Position numbers and translations under genes: made by a program. 64,000 nt of DNA from Oikopleura dioica (taxonomy: Eukaryota; Animalia; Chordata). Numbering within the stretch: position 1 is the first letter of the stretch; the number at the start of each line of letters is the position of its first letter. The DNA lies in contig OU015567.1 in NCBI GenBank assembly GCA_907165135.1, positions 2,728,001-2,792,000 on the forward strand, in the 5' to 3' direction. Below the pieces are notes generated by a model. It made no database searches and had not been told where the DNA came from. It saw only the letters and a list, made by a program, of their open reading frames with translations. Positions 1 to 64,000 of this stretch are shown piece by piece.

Positions 1-176
1 AAAAAGCGGTGCTGGTAAGCGAGAATATTCTCTTAGTTTTACTTTCAAGTATTGAATATTTTTAATTGATAGAGGATTAATTGGATTTTCCGAATGGATG
101 ATTCTTTTCAAAATTGCAATACTTTGATAATATTAAATGAAAGAAAAAAGACGGCAGTATATAATCGTTTTTGTAG

Positions 177-1508
177 CTCCTGACGTTTGGAAAGTCTGGT
201 GATGACTTTATCGGTGAGATCTTCAATTCGCACGAAGAAGCGTTCTACATCCACGAACCCCTGCATCCGCTCTACAAGCTCGGTTTCAAAAGCAGCTCCG
301 TCATTCCCCGACTCAACCTTCTCGGCAACCAGCTCAGCTGCAACTTCGAGGATCAATACGACCAGCGCCTCTCCTGGGCAAAATACTCGCAAGACATCAC
401 CGCCGACCAAAAACTCGACCAACACGGCAACTTTCCTTTTCGAAGCAAACATCGAAAGCTCTGCGCTCCGCCCTTCTGCCATTTGGATCTTTCCGACGAT
501 TTGAAAAAGTGTGAAAGTGTTTGTCCTCCTGCGAATGTTGAGCAGCTCAAATCAAGCTGCGAGCCCTTGGTTACGGTGGCTAAGGTTATCAGATTTGTGG
601 AAATTGAGAAGATAAAGAGCATGGCCGTGAGGATGAACCTTGACTTGAAGATAATGTTTTTGACCAGAGATCCTCGGGGTATTTTGGAATCAAGGAAGAG
701 TTCAAAAACACTTAAAAATTATAAGTTACAAACCGATTTAGCGAATTTTCATTGAGAAGAAAATATGAAAGCATATTCTTCGATCAATGATTAAAGGTTT
801 TCAAATTAAGGAATCTGCATCGAGCTAACTCTCATAGATTTAGTACCAGAGTTTCGCTCGGCTAGTAAAAATAAAATTCGTTTATGTGTAATTAAAAAGA
901 AATTTATGATTTCTTTTAATTTTTAATCGAAATAAAATTTGAGCTCTTTGAAGACTCACAAAAACAACAGGCAACTTTGGCCCACTAGTCGCTACCGATG
1001 ATAAAATAAATTCGATGGATTTCGTCTGCAAGCACACAGAAAAAATCCTCAGTCAAATTCAAAACGACCCTTGGCTGAGCTCCCGATCGCATATTATCCG
1101 ATATGAAGACTTTGTGATGAATAGAGGAATTGAAACTACACAAATTCTGAGACATTCTGGATTGGGTTCGGACTCGAAGGTCAAGGCTTACATTGATGGG
1201 TTGAATGTTGATCAGAAAAGTGTCAACAGCTGGATGGAAAATTTGCAATCAAGGAAGAGTTCTCGATCACTCATCGACGATGAGCATTGTCATAAAAAAG
1301 CTTTATGGGGTTTTTCTTTTAAAAGATCCCTTTCGATCAATTCTAGAGCTCGTCAAACAGCGCTGTTGCAAAAATCCAGCAAATGTGCGAGTCACCAATG
1401 CGGCGCCTCGGCTACCTGCCCGTCACTTTCCGACCTACCTCGACTGAACTTGGCGGCAACGACAACATTGACTCGTTCAGTTTCGAAGGAAACACCTATC
1501 TTGTCTAA
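177..1508 (+). CDS. Carbohydrate sulfotransferase (CHST, Gal/GlcNAc-6-O-sulfotransferase-like), multi-exon, 5' end not resolved
   Basis: After a TAG acceptor at 174-176 the frame reads LLTFGKSGDDFIGEIFNSHEEAFYIHEPLHPLY (cf. CHST [23 protein letters not shown]). It then gives AKVIRF, the 3'-PB motif FLTRDPRGILESR, IRYEDFV and C-terminal KIQQMCESPMRRLGY, ending at TAA 1506-1508. Confidence 0.85.
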
Positions 1509-1602
1509 GGCTACAACTGTTTGTATTCTTTTATTGCCGAATAATAATAATAATAAACTTCCCTACTACTAAAAGCATGCAATAGAACTTGTTCAATGAA
1601 TC

Positions 1603-3031
1603 TCATGGAAGATTGTTATCTTTTGGCCCTTCTGGAGACTTTTCTGGTTCTTCAGGGATAGTTGTGATTGGTGTTACTGATAGAGTTGTTTCGTAATCAG
1701 GAGCAGGATCTTCAGGAAATTCTAGCGTAAGTAAGTACTGGAAAAAGATAATCATTACCGTTGAAAGATGGCTCGTCGCGCAGTCGTGGGAGGATGTTGA
1801 TAACAGCGCCACCAACAGTTGTTTGGTTATTTGCAGGAGTATTGAGCTGAGATTCCGCCATCGGAGCATTACCAACAGCATTATCTTTCTGGGTACAAAG
1901 CTTGTTTAACTTCACCGCTAGTATCGCAAGTAGAAGAACGCCACCTACGGAGCCGAAAGCTACGATGATATCCCTAAGTATGCTTCGGAATTGTTCATCG
2001 TCCTCCGTATTTTCATCAAGCTGGTCATTAAGCTGATCAAAGTAGGGCATCATTGAATGGAGGCTTTGCATGATAAGAGCCATGTGCTCATCGATTTTGT
2101 CCGCCAATGTTTTATCGCATTCCGGCGACCGCTCTAGGTGGAAATTTCAGTAAATCACATTTTATTCGACACTTACCTGGTGTTTTGCATCCATCCATTG
2201 GGTAGTATGTGAACTGCAAATTTTCGAAATTCTGCCTGTGCATGAAGAACTTCATATACATCTGCTGAAAGTGACCATAATTATTCGAATCATCGTCGTC
2301 GAAAATTGGATGTTCAACCAACTCGTTCTTGCTGCACGACTTATAGGCAAGAAGGCATCCTCCTTTGCTATCCAGATCGAAGCCCTTGCATTTCTCGTCG
2401 CTTTTGCATTCATTGTAGCAGTCATCGACGGATTGAACGATAATTCGCTCTGGGGGATTTTCGTTATTAGCCGAGCACGATCCAAAGTAATGCTCAGTAC
2501 ACATCGTCATTCCTTGAAAAAAATCGTCACTGTGGTAATCTCGTATTGAGGTTTTACCGATACAATCCTCATCTTTCTTTATACACTCAAAATCGTTCGA
2601 TTCCTCATTCGCCTTGACTATTCGATGGCAGAACTCATCTTTGCTGCAGGGATTTTTGCCAAGACATGGATGCGCTGAAAGAACCTAACTCTAGAGATTG
2701 CTTTAGCGTCTCACGATTTCCAGGGCGACATTGGAAAGTACCAGTGTTGTATCGGCAGCAGTTGTAAAGATGCTGTCCTTCTGGTACACATTTTTCGTAT
2801 TCGTTGCATTTGTGCTTTGGGGTAAGATCGGTGCTTTTTTGAAAGCATGGGCTCTCTCGAGAAAAATAGATAAAAGATTCTTAGTTTAGGTTACCTTCGT
2901 ACGCAACAGGGATATCTTTATACCACGACATATCAATCCTCCCTTGAACCAGCGCTAGAAACCATAATGATTTTTCGATACCAAATTATGATACTTACAA
3001 AACTGAATTAAACAAGTAAGTACCAACATCA
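1603..3031 (-). CDS. Type-I membrane protein with two EGF-like domains and a PAN/apple domain, copy A (start approximate)
   Basis: Spliced exons give the signal end FLALVQG, EGF-like PCFQK..HKCNEYEKCV..CC..FQC and PCLGKNPCSKDEFCHRIV..FEC, PAN-type QSVDDCYNECKSDEKCKGFDLDSKGGCLL, TM IIVAFGSVGGVLLLAILAV, and tail PAPDYETTLS..NNLP*. Confidence 0.7.
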
Positions 3032-3267
3032 TTTCTTCTCTCATAATTCTTGTTTTTGAAGCTTCTCCAGATGCCTCTGATTTCGAGGGATTCTTTTTTT
3101 ACGAGCTTGATCTTTCAAAAAAGTCAGATTGCCGTCGGATTCGTTTTCTAGTTGATTCCGGTTCCTCAAGAAACCATGCTACTTTACGAACCGTTTAGAC
3201 AGAGGAATATCCTGTTTTATTACTGAAGGGAAAACTACTTCTCTAGCATGCAGAAAACTTCTTAATT

Positions 3268-4776
3268 TCATGGAAGAATATTTTCTTTTGGCCCCTCTGG
3301 GGACTTTTCCAGCTCTTCTGGGATGCTCGCGATCGGCTCAACAGAAAGAGTTGTGTTGTAATCTGGAGCAGGATCATCGTCGGTGAATTCTTAAAAAATA
3401 ATTTGTTTTCGAATTCGCTGAATAATATACCATTGTAAGGGTGTTCCTCTCGAAGTCGAGGGAGTATATTGATAACAGCGCCGCCGACAGTTGTCTGGTT
3501 GTTGACCTGAGTGTTGCTTTGTTGAGATTCGGGCATGGGTATGTTTCCAACGGTGTTGTCTTTCTCTTGACAGGTCTTGTTGAGCTTCACCGCCAGAATC
3601 GCTAGAAGGAGAATGCCGCTTAGAGTCCCAAAGGCAACGATGATGTCCCTAACTATCATTCGAAAATGCTTGTCGCCATCGCTGTTATTCGATAGTTCTT
3701 CGTTGAGCGTCTCAAAATACGGCATCATTGAATTGATGCTCTGCATGATCGTACCCATGTGCTCATCAACTTTATCCGCCAAAGTTTCATCGCATTCGGG
3801 CGACCGTTCTGGCATACGATTAATTTGTCTTTCGTTGATCGAGCTCTTACCTGGAGTCTTGCATCCTTCCATCGGATAGTAAGTGTATTGTAAGTTTTCA
3901 TACATTTGCCATTGCATGTGCAATTCATACCATCTTTCTTTTCGAGGATCGTTACCAAAATCCATATCGTCTTCATCGTAAATCGGGTGGTCTATCAGCT
4001 CATCTTCGGTGCAACTCTGGAAGGCCAGGAGACATCCTCCCTTACTGTCGAGATCAAAACCCTTGCAATTTTTGTTGTTCTTGCACTTGTTGAAGCAATC
4101 ATCAACGGACTGGACAACGGTTCGTTTAGGAGGGTCCTTGTTGTTGGCAGAGCAGGATCCGAAGTAATGCTTAGTGCACATAGCCATTCCTTAAAAATAT
4201 GAAAAGAAGTTTGGAGAAGAATCTCTCACCGATACATTTATCATCCTTTTTGATACAATTAAAGTCATTGGATTCCTCATTTGCCTTGACAGTCCTTTGG
4301 CAGAACTCGCCATCGTTGCAGGCGTGTTTTCCAAGACAAGGATGCGCTTGTCAAGAAAGTAGTTAGCTAGAGAGAATCTTTTTACTTACGATTTCCTTGA
4401 CGACACTGGAAATAATTCCGGCAACACTTGTATAGATGTTGACCTTCGGGGACGCAATGCTCGTATTCGTGGCAGTTGTGCCCTCCATCATCAAAGCATG
4501 GGCTTTCTTGATGAAAATTAATGAGATTAAAAAATCCTGGCTGACCTTTGTGCGCTATCGGAATATCTTCGTAACTGTATTTTTTTGACTTCGTCTGTCC
4601 GTGATCATCTTTTCCATCTTTATCACCTTTGCCTCCCCTGTCATCTTTGTCTCCTTTACCGCATTTGCCTCCCTTACCGCCTCTTCCGTGAACAGCTGTA
4701 GCTAAAGCAATAGTGAATCAAACTTTTTAATATTATAAAAGTTAGTTACAAAGAAGAACCAAACAAAAACCCGCAT
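3268..4776 (-). CDS. EGF-EGF-PAN-TM protein, copy B (tandem paralog)
   Basis: Same exon order as copy A, with PAN QSVDDCFNKCKNNKNCKGFDLDSKGGCLL, TM IIVAFGTLSGILLLAILAV and tail PAPDYNTTLS..ENILP* (stop 3268-3270). Upstream sequence is also duplicated (about 3105-3130 vs 4855-4880). Confidence 0.7.
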
Positions 4777-5147
4777 TTTCTCTATGACTCGATTTTCTCG
4801 CTCGAAGTTCTTTTCAAGAGTCCTGACCGATTTCAGAAGATTTCATTTTTACGATCTTGATATTTCAAAAATGTCAGATTTCTTGATTTTCTGTCGCCTT
4901 TGGTTTCATCTTTTTTCTGAGCGCTGGGGAAAGATTGTATTGGACAGTTTATTTCACAGAATTTTCAGAAAAAGGGTTGATAAAGAAACAGTTTTAGTAC
5001 TTACAGTATGTCATGATTCATACAGGGATTGTTTTTTGTACAGAGGGAGTTTTCAGTTATGTGTCAGTAAAATTGTTTACTTTTTTTTGTTTTCGCGAGT
5101 GTTTTGTCGTTGATTTTTGTACTTTTCTTTTCAAAAGGGTTGATTTC

Positions 5148-8100
5148 TTAGTTGTTCTTCATGAATCCCATATCTCTCGCTCCCGCCATCTTGTGGTAGC
5201 CATATTCCTGCACGACGACTCCGGATAAAGAATTGCACATGTCGTAGTTGGCTTCGGATTTTTTCATAATTTTAAAATCCCCGCAGCCCTGAAAAGAAAA
5301 AGGTCGATTATGGCCGGAGCTGTCCAAAGAATTAAGAATTGAGAATCGAGAAACGAGGTTTTCGAGGATGTTAAAAAATGACGGCGCCGCGGTCGAGCTA
5401 AATTCGATTCTAGCTCGCCGGCCACGTATTACTAGCGCGCATTTCCGCTGATATTTAAGAATTTTCTAGCGCTAGAATTTCTCTTAAACTCACATTAATC
5501 GCGCAGCAGAATTTCTCGTCCTTGTTAAAGCTCGCTCGTCTGCAGCAGCATCGTTTGTTGGTGTTGTAAGGCATTCCATTGCAGCAGCCGATTTGGTGAA
5601 CCTAAAAATCAGTTTCTTGAAAAAGGCTTTAAAAGTAAAGCTAAAGCACGCCTTTGAGCTGGATCATCCGAGGCGAAGATTATTTTGGGTTGAAGGAGAT
5701 TTTCTTATGAAAATATTTTCCGGGTAGAAACGCGTCTGGTCGAATGAATTTGTTTGTGATTAAAATTATAAAAATAATATTTTTAAAAAGCTTTAATTTT
5801 AATAAGATCAAAATTTCAAATTTTTTTGAACTCAAATCCAATCAGAATCCCTAATTATTGCGAAGATCCAATAAGAAGTCTGCGATTACGCCTACGCTTT
5901 CGAAATTTCTTCCAGTTTACCTCTTCCTTTTCTTCTTTTTCTGGCTTCTCTTCTGGCTCCTCTGGCTCCCAATTCACCCCAACATCAAATTGCATTACTG
6001 ATTCTTCCGGCTCTTCAGCTGGCTCCTTTTTAGCAGCTTTTGGTTTTCCGGGGCACTTTTCGTCCTTGATACTTGATCGAGTGTTTGGCCCGGCGAGGGA
6101 AATGTCGTATTGCGGAGCAGTTTGAACTCCTTGTCGATAGAAAGGAATTCCGTTGTAATCTAAATTTGGATAAAAAATAAATTTTGGAAAATACTGTTTA
6201 GACATACAAACAACGCCGAGTTCAGATAGTGGAACATTCACGTAGTCCGGGAACTGATACTTGGTGTAATTAGACTTGCTTAGACGGGATTAACTGGCTG
6301 GCACGGCTCAAAAACGTTTCAAGACACGCAGCTCAGATTTAACCCTTTCCTGAATGTTTCTTCATATTGTTGGCGCTCCTAAAGTAGATTTTAGGCTTGA
6401 TATTACTACAAAACTCAAGTTCAGGAAATCAGATGGTTCGGTTTTAAATTAAACCAAGTTCTATTAGGCAAGTAAATACTAGGTTGGGTTGATCTAAATC
6501 AGATCAGATTATCGACACAATAGCACCACCTGCCAAAAAAACGTATAAGAATGGAGATCGCGGATTTTGTCCGCTAAAATAAAATGTAATCAAAAACCCC
6601 TTCAAATGCTGGTATAACTTCTCCTGGTATTATTTCTTTTTTTCGACCCTAATTAATTTTTCTACGACTTAAGGGGGAGGTCGTCGAGAAAATTTTTTTC
6701 GCCTTTTCAAAATTTTGATTATATTTTTGGATTCCCCGATAAAAATGGAGTATTTTTGGTCCCTAGCTTTTTCTCATCTTGTTAACTTTTTAATGTAAAA
6801 TTTTCGATTTTAAGTCTCGAATTTGAAGTTTCTTGAAAATTATTAGTTGGTGATTTCGTCCAAAAACTATCTAAAACTGATTATTATGCACTAGGCATTG
6901 TTTTCAAATGATTTCTGACTAATTATTTTTAAAAAATCCGAGTCTTTGTGATTTTTGTAGAAATTTCCATGAAAAAATGGGTAAAAATGACGATTTTGAC
7001 GAAAATCGAATATTTTTAATCAATAAGAAAAAAATTTTTATGAAAGTAACCCTTAATTTTTTGATCGCCGGTTAATATTTAAGGGTCTAAACTATTTATT
7101 AATTATATTTGATGAGGAAAAAAAAACTCGGTTTTTGAGATTTTTTGGTCACGAGACACCCCCACTTCAACCCTAATTTTTGAAAAATTTTTCAAAAAAT
7201 TTTTTTTTCTGCTTTTCGCCGGTTAATTTTTCAAACCCTTTTCTTTCAATCTGAAATGTCAGAATTTTCCTATCTAATCGGGTTTCTCCGCATTTTTGGT
7301 CACGGAAATCCCGATTCTCGTCGACCTCCCCCTTAATCTGTTTCGACTGAAATGATACATAACCATCCTTGAGTTCTCGATATCGAAATATCATATCTTT
7401 TCTAATAAATGCTACATAATGAGTCATTATTGATAAAGAAAAATTTCAAGGAGCTTCATCTTGTTGTCGAATTAGCTTTTCTTAGCTCAAAAAATCTCTT
7501 TCAAAACTTCCTGCTTGTTAATTCTGTTTAAATCCACAAACCACGAAGCAGGTCAACAGAAGTATTGCTCCTTTTAACCCGCCAGCGTGGAAATAAACAA
7601 CGCTCAAACTTGGTGCACATTTAGAAATAGTTTTAAGCCCACTGCGGATTAGCTACGTTTCTTTGTTACGTGTTCAATTTGCGCCAATTTTTGCTTTTGC
7701 GAAATTTGCGAAATTCCAACTATTCTTTACCTCTGCGTCTTGTGGAAAAACGACTTCAGCGGGCTCGATTTTGAGAATATAGACTTTTTGGTAGTCTGGA
7801 TGGCTCGATTTTGAAGCTTCCTGAATTTTACTGGCAAAAGGGCTTTGATTTGTTGTCGCTGATCGCCGGAACTGGTGCCGCGCCTGAATTTCATTTTCAA
7901 GGATTAGGTCATTCATATTGAATTCAATCTTTTACTGTTTTTGTTATAAGGTTTTTCTTAATTTATTTTTTAAATAAAATTTTATTTTTTTTATCAAAAT
8001 TCTTTTCATAAAATTTAATGAAAAAAACTTAATTATCAACCAATAAATAATTAGATTTTTATCTAAATTAGTTTATCTCGTTATTTATTCTCTAAAAACG

Positions 8101-8202
8101 CACCTGTTTATTTCGAATAGCTCTTTCCGTCGAATATACTGTGTATCCGAGAAAGAAAACGGCGAATGCTTTGAAGATTTGTTGAAAAGTAACTTGACCC
8201 AT
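5148..8202 (-). CDS. Putative orphan protein with N-terminal hydrophobic segment and C-terminal Cys-Cys repeats; linkage of all exons uncertain
   Basis: Candidate exon MGQVTFQQIFKAFAVFFLGYTVYST..KQ|GT at 8202-8100, ORF 7674-7916, ORF 5855-6241 (acidic then KFRKRRRNRR), exon IGCCNGMPYNTNKRCCCRRASFNKDEKFCCAIN|GT near 5490-5600, and last exon GCGDF..MKNN* ending 5148. Confidence 0.4.
6673..7332. mobile_element. Non-autonomous DNA element with TTAA TSD and GG termini (Kolobok-like MITE, 660 bp)
   Basis: TTAA (6669-6672)|GGGGGAGGTCGTCGAGAA ... TTCTCGTCGACCTCCCCC|TTAA (7333-7336); 18-bp TIR with one mismatch; no transposase ORF. Confidence 0.8.
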
Positions 8203-9487
8203 AGTGACGTCTCCTCCCTTATTTTTCACTGTCTTCTCTTTTCTTTCTTTTTACTTCTCTGTGAACGTCTGTAGTTGCTCTAAAAATGAGTTGAGTGGAA
8301 TTGATTTCGTGTTCGATGAATGTTTTGAAATAAAGCTGAAGATACTCTGGTCACGTGAGCGGACTTAGAAATGGTTTTTACAACTGTGAAGGGGAAACTC
8401 TTAAGTTTTAAGGGCGTGTACGAGGAGAGGGATCAGCACATTTATTTGATTCGCGGGATTATCTAAATATACCGGACTTATTCTCTCCCCAGGAACTCTT
8501 CTAAAACTAAGGGTATCCACGGACCTATTTCGGAAGGGCTGAAAGGATCAGGCATAAAATTTGGATTTTCAATTAGTTGCCCGCAAGCTTGACAGTTGAA
8601 CATTCGTCAAGATGACGTTTAGAACTGGCCGATCGTGAAAAAATGATTTGAAAGTAATTTAAATAATCGAACGCAGCTTCAAAATTTCTGTCAATTTTTG
8701 CTCGTTATCAATTTTTGTCGATTCTTGCCTCCAAAAGTTCAAGTTCTTTTGTCATTTCTTTTGTCAAGATTGTCAATATCAAAGTGACACCCTTATATTA
8801 AACTTAAGGGGGTACCCCTTTGTTTGTTTAAATCTAACCCTTATCCCCTTATTTTGATAGAAAAGACCTTAAAAGTGATGTTTGGTAAATTAAATGGAGC
8901 TCTAAGTTTATCAAGGTCAGAAGAGAGACATTAATTTGCAGCAGGTTCATTTGGTGGCTTTATCATAATGTTATTTTCTGTTATCAGCAATAAGGAAAAA
9001 CATTTTGGCAAAACGTGTGTTGACGGATGTACATAGCTGTTTCTTATTCGTGTCGTTTTTTCTTTAGATAAGAGAGCAAGGGATGCGTCTTTTTGATAAG
9101 AAAAAGTTCAGCCGATTAAAAAAACGACAAGAGCATTCTTTTTTGATAAAGTAGCCTTATTAAACTGAAATCTTCAGAATTTGAACTTTGCTAAAATTTC
9201 AAATTGTTGTTTTTGTCCCTAGTCTGAAAAATGCATGGGAAATTGCGCACAAATGCGAGAATTTTGAACATTCTAACATTGATCGATCATTTTTCTGGAG
9301 GAAGAAAAAATGCTCAATTTACAAAAAAATTGTGTTTTCCTCAGCCTTCTAAGGATGATCGATCTTTCTTTATGTTCAAAAAGGTTGTTCTCATTAGAAA
9401 TAATTAAGGGGGTACACATCCGTTAATCGATCTAAGTTAAGTTCGTATTGAGAGAATTTAACCTGTGGTTGCCCTAAAAATATGGAA

Positions 9488-9637
9488 AAATAAGGGTGTC
9501 ACTATTCATTGTAGTCTTTTCTTTTTTTAATAAAAAGTCTTATAATAAGAAGAAATTAAATTAAGGGTATACACATTCTTCTGATGATCTATGTTTTGCT
9601 CTTTTTCAAAGAAACTACTATGGTGACACCCTTATTT
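9488..9637. mobile_element. Short MITE-like inverted repeat, AAGGGTGTCAC family
   Basis: AAATAAGGGTGTCAC (9488-9502) is the exact reverse complement of GTGACACCCTTATTT (9623-9637). Confidence 0.5.
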
Positions 9638-11540
9638 ATAGACAAACAACAGAATAAGGGTGTTAGTAACACCGTGTTACTATTATTAATAAATAAAAAT
9701 TATCAGTTTAAAGAACTCCATCAAAAAAAAAGTCTGATTCATCCCACTCAAATGAATAGGTGTGCCCACATACGATAAGTTATTTTGAATTGAACCGGGA
9801 ACAATCATCAAAAAGTCCTTTTATCGAGTTTTCGGATGAGCTGGATTTTTGTTTTTGGTGGACACATGGGACCGATGCTGGGTGCGATAATAATATTTTG
9901 CGTTCTAAAGACCGCCTAAAAGCGCGAAGAAAACAAGAAAAACCCAGATTATCTCATTTTGCGGCTATTTTCCGGCTTCCAAAACTTCAACTTTTCAAAA
10001 AAACTTCAACTTTACGGGCAACACTGTAACCAAAACGCGACGACGATGTTGATATCTTTCGTCAACTAAGATGCTTCTTGCGAAGCTCATTTTAAAAAAA
10101 GAAACCACTGTAAAGTCATAAAAGCTCAATTATTCTTCAGTTAAGAGGAGAGCTGATAAGCTTGGAAAGGTATTCGATAAAGCGTGGCTCGTGGTCGGCC
10201 AAAATTTTTTTAAAGTGGTCTTGACCACATTTGAGCAGGCAATAACCGGTAAGTCACCGCGAAATTTCCAGCGCTTCTACCTCGAAAGCGGATAAAACCG
10301 CCATTGAAAATTGATAACTACTTTTCACCGAAGAAAATTTCTTAACAAAAGATGGTATATTTTTTAAATTTTTAAGAGAATTATAAAGATTTTTATCTTA
10401 TCTATCAAGTTTACGAGCTGTTGTACCACTACCCGTACTAGTAGCTACATCAGGTGATTTTCAAGGAAACAATTTTTCTTAAATGCAAATTCAAGAATCA
10501 AATTCAGCTCTTATGGCTTTTTAATAATAATCTTGATTCGATAGATTACCTCTAGAAAACTGACTATGACAGCAAATGAAGAAAGAAAAAGGTCGTTTTT
10601 GGCTTGCTTCTCTTGATTTATCTTTTGACAAAATTTTCTTCCATCAACTCCGAGTCAGAGCGCGGTTGGGAAAGTGCGATAGGTGGCGCTCTCAAAAGGA
10701 GGAGCGCGACTCATGAGTTGTCACGAATTAATGAATCAATGAATGTGTGTCTGTGATGATTATTTATCATTATAAATATTGAATGGTTGATAAAAGAATC
10801 TAAATAAAACGCAATCATATTTGCAAAATTTCCCATTGACCTCAAATAATAACTCCTTATTGAATTTTATAGAAGGGAGTACAAAAAAATTTATAAGTTA
10901 AGAGTAAGAGTTACGATAAGAAAGCCATTTTTCAATATTCTTCTTTGCGGTACTGCATTTTTGGTAAAATAAGGGTGCTTGCCATTATTTGATTGTCAAA
11001 AAAATCAAAATTGCGTTAATAATTGAAAAAAACGCACGCTTGAATTCAGTCTTCTCCCGGAAACGAAGACATAAACGTGAAATTTTGATGAAAATAAAGC
11101 TCGGGCTCAACCTAGATGACGGTTTATTTTGGTTGTTTATTGATTGACGACATTTATTTTGAACTTGATGAAAACAGATAATAACACCGTCTGATTCAAT
11201 CAGCATCTTTTCGACCAAAAAAGCTTGTCGCATGATCGATACAGTATCTTCAAGAGAAAATCTGTTTTGGACAAGAAAGAAAAATAAAGATTGCAGCGAT
11301 TGAAGGACGCTCAAAGTGCCGAAATCGTCTGAAAACCCTCAAGATCGCCGCCAATTTCGTCAAAAGTGCGCATTTTCATCTTCAAGCACTTGGTTTCAAG
11401 CAAAAAGCTTTTGTATAAAAAATTTCAAAATAACTTAAAATCAGAATTTTTCACCGAAAAAACAATTTTTAAATATTTATCTAAATTATTTTTATTTTAA
11501 ATTTAATGGATTTTGAGATGTCAATCGAATTTTTGAATTA

Positions 11541-11658
11541 AGGGTGTCACCAAGCTATTATTTTTTTTGCTCTATTTATATTTTTTCCAAACAAAATATC
11601 GAAATTATATTTGGAAAAATTAGAAATGAAGCAAAAAATAATAGCTTAGTGACACCCT
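11541..11658. mobile_element. 118-bp hairpin MITE, AGGGTGTCAC family
   Basis: AGGGTGTCACCAAGCTATTATTTTT ... AAAAATAATAGCTTAGTGACACCCT, with further internal pairing (TTTTTCCAAA / TTTGGAAAAA). Confidence 0.65.
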
Positions 11659-14600
11659 ATTTTCAAAAATCAAATTATTGTTTTTATATTAGAAGATCCC
11701 AACTGTAATTGATGATGTCATTTCGTTCCTTCTGCTTTGCTGGCTGCTCCCAAACCTCATGAACATTACTTCTTTAGCCACGTGCCACCATGTTGAACAG
11801 TTTAGTTATTTGGCATGTTTGAACGAACATTAAACTTTCTAAAACGCCCGTCAACGGAAAAAAAGATTCATGTGAAACTTGAATTCGTCCTCTTTTTTAG
11901 GACCAGTAATATCTGATCGGAGCGGAATGCATTTGACGACTTGATTAGCAGTTGATGGACGATCTATCATCGTAGCGAAAAATTCGAGGGGACGGAAATG
12001 GCGAGATACAACTATTTCCACGTTTTGCCTTTTTGCTCTCATCCTTTTTTCGGATCGTGCTGGTTAAGGTCTTCTCGAGTTTCGATTCCAAGTAATTCAT
12101 TTGTTTCGTCTGAGCTTATCGCGGTGGCGGAAGAATTTGAGTTTTCGTGAAAACTCGCGGCGATACGCTGACAATGCTTCAAGCTTCTTTCAAGCTTTGG
12201 CGTGAAGAAGAAGAGTATTTGTAAACAAGCGGGGCTGATAAAGTATATTCAGTAAGTGCCCAGAATCCCGTCTACCTCACGATTCTCAGTACAATTTTTT
12301 CTATAAATTCTCTTGTTTCAATATTCATATTGAAAATTTTAAAGTCAAATTTCAAGCTTTTTTATTTTTCGTTTATTGATTTGAAAATCAAACAGAAATG
12401 TGTTTAGGTGCTATTCACCCCCTAAATCAATTAAAAAAAGACACGACAATCGCAAATCGCGTTATTATTGTAACATACCAAATAATCAATGTTTACTCAA
12501 ATCCTCCGAGAAAAAGGAGAACAGATCTTATGACTCAATGTTTCTGACGTAAAAATTTGTTGCAGACAAACAGGCTAATTTTTGTAAATAAACAGATAGT
12601 TTTGTCGTTTAAGAAAATCAAGAATTAGCAAATTTGAAATTTTCGCCTTTGCCGAACTGTTCAATTCCAAGTCGCAGCGGAGGGGAAATTATCTTGTTGA
12701 AATATTTTTAATGAAAGACCAGATAAGGAGCCAGCATGACGTTTTTCCAGAGTGGCGAGAAAGTTCATCTAAACGCGGACGAGGGCCTAAGCCAATTATC
12801 AATCCTTTAGGATTCGCCCAGCCCAGCTACTACTATTCAATAGTTCAATTCCGTCGCGATTTTTTTATTTTTTTAATTTCTGACCGGAAATATTTTATTT
12901 CAGATTCTAGCTCAGATTTCGTTTTCTAAAATTTTTTTTGGCAAGAAGCCAACTAGTACTTGATGATTTTTTCAAGCACTTGAGTAGTTCTATGTTTCAG
13001 TTTTTCTCGGAGAAGAAAAATGCAGATGAAAATAAGGGTGTCCCTTTGTTAAAAGGAAAAGCCTCCTAAAATGAGTAACTTCCGGATCTGGGGAAGGAAA
13101 ATCACGAGACACCTTCCATGAACAAAACGATGATCTCTTCCTTTGGGCAGTTGAATTCTATGCGCGAAATCTGACAGCGAAAAGATTTTTCGACGAGAGA
13201 CGGATTAGAAACTGGCGCGTGTAGACCGGAAGTTATGCAACATTTCTAAACCTAATTGACGAACACGTGATTTAATTGACTCAACAATTTTTCCTCAGAA
13301 ACGGCTTTTTGAAATTTAAAATCCGGTTTTTCATGAAATGATCGGTTTTTGGTTTACATAATCTGTTACTTTCTGAAAGGAACCGCGAAATTAATTTTGG
13401 GGATGGAATAAAATCAAAGGTGCTCAAAAAAGGTCATTGGTGGAAAGTTGTAAAAGGGCGGCATTTGTTAGCGGCGAAAGATACTGGATTGTTGGCGGCG
13501 GAGGAGGAGGTAATCGGTGTTAGATTAATCCGGCTTCAGACTCAAAGCCTGTTCAGATCGAAGCAGGTCTGGACGGGATTAGCAAAATGCACAAAAATAA
13601 GGTGAAGCTAGAAGAGCGCCTTAATTTTTACAACCGATAAGAAACCAAAAATGATGGTTACGCAAATTTGCACGGAAATGGAATCACGCTCTTTTGCGAG
13701 AATTTGTTGTAGCATCCAGACCATTTTCTGACGTTCTCTCAAACAAAACTCTGAGGTCTTAAGTCTCCACACCTTTTGAAGCTCACTTTTTTGTAAAAAA
13801 GAGAAGGAAAGAAATGGGTGATCAGAGTCTTATTTTCAGGTTTACGTTTTAAATTAATTGTTATAATATGTACTCTATTTCTTTAAATTGTCCGTCCCTC
13901 AATAATTGGGTGGTAAAATGATTTAAATAATTTCTCCAATGATTTTAACGGAGAAAAATTCTCATAAAAACATAAACTTATCAAAATTATGGTTTTTTAT
14001 TTAAAACGAAAAAAGAGGCTTGCATATCCTTTTCGAGCTTATTGCCTTTATCTGTGCCTTGGTAGGCGTCTGCGACGACAAGCATGATGGATGTCGGTTC
14101 AGTACCAGCTGGGCCTTTGCTTTTTCTGTCTCAGTTATCAGGTAAAAAAAATAATGAACTGTCAGATTGATGCTTTTGCAGCTTGTTTTGGTGGATCCTG
14201 CTTATTCTCCAAGACAAATTGAAGTGCTTCTCTTGGAGTGGAATGTCAACGCTCGAGAAGATTATGTGGTTCATTCTGTACCACTTCGTCTACGCTGCAG
14301 CGATCATAACTATCTCGTAAGACAATGATGAACATTGCGACCCCCTTATTTTTAAGAAACGGAAAGAACAGTGCCAAAATCGCTGCAAATTGCTTCTGGT
14401 GGTTTGATCTTATTCTTTTCTTTTTCGAGGCTGCACTGATGGCAAATTTATTCGAGTAAATACTGTCACTCTGACGTGATCTATTTATAAACTTTCTAGC
14501 AACGTCCAAATCAAAGGAATCACAGATCAAGGGGCGCCGAATTCAAATGTTCAAGTCTCCAAGAAATAGAAAAAAGAGTCATTTATTTCAGTATTCTTTT

Positions 14601-14779
14601 TTTTTCTTACATTTTCTTACAATAAAGCTTTATTTTATTTTTTACGAAGACATATGTTTCAAAACGCCGAAAATTCTCTTCATCGATGAATTGTTATTTT
14701 GTCAGAAAAATAAGTCAAATAATTCGCAAAAGAATATCATTGAAGAAAATTATATTTTTAGATACATAATCAGAAGGTT

Positions 14780-17563
14780 TCATCCCATTTTCTCAAAAAT
14801 TTCTTCGACGAGTTCAGAATACTTGGCAGCTTGACGGATTCTGCCATCTCGTTTCGCATCATCAGCGGCCCTTTTATTATTATAATTAGGAATTTACTCT
14901 GTCGATCAGCTTTTCCATTGCCATACGAATTCAACCTAATTCAGTCCGAAAAGTTTCATTTTAACATTGTTAATTTCTCTTTCAAAAAAAAAACGTCAGA
15001 CAAAATCGAATCTTGATTCCCGGTCGTAACATAAAATTAATAGCGCGTTTAACCCTGCCCCGCCAAATGCACCTCAGGAGGTGCATTTTTCGATTTTTCA
15101 AATTTTCAATCGCTCATAATTTCTTCTGCACGATGTGATTTTTTCGAAATAATCCCTTATTCAAGAGAACTCTTCAGTATCTTTTATATACTATGAGAGT
15201 GAAAGTTCTACCTAAGTTGAAGACCCGAAAAAACGGGTTCGAAAATTGCATTTGGCGGGGCAAGGTTAATTACCTTTGATAGAAGTCGCAAGCCAGTTCG
15301 AGTCGCTCATTCGTGCCCATTCCTAATCCATGTCCTTTGAAATAAATATCCGCAATATTTGAAATGATCATGTGATATCGAATGAAGGGGGTGTTTGTTC
15401 CAGAATCGTAAAGCACAGTGTACCACTGAAGAGCCTTTCTCGGATCTCGCTCCATATGATGATAGCGCTGCGCCATTTTCCAGATGCAATTTTTGTCGCC
15501 GAAGAGGGCCGCTTCTTGAATCAATTCCCAGCCAGCAGCTGTGTCTTTCGGAATTTCGAGGTCTTCGAGCTCGTCTGTGTCTTGGCCGAGTAGTTTTGTG
15601 CCCAAGATTGTCATTGCTTTCAGATTTTTATATTCTCGCGCCGCCAGATTTAGGTGGAAAATTGCTGCCTTTTTTAAAGTTTTTATTTTTGCTCATTAAT
15701 CTTTTTGATATCTGCGCCTTAGAGAAATTTAAGTTCGTTTTCTGGCTAATTTTAAAGCTTTTCCTCAGTGACCAAATCCATGTACCAGCCACTACAGTAC
15801 AAGTCCGCAATTCCATAATGAACTAAAGCTGTCAATCAACAAGGAGTGGTTTTTCAAAACCTGAAGCTATCGGATGGGATTCGTGTTCTTTCGTCGACAC
15901 TGGCAGTTTTTCGATTCTAGAGACTCTCGACGAAGTCGGTTCATGCTTTTCAGTAATTGCGGAGGTTTCTGCTGGAACCCAGGTGTCTTCTTCTAGCGGC
16001 GGCAGGGTGCCTTTTGGTTAAATGTTAGTTCGTTCGTTCTTCACATATTTCTACAGTATGGTTTGCATATAGAATTTGACTACCAGTAGTTCTGCGGCGA
16101 ACAGTCATTTTCTGCGTCATCTCAAAAATTGTGTCTTGGATCGCCATTGTCATTTCTTCTGTGATTTCTGCCGGATGAAGTTCTATTTCTTTCAGTTTCA
16201 GCCTCTTGCACTCTATTATTGTGGTAGAAAACGAGTGAAAAAGAAGGGTAAACCTTTGTTACATCGATGAGAAAGGAAGAATAATGAGATTCCACGAAGA
16301 CCAAGGTTCGATTCTCCATAGCCTTCGCCATCGATTGTGTGGATACAGGGATCGGTGAAGATATCCTTAAATTTTGAGTTTGAAAATTCACCGTGAAACC
16401 ATAATTTTAAAATCAAATCATACAAAAGAAATTTATAATGTTGATCTTAGCTGAAAACTAATAATAACACACTGGATATTCCTGACACCACTGGAATGAT
16501 AAACCATTACCTGGACACCCTGAATATCGACGACAATATGCTTGTACTGCGACTTGACAAAAGTAAAGTGCGAAAAGGCGTGTGGCGTTGTTCGTGCCTT
16601 GCCCTCTTCACTTCCCGCGTTGACGTATCCAGCATTTGAACTTTCCAGAAGATAAGCTTATCTCTTTCATAACTCTTGCCTTACTTGTGTTTTTGATAAT
16701 CGCCCTCAATGAAAGATTCACAGTGAAAACATGGAGAAAACTCGCGCTCCTGAAATTCCACCACGCTCAGTTGCTTTAAAACTGCTGCTCAAAAATATTC
16801 AATACTTGGAATTCAAAAATAAGGTAAGTTAAAAGAATTTGAGCCCATGGCAGAAAGTCAATTTTCTTGTGCGGCTTGAGTTTGTTGTATTCTTCGGAAT
16901 AATATTTCGCCAAAGATTGGCACTGAGCATCTTGATAGTAATTCTCCGTTGGAGCAAAGTCCAGATATTCCTTCAAAACGACATTTGTGGCATGAGACCA
17001 ATCCGAGTCACGACCTATTTCAGCTTCTTTTCGTTGATTTTTCAAGTTTTTTACCTTCGAGAAATTTTGCCTTGAAAGCTCGGCGCATACAGCCCTCTGC
17101 GAACTGTTCGGATTCCATTTTGATCTGGATCCGCGTTTTTCGCCATTTTTGGGAAGAAGTATCGTAAGTGTGCTTCACTGCGTTTTCGTTCTTGAGCTTT
17201 TCGATGCCCTGAATGATTTGTGGTTGATAAAGGCTTGATCATCCGAGAGCAATTAACAGGTAGTGAGGAATTTATAGGTGAGTGACCAATTCTTCATTTT
17301 CAACCGCAAAGTTATGGTACTGTTGATATTTTTGATTCATAAAGTGTTTCGAAAGCGATATCGGGTGCAGATTTGGTTAATTTTAAATCTCGATCTAATG
17401 ATAATATTTAAAAATTCCTTTTTGCATTGGAACTTTCGATTTTATGGTGCCTTTTTGAAAAAATTTTCAACATGCCAAATATTTCTACCTTGAAAGGATC
17501 ATTCTCTTGCGACTTCGAAGCAGCAGAAAAGCCAACTGCTTTCCAAGAGTCCCTTCTTCCCAT
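14780..17563 (-). CDS. eEF2K: Eukaryotic elongation factor 2 kinase-like (alpha-kinase plus SEL1-like helical repeats)
   Basis: Exons give MGRRDSWKAVGF..ENDPFK, QIKMESEQFAEGCMRRAF, VVLKEYL, YYQDAQCQSLAKYYSEEYNKLKPHKKIDFL, FTDPCIHTIDGEGYGESNLGLRGISLFFLSHRCN, GWELIQEAALFGD..RKALQWY and ACDFYQRAADDAKRDGR..AAKYSELVEEIFEKMG*. Confidence 0.88.
15053..15265. mobile_element. piggyBac-like MITE (213 bp) in the last intron of eEF2K
   Basis: TTAA|CCCTGCCCCGCCAAATGCA ... TGCATTTGGCGGGGCAAGG|TTAA; 19-bp TIR with one mismatch; begins a few nt after the GTAATT donor. Confidence 0.85.
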
Positions 17564-17765
17564 TCTTTTTTCTTGGTGAAAATTAGTCTTTTCTCGATTT
17601 CGTGGCCGCGATTATTAAAGATTGAGAGGTGCTAAACTCGAGGAAAAAGCAAGAAATCTTCAAAAAAGTGCATATGGGAGCCGTTAATGTTTCATCACTT
17701 GATATTTCATCTTCGTTTCTACTTTACAAGTTACTGTAATGATTCAAAGAACAATGTTTATTTTA

Positions 17766-20700
17766 TTATAGATTCATTTTGAATTCGGTTTCGCAGAAAT
17801 TGGTCAGTTGCAGTAAATTTTTGTTGAGCAAAAATGAATCTGGGCGGAATCTGAGCTTATTCTGCTGATAACTGTAGCTTCCAGTTACAGAAATTTTCTC
17901 CAAGTTAAAGTTTCGCTTCAATTTTGCCTCCAATCTTTCTGATTCGGCGCTGGCGTCACAGGTGATTTTTAATTGATCGTTTTCGACAAACAGCTTGATC
18001 TTGACGAACTCAGAATTGTCCGTTTCTCCATCATCAAAAATAAATTCTCCATTTGCGAAGCCATTTTTCAGATTCAAGACAAGATCGAGGGGCAGTTTTC
18101 GAGCTTCAGAAAGAGTCATCGCTTTCTTCTGAAGAATCATGGCGGTTTCGGGAGGATAGAAAGCGGGAATTCGATTTGGGTCTGTCGGGATTTGAAGAGT
18201 TCCAGGAGATTTGACCTTCAAAAAACAATTAATTTAGAATCATTTTTGCGACTTACAGTAAAGCAGACAGAAGTATCGTAAACGTTGCACCAATCGCCTG
18301 CCTTTGGAAAATAGCACTCGACATTTTTCATCCCTGGTCCAAGAACGGGACAGACCATGATTTGCTCACCGACCCAGAATTGAGTGTCGATTGTGGAATT
18401 CCAAATCGGTCGGATGTACATTGACTCGTTCGCAAAAGTTGAAGTAAAGTAAGGAACCAGCTGGACGCGTTTCTCCAGCGCTATTCTTATCGCGTGCTGG
18501 CCATTTTTGCTCCAAACGAATGGTTCTTGTCCAGGAGCGCCGATGGTATTGTGGTTTCGGAAGAAGCTGTAGAGAAAGACTCCCATTTGATGCCAACGGA
18601 CGCACATTTCTTCGTCCGCATCAGGTCCTTGGAAGCCGCAGACGTCGACACCTGCCATTTTGATGCCGAAAATGTTAAGATTGATCATCGCAGTGATCGA
18701 ATATTTCAAATCTTCCCATTTCGAGAAATTGTCTCCAGTCCAATGCGCTTTTTGAGGAAACAAAAAAGAAAGATTCAGAAAAAAAATAAGCTCTAGAATA
18801 GTTTCCCATTCCTGTATGTCTTCCTGACGTCAGAGCAGTACTTCTCGACAAAATAAACGGCTTCAAATCAGGATTAAGCGCCTTCAATGCATAACTGGTT
18901 GCTTTCGACTCGTCAAGCCCGTAAAGATTGTGAAGATCGTAGTGGGTGCCAGCGCTCTGATTGTAACTTGGGCAAAGAGTTTTCGCGAACAAGCTTTTGT
19001 CCACAACTGGAAGTTCAAATTTGGGCGAATTGAGAGGACTGCTTGGGCAGCCGTTGGAACTTCCAGCGACGAAGTTTGATGGTTCGTTCATGTCGATCCA
19101 TATTCCGTCGAACTCGACTCCTTGAGTGTACAAGTAAGAGAACATTTCGAGCCAGTAGTTGTTTATGCCAGGGTGAGTGAAGTCGGGGAAAACGGTTGCG
19201 CCGGGCCAGACTTCTCCAACGGCAGGTTTGCCGGTTTCGTCCTTGATGAAGATGTCTTCTTCGATTCCATTTGAGTAGGGCAGGTAGTTGTCTTTTGGGA
19301 GTTACAAATGGTACTTCGCAATGAGCGTACAAGACTAGGAAAAATGGGAAAAGTCTCTAGACATTTTTTAAAAACAGACTGCTGAACACCAGAAAGTAAA
19401 GAAAAGTTACTGTTTTATGTAATTTCTGAGTTGTATATTGCTTGAAGATAAACACAAATGAAATCAAGCTATTCGAGTTTTCCCATTTTGAGGATAACTT
19501 TAAATTATACAGAAGAAAACATGACAAATTTGACATCACAAAAAGCAAACTTATTAAACTCGACCTTGAGTAGATATCGCTGGATCAATAATTACGACAT
19601 ATTTCTGTCCTTGAGCATGTATATCTTTTATCACTTGCGGCAACGTTCCATAAGCATCAGGATCAAAAGTAAAGTCCTTCTTTCCATCCATGTAATCAAT
19701 ATCGTTCCATTGCACTTCCTGCGGCATCTTTGCTTCACGCATTTTCTGATTGACGTTCCAGGTTTCAGCGGAAGAATTGTAGCCCCAGCGACAGAGGTGG
19801 TAACCAAAAGCCCACTCGGGAGGGGAGTAGGTTGCGCCGATGATCTCTTGGATGATAGAAACGGCGTTTTCGGTCGAATTTCCGCGGATGACAAAAAGGT
19901 CGATCATTCCTCCGATTGCTCTGATCGTCATTCTGTCCTAGATAAAAACAATAAGGGAGTGATAAAGAAAAATCTTATACCTTGAAAGCCTGAAACTGCT
20001 TGCCATTAGAATTCCAGAAGATGTAGCCTGTATTTCCAATGAGAAAAACCGGCTGATCTCCATACAAATTAAGATCAACGATTGGAGGCACATCCCTTGT
20101 CCAAATCGAATGGGCCCACCCGTCACGCGGTACGACCAGGGGTCCTCTTCTTTCCCCAATTCCGTAGACAGGCGTTTCGGGATCAAGAGGGATAGAAAAC
20201 TCGATGAATTGATCAGAGAAAACCAGAGGGCCAGTGAAGTAGTCTTTTCCAAGTTTGTCGCCATCATTGACACTCGGAACAAAAGTCGAATTGGGAGTGA
20301 AAACAGGTGTTTCGGGATGGCGATGTCGGGAGTCAGAACCATCAGTGATTTGGATTCGATCGACGAAAGAGTTTTCGGAAAAGGTTTGCCGGTCGATTTG
20401 GTAGAAGAGGTTGAGCAGGGTGTCAGGCCAGGTTGGGTGCTCTATGCGAGTGAGTTTGGCAAAGCCACTGTTTTAGGTAACGAAATTTGGTCTGTATCAT
20501 GATCATGGAAGTTTTCTTTATTTTGATTCAAGAGCTCTGCAATTTTAATATACATATTTCCAAAAGAATTTTTAGCTTTATGTCGTTTAAAAACTGAATC
20601 TAGAATAAAATTTACCATTCCTATTCGGATTGATCAGCCCGTGTTGAACGACAGTATAATCTGTCCCTGTCGTGTAGGTACACCAAGGAGCTCCTTTCTC

Positions 20701-20914
20701 ATCACTAGGGACCCAACAACAGTTCGATTTCATACAGTCCCACTCATCAGTTGGCGTGTTTGGTCGGCAATCATAATGTTCTACTCCGCATTCTTTTAAA
20801 TGATTTTAAGATGAGTTTTAGATAATTATTTTCAAATAAAAATATCAAACTTTAAAAACCGTTTCCTTGGGCCAATCCAACCGCGAAAAGAAATTGCACG
20901 GCAAAGAGCGCCAT
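17766..20914 (-). CDS. GAA-like: GH31 alpha-glucosidase with P-type trefoil domain (GAA/maltase-glucoamylase-like)
   Basis: Signal MALFAVQFLFAVGLAQG; trefoil YDCRP..WDCMKSNCCWVP..PWC; TIRAIGGMIDLF; PPEWAFGYHLCRWGY; QWNDIDYMD; catalytic nucleophile motif WIDMNEPSNF; acid/base motif HWTGDN; GVDVCGF; FFRNHN. Confidence 0.93.
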
Positions 20915-21288
20915 CAAGCGGCTTTGCTAAATTTTCTTCTTCGTTTATCTCTCAATTTTTATAAATGGAAAAAAACCGAGACTTTTATTTTTCCGCAACA
21001 TTTGTCGATTTTCTCAAAATCGGTCACGCACTTGGTTCGTGCCAAAATCTGCCTCGGTGGGAGCGCGCCAAATTCAAAATTACTGTAGCTCGCTAAAGAA
21101 CCAGCTCAAAATTTTCGCGGAAATACTGTAAATCAAGTGCATGATAGAAAAGTCAATTCAATAAAATTTCATCGTGAACAATTAAAGCTAATATTTTCTC
21201 CCGGTTATGATACAACTTGAACCTCGTTTCTAGGTCAATGTCTGACCTTCCTGCTCATTCAAACCAGACGAGGGGCAATTAGCATTTA

Positions 21289-23128
21289 TTATTTCAAGTA
21301 AAATGAAAGACATACAGTCAGCAATGTACAGAAGTGGGCAGCGGAAGAAATCCATGCAAGGACAAATCCAACGCCGGGTTGTATCGTTGTCCTAGATTTT
21401 TGATCGATCAAAAAATTTGATAATTATCAAAAATATGATGCTTACCCGCCAATAAGTAAAGAGGGCTGGGATCGAGAACGGGACCACGTGACATATGCGA
21501 GCATACAGATGAGTGAGAGAACTAAAAAACTCTTGAATTTCGAGCATTTCCATCAAACTTACGAATTCCAAGAGAAAATGCAAATGCCACAACGATTCTC
21601 CTCTTCTTCCCAAAATCGAAACATACTGTTTCGAGCGACATTCCCATCAAAGCTAAAATGCCTTTTCTTTCAGCTCTCTTTACTTTCTCCCACCTGCTGC
21701 CAGAAGAGCGCTGAAAACAAAATGCACAATCATCGTTATCCTCAGCGTCTCAACATCTTCCGGCAGTTTTTCGTCGACTCTTCCGATGTCAACATTGTCA
21801 AGATTTTGACAAATTGATCCTTCCCTTTCTGATCCTCCGAGGGGAATCCTTCTGGTGCAATGTCGGAATAAGCCGAAGTGAATTTCTTGAGCGAAAGGAA
21901 TGCTGGAAGTGTTGGTTGAAACGATGACCTGCTCGAACCAGTAATTTGAGGTGAGGCAAGTGGCTTGGAGGGCAGTTGTCAGGAGGGCGGGGTGGACCAC
22001 TTTGACCAGTGTGTAATATGGGCAATGCTAAGCGCTAATCCTTTGAGCTCTGATAAATACGAAATGAGCTCCCACGGTGCATCTCGCCGATAAAACTTGT
22101 CGATCTATCACCTTCCCTATCCCGGATAGGCTATGCGTTCATGAGCACAAAAGATGCAACATGCCCACCGAAATGTGCTAACTCATCCAGTGACACTCCT
22201 CGGCTCAACTTGTGACAAGCGTTGCGTCGAGTTGGGCCAAGGAGAAGCCTCTGCAGGAGTTTACACCTGGTGGTGGGCACATTACTCCTCCATCAGGGCG
22301 ACTTAGCGCCTTCCTCGACAGAGAGTGCACGGTCCATCAGATTTCCGGCATTTCAATAACTGAAAATCTTCGGATCTAATCAGAATGGGTATTATTAAGA
22401 AGGAAATCTATTCTGCATGCAGAACTATTCTGCAAAAAGTGAAACTATTCTGCGCTTCGCAGAACTATTCTGCATAGTGTCGAAAAAATTATCTTCATTT
22501 AGAGACTAAGTTTCAGTGTTCGAAAGCACGCTGCGGGTCTACGGCCCTTGCGCGCAAGTTCTGGTAGGGAACTCATTTCTGAAGCTGGCCAAGTTTCTCT
22601 ACTCTCGCGCCTCCTTTGACAAAAGTCGTTTTTCTTATATGAGAACTATTTTGCATGCAGAATTGCTTCGAAAGTTGCCCAAAACATGGCATCGCATTTG
22701 ACGAAAATAACGGAAATTAAAAAAATCTGGTTTCGGTGCTTTATCACTGATAAATTATCAGTGAACTTCTCCCTTCAGGATATATAATAACCCTTTTCTT
22801 TCAATAGTTATACTTATTTGTATCATTTATTTATTAGTTATCATTAGTAAATTTTATCGGCAAGATGCACCGTGGGAGCCCATCGCGTATTTATCGGATC
22901 TCAAAGGATTAGCGCTTAGCATTGCCCATATTACACACTGGTCAAAGTGGTCAGCCCCAGGAGGGCGGGAATGACGGCATAAGCCAAAACTAAAGCAGAA
23001 TCTACGGCTCCCGGTTTTTTTTAAATTGATGAGAAATTTTTATTAGAAACAAATTCATCTTATTTTAAACTCCTTCTCTTCCTACCGTTTATCTTCTTAG
23101 GCGAAATATTAATCTCAAACTGGCTCAT
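21289..23128 (-). CDS. Claudin/PMP22/EMP-family four-TM protein, exon 2 interrupted by a transposon (3' end approximate)
   Basis: Exon 1 (23128-23086) MSQFEINISPKKIN-G|GT joins in phase to exon 2 at 23001. With the insertion and one TSD removed it reads DSALVLAYAVIPALLTTALQATCLTSNYWFEQ..IHFGLFRHC..C (claudin W-GLW-C-C signature); later GVGFVLAWISS. Confidence 0.8.
21990..22957. mobile_element. 968-bp non-autonomous Mutator(MULE)-like element
   Basis: Exact 10-bp TSD CAGGAGGGCG at 21980-21989 and 22958-22967; GGG..CCC termini; about 115-bp imperfect TIRs beginning GGGTGGACCACTTTGACCAGTGTGTAATATGGGCAATGCTAAGCGCTAATCCTTTGAG. Confidence 0.88.
22405..22670. repeat. CTATTCTGCA-repeat module nested inside the MULE-like element
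   Basis: Several AACTATTCTGCA copies and TTCTGCATGCAGAA palindromes; homologous in inverted orientation to about 46718-46970. Confidence 0.65.
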
Positions 23129-23899
23129 TCTGTGCCTCTTTCTCCAACTCGGCGACTTTTCTCACGGTTCAAAAATTAGAAGAAAAAACCTTCAGAAGAG
23201 TTGATGGCCCCTGCCTAGCTCATTCATCATTTCCAGTGACAAAAAGCGCTGCTTTGGAAAACTTGGCTTGATAGAAAATATTTTCTTGAAAATAAAAAAG
23301 CTGGCCTCTTCTAAGGCTCGAAAAGAGTAGCCAGTTTAAACAGCGCTTACGATCAAGGGCCCTCAACTGATGAGCCAGCTTCTCAGGAGAGAAGCAGTCT
23401 CAATTTCCGATTCAAAAGGCTCTGGCTTGTTTTTGATAAAAATTCTTGCCACCCTACCATTTATCTTTTTCATCAGCATTTCTCTGAATTTGAGATTATC
23501 GGTCTAAAGAGACTTTGTGGCGCGTAAACTAAATTATGTCTTTCTCTGAACCGTGACTTCAGTATACTCGCCGTCATGTCTTTCCTCGTCATCGTTTTTT
23601 AGCTCTAGTCGTTCTTGATTTTCAAAATCTCCATATTCATGAGTCCCCTTTTTCTAACGGTAAAAAGTGGAGACATCCAGCAGAGCAGGAGGCGTTTAAT
23701 CTTGTTCTTTATATTTTTCTCGCGCAGTAGGGAAGCAATTGTTCGCCAAAAATCCAGCGACAAAAGAAGAACAACGATCCGATTCTGCTAGTTTTTTTCT
23801 TTGTACGGAATCAGGAACCAGAACGACCGTAAATTTCAGAGGGCAAATTTCTACTTTTTAATCGTCTTCTATTCGACCTTCTGGAATTTTCCATAAGAT

Positions 23900-24901
23900 T
23901 CTTTGCAAATCAAAATTTCCTTGAAATTGCGGTGGTTAACTTCGCAAATGTCGTGCACTTTGTCTGGCCATATAAAAAGATGGATGGTTACGTTAGATTT
24001 TTATCAGAAGATAGACATGAAACTTTTTACTTTCGCGCAAGTTGGAATAATTTCCGTCTTCAGCTTCAAATTGAAGGAAATTGAAAACAGCTGCCATGTC
24101 TGCTCAGGTACTAAATCAAAACCCCTCCCAACGTATTAAACCCTTTTTCAAGAAACAAGGGATCATACAGGCGCGATACTCAGCGGCAGCAACTGTTTCA
24201 AACCAACATCAGATTCCCTCATTCCCTGCTCTGGCTTCTGCCTGGACAAAATGAGCTTCGACTGGACGATAAATGGTCGCCAACTAATCAAAATCGACCG
24301 TTTCTGCGCCGGATCAACGGAGAAAGAACCAACCTGTAAATATTACGAGCAATCTGGCGGGCGAGCAAAAGACTGCCAAAAATACTGTAGTGGACATGCC
24401 TGTAACAATGATCTAAGCGCTGGCGAAATTGACAGCGTAGGAAAAATCGAGACTTGCTTGGTGTGTGCTAATATCAATGGAGAAGGTTATAAAGAAAAAC
24501 GGCTGGGATCATTAAACGTTTATAAATTAAGGTGATGCTAACTGCGAAGAATCAGATAATTTGGAATCAGAAGTCTGCCCGCCTTATCTCTCAGAGGGAT
24601 GCTTTTCAGGCACCGGTCGGAATAAAGTTTTTATTCAAATTTAAGAGGATAATTGATTTTGAAAATAAGTCCGAGACAAATTTGTGACCGTTTTGAAGCG
24701 TTTTCTTCTTACAGTATTGATGCTGCACCTTTGGGAAATACAACCGGAAAAGAAATCTATCGTGGATGCTCTGCTTTTGCTCTAGAATCCGGCTTTGAAT
24801 CGGTCAGTAGAGACTGGTACAATGGCCAATTTGCGAAAGCGAGGAGAGAGTTTTGCGACGAAAATGACTGTAATGACAAAATTATTGATGTAAATATGTA
24901 A
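23900..24901 (+). CDS. Cys-rich Ly6/uPAR(three-finger)-like repeat protein, boundaries approximate
   Basis: Exons give SCHVCSG..NCFKP..PCSGFCLD..RFCAG..PTC..DCQKYCSGHACN, then TCLVCA..RGCSAF..EFCDENDCN; the CxxC start and CN end are typical of LU-type domains. Confidence 0.5.
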
Positions 24902-25161
24902 AAATGTCTTTTCTATACTATTAAAATCTTTCTCTATTGCTTCATTTTTTCTTCTCCAAAGTCAGTTCTTCTGAAAAATCTTCTGAAAAAGCCTCTTATA
25001 AAAATCGCACAATTTGAGTTTTCGCTTGCCTAGCAGACTGATGATAAGCGCTGTCCACCACAGCTTGCGACATTCTAAAAACGCGACTAGATATTGTCGA
25101 TAAATATGTATGCCTTCCATCATTTTCTTAGCGCTCATTATCATTTTTTCGAGAAAAGGAA

Positions 25162-26421
25162 ATGTTGGTTTTCGCATTTTTCGGAATTTTCAACGCGTTT
25201 GCTTACGACTACGATTATGACTACGAAACAGGAAAGAAAAATAAATACTCGGATCCAGGAAACACCGGTAGTTCCGCGCTTCTAGAGATCAAGGAAGGAG
25301 AGGACTGGTATACAGTCACGGACAAATACGGAAAAAAGAAACTGATCAAGTTCGACTTCCAAATCATCGAAGAGAAAAACGCGAAATACTGCGGCTTCAT
25401 CAAAATTGGCTACAACCTGCGAAGAACTCTGAAAAACGAGAACTATGGAAATCTTGTGATCGGAAAATACATCAGCGATTTCTTCGATGTTTACGATAAA
25501 TGCGGAGGGGATGAACTTCCATGCGATTTTTTCGAAGCAAAAACGGCGAGAAAGACCGCCGAAAAATTCTTTTCATTTCTCAAGAACACAAAAAAGCACT
25601 GCAACGATTATAAACTAAACGAACTAATCGACAAAATCCCCAGTTCAGTCAATACCAAAGAATTCTCCCTTCGCCACCGCACGCTAAAAAATCCTCCTTT
25701 CTTCCTCGCCCCAGCTTTTCTCGTGTCAGAATCCGATAGTAGCGGCTCGGGCTCAGGCTATATTCCCCGACCAACACGAACGAAGAAAACGACAACATAC
25801 AAAACAACCACCACTACAACCACTACATCGACGACTACATCGACTTATTCCTTCACCTATCAACCTTACGAGCCGGAAATAACCGAAATCGTCCATTTTC
25901 CCGAATTTGTCGAAAATCCTCCAAGGTAGAAAAAAATGACTTTATTTTCTTTATGATTTTTCAGCTACTGTCCTAATGAAAATTTGATCGTGCCAAATTT
26001 TGTCAACAATCCTACTGAGTGCCAAGTGAAGTACTCATTTGTCTGCATCTTCGCTCGGCTGGATAAATTCAGAAAAGAAAATTACAGCTGTTTTGATGAG
26101 TTCAGCCATGTTGCTGGAAGAGTTCTGCTTGAAATTACGAGATTATCTGTTGTTGGAGATGGCGATCGTCACTGGTAAGATCGACCAATTTGCTTTTTCT
26201 ACTTATTGACCCTTTTCAGTATCTACCGAACCTTCGAGGCTCCCTGCTTTCTTCTCAACTTTTCGACCTCCCGAACGATTTCCGATTTCTCGAACAGTCT
26301 AACAGACATCATCCGCTACATCGACAGCGAGTGCGGAAAAGACTCGCTCAAGGAAACGATCATGAGAGACATTCCCGTTCTCAACTCAATCAGTCAAAAC
26401 TGCTACAAGCCTTCGTACTAA
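25162..26421 (+). CDS. Secreted orphan with Ser-Gly and Thr-rich mucin-like linker and Cys-containing C-terminal domain
   Basis: 255-aa ORF with signal-like MLVFAFFGIFNAFA, DSSGSGSG and TTTYKTTTTTTTTSTTTST. Further exons at about 25965-26175 and 26220-26421 read in frame (YCPNE..TECQVKYSFVC..; ..QNCYKPSY*). Confidence 0.6.
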
Positions 26422-29400
26422 TAAAAACCAGCTTTATTCATAAAATTTTCAAACTGAACTTTCATGAAACTTATTGATGTAGACTTCCATCGTTGATCCC
26501 TGGTAGCTCTTGTTTGATTTGATTGAGACCAAGCTATCAGAAGGACTAAGTTTTTCGTCATCGATGTTATTAGCAAGGCGGCTGGCTGTCAGCGTATTTC
26601 TTTGATCGGATTTTTTTCATCGTATTTTGCCTCGAAAATCTGAAAAAACAAAACCAGTCCTGATAATCTCCGTTTGCCAATTACTATTCGCTTTCTTCCT
26701 GAAGCATTTTCTCGACTCCCTCGGTTGAGGTCTTTCACAGCAACTCATCAGAAGAACTTTCAATCATTATTCGAAGAAATTTTCTTTGATAAAATTTTTG
26801 AATGATAGACCCTGAGTAAAACGGAAAGGCACAAAATGAGGTAGCTGAAATTACGAATGAGTAAAAGTGATTGAGAAAGAGAAGTTGGACTCGCAGACAT
26901 AATTTACCAAACTCCGATCAAATATCTCAAAGCTTAAAACTCGCTCTTAATTTATTGAATTTTGATTCAAAAGAAAAGAAGAGCGCGTCACTTTTTGAGA
27001 CAATTTGCGAGGTTTTGACTTTTCCAATCTACTGAAAATTGGGCTCATTAATTTATTATTAAATTACTCAAAATTTAATTCTTATTTTGAAGCCCTTCCT
27101 GACCAATGTTGTGCTGAGTTAAAGAACTTTTTCAAAATTAATAATCAACTCAAAATAAAATTTCAATTTTGTTCAATTCTTTGCACCAAAACTGCTGATT
27201 TTGCTGCACTTTCTCTTCGTTGTCTCCGGTCATCAAAGCCGCTCAAAAATAATTCCCTCTTTTTCTCTTTCTCTCATTCTTGCTTTCTACTTCTTTTATA
27301 TGATTTTTATCTGCCTCAGCGCGTTAAATCAGTTCGCTTTTCTACTGAATATTTAATTCAATTGGGCGTTTGTGTCCATCAACTAACGATAATAAGAGTT
27401 ACTCCTCTATCCAAACCTTCAACTTCTATGGAAGATACCGAAAATACCGAAATTGCATTTTTCGCAAAAATATTGGAAAGCCAATACTGTATTGCCGATA
27501 CAGTATTGACAGTACTAAATATGGAATGCCATCGGCAACACCATTATATCATTACTAATCTGATTGTTTGTTCGTTCGTTTTCTTGTTGTTTTTATGTTT
27601 TGCGCTTTATTGACACTTTTCGAAAGTACAATAAAAGTTAATTCACAAAAGATACTGTATAAAGGCACGTGCCAATTTAAAACAAATCGGTGGAAAAGAA
27701 AGTGGACCTGTATCAAACTAAAATGGAGAGAAAGGTGCTCGGAGGATTTCAACTGTGTCTGATTTTCATAAACCTAGGAGGCCTTCTTCTTTTTTTTCAA
27801 AAACTATCGCCCATAATCTTTACTGGACATCGAGAACTGCAGAAAACCGAAGAAAAGGGTTGAATTTTATTATCTAGCTTGACTCAAGAAATGCTCAAAA
27901 TTCAACCATAATATTAAACAGGCAAAATTGGAAGCTCTTCAAAACAACAAATCAGTCACTAATTAGCTCGATGTCGATTGATCCATTGACAAGGAAAATA
28001 TGGAACACTCCGGAATCGGTAGTTTTATTCGAAAGTCAAGTAAAATAAAAGTTAAGAAGAATGGAGGAGTTTTTGAGACGATCTTCGGAGACAAAGGAGA
28101 AACGATCAAACTCGAAATGGGTTCGAAAATATTTCAATAAGAAATATTCAATTTCTCCTTTTGCTTTTTACAGCCGTATCACTTTTCATTTTTACCTCTA
28201 TTGAAGGTCAAGCACCGCAAGGTCCTTCAAAGCCCATCACACCCACTAAAAGCTCATCCGATGGCGAGTCAATCTTTCTGCGTCGTCAATTCTGTCCTGA
28301 TTTACCATAAAGCAAACAGCCGAAAAATTGTGTTCCAAAACATTGCGTCGGGGAAAAACAGTCTTCTTACTTTAAAAAACGCAGGTTGAGCTTACATCTG
28401 AAAAGATTCAGCTTGCTTATATCAGTTTTAGCGGTTTATCGAAGACAAAGAAAACAAGGAAGAGAAGCGGCGGTTGGTTTCAGCTCTTTTTGCTTCAACC
28501 GGGTTGAATGCGGCGTCATTGCCTTTTATTTGGATAGAAAACGGAAAAGGATGAACTTTGCGAAAATTGATAGCAATGAAAAGAGCATAAAGAAAATTCG
28601 AAAAACTGCTTTCAAGAAGGTATAAAGTACGTTATTTTACAAAAATCGAGGGAAACTCCTTATTATAGAAAGCGATTCAAAAATGTTTCTCCGATGAAAA
28701 AAATCTAATCTGCTTGGGAGAAAAATCAAAAATGCTCGTTTTCGATCTTATATCTCTGAAGTACACAACAAAGAGAAGAAACAGTTTTCCGAATGGACAA
28801 GAGATTTCATCTATTTCAAGTTCCAAAGAGAAGATTTTGATAAGCCTGTTTAACAAAACATTGTTAGAATATAAACTACATTAAACAAGAAAATTGGGTG
28901 AAAATTTAATAATTGCTTTTTATTTTTCTAAGTTCTGGAAGCTAAGAACCCGACCGGAGGAATCTCGGCGCCAGGAAGGAGACAGAAACTTGGCGACAGA
29001 TTCAAAAGGGTTCAGTTCTGATTGAGAAGATTTTTATTTGCCGATTTCTGGCTCGGATTCTTCCTCAACTTGATCGCCAGTTCTTTTGTCCATCCAGCTA
29101 CTTCCGTCTTTCCCGATTTCTCGTGCCCTGGTTTGAGCAAATAAAGAACTTGAACGAGAATTACTGAAATTTAGAAGTTTTTGTCAAGTTAATCCTCTTT
29201 GACTCCATTCTTACCGGCGAGCTCGGAAAGCAAAATAAAGAATAAAGAAGAATAACCAACTTGAACCCCGCTTGATCCTTCAAAGCTTACACCTGACATC
29301 TTTTTTTTCTCTCTCTTTTCTTTCGAAAATTTCAACTTGAAATTTCGCTGCGTTGAATTTCAAATTGAGGCAATTGGGGAGGGCGTTTTTTAATTGAAAA

Positions 29401-29508
29401 GAATTAACCGATTCTCGACTGAAGACTAAAAAACATAAGAAAAATCTGAGGTAATCTTTTGTCTTTATTTCTTTGGGAAAACTTTACATAAGATTAATTA
29501 CAGGTAGG

Positions 29509-31330
29509 TCAGACTAAAAGCTGAATAAGTTTTCTCAGCGAGCGAACAGACTTCTTCTTTGGCTTCAGCGACTTGAACTCTTCTTTTTCAAACGAATTGA
29601 CCGGAGACTCCATCTTGTACGACAGATGATACAGCACTTAAACAGATTTTTAATTTCCTTGTCCATGAAACTGACTGATTTTTATAGCCGCCGTTAAAAA
29701 ATTTCGCCGTACCAAAGGGTTTGTGAGGACAAAACGAAGAAATTTATTTTTAGCTTGGACTCGGGATTTTACAACTTCCCATCGCGCTCCTCAGCGTGAA
29801 ACGGACAGAAAATTGAATTAATCTTCGCGGCACCCTGGCGTGTCTTTGAAGAATCACTCCTTTTTCGCGCCAAAATATGATTACGCCGCTAATGCCTCTT
29901 TTCTTTGAAGTGTAAAATAGGGGCTTATAGAAATTTCAAAGAGGGATTCGGAAAAAAATTCGTTTAAAAAATCTCTCGAAAATTTGTCTCAAAAACTTAC
30001 CATCATCAGAGAAGATCGTAAACGTCGTCAGAACTTCCATCACTTTGCACTTTTCCGTCGCACTGTTCTGTCCGCCTTTGCAGATCTGACAGGGCTCTGG
30101 AATCCGCCTCGCCGGTCTGGGAATCGCGCTCGCCAGCATTTTCGTCCTTGATTCCACTTCATGGATGCTTTGAGAATCATTCGCTCCCTGGGCAATCCAG
30201 AAAACGTCCTTTCCAACAAGCGTCAAATACGGCGCTAGAATCTCTCCCTTCGAACTGGCAAGCGTGAGTTCCTTTCGCAGGGATCGGAAGTTGTTCGACG
30301 GATTGGCGAGTAATTTTAAACTGGCGAAGTTTTTGAGCTCTGTGACCTTTGACCAAGTTTTTGAAAGTCTCTGGATCGGCTTGGAAAGCAGGGCAGTGGT
30401 GATGGTGACAGTTGCGTTGTAGTTTTTTGCGCGTCGACAGCAGCAGGCCAGGATGATGAACAGGTCGATCATTTTTGCCGCGTCGAGTGGGGAGGACGAT
30501 TTGAGGATGGCGATGGAGATCAAGGAGTTAAGCCTGAAAATAGTGATATTTTTCTCATTTTTCTGAGGATTGCTTACCTTGCCATCGAATTCAAGTAAGA
30601 ATTCCATCTTGGTCTGACCCCAGTTTGAACCAACTGAGAAATAATAACATCCCTGGAAAGATTCTTGTAGAAAGTCCCATCCATGAAATTGATGTGCGCG
30701 GCAAGTGGACCGATAGTTTTCTGGATGTCGAAGTTTTTGAGATTTGTGATGGGTTCGCTGAGAGGAGTGATTTTGCAAAAGAAGTTGGTCGAGACTCTGG
30801 TGTTGGTTTTCATCGAGGATTCTACCGTCGCGCGTTGATTTTGAGGCAAGAACTTGGCGGCGACGATTTCATCGAGGAACTTGCGCATCACGTGGAAGAC
30901 GATGTCGTCGACGAAAACCATCGGTTCTCGTTTGATCCAATCGACTACGATTTCAGTGATTCTCGACCTTGTGTCCAAACTGGTCAATTGAGGAATTTCG
31001 GGAAGAACGAGCTCATCGTCCGAAATGACGGAAGAAGCGATGCCGGAATCACGTGAGTACGGTTCTTCTAATTGGCTATCGAAGAGCTTGAGCTTTAGAT
31101 CTTTGATTTGGAGGAGGATCTCTTCGAGCTCATCGTCAGCTTTGGGCTCCTTTGGCACTTTTCGAGGGCGACGGATCGTGTGATAATTCGCGGTACTCAC
31201 AATTTGAGCAGTCTTGCATTTTGCCATTACAGTAGACTTGTTACTGTTTGAGTGATTGTTGAAGAGATGGCGCAACTCGCGAATGATCAAAAGCGGGGTG
31301 GTGTAAAGCTGGCAGCAGGAGAGCAGGGTT
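29509..31330 (-). CDS. RasGEF (REM plus CDC25 domain; RapGEF/Ral-GDS-like), 5' exons upstream not resolved
   Basis: REM-like YTTPLLIIRELRHLF and RITEIVVDWIK; CDC25-like LAAHINFMDGTFY, MIDLFIILACCCRRAKNYNATVTITTALLSKPIQRLSKTWSKV, LANPSNNFRSLR, APYLTLVGKDVFWIAQG and terminal LYHLSYKMESP. Confidence 0.85.
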
Positions 31331-34156
31331 GAAATCGTTTCCTATAAATTATGTAAAGCATTTTGTCAGAGCGATATCAATAATTCAATGAAAGAATTGG
31401 GTGGGAAAAATCATTCTGCGGTGTTTTCTTTTATTAATTATTGGCAATAATTGGAAAGGGCTAATGTCTTTTTGGTTCAAATTTAACATAGTGACACCCT
31501 TATTCATTTCATTTTTTTGACAAGAAACTCCCTTAAAAATCCCCCAAAAAAGCTGCAATTAGAAATTCTATGACGCCTGTTGTTTATTTATATCACAGTT
31601 GCTAGAGCGAAGATTTATTTGCCTTCCAAATTTGCTAGTTTGATCACACTTTTGTGATCAACGAAATTGAATAAATGTTTATAGAATATGTTTGGAGTGG
31701 CTTTTTCGTCAAAAACCGCGACTCGATATTGAGCTGGTCAATATTTCTATCAGCTGGAAAGAGGAGGGCCGTTGAAAAAATGAATTGAGGCTCAATTAAT
31801 ATGCAAATTAGATGGCTTTAAATTTGCATAATAAAGAAAGAACGGTTTGATAAACAAAATTGTTGTCCGAGGTTCTGAGAATAAGGTCACCGGCGAGATC
31901 GCGAAATTGAAAATTAACACAACCCCACTGGCCGCGAAATCCGCCTGGGAACGGGGCCGCTGCCGGGTGGATAGGGAAATTTTATGCCGAGTGGGAAAAT
32001 ATGAGGAAGGGAGTTATTGTTTTATTGCGGCTGATTTTGGCGCGTAAAAAAGTTCAGGACCGTTGGAACCTATCAAAAATGCCCTGAAAATTATTCGTAG
32101 TGAAAGAAGTCAGGAAAAACAAAGATTGCACTAGGAAATCTGATAAATTTCTAAATTATTTATTAAAATAAATTATTGTTTAAATGTTCCTTTTTTAAAT
32201 TTTTTCATTGAGAAACTTACTTGGCTTTTTTCTTTGACGATTTTTTCGACGATTAGTTTCGCGTAATCTTCTTTGGTAAATTTCGTTTTAGTCCTTGTTG
32301 ATTTCGGTAAAGTACCGTACATTCTATCTCTCTTGTAGAAAATTCTTTTGGATTCGGTATTTTTTTTTTGGTTTGTCAGAAATAATTAAAATGGACTCCC
32401 ATAGTCCCCTCCCGTTCTTCCTCCGTACTCGAGTGAGGGCGCGAGAGTGCGAAAATGCGGCTGCGCGCGATTCGGCGCAAATTGCCTCGTTGAACAGCTG
32501 ATGCCGCCGTCTGGGGAGGATCTTTTTTGTTGATTGGCGACAGCAGGATTCAACAGAATGTCTCTACGAGGATAATATTAAATTTGGAGGAGACTAAGGC
32601 TTGTTCAAGGTCTTTTAGGTCGATTAAGGTGATCAAGGTCGTTAAAAGAGGGCTTTTTCGATGAAAATTATACAAAATTTCGTCAAAATTTCGTTAAGAA
32701 TTTTTCAATTTTGACCTTAAATATATTTATCATGAAAAAATAAAATTCAAATTTTCAGATTCAAAAAATATCAGATGAAGTTTTACTGAAGTTTTTTTCT
32801 GACGGGAAAATGGCTATTTACTTTTGTCGAAATAAAAAGTCGGAAGAGCCACTCGAGCTTTTCTGAAGTTTCGAAGACAAGAGCTAAAAACCAACATGAA
32901 GACAAACTGCCGTGTAAATAGAACTTGGCGAGCTTCTCTTGTGGAATATTCAAAACGCAAACATCAGACTCTTACTGTTCACTCACGGACTCAGGAAGAA
33001 AGGTCAGGATTTATCGCTGTATCTCAAGGTCAACTTATTTTTGACCTGGTCTTTGTCAGAATTGATCATCGTTGATGTTCAAAAAAAGAGCTTCATTAAC
33101 AATCTTAGGCCTGAATCGTCACTGTCTTCTCGACGATTCCGGGTAGACAAACCGGCGATTTAGTTTTTATGACTGAAAATCTCAAAAAATCTCGTTGATT
33201 TCGCTAATTTATGAGCTCCGAAATGTCATCGAAAGTCAGAACTTGCTATTTACACTCATCGCCACCTGCTTACTCTCTTTTTTATTGCATGTTTGTTTTC
33301 TCGAGAATATTTATGATGATCAATAATTTTCAAATTAAATTTTGCTCACTTATAAATTGTAAATCAATCATTTTTGCCCCACCTGAAGATGAAAGATCAA
33401 ATGATTGATCATTTTTGACTGATCTTTTTCTTTCATCAAGGTCAGGGGCGCTCGGCGTGTGCCTAGAAATCGGTTTCGTCACGGTTTTTTTTACTTCAAC
33501 TGATTTTTTTTTAATCGGCAAGGTGTGTTTGGTCTTTTTTGATGAGTAAGGGGATTGTTATCGAGGTCAAAGGAGACGTTGCGGAGCTGGTTTTTGAGGC
33601 TGTATTGATCGGAAATAAAAATGAATACAGTAAGGAGGTGATAAGATGGTGATTGCTTATCAGGAAATATGGCGATTTCTGAGGTTTCGTTTCTTTACAT
33701 TTTCGGGAAACTCGATTTTCAGGTTTAGAAAAAATGAAATCAAGGAAGAACACCATCAGATAGGCAATGTTTTTGAAAAGCTTTCGCTTGAATTTTGAAT
33801 TTTGTTGCCCTAATTCTGTTACTGTATCGAGAAACAGTAGTTTCTACGCACTCTTTTATCGTCGCGGTTTGCTCCTCCAATTTGCTCAGCAAGACGAAGC
33901 AAATTCAATTCTCTTCCGACCCCGTTAAACAGAGCATGAATGACGGTTCTTGTCGGAAGTACATTTTCCACAATTCAACGCACACGGACGCTTTCAATTC
34001 CGGTTTTTATTGGAACGGGCAAGAGCGTGTTCAGCTTTTTATATCCATCATCAAGTTTTTGGGAAAAACGTCATTTCGAACTCGTCATCATTTATGTATA
34101 TTCAGAAGAAAAAAGCCCCTCGAATTAGTCAGAATCATAATTTTTATTGACGATCT

Positions 34157-34452
34157 TAATCACAGGTTTGATTGTAGAACGTTTTCGATTTTATTTCAAA
34201 TCATCATCAGTACTAATTAAAGTTATAAGGAAGAACATTTGTAAAATACCTCTGTTTATGAGAAAGCGAACTTACGCTAACTGAAATCAAAAACGCGAGA
34301 AGGCGAAAACAAGCGTTTTTGATTTCAGTTAGCGTAAGGTCGCTTTCTCATAAACAGAGGTATTTTACAAATGTTCTTCCTTATAACTTTAATTAGTACT
34401 GATGATGATTTGAAATAAAATCGAAAACGTTCTACAATCAAACTTGTGATTA
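34157..34452. mobile_element. Foldback MITE: about 140-bp near-perfect arms with a 17-bp spacer
   Basis: TAATCACAGGTTTGATTGTAGAACG..GAAATCAAAAACGC pairs with GCGTTTTTGATTTC..CGTTCTACAATCAAACTTGTGATTA. Confidence 0.8.
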
Positions 34453-34659
34453 TTAACGAAGTCAACCATCTACATATTGACGATCTTATTTTGGTCGAAA
34501 TTTGCTTGTCAGATCTTAAAACCCTACTCATATCAAACGAGTTATTTTTCGCGAGCGTGACTTTTATTACTGATTTTATTTATTGTTATGTGATTTTTTC
34601 TTGTCTTTTTACGATTTTTACCAATTTTAACGCCACATTGTGAGATTTCGTCAGAGAAA

Positions 34660-34731
34660 ATGAGGCTAAGGTTTATTTTTTCGTATTTTTTTCTGTGCAC
34701 TTCTGCAACTACAACGACAACAACTACAACT

Positions 34732-34802
<71 letters not shown>

Positions 34803-37068
34803 AGCAGCTTGTGTCGAGTTCCGAAACATGGGCGTTTCAACATTTGCTTTTTCAACTGCTCAGGAAAGATGCCAAGAAATAGGAGGTGACTTGCCATTTT
34901 TCAATAACGAGCAAGAATTGGATGCCTACAACGCTGTAAGATGTCATCGAAACGAGTGGGTCGGAATCCAACTTACAAATGGAAGCACCTGGACAAATAT
35001 GAATGGTGTTGAGAGCACTGTTTTGAATTGGGCTAGTGGACAGCCGAGCAGCGGGGAAGATTGCACTTATAGCAGCAATTATTTTAGCACAAACCAAGAA
35101 AAGGTAGTGCATTTTTGGAAGACTAATAAGCTTTCTGTATTTGGCCTACCGGCTAGGGTAGGCCAAGAAAAAAGTAAAGTCTCATTTCAGCAAATTTTAT
35201 TGCAGATTCTGATAGATCTCGACGAGGCGAACATTTTGATACCCAATACAAGTAGGCAAGTTGAGGGGAAGACCTCCGAAATCGGTATTCAAAACTGTAC
35301 TTTTTTGCGTAGGCGGGGTTTTAGTATTCAAGTTTTACTGTTTTTCTCAGTCAGAAAGTTTTTGAAACTCACTTTACAAAGGCCCACTGTAATGACCTCT
35401 GAAAGTTTGAACAGGATCTGAAGACTTCATCCTTTTCTGGCCTACTTTACTACCGGCCAATGAAAACCCAGATCCATAAAATCACTTCCTGTTCTTGGTT
35501 CTGTCCAGTCTTCGCATAAATGGCACGATTGGAGTTGCAATGCAGGTTATTATTTCTCTTGCCGAATTGACCACAACACAAGCTGTGAGGACGCCAATAT
35601 ATCAACAACTGCAAGATCAACAACATGTGGGGGAAACATCAGCGATTTTCAAACGATCACTTCCCCCGGCTTCGATTCTGATTGCCTCGCGTATTTTAAC
35701 GATCTCAATTGTGTCTGGACTATCGAGCTTGGCGACGTTGTTGGCTTCAACATTGTCAAACAAAACTTCCAGCTCGAGAGCAGGAGTACCAATACCGGCA
35801 ATTGCTTTGATTATGTGCAAATAACGGACGGCACAGGAATCCCGAAAACTTTCTGCGGGACCGAATTCGAAACCTTATCCATCCAAGGTGGCTCTGCCAC
35901 GATTTTGTTTGAGAGTGACGAGACGGTTACGACTAAGGGATTTCAGTTTGACCTCACGGCAGCGACTTTAACAAGGTTAATTTTGATTCTTTTACGTTTT
36001 TCTTCATAAATTAAGCCATCCGATCTTCTCTTTGGACTGTTCTGAAATGAACTTCAATCTCACTCTTGATCAGAATACCTTCGACTTCTTTTTTAACAGG
36101 GCGGAATTTACGAACAGAATTGTCTTTGACACGCCTTGCTCCCAAAATAATATAATATCGTCTAAATCAGGTTCAAAGTAAAATAAGATTCGAGACCAAA
36201 ATTTTTTCGAAGTTAATTTTGATGAATGCGGAGTTACGAGCAAAGCTAAAGAAGACCTATCGAAAATTGATTTTACGTTAAACTTTGCGGTCGAGGAGAG
36301 ACTCAATGTAAGTTGAAATTCTGAAGCTAGACATTTTCAATAATTTCAGTTGACTGATGCCCTGACTCTTACTCCTTTTCAATTCACTTGTTCCGTCGAC
36401 TCCGACTTTTCGAGCAATATAACTTTGGTAAATTTTTCCTCTTTGTAAAACTGCTTATCACGATTAAGAGCATCGATGATATTAAACAAACTAACAAAAC
36501 ATCTCTGGTCATTCCTTCCGAACTCGGGTCGCCCGATTTCTGCGAGTATACCAGCTCCCAGACTTGTGATCTCAACACGCTCTCAAAGATTCAAGTCGGG
36601 AGTGAGATCGTAATTGATTTTGACAAGTTGGAGAAGGGATTTGGGATGCGTATTGACTCCATCAAAATTAAAGCGACCTCTAGCTCTTCTGACGAGATTT
36701 CTTTAGGTAAGAGAGATTTTCTTAAAGAAAAAGAGATGGAACGAAAACTTTTAGTAACTGATGGATGTGCTCAATTCAGCACTGATTCAGTCTCAACGAA
36801 TGGTCGGACTTTCAAGTGGAAAGTTTTCAGATTCACAACTTCACAAGAAATTCACTTTGAGGCGAGTTCTCCTCCTTGATTTCAGAAAAACACGGCTTCA
36901 TTTCAGTTCTCCCAATTAATTTGTGATGTCTACGACAATGTCTTCTGCAATGGAGTCTCGAACTGCTCTCTCGTCGGAAATGACGCATTATTTTCATCTT
37001 TGACAAGCAACAGTAGAAAACGAAGGAGTGCTTCTCGGGAGACAGCGATTCTTAGACATGAGTTTTAG
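34660..37068 (+). CDS. Secreted poly-Thr / C-type lectin / CUB domain protein (3' end approximate)
   Basis: Signal peptide, 32 Thr, CTLD (FSTAQERCQEIGGDLP..WVGI..NWASGQPSSGEDC), CUB (CGGNISDFQTITSPGF..YFNDLNCVWTI..NCFDYVQITDG..KTFCG..FESDETVTTKGF), and a second CUB-like region at 36500-36880. Confidence 0.8.
34708..34803 (+). repeat. (ACN)32 coding trinucleotide repeat (poly-Thr)
   Basis: 96 nt of ACA/ACG/ACT codons, largely alternating ACA-ACG. Confidence 0.95.
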
Positions 37069-37243
37069 AATAATCGATAATATAAGATTAAAGAAGGTTT
37101 CGAACTCAAATAAGACACAAAATTATCGTCGAAGATTCAACAAATCCAATCGTTCTGTCTAACATCGATGGGATCTACGTTATCAGAGGAGCGTGAATTT
37201 CGTGATGTTGTATGTTTTTGAAAGAACTTAACCCTGTCTCGAG

Positions 37244-37745
37244 CTAGGGTCGGCACCGACCACCATTTTTCGTGGTCGGTTTGGTCGGTCCCCGTGAAAA
37301 GAGGCCGAATCCGTGGTCGTTTTGGTCGGTCGGGTCGGCTTTTTCGGTCGGTTTTTTTGGTCGGTTTTTTTAAAGAGCAAAATTAACATTTGTCAACATT
37401 CTTCTATCGCACACAGCCCTCGAGGGCCTCGGATCGAAGCATTTTACTGTGACAGTCGATTTGCCATGAAAAGTTAAATTTTCAAAAGCTTTAGCCCGGA
37501 CTCGCCGTCGATTTTTCTCTTGTCGCCGGAGAGAAATAAAAAAAAATCGCTAAAATGCGTAGGTTAAAACCGACCAAAAACCGACCAACCCGACCAAAAG
37601 ACACAAAAAAACCGACCAAAACCGACCAAAAGCCGACCATCCAAAATCGAGGTACAAAATCTGAGGTCGGGCTGGTTGGTGCCCATAAAAACCCGACCAT
37701 TTCCGACCAGGTCGGGTTTTTTGGTCGGGTCGGTGCCGACCCTAG
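37244..37745. mobile_element. hAT-like MITE (502 bp) inserted into a piggyBac-like end
   Basis: Exact 8-bp TSD GTCTCGAG (37236-37243 and 37746-37753); perfect 18-bp TIR CTAGGGTCGGCACCGACC; many subterminal CCGACC/GGTCGG motifs. Confidence 0.88.
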
Positions 37746-37766
37746 GTCTCGAGCGCTTAAAATTAG

Positions 37767-37996
37767 CCTATCTCGAGCGCGAGCGCATCTTCATGCGCTC
37801 GTGGTCTAGAAGATTTTTTGCCAGATGCCAAATAGAGGCAATTTCTCTTGAAATGGCTTATTTTCCACGTCTCCGAGACCTAGAAAACACCAACATGCGC
37901 GTCTTAGGCAAGAATAATCCATTGTGAGTGGTTAGATTTGCGAAAAAATCTTCTAGACCACGAGCGCATGAAGATGCGCTCGCGCTCGAGATAGGG
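37767..37996. mobile_element. piggyBac-like foldback MITE
   Basis: About 50-bp TIR CCTATCTCGAGCGCGAGCGCATCTTCATGCGCTCGTGGTCTAGAAGATTTTTT; right end GATAGGG|TTAA (37997-38000); a related end TTAA|CCCTGTCTCGAG at 37228. Confidence 0.75.
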
Positions 37997-38351
37997 TTAA
38001 AGACAATGTCTATTTTCTTGTCAAGTCTGTACATTCTGCGATGTCTAATAAACATCATGAAAATCAACAAAAACTCTCTAGATCCGCCGTAGAGCCTCGT
38101 TCCAGACGTGCTTGGTGTCTATTACGTAACGCGCTTTCACCATCTTCCGAACCCGTGACACACACGCGACCACACAGTTTACCTGCCTTGGTCACAAGTC
38201 ACCCGGGCGCCCATTGGCCCTCAGCAGAATTTTATTCTTATTGTCAGAAGGCAAAACAGAAAGAAAAAAGAAAACGACTTTGATTTAATTTCAAAAGAGA
38301 GCGGTTTCTGATTCTTTTTTGAAATCTAAAAAGAAAACTAACGATTTGAAG

Positions 38352-39410
38352 ATGTCGGTTGCCATGAAGATTAAACGAGTTAAGGTGAGATCACGTGATA
38401 ATTTCTTTTTGACGAAGATGGTGTTTCAGGTGAACAGCGCTTCCGAACTGCCAGAAAACGCCGCTGAAACTCCCGGAGGAACCATGTTCGCCTTCACTCC
38501 CGGTGGAACTAAGATCATCTACGACCGGGACTTCCTCCTCCACCTCAAGCATTCTCCAGCTTCAAAGGTAAGAATGCTAGGGGAGAGCTACTTTTCTCTC
38601 TTTTTCCTTGACAATTTTGATTTTGTGAAGATAAGACAGTTTTGTTTAAACTCTTCAATTAACAAATTATGCTTAAAAACGTTCTACAATTGTTTCTAGG
38701 GAAAACCAAACCTGCCAAATATTCCAGGTGTTACCACCCCGACTTCTCCACTTGCTACAGGTAAAATCGGCTTTGATTTAACGGAACTCGTTGTGAAAAA
38801 CTAAAATACGAAGGAAAAACTTCTGAAATTGAGCTTTAAATTTTGATAAATTTGACAATTTCGGGCTTGAGTCACGGTATTTTCTTGATATGATGAGCCG
38901 AAAACAACGATACTATCGGTATCTATTCATTTTCAATCAGCAACACGAGTTGAACTCTGAAAATCAAATTAGTTTTTACGTATGATTTTGAGAAAGACAA
39001 AATTGCCCTGTATTTTGTAACCATATCAAAACCAACAGAGCGTCATTTCGCGGAATGAAAACAAAATGACATCCTCGTACGAACGGGCCGATCATTTTGG
39101 GCTAAATATTCCCGAAACCAGGAAGTTTGTTCAACAAACCTTTTCAAAAAGAATCAACTGAGTCAGACATTTTCTTACTTTTTTTAAATTATTCGAGAAC
39201 AAACGTGTCTCATTAATTAGTTTCAAGTAGGGAAAATAAATAGCTGGCTCAGACAAGCCTATTTTAAGAGCACTTAATTTCCAATTAAAGTTTTATTTTT
39301 TCTAAAACTCTCTTTTAGAGTCCTGCAGCGGCACTATCAAAGAAGAAAAGGAACCAGAAGTCGAAGAGGAGCAAGAAGAAGAGCAACATGACGATGACAT
39401 GGAGCTCTAG
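38352..39410 (+). CDS. 4E-BP: eIF4E-binding protein
   Basis: Four exons with GT-AG introns give ..[58 protein letters not shown]; YxxxxL-phi motif YDRDFLL. Confidence 0.92.
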
Positions 39411-42400
39411 AAACTTCAAACCAAAATCACGATCCCTAAACTGACTAGTAGCTATTCTTTTTTGCGAGGAATACCTGTATCACTGCTCAAAAAGTACAAA
39501 TAAAAATAAAAAAACGAAATCGAATGACGCATTTTAGGAGAAATTGACGCAGGCTTGGGCTAAAATGAAAGTCGTAAACGCTTTTTAACGTGTTTTGGGG
39601 TCATAGTCTCGAGGACATCGTGATATGGAGAGTTCAAGTTCGGCCTCTCCTCTCAACAAAAAGGAAGTGGACCAACTTGACCTTATTTTTTTGTCTGTAA
39701 GGGCCTCAAAATCATTTTTATTGGGAAGAGATCCTGTAGCACTTAGTTTAAGTCTTGAGAAAAGATAGCTTTTCGAAAAGATTCTGAGTCAGGCTATTCA
39801 AAAAGTCAAGAAGTTTCAAATTTCCATAACCCGCATCTCCTCAAAGCGCTGCTAGTGCATAAGTACCCGAACCCTTGGAATTTCAGAAGAAAGGATCACC
39901 TGCACTTTAAAGCGTCCAATCTTGGGAACGCTTAATGCAAAGTACCTTTTAAAAGTACCCTTGTGCTGGCAAGATAAAGAGCAGACTGTGGTCGGAAACG
40001 CTTACCATTTTTCCCGTGTTCGGGAGATATGGATCAGCCCATGCAAAAGTGGCATGTTTGAGAATGCCACGCCCGGCCGCAAGCATCAGCAGGGTATTTT
40101 CCGCAAAATACGATGTTCTTTCTATTTTCGGGAACCGCTTCCGCTCAGTTACGAAAACGAAAGTTCATGCTTCTATATTTTACCGTAAATTGGATATCCA
40201 AATTTTACGTATATTCGGCTGATAAAGATGCCTCACTTTCCACGTGGCATAAATTAGAATAACACCGACTTTCATTATCGACAAAAGCCGATTATCGCAT
40301 CGCTCGCTCTTATCGTTGAGGATTGTGATAAGGATGCAAATTTCGTGCTTCGTAAATACAGGAGAGGTCTGGAACGTATAACGCGCTCTTCCGTTTACTC
40401 TCAGCGCGTCATCCTAATTTTCAAGAGCTTGATGCTAAGCACGAACGCTGCTTCTCAGAATTGTGCGCAAGTTTGTTGTTGGGTCAGACAAGTTCTGTCG
40501 TCAAAATAATTGCTTAACTAACGAGAGGGAAATGTTATAAAGCTTTTGGTAAAACTCAAAGATTCATTTTCATAACATTTGAATTTAACATCAATAAATT
40601 TAACTTAATTATTTATGCTGGATAAATTAAGCCACATAAAGAACTGAATTATTCTCTAGTTACCACGTTCTTTGCGTACAGATGTCCGCCAAAAAACAAC
40701 ATACCATAGGTAGATATATATTAAACAATATACATGATATAGAAAAGGGTGTAACCTAAATCAAAAAAAAATTATTTATTAATGGAAAAATAGAGCAAAA
40801 TTTTAAAATTGAATTCCATTTTAACTTTGATTTCATTCAAATGGTTATCATATCATAATGATCGATGAGTACGGTACTATTTGGAGGGCGCCTTATTCCG
40901 AACGCTGGAATATGGAATTTCCTAGGTGGCGCTTTCAAACCCGCGCTTGAGTAAAACCCTATCTCCATCTGCTCTCGTCAGTCAATTTCTTCGACGCGAA
41001 AAAATTGAGAACACTTCAAAATGAAGTTGCTCGCCACCGTTGTTACCCTCGCTGCTGCACGAAAAGGTGAGAATTTCAGAGACAAAACTAAGATTAACCG
41101 ATTTTCTAGACTCATGCAACAACACTCCACCAGAGGGAACCATCATCCTCGGCCATGACGAGAACTTCAACTACGCCGTCACTGCCGAAGACGTCGCCAA
41201 CTGGTCCGCTTGTGGCCCCAACGCCGACTGCACCAAAATCCGAGGCTGGAACTTCGAGTGTGCCTGTAAAGAAGGTTTCATCGATTACGCCCCAGAAGAC
41301 TACCGAAAGGGCTCGTGCTACGATTCCTGCTTCACCGCTGTCATCCCAGACAACTCATCTTGCGATGTCGATGCTGACGGCAATGCTTTCTGGACCTGCG
41401 ATGACGGTTACTACCAGTCTTCCGTAGAAATCGAAGGATCCGGTTCCGGAGACGCCGAATTCGAAGACGTTTGCTTCTTTGACTCTTGCGCTACCGATCC
41501 ATGCGCTGACAACGCCGACTGCGCTGCCGATGGTGACTCCCACGTCTGCTCCTGCTCCGCTGGATTCTTCGACTTCAACGGTGATGCTTCACTCTGTGTT
41601 CCAGACAACTGTGCTGCTGGTACTGGTGGATGTGATGCCGACGCTACCTGCTCCGTCGATCTTCCCGATGAGGACGGCAACGGTCAGAACTCCTGCACTT
41701 GCAACGCCGGCTTCTACGGCGATGGAGAGGAATGCTTCGTCGACTCTTGCGCTCTGAGCCCATGCCAAGATGACGCCACCTGCGCTAACGTTGGTGATGA
41801 CTTCACCTGTACTTGCAATGAAGGCTTCTACCTCGGATACGCTCCATATGAAGGTTCCGGTGAAGGTTCCACCTGGGACGACCCAGCAGCCTGCCACGTC
41901 GATGTCTGCGCTTCCGCCAACCCATGCGATGTCGATGCTGCTTGCACCAACAACGCTGATGGTTCCACCAGCTGCGCTTGCAACGCCGGCTTCTATGGTG
42001 ACGGATACGAGTGCTTTGTCGATTCCTGTGCCCTCAGCCCATGCCAGGCCGACTCCACTTGCGCCAACGACGGAGATGACTACACCTGTACTTGCAATGC
42101 TGGTTTCTACTACGGTACCGTGTCTGTCGAGGGCTCTTCCGGAGACTGGAGAGACGAGGACGCCTGCCATGTTGATGTCTGCGCTTCCGCCAACCCTTGC
42201 GATGCTGATGCTTCCTGCGCCAACAACGCTGATGGCTCCCAGACTTGCACTTGCAACGCCGGTTTCTACGGTGACGGAATTGAATGCTTCGTTGACTCCT
42301 GCGCCCTCAGCCCATGCCAAGCCGACTCCACTTGTGCCAACGAAGGTGATTCGTTCTCTTGCACTTGCAACGCCGGTTTCTACGAAGGCTTCACGACCGT

Positions 42401-43403
42401 TGAAGGATCTACTGGAGACTTCCGAGACGAGGTCGCTTGCCATGCCGATATCTGCGATTCTGCCTCTAACCCATGCAATGCTAACGCCTCGTGCGACAAC
42501 AACGCTGATGGTTCCCAAACTTGCACTTGCAACTTTGACTTCAAGGGTGACGGTGTCGACTGTACCGATATTGGTCTCTTGAACCAGGCCGAGATCCTTG
42601 CTAGACTTTCTGACTTCGACTCTGACGCAGCTGGTATCGACGATCCCAAGATCGCCAAAAAATTCAACAAGGCCATGGGCAAGTACCCAACCAGCCATGT
42701 CGACAACTACGTGTCTGAGTGCATGAACAAGCGAGAGGTTAATGCTCTCATCGAAGAAGCTGAAGCTGACGACATTTCCGCAGAAGAAGAACTCCTTGGA
42801 TGGGATATCTCCGATGCCTGCTCTTATGCCTAGGGTCCACGCTCAAAAAATGAAACTTTTTAAATATTGCTTTTGGGCTGTTTTCATCAATATAAAAGTT
42901 AAAGATCTCGAAGAAAAGAGTAAAATAAACAAAATTTCAACCCGATATAAAAAAGGGTTGAGGAGTTATGACGAAGAAACACCCAGAAAACCATGAAGAA
43001 CGACTCGAAAAAATTTTTAATCAACACAGGGGAAATTGAAGCCCTTTTTTAACCCTAAATCGACCATAAATTTTTTGGAGGATGAAGTTCTTCGTCAGTA
43101 ATCCCGTAAATATGGCGCAAAAAATGCGAAAATCAGCGGCGCGCAGCTCGCTGAGCGCGCGACCGCCTAAGGGCACCGCAAGGGTGGCCGCGACGAAACT
43201 TCTTCAGAAATTCATAATTTTCAAATAAGTATTAGTTAAAATAAAATAATAATAAAGAAGTCGGAAAAATATGATGAAAAAACTAAAAAAAGAATAAATT
43301 TTCAACAAAGTCATAAATTTTGAGAAAATTTAGAAATTTTTTTCTGTTTTGTAAAGACCATAATATAAAAAAATAAATGAAAAATAAGAAAAACTAATAA
43401 TAC

Positions 43404-43423
43404 GGGTGAGGGTGGGGTTGGGG
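43404..43423 (+). other. Canonical G-quadruplex motif
   Basis: GGGTGAGGGTGGGGTTGGGG: four runs of at least 3 G with 1-3 nt loops, 48 nt before the array. Confidence 0.6.
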
Positions 43424-43470
43424 ACATGGCTGGGCTAAACAAAATCAGCCGGGTAGAGTTGACGGCCTAT

Positions 43471-44965
43471 GTCAAGCCCATTTAATTTTAAAAGCCAGGG
43501 ATGGGGCTGAGACGGCCCGAAGGGCCGTCAAGCCCATTTAATTTTAAAAGCCAGGGATGGGGCTGAGACGGCCCGAAGGGCCGTCAAGCCCATTTAATTT
43601 TAAAAGCCAGGGATGGGGCTGAGACGGCCCGAAGGGCCGTCAAGCCCATTTAATTTTAAAAGCCAGGGATGGGGCTGAGACGGCCCGAAGGGCCGTCAAG
43701 CCCATTTAATTTTAAAAGCCAGGGATGGGGCTGAGACGGCCCGAAGGGCCGTCAAGCCCATTTAATTTTAAAAGCCAGGGATGGGGCTGAGACGGCCCGA
43801 AGGGCCGTCAAGCCCATTTAATTTTAAAAGCCAGGGATGGGGCTGAGACGGCCCGAAGGGCCGTCAAGCCCATTTAATTTTAAAAGCCAGGGATGGGGCT
43901 GAGACGGCCCGAAGGGCCGTCAAGCCCATTTAATTTTAAAAGCCAGGGATGGGGCTGAGACGGCCCGAAGGGCCGTCAAGCCCATTTAATTTTAAAAGCC
44001 AGGGATGGGGCTGAGACGGCCCGAAGGGCCGTCAAGCCCATTTAATTTTAAAAGCCAGGGATGGGGCTGAGACGGCCCGAAGGGCCGTCAAGCCCATTTA
44101 ATTTTAAAAGCCAGGGATGGGGCTGAGACGGCCCGAAGGGCCGTCAAGCCCATTTAATTTTAAAAGCCAGGGATGGGGCTGAGACGGCCCGAAGGGCCGT
44201 CAAGCCCATTTAATTTTAAAAGCCAGGGATGGGGCTGAGACGGCCCGAAGGGCCGTCAAGCCCATTTAATTTTAAAAGCCAGGGATGGGGCTGAGACGGC
44301 CCGAAGGGCCGTCAAGCCCATTTAATTTTAAAAGCCAGGGATGGGGCTGAGACGGCCCGAAGGGCCGTCAAGCCCATTTAATTTTAAAAGCCAGGGATGG
44401 GGCTGAGACGGCCCGAAGGGCCGTCAAGCCCATTTAATTTTAAAAGCCAGGGATGGGGCTGAGACGGCCCGAAGGGCCGTCAAGCCCATTTAATTTTAAA
44501 AGCCAGGGATGGGGCTGAGACGGCCCGAAGGGCCGTCAAGCCCATTTAATTTTAAAAGCCAGGGATGGGGCTGAGACGGCCCGAAGGGCCGTCAAGCCCA
44601 TTTAATTTTAAAAGCCAGGGATGGGGCTGAGACGGCCCGAAGGGCCGTCAAGCCCATTTAATTTTAAAAGCCAGGGATGGGGCTGAGACGGCCCGAAGGG
44701 CCGTCAAGCCCATTTAATTTTAAAAGCCAGGGATGGGGCTGAGACGGCCCGAAGGGCCGTCAAGCCCATTTAATTTTAAAAGCCAGGGATGGGGCTGAGA
44801 CGGCCCGAAGGGCCGTCAAGCCCATTTAATTTTAAAAGCCAGGGATGGGGCTGAGACGGCCCGAAGGGCCGTCAAGCCCATTTAATTTTAAAAGCCAGGG
44901 ATGGGGCTGAGACGGCCCGAAGGGCCGTCAAGCCCATTTAATTTTAAAAGCCAGGGATGGGGCTG
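43471..44965. repeat. Tandem array of a 56-bp unit, about 26.7 copies, no variant seen
   Basis: Unit GTCAAGCCCATTTAATTTTAAAAGCCAGGGATGGGGCTGAGACGGCCCGAAGGGCC; the same phase recurs at 43501 and 44341 (840 = 15 x 56). Confidence 0.97.
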
Positions 44966-46125
44966 TGACAAAAAAAAGAGGGATAAACATTTTTAGAATT
45001 TAGATTTTTAAATTTAATTTAGAAGAACCGAGTTTTTATTAAATTGTTATTAATGAAAGTTATTTTTAGTTAAATTTTATGTTTTCATTCCTTAAAAATA
45101 TTTTATTTTACATTTATTATGGCAGAAAAAGAGAAAAGCCAAATTTTATATCAAAGAAAATTTGTTTTCTTTGTGGACACCCTTGCAGCGCCTGAGGCAT
45201 CGCGCCGCGCGCTCTTTGAAAATGGCTCAGAATTTACGAAAAATTGTCGATTTCTTAAAAGTTAGGCCATCCTCCAAAAAACAGATTTCAGTTTCGAATT
45301 ATTTATACAAAATTTCATATTTTTAACATTTTAAATTTTTAAAAACGGGTGTTCTTGGGTGATTTTGCATTTTCGCCCACTTTGTGGCCTCATAATTTCT
45401 CAACCCTTTTATAGATTTTTTTTGTTCAAGTGTCAAAATGCTTGTTTTTTATAGTTGTCTTTCATATCTAATTTTTGGAATTATACGAGCATTATTTCGG
45501 GTAGCTATTTTTTGAGCGTGGACCCTACTTATGCCAAGGATCTTGCTGTAAGAACTTTAAAAGAGTTACTGTTTCTGACTAAATTTTTAGACCGCCAACA
45601 ACCGATTCCTGAAGCGATGGGCCTGCGTCGACCAGTGGAACTTTAACGCTGATGCCAAGGACCTCAAGAAAGAAAACAAGAACCTCCGAAAGAAGATGAA
45701 GAAGGTCGAAAAGAAACTCAAGCAGTTCTCGAGCAAGGTCAACGCCGCCCTCAAATGCTAATTTTCTCTTTCCTTCTGTTATCAAGAATTTGAAATCCGC
45801 AAATTTTTGATAAATTAACTTACCTCACAAGATCAACTACTCCTTTATGTTCAATAAACATATTTCAAGAATACTTTCTTGCGTTTTTATTGTGTTGTCA
45901 AAATATTGTGATTTCTAAAATAAAGAAATGTAGCTGAGATTTTGAGCAATAAATTTATTAAAAACTCACATTGTTGCGAATAGAAAAATATAGATTTCTT
46001 TTTAGGTTCTTTTAGGCAATAAAATTGAGAAATCAGTATTTTCATGCATGGACAAGAATACAGAGAGCGCCTCATTTTTCAATAAAATATTGCCTCCACA
46101 TATCGAATGACCATTCATTTTTACG

Positions 46126-46492
46126 TATAAAAGGGGGGGTCACAATTACGGGCAAATTCTTCCCGAAGCACACAATTACCACACAATATAACGGGTTCAA
46201 TATTCTTCCCTGGGCTTACTAAGTTAACGGGTTTCAGATTCGCGAAATGAATTGAGCGCCCATGGCAAACTTGCTCTTCGTTTTTTTCTAGAAGTGTAGT
46301 TTGGATTTTCTAGAAATGCCAAGAACAAAATTCAATTGGTTCGCCGATTTCAAGTTCAACTGAGTTCGCTCAATTCATTTTGAGAATCTGAAACCCGTTA
46401 ACTTAGTGAGTCTAGGGAAGAATATTGAACCCGTTATAATTGTGTGCCGCGGGAAGCATTTGCCCGTTATAATTGTGACCCCCCCTTTTATA
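46126..46492. mobile_element. MITE with about 130-bp imperfect TIRs and TA-type ends (Tc1/mariner-like)
   Basis: TATAAAAGGGGGGGTCACAATTA.. versus ..TAATTGTGACCCCCCCTTTTATA; internal inverted match AACGGGTTCAATATTCTTCCCT / AGGGAAGAATATTGAACCCGTT. Confidence 0.8.
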
Positions 46493-46505
46493 ACGTTTAG
46501 AATTA

Positions 46506-47078
46506 CCTCGGGTACCTGATTTACTGCCGCTTTTTTGGCACCAAAATTTCGAAAATCCGGCATTAAATTGGAATCGATCTTGGAATTGATTTGGTCGAGA
46601 TTTTTGGTTATTAAAAGAGTCTGTAGACAGAGTTTTTTGTTAACTGCTTTTGATTTTAAGCGATACTACTCAAAACAACATAATGGACAATCAAAAAAGG
46701 GCTATTTACAGACGAAATAATTCTGCATGCAGAATAGTGCTGCATATAAGAAAAACAACTTCTATCAAAGAAGCCGCGAGAGTAGAGTCTCTTTCTGAAA
46801 GTCCGTCATCTTCAAAAATAAGTTCCCTACAAGAAGTCGCGAGCAAGGACCGTTAATAGTTCTGCATTCGGCAGAATAGTTTTGTTGAGCGCAGAATAGG
46901 CTATTCTGAATAGCTCTTCTTTTTGCAGAATAGTTCCATTTTTTGCAGAGTAGTTCTACATGCAGAAAAGTTTCGACCACCTCTCCGAAAAAAGCGGCAT
47001 TAAATTGGAATTTGCAGGTTACCGATTTTTCAAAAAAAGCGGCATTAAATTGGGCGGCATTAAATCGGGTACCCGAGG
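46506..47078. mobile_element. MITE with TA TSD and CCTCGGGTACC TIR, containing the CTATTCTGCA module
   Basis: TA|CCTCGGGTACCTGATTTA ... TAAATCGGGTACCCGAGG|TA; subterminal GCGGCATTAAATTGG repeats. Confidence 0.75.
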
Positions 47079-47360
47079 TAAATGATTCGCAAATCCTCTT
47101 CCTCATCCTACTCTTTCTCAAAACTAGAAGAATTATTTGTAACGTTTTTTGAAAGACGAATTCAGTATGGATCGTGTTTGAAATACAAACAAGTTATGAG
47201 TATTTTGAAAAGTGGAAGCACGAGACAAACGCATTTCTTTTAGTCAGGAAATGATCCCTAGGTGGCGTTTGGCTTAGTTCGCGAGTACCATCATAATTCT
47301 AGAAAATATGCTCATTCGGTTTCTTTCAACGCGGCTGACACACAAAAAACTTTTTTACCG

Positions 47361-49956
47361 ATGAAGCTCCTGGCGACTGTCATAGCAGTTGCTGCAGCGA
47401 GAAAAAGTAAACGCCTTGATTACATCAGAGATTACTTTCACTAAGAGATAGACTTTCAACTTAAATATTTCAGACTCATGCAGCAACACGCCACCAGTAG
47501 GCACTATCATCCTCGGACATGACGAGAACTACAACTACGCTGTCACCGCCGAAGACGTCGCCAACTGGTCTGCCTGTGGTCCCAATGCCGACTGCACAAA
47601 GATCCGAGGCTGGAACTTCGAGTGTGTCTGTAAGGAAGGTTTCATCGATTACGCACCAGAAGACTACCGAAAGGGCTCATGCTTTGATTCCTGTTTCACC
47701 GCCGTAATCCCAGACCACTCCACATGCGATGTCGACGCCGACGGCAACGCTTTCTGGACCTGCGATGACGGTTACTACCAGTCCTCCGTAGAAATCGAAG
47801 GATCCGGTTCCGGAGACGCCGAATTCGAAGACGTTTGCTTCTTTGACTCTTGCGCTACTGACCCATGTGCTGATAACGCCGATTGCACCGCCGATGGTGA
47901 CTCCCACGTCTGCTCCTGCTCCGCTGGATTCTTCGACTTCAACGGTGATGCTTCTCTTTGCGTCCCAGACAACTGTGCCGCTGGTACTGGTGGTTGTGAT
48001 GCCGACGCTACCTGCTCCGTCGATCTTCCCGATGAGGACGGTAACGGTCAGAACTCCTGCACTTGCAATGCCGGCTTCTATGGCGATGGAGAGGAATGCT
48101 TCGTCGACTCTTGCGCTCTGAGCCCATGCCAAGATGACGCCACCTGCGCTAACGTCGGTGACGACTTCACCTGTACTTGCAACGAAGGCTTCTACCTCGG
48201 ATACGCTCCATATGAAGGTTCAGGTGAAGGTTCCACCTGGGACGACCCAGCGGCCTGCCACGTCGATGTCTGCGATTCTGCCAACCCATGTGATGCTGAC
48301 GCCGCTTGCACCAACAACGCTGATGGTTCTACCAGCTGCGCTTGCAACGCCGGCTTCTACGGTGACGGATACGAATGCTTCGTCGACTCCTGTGCCCTTA
48401 GCCCGTGCCAGGATAATTCTGCTTGCGAAAACATCGGTGATGATTACACCTGCACATGCAACTTCGGATATTACCTCGGTTTTGCACCCTACGAGGGATC
48501 TGGAGAGGGCTCAACCTGGGAAAATCCTGATGCATGCCATGTTGATGTCTGTGCCTCCGCAAATCCATGCGATGTCGATGCTGCTTGCTTCAACAATCCG
48601 GACGGCTCTCAATCCTGCGCCTGCAACGACGGTTTCTACGGTGATGGATACGAGTGTTTTGTTGATTCATGCGCCCTCAGCCCTTGCCAAGATGACGCAA
48701 CGTGCGCCAACGTTGGTGATGAGTATACGTGTACATGCAATGACGGCTTCTACCTCGGTTACGCTCCATATGAAGGATCCGGCGAAGGTTCTACCTGGGA
48801 CGATCCAGCTGCTTGTCACATCGACGTCTGTGCCTCCGCGAACCCATGTGACGCTGATGCTGCTTGCTCCAATAATGACGATGGTTCACAAAGCTGTTCT
48901 TGTAACGATGGATTCTACGGGGATGGCTATGAGTGCTTCGTCGATTCTTGCGCTCTAAGCCCATGCCAGGCTGACTCAACCTGTGCCAATACTGGTGATA
49001 GCTACACGTGCACATGTAACGAAGGTTTCTACCTCGGTGAAGATAGCGAAGGTGATGATGCCTGTCATGTTGATGTTTGCGACTCTGCTAACCCATGCGA
49101 TGTCGACGCCACTTGCTCGAACGAGATTGACGGATCCCAAAGCTGTGTTTGCAACGATGGATTCTACGGCGACGGTGATGAATGTTTCTTCGACTCTTGC
49201 GCAACCAGCCCTTGCCAAGTCGATTCAACTTGCACCAACGAAGGCGACTCGTTTTCATGCACCTGTAATGCTGGTTTCTACGAAGGCACCACAACTGTTG
49301 AGGGGTCAACTGGCGATCTAAGAGACGAAGTTGCTTGCCACGTCGATGTCTGCGCTTCTGAAAGCAATCCATGCGATTCCAACGCTTCTTGCGACAATAA
49401 TGCCGATGGCTCCCAGACTTGCACTTGCAACTTTGACTTCAAGGGCGACGGAGTCACCTGTACTGACATTGGTCTTCTTAATCAAGCTGAAATTCAAGAT
49501 CGACTTGCCGCTTTTGACTCGGATGCCGCTGGTATCGACAATTCCAAGGTTGCCAAGAAGTTCAACAAGGCCCTTAAGAAGTACCCAATGAAACATGTCG
49601 ACAACTACGTATCTGAGTGCATGAACAAGCGCGAAGCCAATGCTATCATTGAAGCTGCTGAAGCTGATGATATTTCTGGACAAGAAGAAGAGCTTCTCGG
49701 CTGGGACATCAGCGATGCCTGCTCTTATGCCAAGGATCTTGCTGTAAGATACTCTTAGATTTTCAGGTTTAAGCATATTTTCTAGACCGCCAACAACCGA
49801 TTCCTGAAGCGATGGGCCTGCGTCGAACAGTGGGGCTTTAACGTTGGTGCCAAGGACCTCAAAAAGGAAAACAAAAACCTCCGAAAGAAAATGAAAAAGT
49901 CAGAAAAACAGCTCAAGCAGTTCACAAGCAAAGTCAACGCTGCCCTTGGCTGCTAG
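47361..49956 (+). CDS. Secreted EGF-repeat protein copy 2 (14 EGF-like domains, acidic, basic coiled-coil tail), intact
   Basis: MKLLATVIAVAAARK|GT, long exon about 47473-49743 in one frame (shadow ORFs all share one frame), last exon DRQQRFLKRWACVEQW..KDLKKENKNLRKKMKK..AALGC* (TAG 49954-49956). Confidence 0.88.
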
Positions 49957-50450
49957 ATCATCCCTTTAAAAATTTGAAAGATTTGAAGCCTGCAAATTTT
50001 TCTTATTTTTTGCATGACAATAAAAAAGCTACATAAAGTCAAACTAAAACACAGTTTTACATTTCTATTTCCGACGATTTTGGCCTTTCAGAGTTTCTTG
50101 CATTTTTGTTGTAACAAAAAATCGTGTAAACAAGTTTCCGTTCACAAAATACGGCGTTTCTTGCCAAAACTCAAAGTGCTCCATAGAATACGAGTTGCCA
50201 AAACAAAACTAGCAATTACCATTCATTTTGTACGAATCTCGCTAGAAACCGCGTTTGGACACAGTAATTTCTAGCTCTAGCATTTTTCCGCAAGCCACAA
50301 AAAGATAACACGCGCGTTCTTTTTGAAGGAGAATTTTAGGAATCCAGACTAGCTATTTTCCCTTTTGGATAAGCAGGATTTTGGCTAGGCGAAAATAATA
50401 AGAGAAGGTAAATTTTGAACGAAAAATTTGACGTCATTTTTTTATTTGCA

Positions 50451-51747
50451 TCACATGGCAAGAAGACTTTTCCATCCAGTTCTATCTCTCAGCCAGGTCG
50501 CAAATCTCACTCGGAATTTTAACAGCTCAAGGTAAAAGTCTAAAACTCAAAAATGCATTTTCAAGGGGAGAGATTACTCACTTGCATTGAGATTCAGTAT
50601 CCAGCGCACTATTGTATATCTATACGCCGTTTGATAAGTCCACTTCATGATTGCTATCTGACGTTTGCCTGCTTTAGAATCAAGAGGGTAAACTTTTGCA
50701 AGTATCTCCCGGTAAGATTCGTCTGAAAAGAAACACGTTGGCCCATCGCGTAATTCAATAGTTTTCTTACCAACTGCTTCACCGTGGCATCCGTTGAAGT
50801 CCATGGCAAGATCGACTGCGTATCGGATAAAAGGATACAGGAGGCCGTAGTTGTCTGAAACTGCTCTTGCCATGGGCTCGAATTCCTTTGGCGGCTGGAA
50901 AATAGGATCATTACTTTTTGTTCAGGGGTTGATTTTGTGAACCTTTATAAGTGAAGGGAGCAAGCAATATTTTGCCATATCATAGACGGTTCTTTTCGCC
51001 CCAAGAACAGACCCAGAGAACGGATTGTACTCGTCCTTCAATCCATGCAAGTGACCCATCACGCGCCAGAAATACAAGTAATCGTGGAGATCTTTTGATT
51101 CTTCAACACCGAAACCTTCGGGGGCGATTGTAATGCTCCCGACGAAACCGACCAGAGTAAAGGCAAGATCAGATTGAGAGACCCACTCTAGAACTAGTTT
51201 AAAAGGTAAGGTTGATAGAGCGAAACTAACGATCGCCATTCTCGTTTTTCCGATCTTTAGTGATTCGTTGAGCCACTGATTTGTGAATGAGGCGGACTTG
51301 TTTCAGAGACTTATGTCCCTCTTTGAAACGATTTTCATTGCTCTAGAATCTATAATACGTTCAGAAAATTAAAAATCTGATCGATTCCTGAGCTCGGGTC
51401 CCAAACATCAGAGTAAATCCACGAACGAACATGAATGCCAGTATGATTGTATCTCCAGTAAGCCTTGTTTTTCTCGTCCGATTTTCCAGTGTAAACAAGA
51501 ACGTCTAGCAGACTCTTGAATGTCAATCCGGACAGTAACGATATCACCATGCTACAGTTACCACTTAGCCGTTGTCATTCTTATCTCGATACCTGAACAT
51601 GCAAGCAGCCACGTGATTTTTATAGTATCGCCTTCCGTTTTGAAATCTTTCATCGTCGTACCAATCCGGCTTCGTCAACGGCCCGTCAAAGAGCCCCTTC
51701 TCTTTACTCCCTTCGAGGATTTTTTCAAACTTTGATTCGTCTTCCAT
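50451..51747 (-). CDS. DUF2236 / ER-bound oxygenase MpaB / rubber oxygenase (Lcp)-like haem protein
   Basis: Spliced exons give KPDWYDDERFQNGRRYY, AYWRYNHTGIHVRSW (RxxxT), KSLKQVRLIHKSV (cf. Lcp VRLxHAxVR), WVSQSDLAFTLVGF, DYLYFWRVMGHLHG, and end ..GWKSLLAM*. Confidence 0.75.
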
Positions 51748-52972
51748 TTTAAAGACAAGAATAATTCCGACGCACCAGAACTAAGGGCGTGGTACTTACT
51801 CAGTACAAGCCTTATTAAAATCAATATTTGCACGCTGCAATTTTTACGGACAAAAATAGAATATTGAAAATTTTTTTCTTCTTGGTGACAAAAGCTTTCC
51901 ATGAATTATACAGAAACGATCATTCTGTATTCTCCACATCTATCGTTGCAAAAAGTCCATGATTGCCTTCAGTCAAATTTCAAGAGAGCTTATTTCTCCA
52001 AGTGAAAAGCGCTTTCATCATAAGTCACTTTCTAATGATTCTTTTTAGCGATCACACATAAATAAAGACTCTCATTTTCCTCTTCGCCGCAAAAATGAAC
52101 TTCTTTTTCAAAGAATGGCTTTTAAGAAATCCGGAGAAATTCGAAAAGTATGCGCGAATGTTTGGCGCTAAAAGAGCTGCCCCGCTTTACATGTCCCAAG
52201 CAGTAAGTTCTCGCATTTTAGATAAAATATTTTCAATTTTTAGCAATTGTGTGCTCATTCGAAAACGGTCAACCAACTGTATGCTCTTTTTGTTACTGTC
52301 ATCATCATTATACTTGCATCCTTAATAATCGTCCAGCTGAATCTTGGCTTGTCGATCTCCGGGATTTTCAAATATTGTTGTGGATCATTTTGTAAAGAAA
52401 GAGGTAAGTCTCTTACTCTGAAATAATTTTTCTCTTCACTTTTCAAGAGAAACGAGGTCAAACGAGCCGCGGTAAAAAATTGAAGCGAAGAATTTCTAGC
52501 CTGAAAAAGCACTCGCGAACTTCGCTAAGAACCCTCTCGGTGATCTCAGAAGAGAAGGATAAAACCGACTTGAGCTCGTCTGAAAAGTCTAAAAATTCGA
52601 TGATCTCGAAAAACTCATAAAAATAAATGTTTTCCTGTTGTTGAATACAAAATGACTTGAAGTTCAGAGCCACAATAGTAGGAGACCAATTTGCATCGCC
52701 GAATTTCCGCAATTTTACGTTTTACGAGAGCTTGATTTTCTTTTGTTTTCGAAATAAAAATGCTCCTCCTTGATTTCAACACGAGAAGATTTCAAACCCA
52801 GCAATTTTGTTTTACAAAGAGACGTATTTTCTGCTTGGCGTAATTCGAAAGAATCAGAACTCGCGAAAGTCGTTCGTGTGTGGGCCCTTCTGAGCGGAAT
52901 CGAGCTAATATTTGCTCAACTCAGAATTCTAACAAGAATTTCAGGCAAAAAAGAGTTTCGAATTCTAGTTTG

Positions 52973-53420
52973 ATGGAGTCTGTAAATGAACAGACAGAGT
53001 GGCCAGTTTATGAGCCGAAAAAGTCGAGAAGGACACAGTTGATAGAGACTGGAGTGATAACAGGGATTGTTTGTTTGACTTTGGTCTACTTTATTGTCTG
53101 GCATTTCAGGGACAACAGAAAGGTATGAGAATATAAAGGTATTTTGAGGTCAGAAAGTCTCAAAAGAAAGTTAATTTTAGCAAGAAATACAGCATTAAAT
53201 CAATTATTGAGATTAAAAAGTCGTCAAAAGAATGCCCAAAAGCAAAGGAGACTTTCATGCCTCATACATACGATACCATCACTGCTTCTAGGTAAACAAA
53301 CAATCATCTAAACTTTTCTACAGTATCTTCTTCAGGACAATCGCCTGTGAGCTGAGCGAATATAGTGCGAAAAACTCACCAAAGATGCCAAGAACTAAGT
53401 CCGTTCCTGAATACGTTCTG
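52973..53420 (+). CDS. Possible small single-pass membrane protein
   Basis: MESVNEQTEWPVYEPKKSRR then hydrophobic GVITGIVCLTLVYFIVW, GT donor near 53123 and an in-frame downstream exon; no family recognised. Confidence 0.35.
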
Positions 53421-54229
53421 TAAAAAAAAAGAGCTCAGTAATCCAAATCCTCCAAGTTCAAATCATCAATTTCCACAAGTTCAACCACTTTTCCTCAAAT
53501 AATCAAATAAATTTCTCTTGTCTCCATCTCGTAGTAAAAATGCAGGAACATCGCCTGAGGCATGGAACGTACAGCGCTGGTACGGCCAATCGACACTGAA
53601 CAACCTCGATCTTCAGAAACAGTTAGAAAGATAGGGTCTGGAATGTTTTCAGCAGAAAATTAGTCGAAAAATCAAAGAGAGAAAGAAAAGATGAGCTGCA
53701 AGCTCTCCTGCTCAAGATGCTTTCTGTACTTTTTGAATGTCCTGTATATTACTTCCGGGATGTTTTTGCTTGTTGCGGGAAGCTTAGGAAGAGTTCAAAC
53801 TTGACAATAGGAGAGTTTATTGACGAATCACGTCGTTCCATGGAAGAAACTTGTTACAGATTCAGAATCATTTTATAATTTTTTTCAGTAATGTTTTTTG
53901 AAATAAAGATTCTCAGTATAAATGAAGTTTTTCAAATAAACTTAAAAATGAATTCTCATCTTTTTATTGTATATTCTCCCGAATTAATCCATTCTCTCGT
54001 ATATTTGCGATTTTCCCTCGATTTACGGGATGTTAATAAAAATGTTTCATTATAAAAAATTTTGGCAAATATTTTTTTATCCCTTTTTTGTTACTACAGC
54101 GTCATATGACAAACGTCATCTGTCAAAAGCCTTGAGCAAAGACTGCCCTAGTATTATCACCGTAATAAGTTTGAACTCTATTAAGTAATTACAAATACAA
54201 GTAGCTTACGTGAGTTCATAATTTATCGA

Positions 54230-55240
54230 CCTGAGATCGCTCCGATCTTCCAAGGCATTTACATGATGATATCTGCCGGCGTTGGCCTATTCCTACTCGG
54301 TATTATTGGATGCGCAGCTGCCGTCAGACAAAATAGGCCAGTGTTCTTTAATCTCGATTTCAGGGATCTCATTTCGTATGAGCATTATTATTTTCGAACA
54401 TATGGAAAAGATGCGGGCTTGGCTTATTCCTGGCGTTGACTGTAACGATCCTGCTTATACAGTGGATCGGAGCGATCGTCACATTTGTCAATTATCCTGA
54501 AGGGAAGACATTTGTCAAGAAAACAATGGATATTTATTCAAATGAGGAGATTCTATCTCCTTGCCTGGAAATTGAGGATCAAAATAAAAGGTGACTTCGG
54601 ATATCCTTTTTCAGCTCTAGTCAGGACCCTGACTCAGGTTGCCGAGCTCAAGACCAATTGATAAAACCTAACCCTAACGAAAGAAATCTTGAAGATAATT
54701 ATAAAATTTAGGGAATTGTGCTTTGTACAGAAGAAATTCAAAGTCGAAAAATCAGGCTGGGCGGATGTGCTCATGAATGGCCGCTGGACTCAAAATTCCG
54801 AAGAGCGAGAGATGCTGTATGAAATCGCGTCACCGATGGTTTCAGTCGTTTGGGAGGATATCCAGAAGAAAAATCAATGCTGCGGTCTCAGTGGGCAGAA
54901 TGATTGGATCGACTCGCATTTTCAGAAGATTCCTGCGACTTGCTGTAATGAAGGTAAAAAACCTCCGACACAAATAACTCTTGTTATCAAAATTCTAGAT
55001 AATTTGACGGAAAGAAGCGAAATTGCCCGAGACAATCGGCAAGTAAGCCGGAGTTACTGTACAAAAGGGGCGAGTAATTTCATCGGCTGCGAAGAAAAAG
55101 CACTCTTATACGCGCATCTAACAGGGATAGCGTTTTTCTTTTCGTTTATTTCTGAACTGCTGGGAATTATTGTAACTTCTGTATATTTAAAACAATTGAA
55201 AGAAGAAAAATCGCCGAAAATTATTCAAGAAAAGATGTAA
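54230..55240 (+). CDS. Tetraspanin (first exon not resolved)
   Basis: TM2 GIYMMISAGVGLFLLGIIGCAAAVRQN, TM3 ILLIQWIGAIVTF, large extracellular loop WEDIQKKNQCCG..DW..IPATCC..YC..GC, TM4 IAFFFSFISELLGIIVTSVYL. Confidence 0.88.
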
Positions 55241-55398
55241 AAAAAATTTATTCAAATAAACTTTCATATTCACCATATTCTCCATCTCCTATGAAAAAAA
55301 GTTGTGAACCTAAGTCGCACGAGTTCGATTCCCGACAAATTAAGTTTTTTTATCGAAAGAAGTTACTTTTTGTTAAAATTGCGCAACGAAAGAAATCA

Positions 55399-56144
55399 AG
55401 TCTACAATGGACGAAATAAATCGTAATTAACGTGCTGGATAAAAATTTTTCAAATCGAGTTAATTTTGCTTTTATCGGATTCAGCGTGTTCGAAAACCTA
55501 GGAAAAAATAGTACTTTTTGACTTCGGGTGTGAAATAGCGATAAGCGCGGCACTTCAAAAGTGAAAAGTATGTCACTTTTGGAAATAGATTTCTAGCGAT
55601 GCGTCAATGATATAAAAATTCTAATCGTACAGACTTTTAGATAATTGTCTAATCTAGTTGGCACTTTTTTAAAATCTTCAAAAAGTTAATGTTTACCCTA
55701 CTTTTCGAGCGATTATGATCACCCAGCGCGCCCGCTCTCATTTTTCGTCCGCTGAACTCACGCTGGGGAGTCCCGCTGGGGACCAGGCGGACGTTGATTA
55801 CCACTCGATTTTCAGACGGTTCATCTTTGAGCGCTCGAAAGGTAGGGTAAACATTAACTTTTTAAAGATTTTAAAAAAGTCCCAACTAGATTAGACAATT
55901 ATCTAAAAGTCTGTTTAGTTAGAATTTTTATATCATTGACGCATCGCTAGAAATCTATTTCCAAAAGTGACATACTTTTCACTTTTGAAGTGCCGCGCTT
56001 ATCGCTATTTCACACCCGAAGTCAAAAAGTACTATTTTTTCCTAGGTTTTCGAACACGCTGAATCCGATAAAAGCAAAATTAACTCGATTTGAAAAATTT
56101 TTATCCAGCACGTTAATTACGATTTATTTCGTCCAATGTAGACT
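55399..56144. mobile_element. Foldback element: two 313-bp near-identical inverted arms around a 120-bp GC-richer core
   Basis: Arms 55399-55711 and 55832-56144; these explain the twin ORFs at 55350(-) and 55990(+). Confidence 0.88.
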
Positions 56145-57616
56145 CTACAATGTACGTTTCTGTATCGTCACCTCCAGTGCATCGTTACTCTAGTCCTTTT
56201 AGGAGGGGAAGCCAGATTCGAGATCGAACCAAAAGAGCGCCGTGGCCAATTGGCGCCACACTCGCGCCCCTTCCAATTTAAATTATCGCAGTTTTTAAAA
56301 TGAAAAAATAAATTCTTTAAAGTGCATCTCCATAAATCGACTCAAAACGAAACACCCAGGCTTCCGCCAAGAAGAAAGATGCAGAAAATAGAGAAATTCC
56401 AGAAAATTGAAGAACCTAAAATTTCTAGAAAAAAATATAAAATAATGATATTTTAGAATTTTAATTGTTGACAGTTGAAATGGCCCACAACAGTCCTTCA
56501 TAAAAACACGTAATTTTGACATAAAATCATCGAGAAAATTCTCATTTTAGCGTAAAATTGATAATATCTGCGTTAAATATCATTTCATTCAATTATTCTT
56601 TTTTTATATTTCTTCGTGAAAATGCAGACTTTGCAGTCTTTTACTCGACTTTCATATTTTTTTGAAGTTGAAATCCATTTTTACGCGGTATTTCTAGAGC
56701 CTTTTTCTGAAAGATTAATGAAAATTGCAAAAGATGCGCTTGATTTTCGGGCACAATTGACGTGAAAGGAAAATTAGTGTAACATGTAATCGATCCTCTT
56801 CGCACGTCAAATCTCTTTTCAAGCCCCATTTTTCTTATCAGCATCCAATGTCAGTATCGACTTCTAGTGCTGGAAGTATTCATGTACCCTCTCAATTTCT
56901 TTATCCTGTCCATTCAGAAAAGCCTTAGCCAGATGCGCCTGACGCGAAATTTGCGTAAAAGCGCAATCGACACAATTTTTCGTCTTTTTTCATTTGCGTC
57001 TTAGATCATCCGGGTCCTGCTGTCACTGGGCCGTGGCTGCCCAAATACGCTTTTGTCAATTTGAATTAGCCAAGACTCCACCTTAATGACACCAAATCCC
57101 CTCCGAGCCAGACTGAATTGTCCTCTTTCTTCTCCGATTCCCTAATTGAGAGAACGACTCTATTCACAGAGAAAAAATAAAAAAGGAAGGCATTTTGAGC
57201 GTTTTACCGCTATTTCTTACAAAACGAGAAGCCGCTTGCGGCTTTAAGCTGAAGAAAAAGAAAGCACTGTCTCAGGTTTTCTACTCAGGTTGCGTAACTT
57301 AGCCTTCAGAGCAAAATTCTGACCCCTGAAGCCACTTTTCTGAACTCAACTTGAGCCAGATGTGACCTTGAGCTTCCCTGCTTATCTGAAATCCCCTCTC
57401 CTCCAAATAGTTGCATTTGAAAAGAGACAGACATTTTCTGTCCCGATTTATATATTTTTTTCTTTTGATTTTTCACGCTGTGCACCCTGCTGGATCCTTT
57501 TATTAACTTTATTTCAAAGCGCTCTTTTTTAGAAATTCGAAAACGGTTTCAATGAAAAAATGACGAGTTAAGGAGCCTCCACGAGAACAGAAAAAAGAAC
57601 CAAAAAGGCAGAAACG

Positions 57617-59841
57617 ATGAAACTCATTTTCGCCATCTTTATTTCGTTTGGAGCTGTTGTGGGCGATTACTGCGATTCGGAGGAAACAGATAGCGGTGAG
57701 AAAAATGTCGAAAATTTATGCTTTTGTCAATATTGAGTCAATGATTTTTGAATTTAAAATTCTCCAATGTGGGTGAGAATTTCCCCGATTTTTAGCTTGA
57801 AACTTGAAAATGACGCAAATCAAATTTTAAATTATTGATTGTTATATATTTTACCGCCAGTCATCCTAGAATTTCATGACGCCATTTTCTCTCCTTATCC
57901 TTTCTTTTAGCAATCTTCGAGCTTCACGACGATTTGGACGATGACGACGACGGATCAATCTCTTCGACCGAAAACCGCGCCTTCATCAACGAATACGGCG
58001 GCGGCGCATCTGCCATCGGAGCTCTTCTCGAAGATAATGACGGTCTCGTTTCCAAAGACGAATTTCTAAAAGCCTGGAAGCGCTCCACCGTTCACAACTG
58101 GACAACAGACGATGTGGTCACTTGGCTCCGTGGAGCAGATCTTGGCTTTCGAAGCGACATTGCTGACCAGATTTCTGCGATTTTTCAAATGCATCGGGTC
58201 ACTGGAAGATGCTTCCCGCTCCTAGCGAAACTCGAACAGACGTTTTTGAAGAAGATCGGAATCAGGCAGCATTTGCTCAGGCGAAAGATTGCGCTTCGAT
58301 CGATGGACGCGATTCTCTTCGGACCGCCGGTGAATGATTCTCTTGTCAAAGACTTGATCTTGGCAGTTTTGGCTGTGTTCATGATCTTTTCCGTCACCTT
58401 CATTATTCGGCTCAAGCGACAGTTTAAGGATGTCAAGTCAAGACTCAAAGCAGAAAGGTAAATGCCCCTTATCATCAACCATATACGCCCATTATTCTAG
58501 TACGAGACTGGAAGAACTGGACAACATGTGGAAAGAATACGCCGAAACGCCGCTTGATCATGATTCCGTTTCTACAGTTCTTGATCTCCCAGCAGGAAAC
58601 CGTCAAAATACAGGTTATTCTTCCGAGAATCAGAATAAACGCCCAAATTAATCTCAAAACGATCAAAAATCTTCCTGAAATTGACTCGCTCGATCCCCAA
58701 TTTCAGCGTCAAATCTATCCAAATTCAAATTAACAAAAAATCAAAACTAAAAAAGTGCCTCAAAAATCATGTAAAGACGGCGGTGAAGAACTAAGCTCTC
58801 TCGCAACTCTGAAAAAGCAAAACGACCAGCTTCAAGCCTCCCTAGAAGAAGCTCACAAGGAGTTGAGAAAGATGCAAAATGGCTACTCCCTCGACAAAAT
58901 AGTCGTGACAAGTGATGTGAAAGAAATTCTCATTAAGACTTATCGTGCGGAGAAACGTAAGAGTAAACTCTTAGGAAATCCTAATCAACCAGTTTGTATT
59001 CAAATGAAATTAAGACAATTTGGACTTTCGAAAACGCGACGCGCGAAAGAAGGAACATGTGGCGACGGAGAATATGAAGAAACTTGAACGAGCAAACACC
59101 AATTTTTTCAGCTCCGTCAGATTGCTTCATTCGCATCAACTTGATCATCTTGACGCGGCGCTAATGCAAGCACACAAGGGTAAACAATCGCTTCAAATCA
59201 AGAAGCCGTTTGCTTCTTTAGCCGCTGCTTTTCTTTCTACGTCTCAAAGCCGCAAGCAGCTTCTTCATTTCAACTCCTTTTTTGGAATGTTCAGATTCTG
59301 ACGCTCTTTTTTAGCCATCGAAGACATCGTCAGTTCCCAGAAAGAATCCCACGATCGTTGGCGAAAAATAGAAAAAATTTTTAAGTAAGCTGGCTCTTTT
59401 TTCATCTTTCGCATCTCTATAACTTCTTTCAGCATCCCGATCATGCGCCAGAAACAGATGGAAAACGGCGAATCGAGTCCGGATATCTACTCGACGCCGA
59501 TCCTTTCCGAGCGTCCTCCTTCTTCCGCGGCGAGGAGCATCCACAACGAGTCTCTTCATCAAATCGCCTTGTCAAACCATCATCAGAATCGAGCGGGTGT
59601 CAAGCCCGTCAGTTCCATCCCTTCCGGCCTGCAACTCCACGGCAACAGCCACAGCAATGGTAATTTTCAGTCATTTTCGCAATCAGTGCCCGAACTGCTC
59701 CGCAATTATCCTTACGGCTCGAGATACTTGTTGCCTGTGATGTACAGGGCCGCACTGAGCAGAAACAGTCACATTGTAAAGAAACCCGCTGCATCTATTG
59801 CGCCATTTTTGAGACTGGGTAAAGTCGAAGGAGCTTTTTAG
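57617..59841 (+). CDS. STIM: Stromal interaction molecule (ER Ca2+ sensor)
   Basis: Signal peptide; EF-hand LHDDLDDDDDGSISSTE; SAM VHNWTTDDVVTWL..RRKIALRSMDAILFGPP; TM KDLILAVLAVFMIF; coiled coil; SOAR/CAD-like ..HSHQLDHLDAALMQAHKAIEDI..HDRWRKIE; SxIP-type motif SSIP. Confidence 0.92.
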
Positions 59842-60172
59842 AGTTTAAGTAAGTGGTGAAAAAGTAAATAAAATTCAAGTTGGTGTCGCGGAAACCGGAA
59901 AGATATTGATGTTATTTCTTTATTTTTTGTATCTAAGGGGGCAGAAATCAAGATCGGATTTTTATTGAAAATAAACATATGTTAGTGACACCCTTATTTT
60001 TATACGCCAGGTCTCTGAAAGTGCCTTGGCAAGACCCTTTAGTTAGTAACTAAGGGTTTGAAGTTTCTATTAGTCAAATTAAATAAGGGTATCAATTTGT
60101 TTATTTGGATCGATTCTTGATGATTACCCTCGTAAAATTGAACGTTCTTTTCACTTTTTTTCTTCAGAAACA

Positions 60173-63100
60173 ATGTCGGAAGACAACTCTCCAACTTCCA
60201 CCCGACCGGAATTGCGACAAATGGACAGTACAATCAGCACGGATTCATGCATTTACACGCAGACGGGAACGCACGAGTCTGAAAGGGACACTTCTGAACC
60301 CCCCTCGCGAACATGGTAAGCTAAAAGTGCTAGAATAGAACATCGAGAACGATTTTGTAAATCTAGCATTTCTGAAATAAATGGAAACAGCGTAGCGTCA
60401 TCGACTGCGGAAGAAGAATCGACGACGTCGCTGCGAAGTGCGTCTGCGTCAACGCATGTCAAGACGAAAAAACCAAAGTTTAAGCTCTTCGACAAAAGAA
60501 AACTCTCTTATTTGAGCTTTAGGAAGAATAAATGTAAGTAAAAACTTAGTTTGCAGATGTCATCTGATCTCTTAAGTCTTTAAAGATGTCCATGAATGTC
60601 TTTAATGTCTAAAGATCTCTATAGATGTCTGTTAATATCTTAAGATGTCGACAAAGATGTCCAAGAATATAATATCCGATATGGATGTCATCATAATATC
60701 CAACCTTATTTCAATTTTTAGCCAAAAAGAATGAGTAAAATGTCCATAAAAAACATTCTTCGCACCACTTCTACAAGGAACTCTGCTACTAGAATAACTC
60801 TAATTCATTCTACCGCTGTACATTTTCAATAACCAAAAAGACAACTCTTCGCTCGTACTCAAGACAACTTTACTCCAAGTTCATCAAGAAAAAGTATTCT
60901 TTTCACCTCTCAAAGTTAATTATTGTGCAATCTGCTGTAAAATATATTTTATTACATAACTCTTACTAGCGCCAGTATTGATAAAATCAAGTCAAACTAT
61001 CTTCAAGGTTCATTTTTTAAAAGAAATCTAAGCATCGTCGCCAAAAAATCCTCTCGCCAAGCATGAACTTCTTTTTCAATTGAATAAATTCTGGGTTCAG
61101 CAACCTGTGCAAAAACCTGAGCCAGGGTTTGTGAATCAAGCGGCTTCGCCAATAATAATTTGAAAAACCTCTGGCAGAACCCTGAGTAAGGTTTCGCCAT
61201 AGGTTGTCGAGGACAGCATAAATGATGAAAGCAAAAATAAAACTAGTCAAAGTAATCTACTGTCTCTCACACTGTATGAGCCATTTCTTCTGCTCTATTC
61301 CATATAAAAATAAAATCGTATATCAAAAACAATTGTTGATCAAAAATTCACTCGAGGATTTAATTGTCAATTAATTACCGCCGCCATTGAGACTCCAATG
61401 AGTCGAGCGGCAGTATCAGTATTGATCTGGAAGAAAGGGATGAAGGATCAATACCGTGCACATTTGAATTCAAAAATCGATCGCGCAGAAACGAGCCACA
61501 AGTCTAACGTGATATCACTCTGCCAACGATTTTCCCCTTCAAATTAGCGTACAGTTAGTTGAAGCACTATTCCCCCGCAAAACGAATTGAGACTTTATTG
61601 AAATAACGGGTTCGGAACCGATTCTTTGAGAGATGGAAGTGATTGAGGAAGTCGAAATCGTGAACTCTGAGAATTATCACGCGAATCATGAAAACCAGCA
61701 GAATCAGAATATTGAGAACATGGCAAATGAAAGAAGCAGCATGGATGATCTGCATTCATGGTAAGTGGATCATTTAATTGAATTATTCATCGTTTGATCC
61801 TCCTGATTTTTTCGCGTCGAGATGTTTCCATATGTCTGTAGATCTACTCATCTTGACAACTAACTTTAGATGTATTGAGATTACCAAAGATGTCTAAAAT
61901 TTAGTAAAGTATTGAGTTAAATATTTAGTTTGTATCCAGATGTCTGTTGAATTGTCGAGTTATTATAAATTTGTCTCAAATTGTCAATTCTAGTGCGTTA
62001 AAAACCAATTCACCAGATCAAATTCGCAGCAATCTCGACGCCAATCCCTCCCCATCCAATTCAAGCAATAACCCTCCATTACCAAACAGCGAATACGCAA
62101 AAGATTGCGAGGACAGCTCATCACTTGTTGAAGCTTCACTTTCGAAATTGGCACTAGACGAAATTGCAAGTCCCCTTGAGACCAGCACGCGTGAGCTCTC
62201 CCAACAAGGTTTGTTATATTTTTGCAGCGACTTAATTATTTATTTCCCTGTTTCTCTTCAATTTGAGTTGGTGTTTCCTTTCTCAACTAACCTAACTTTT
62301 TAAATACAGATGATCTTGATAAGAACACTCTCAACACGCCAACTGCGGAGGAATCGGAGTTTCGAAAGCCAGCAGACTTCAGCAATACTTGCAGTACGCT
62401 CCGTACTCCCGTCAGTAGCCTACCTTCAGTAAGCAATAACAATTCGCTGAACTCAAGTGCGCTTGGAAGCCCTCATCTTCCGAATCCGCCTCAAATAAAT
62501 GCCAGTTCAAAGTTGAATCCAGATAGTTTGCCATTTTGTCCACAGATGCTACCTCCTCATCTTGCCCAGCAACAAGCGCTTTATCAGCAGCAGCTTATAC
62601 AGGTAATAAACCCACGTTTTTATTTTCCAGAACTAAAAATTTTATTAGGCTTTACAAATGCAGAACCATTTTCAAGGGCAGTTTCGAGGGCAAGTCCAGG
62701 GTTTTCCACAGCGACTTCCGCCTCAGCTTATTGCTCAGATACCCCAACAACATATTCCTCCTCATGCGGCGCGGCCTGGGCCTTCCAACGGACATGAAAT
62801 GGGTGGAAATTCAGATCCTCGAGAATCAAGCCATATTCCACCGCCGCCTCTCCGACTTTGGAATAGCCCAAACACTCAAGGTCCCCCTGTTCTTCCTCAT
62901 GGATTCCCGAGCGCGCAGCATCCAGACCCCCAATTCCCTCCTCCTCACTCTCGAAACGGACCACAGTCTAACCCAAACTCAAGTAGGCAACAGTTTCAGC
63001 GGCCAATTCCGGACATTCCACCGCCTCTGCCGACCCAAGACCAGCTCGATCAAATGCATCATCAGATGCACAAACGGCCAAACAAGCAACTACATCCGCT

Positions 63101-64000
63101 TAATCCACCCCATCATCAAATGCATCCCGATAACCCACCGCACGATCCAAGCAGTCGACTTTTAGTGCAGCGAGAAGAGCGAGACTCTTCCTATCAATCA
63201 AATCACCAGCGCCAAAGCTCAGATGAGGATCATCAAAGAGCCATAGAAAGTAATCAGAAATACGAAGCTCTTTTCAAAGCTCTCGGAGAGGCGAGCCAAA
63301 AGCACAATCAGCAATCAGAAATTGGTCAACATCAACATCAGCCTTCTTCGAAACCAGATCAACAGCTCGCTGACGATTGTCCTTGGCAACGAAGAAGTTC
63401 AAATCAAAGTTCTAGTCAGTCACAGCAAAAACATCAACCTTTTCAAAATCCTCCAGATCAGAAAATGCAGCTCCCACCGCCTCCGATCCAAGAGCGAGTC
63501 ATTCCACAAGTTCCCGGACCTTGCGATCCTGAAGACCTAATCGACGGTGTCCTCTTTTCGTCGAATTATCTCGGATCAACCCAGCTTAAAGTCGATAAGA
63601 ATTCGACGAAAACCGCTAGAATGATGCAAGCGCAAGAGGCAATGACCAGGGTCAAAGGTAATCGACTTCATGAATCAAGAATTTCAAATTATTTTTAGCC
63701 CCTGCAGGAGAAAGCCAGCCAAGTGTAGAAGTAGATCTCTTCGCGTCAACAAGCAAAATCAAGATTTTGAACGCGAAAACTCAAGAAGTAATCATGGAAC
63801 ATCCGTTGAGGAGTATTAGCTACATAGGAAATGGATCAAAAAACGGGCCGACTTCTCAATTTTTCTGCCGATAATTGTGGCCATAAGATCTTTTCATTTT
63901 CGCTCATAAATCTTTTTGTCTGTTAATTGAACCATTCAAAAGCCGATATCGGCGACATACTCGTCCTCATTGCCAAGCGAAAAGATGTGGAAGAAAGCGA
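60173..64000 (+). CDS. APBA: APBA/Mint/X11/LIN-10 adaptor, partial (runs off window); attachment of the 60173-60535 exons is tentative
   Basis: [40 protein letters not shown]|[36 protein letters not shown]|[13 protein letters not shown] is a Mint PTB domain, preceded by a long Pro/Gln/His-rich region. Confidence 0.92.

Follow-up and report, generated by a model that had tools for sequence, protein, structure and literature searches.

A young inverted-repeat transposon in a claudin-like coding exon of Oikopleura dioica: probably a disrupted allele, with a splice-site fit at chance level

Introduction

Codon-adding introners with their own splice sites are already known from Aureococcus (PMC9860276). 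In the introners of Aureococcus sp., both splice sites are part of the element, and 12 nt are added, of which 4 nt come from the element and 8 nt from the target-site duplication (TSD) (Gozashti et al. 2022, PMC9860276 Fig. 2F-G). Among larvaceans, MITE-derived introns have been described in Fritillaria borealis (Henriet et al. 2019, as reviewed in PMC11282704), and intron gains by transposon insertion are listed for Oikopleura (PMC3443670).

Here we analyzed an inverted-repeat element in OKI2018_I69, the genome assembly of Okinawan Oikopleura dioica. An earlier note on this DNA, based on the nucleotide sequence alone, had proposed that the element is spliced out through sites in its own terminal inverted repeats (TIRs), and that its family acts as an introner. 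One of the features by which introners are recognized, a TIR/TSD element in a coding exon whose orthologs are empty, was found at this locus. We nevertheless do not class the element as an introner, because the public gene models do not annotate it as an intron and its splicing and its family are putative.

Results

The host gene and the site of insertion

The window matches chromosome 2 of OKI2018_I69 (OU015567.1) letter for letter, and the element lies on the short arm, at about OU015567.1:2,749,989-2,750,958. The short arm of this autosome is repeat-rich, and the assembly was built from 221x Nanopore reads of a single male with a heterozygosity of about 3.6%, the haplotypes being merged (PMC8008620). 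All positions below refer to the window, which is the whole 64-kb stretch of DNA that was analyzed.

The host is a claudin-like gene of five exons on the minus strand, and the insertion point is in exon 2, in the first membrane helix. Its parts are as follows:

23086-23128, minus strand: exon 1, with the ATG at 23128, MSQFEINISPKKIN, and a phase-1 junction; the exon/intron position is matched in the Bergen ortholog and in the ENA contig
22990-23085, minus strand: host intron 1, 96 nt, GTAGGA...TTTAG
22958-22989, minus strand: 5' piece of exon 2, in which the first membrane helix begins; its last nucleotides are the left target-site copy
21694-21979, minus strand: 3' piece of exon 2, with the end of TM1, the W...GLF...C...C loop, and TM2
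21563-21652, minus strand: host exon 3
21446-21521, minus strand: host exon 4
21289-21391, minus strand: host exon 5 through the stop codon

Removal of 978 nt restored an ORF of 209 aa, which aligned without gaps to the Bergen ortholog CBY23449.1 (170 of 209 residues identical). UniRef names the Bergen ortholog Claudin. Its match to the Pfam Claudin_2 domain was weak, at 28.6 bits against a curated cut-off of 29.1 (E 1.5e-6), and the W...GLF...C...C motif is visible in the host protein. The gene is free of other lesions, and every splice site is intact.

Structure and class of the element

The following features were assigned to the element and its flanks:

21990-22957: non-autonomous TIR DNA transposon, 968 bp (or 970 bp, 21989-22958)
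22849-22958: TIR, arm on the 5' side of the gene, 110 nt
21989-22098: TIR, arm on the 3' side of the gene, 110 nt, in which three competing acceptors of the YAG type end at 22050, 22035, and 22028
22958-22967, minus strand: left target-site copy in the 10-bp reading (22959-22966 in the 8-bp reading)
21980-21989, minus strand: right target-site copy in the 10-bp reading (21981-21988 in the 8-bp reading)
22405-22670: internal module of about 270 nt with short GCAGAATAG repeats

The two TIR arms are 92% complementary, with 9 mismatches in 110 nt, two of which are at positions 5-6. An exact direct repeat of 12 nt flanks the element, its copies lying 978 nt apart. The earlier note had described a 968-bp element with an exact 10-bp TSD in exon 2. 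The insertion and the flanking repeat were confirmed, but the boundaries can be read in two ways that fit equally well: 968 bp with a 10-bp TSD and GGG...CCC ends, or 970 bp with an 8-bp TSD and GGGG...CCCC ends. TSDs of 9 bp or 12 bp were rejected, as the TIRs are then out of register or the repeat fails.

Mutator/MULE elements have TSDs of 9-11 bp and long TIRs beginning with G. The element had been called MULE-like, and its long, G-starting arms agree with this name, but the name is unproven because the TSD reads as 8 or 10 bp, and the 8-bp reading suits Merlin equally. hAT elements have 8-bp TSDs and short TIRs starting with CAG or TAG; this class was rejected for the present element, whose ends start with GGG and whose TIRs are 110 nt long, in contrast to a hAT-like element of 2.7 kb at 42831-45527, whose ends are TAGGG and whose 8-bp TSD is exact. 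The Merlin superfamily has 5'-GG ends, TIRs of 24-462 bp, and TSDs of 8-9 bp (PMC8101967).

The six interior ORFs (all <62 aa) gave no Pfam match that would indicate transposase remnants, and an Rfam search of the element gave no match. Further copies of the TIR family were found neither in the 64-kb window, the viral contigs, and the ortholog loci L001-L004, nor in two metagenome scans with TIR patterns of 29 and 21 nt.

At least 10 other inverted-repeat elements are present within the window. Two TTAA-flanked TIR elements are located at 6673-7332 and 15053-15265; one has CCC ends and is piggyBac-like, and the other has GGGGG ends and is presumably Kolobok-like. Near-perfect foldback or palindromic MITEs with arms of at most 313 nt are located at 34157-34452, 55399-56144, 46126-46492, and 37767-37995. 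The MITE at 46126-46492 sits 10 nt from a TIR element at 46503-47081. Inside this TIR element, which is unrelated to the one in the claudin-like gene, positions 46713-46973 are about 70% like the module at 22405-22670. The common module of about 270 nt has imperfect inverted ends and may be a nested mini-element or, alternatively, the result of a sequence exchange between families. Two similar EGF-repeat genes (41040-42833 and 47477-49776) are arranged in tandem, with transposons between them.

Empty sites in related lineages

The insertion site was empty in an ENA metagenome contig from the nearer lineage (L001), in the Bergen reference and allelic scaffolds (L002 and L004), and in a JGI contig (L003). 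These empty-site orthologs represent two other lineages. L001 is not a conspecific allele, because its CDS is 87% identical to that of the window and 17 of the 48 four-fold sites differ; between the two, 48 codons differ by silent and 11 by replacement changes. The empty site in L001 therefore dates the insertion after the split from the lineage of L001. The perfect TSD and the host gene without any other lesion argue that the insertion is recent, and it is probably very young. The insertion allele is probably heterozygous in the reference male.

Polarization of the changes on Bergen assigned 6 replacement and 10 silent changes to the window branch and 1 and 12, respectively, to the ENA branch, a difference that is not significant (Fisher p = 0.09) and rests on an outgroup near saturation. 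Three of the six window-branch replacements, at codons 19, 20, and 33 (22975-22974 and the region of 21959), lie in TM1 around the insertion. The helix-to-tryptophan spacing was constant across all orthologs examined. The public protein collection contained no full-length Okinawan product of the host gene. It also contained no protein starting at the TIR-borne GTG, which would have marked another carrier.

Gene order differs just past the claudin-like gene: a GH31 alpha-glucosidase follows in the window (17766-20914), and the next called gene in Bergen is an OATP transporter (L002:18923-20863). The QVR-like neighbor upstream of the claudin-like gene is retained in Bergen. A stretch upstream of the claudin ATG (23115-23800) is conserved with Bergen at 68% and has no gene in the public annotation. 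Identity to the ENA contig was 91% over 23073-23328, compared to 87% for the claudin CDS. The stretch 23115-23800 is possibly an unannotated gene, or 5' sequence common to the head-to-head QVR-like gene at 24017-24901.

Arithmetic of the proposed intron

The positions that bear on splicing and on transcript ends are as follows (a slash marks the splice position):

22931-22933, minus strand: premature in-frame stop codon TAA of the unspliced transcript
22937-22938, minus strand: proposed donor GT, CCA/GTGTGT
22000-22001, minus strand: proposed acceptor AG, GGTCAAAG/, with A at -3 and no T tract
21964-21965, minus strand: exonic AAG, in frame at +3 nt with donor 22938 and at -15 nt with the GG donor 22956
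22830-22835, minus strand: AATAAA hexamer in gene sense just inside the 5' arm, a possible premature polyadenylation signal

Without splicing, the frame runs ..IPALL-GLTTLTSV-stop, as had been claimed, and ends at TAA 22933-22931, 8 codons into the element and after 33 aa in total. The proposed splice from 22938 to 22000 also proved to be frame-neutral. It would remove an intron of 939 nt, keep 39 nt that are identical under the 8-bp and 10-bp TSD readings, and give ..IPALL-GLTTLTMVHPALL-TTALQ.., open to the natural stop. The 13 added residues are hydrophobic, the best 19-residue hydropathy rising from 1.64 to 2.0. The earlier note was likewise right that the splice arithmetic holds in either orientation and that two of the three phases of the retained TIR piece are free of stops. 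In simulation, 66% of insertions into the host CDS would be rescued by a splice of the 22938/22000 type. The two-orientation symmetry arises because TIRs place any GT and CT of one arm as donor and acceptor both ways.

We compared this fit with null sequences at the insertion site. A GT-AG pair that holds the frame, brings in no stop, and retains 39 nt or less was present in 26.5% of TIRs after dinucleotide shuffling, in 28.5% of random sequences, and in 21.8% of 110-mers sampled from the window. When the limit was raised to at most 69 nt, 41-51% of these null sequences gave an in-frame, stop-free GT-AG pair. A GT-AG pair that is stop-free in at least two phases was given by about 23-25% of random 40-mers. 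The frame-neutral GT-AG fit of the element is thus no better than chance. Because about one quarter of random TIRs pass, GT-AG arithmetic alone should not promote insertions to introner candidates.

Quality of the splice sites and the public gene model

The donor at 22938 (CCA/GTGTGT) has 5 of 9 matches to the U1 consensus, which is at the low end of the host donors (5-7) but inside their range. GTAATA at 22934 was rejected as a clearly better donor, with 4 of 9 matches. The acceptor at 22000 is an AAG. All 13 host acceptors examined were TAG or CAG, in a small, partly orthologous sample of six intron positions (four claudin introns in up to three lineages, their intron sequence being unalignable, and two introns in the neighboring gene). 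Window-wide, by contrast, only 37% of AG dinucleotides have a preceding pyrimidine. The YAG sites ending at 22050, 22035, and 22028 are located 28-50 nt upstream of acceptor 22000. Splicing from GT donors to these YAG sites shifts the frame or keeps the stop, except for 22936-22028 (+23 aa). In both the MFE and the centroid fold, donor 22938 and acceptor 22000 are paired in a predicted TIR duplex of about 105 bp. Such a duplex would be expected to hinder the 3' splice site in particular.

Approximately 10-11% of splice-site pairs in O. dioica are non-canonical, with GA-AG foremost (PMC7072748, PMC8008620). When the non-canonical donors of this species were allowed, 28 in-frame pairs were found around the element, 22938-21964 among them; besides 22938-22000, there are at least five in-frame pairs.

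The public gene models are AUGUSTUS predictions guided by intron hints, which came from RNA-seq of the same laboratory culture (PMC8008620). The model at the locus has 102 aa, running from an ATG at 21733 to 21289. It comprises the last 102 residues and leaves out the element, which is not annotated as an intron. A canonical intron at the element would add about 110 codons to this model. The public model counts weakly against the 22938-22000 junction; the evidence is weak because the culture RNA may come mostly from empty alleles. The 5' truncation of the public claudin model to 102 aa (21289-21733) results from the insertion; the actual gene encodes 209 aa.

Discussion

We favor a young disruptive insertion that has produced a null or near-null allele, probably heterozygous, and give this reading a probability of about 0.64. 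The insertion into exon 2, which the sequence shows, was recent and left a duplication of 8 or 10 bp in a claudin-like gene that is otherwise intact; its source would be a non-autonomous, cut-and-paste, MITE-like transposon of the Mutator or Merlin type that was mobilized in trans. Most transcripts of the insertion allele would stop at TAA 22933, yielding a 33-aa peptide, with decay or premature polyadenylation, or they may be mis-spliced to the YAG at 22050, 22035, or 22028, mostly with a frameshift or with the stop kept. Transcripts of these kinds would leave the allele null or near-null, and it would probably be heterozygous in a single, highly heterozygous male whose haplotypes were merged. 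The GT and AG inside the TIRs would be chance dinucleotides. Several points weigh against a null allele. Donor 22938 is mediocre yet inside the host range (5/9), AAG acceptors do occur in most eukaryotes, if rarely, and the donor may be recognized before the 3' arm is transcribed. O. dioica also tolerates about 11% non-canonical introns (PMC8008620). The silence of AUGUSTUS may also reflect shallow RNA or mostly empty alleles.

In-frame removal of the element by another pair of sites, with a GT, a GG, or the exon-1 donor, is unlikely, although several combinations would work on paper. Donor 22938 with the AAG in the exon at 21964 would bring the smallest change (+1 aa). For the GG at 22956, a non-canonical donor, joining to acceptor 21964 would cost 5 aa and joining to 22000 would add 7 aa. 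The other pairs are donor 22936 with the TAG at 22028 (+23 aa), the GG at 22957 with 22028 (+16 aa), and the exon-1 donor directly with 22000. All of these pairs are in frame and stop-free, and some preserve the helix length better than the +13 product; the share of non-canonical pairs in O. dioica (~10-11%; PMC7072748, PMC8008620) also speaks for them. However, each relies on an AAG acceptor or on a donor that lacks the AG/ context described for the GA donors of O. dioica, and none of them appears in the public gene model.

Use by the spliceosome of the TIR-borne GT at 22938 and AG at 22000 is, in our estimate, slightly less probable still. It would create a new intron of 939 nt and a protein of 222 aa with 13 more residues in the first helix region, the allele being functional or partly so. 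The pair is canonical, in frame, and stop-free, the inserted residues are hydrophobic (1.64 to 2.0), and there is precedent both in the Aureococcus introners, which carry both sites and add 12 nt (PMC9860276), and in the transposon-derived introns reported for Oikopleura and Fritillaria (PMC3443670, PMC11282704). However, about 25% of random TIRs fit as well, the AAG acceptor lies past three YAGs, both sites are buried in the predicted TIR duplex, the intron is absent from the public gene model, and the helix-to-tryptophan spacing is constant in the orthologs examined. The claim that the element is spliced at its TIR sites, and that its family is an introner, was therefore not supported, given the chance-level fit, the AAG acceptor, the many in-frame pairs, and a public model without the intron.

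An older insertion, common or fixed in the Okinawan lineage, in a gene that is decaying as a pseudogene entirely or in its 5' half, seems distinctly improbable. It would agree with the 6 replacement to 10 silent changes on the window branch against 1 to 12 on the ENA branch, with the three of six replacements in TM1, and with a protein collection without the Okinawan full-length product. However, the two branches do not differ significantly (Fisher p = 0.09), with an outgroup close to saturation; there is no second lesion, the splice sites are intact, the TSD is perfect, and silent codon differences outnumber replacements overall (48 versus 11).

An active G-ended, long-TIR family with a donor and an acceptor in each arm, of which about two-thirds of exonic insertions would be spliced in frame in either orientation with a 13-codon scar, is more doubtful again and would be a surprising outcome. 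An assembly artefact that put a repeat into the exon is the least credible explanation, since clean TIRs and an exact target duplication are the mark of transposition and the assembly was built from 221x Nanopore reads (PMC8008620).

On present evidence, the disrupted allele that we favor is another case of a transposon recently inserted into an exon, in a reference animal of very high heterozygosity. If the element were spliced, it would represent a dated, still-segregating intron birth in a chordate whose introns are known to turn over fast, and would give the animals an example of an introner that adds codons. If a family with 13-codon scars did exist, an orientation-independent, codon-adding introner would have been caught segregating, and intron birth and peptide insertion would be testable by genotype.

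Comparison with known systems

The element resembles non-autonomous Mutator-like elements (MULE-MITEs) in its 110-nt TIRs starting with GGG(G), its 10-bp TSD in one reading, and its lack of coding capacity. It differs in that its TSD may be 8 bp and that no transposase partner could be assigned to it. With non-autonomous Merlin elements it shares the GG ends, a TIR length within their range, and the 8-bp TSD of the 970-bp reading, whereas no DDE_Tnp_IS1595 transposase was seen in the element.

Like the window element, the MITE-derived introns of Fritillaria belong to a larvacean and have TIRs and a TSD, and they occupy coding-exon positions specific to their lineage. They are reported to be fixed, backed by transcripts, for the most part non-canonical, and removed at the element ends or close to them, whereas the window element would need internal sites.

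The introners of Aureococcus are also DNA transposons with TIRs and a TSD in a coding exon, with both dinucleotides internal and with retained ends plus TSD that make a multiple of three. They form multi-copy families of annotated introns, whereas the window element is a single copy among the sequences searched and is unannotated as an intron. If spliced, it would keep 39 nt rather than 12, and its acceptor would be an AAG that lies 10-11 nt deep in a long duplex.
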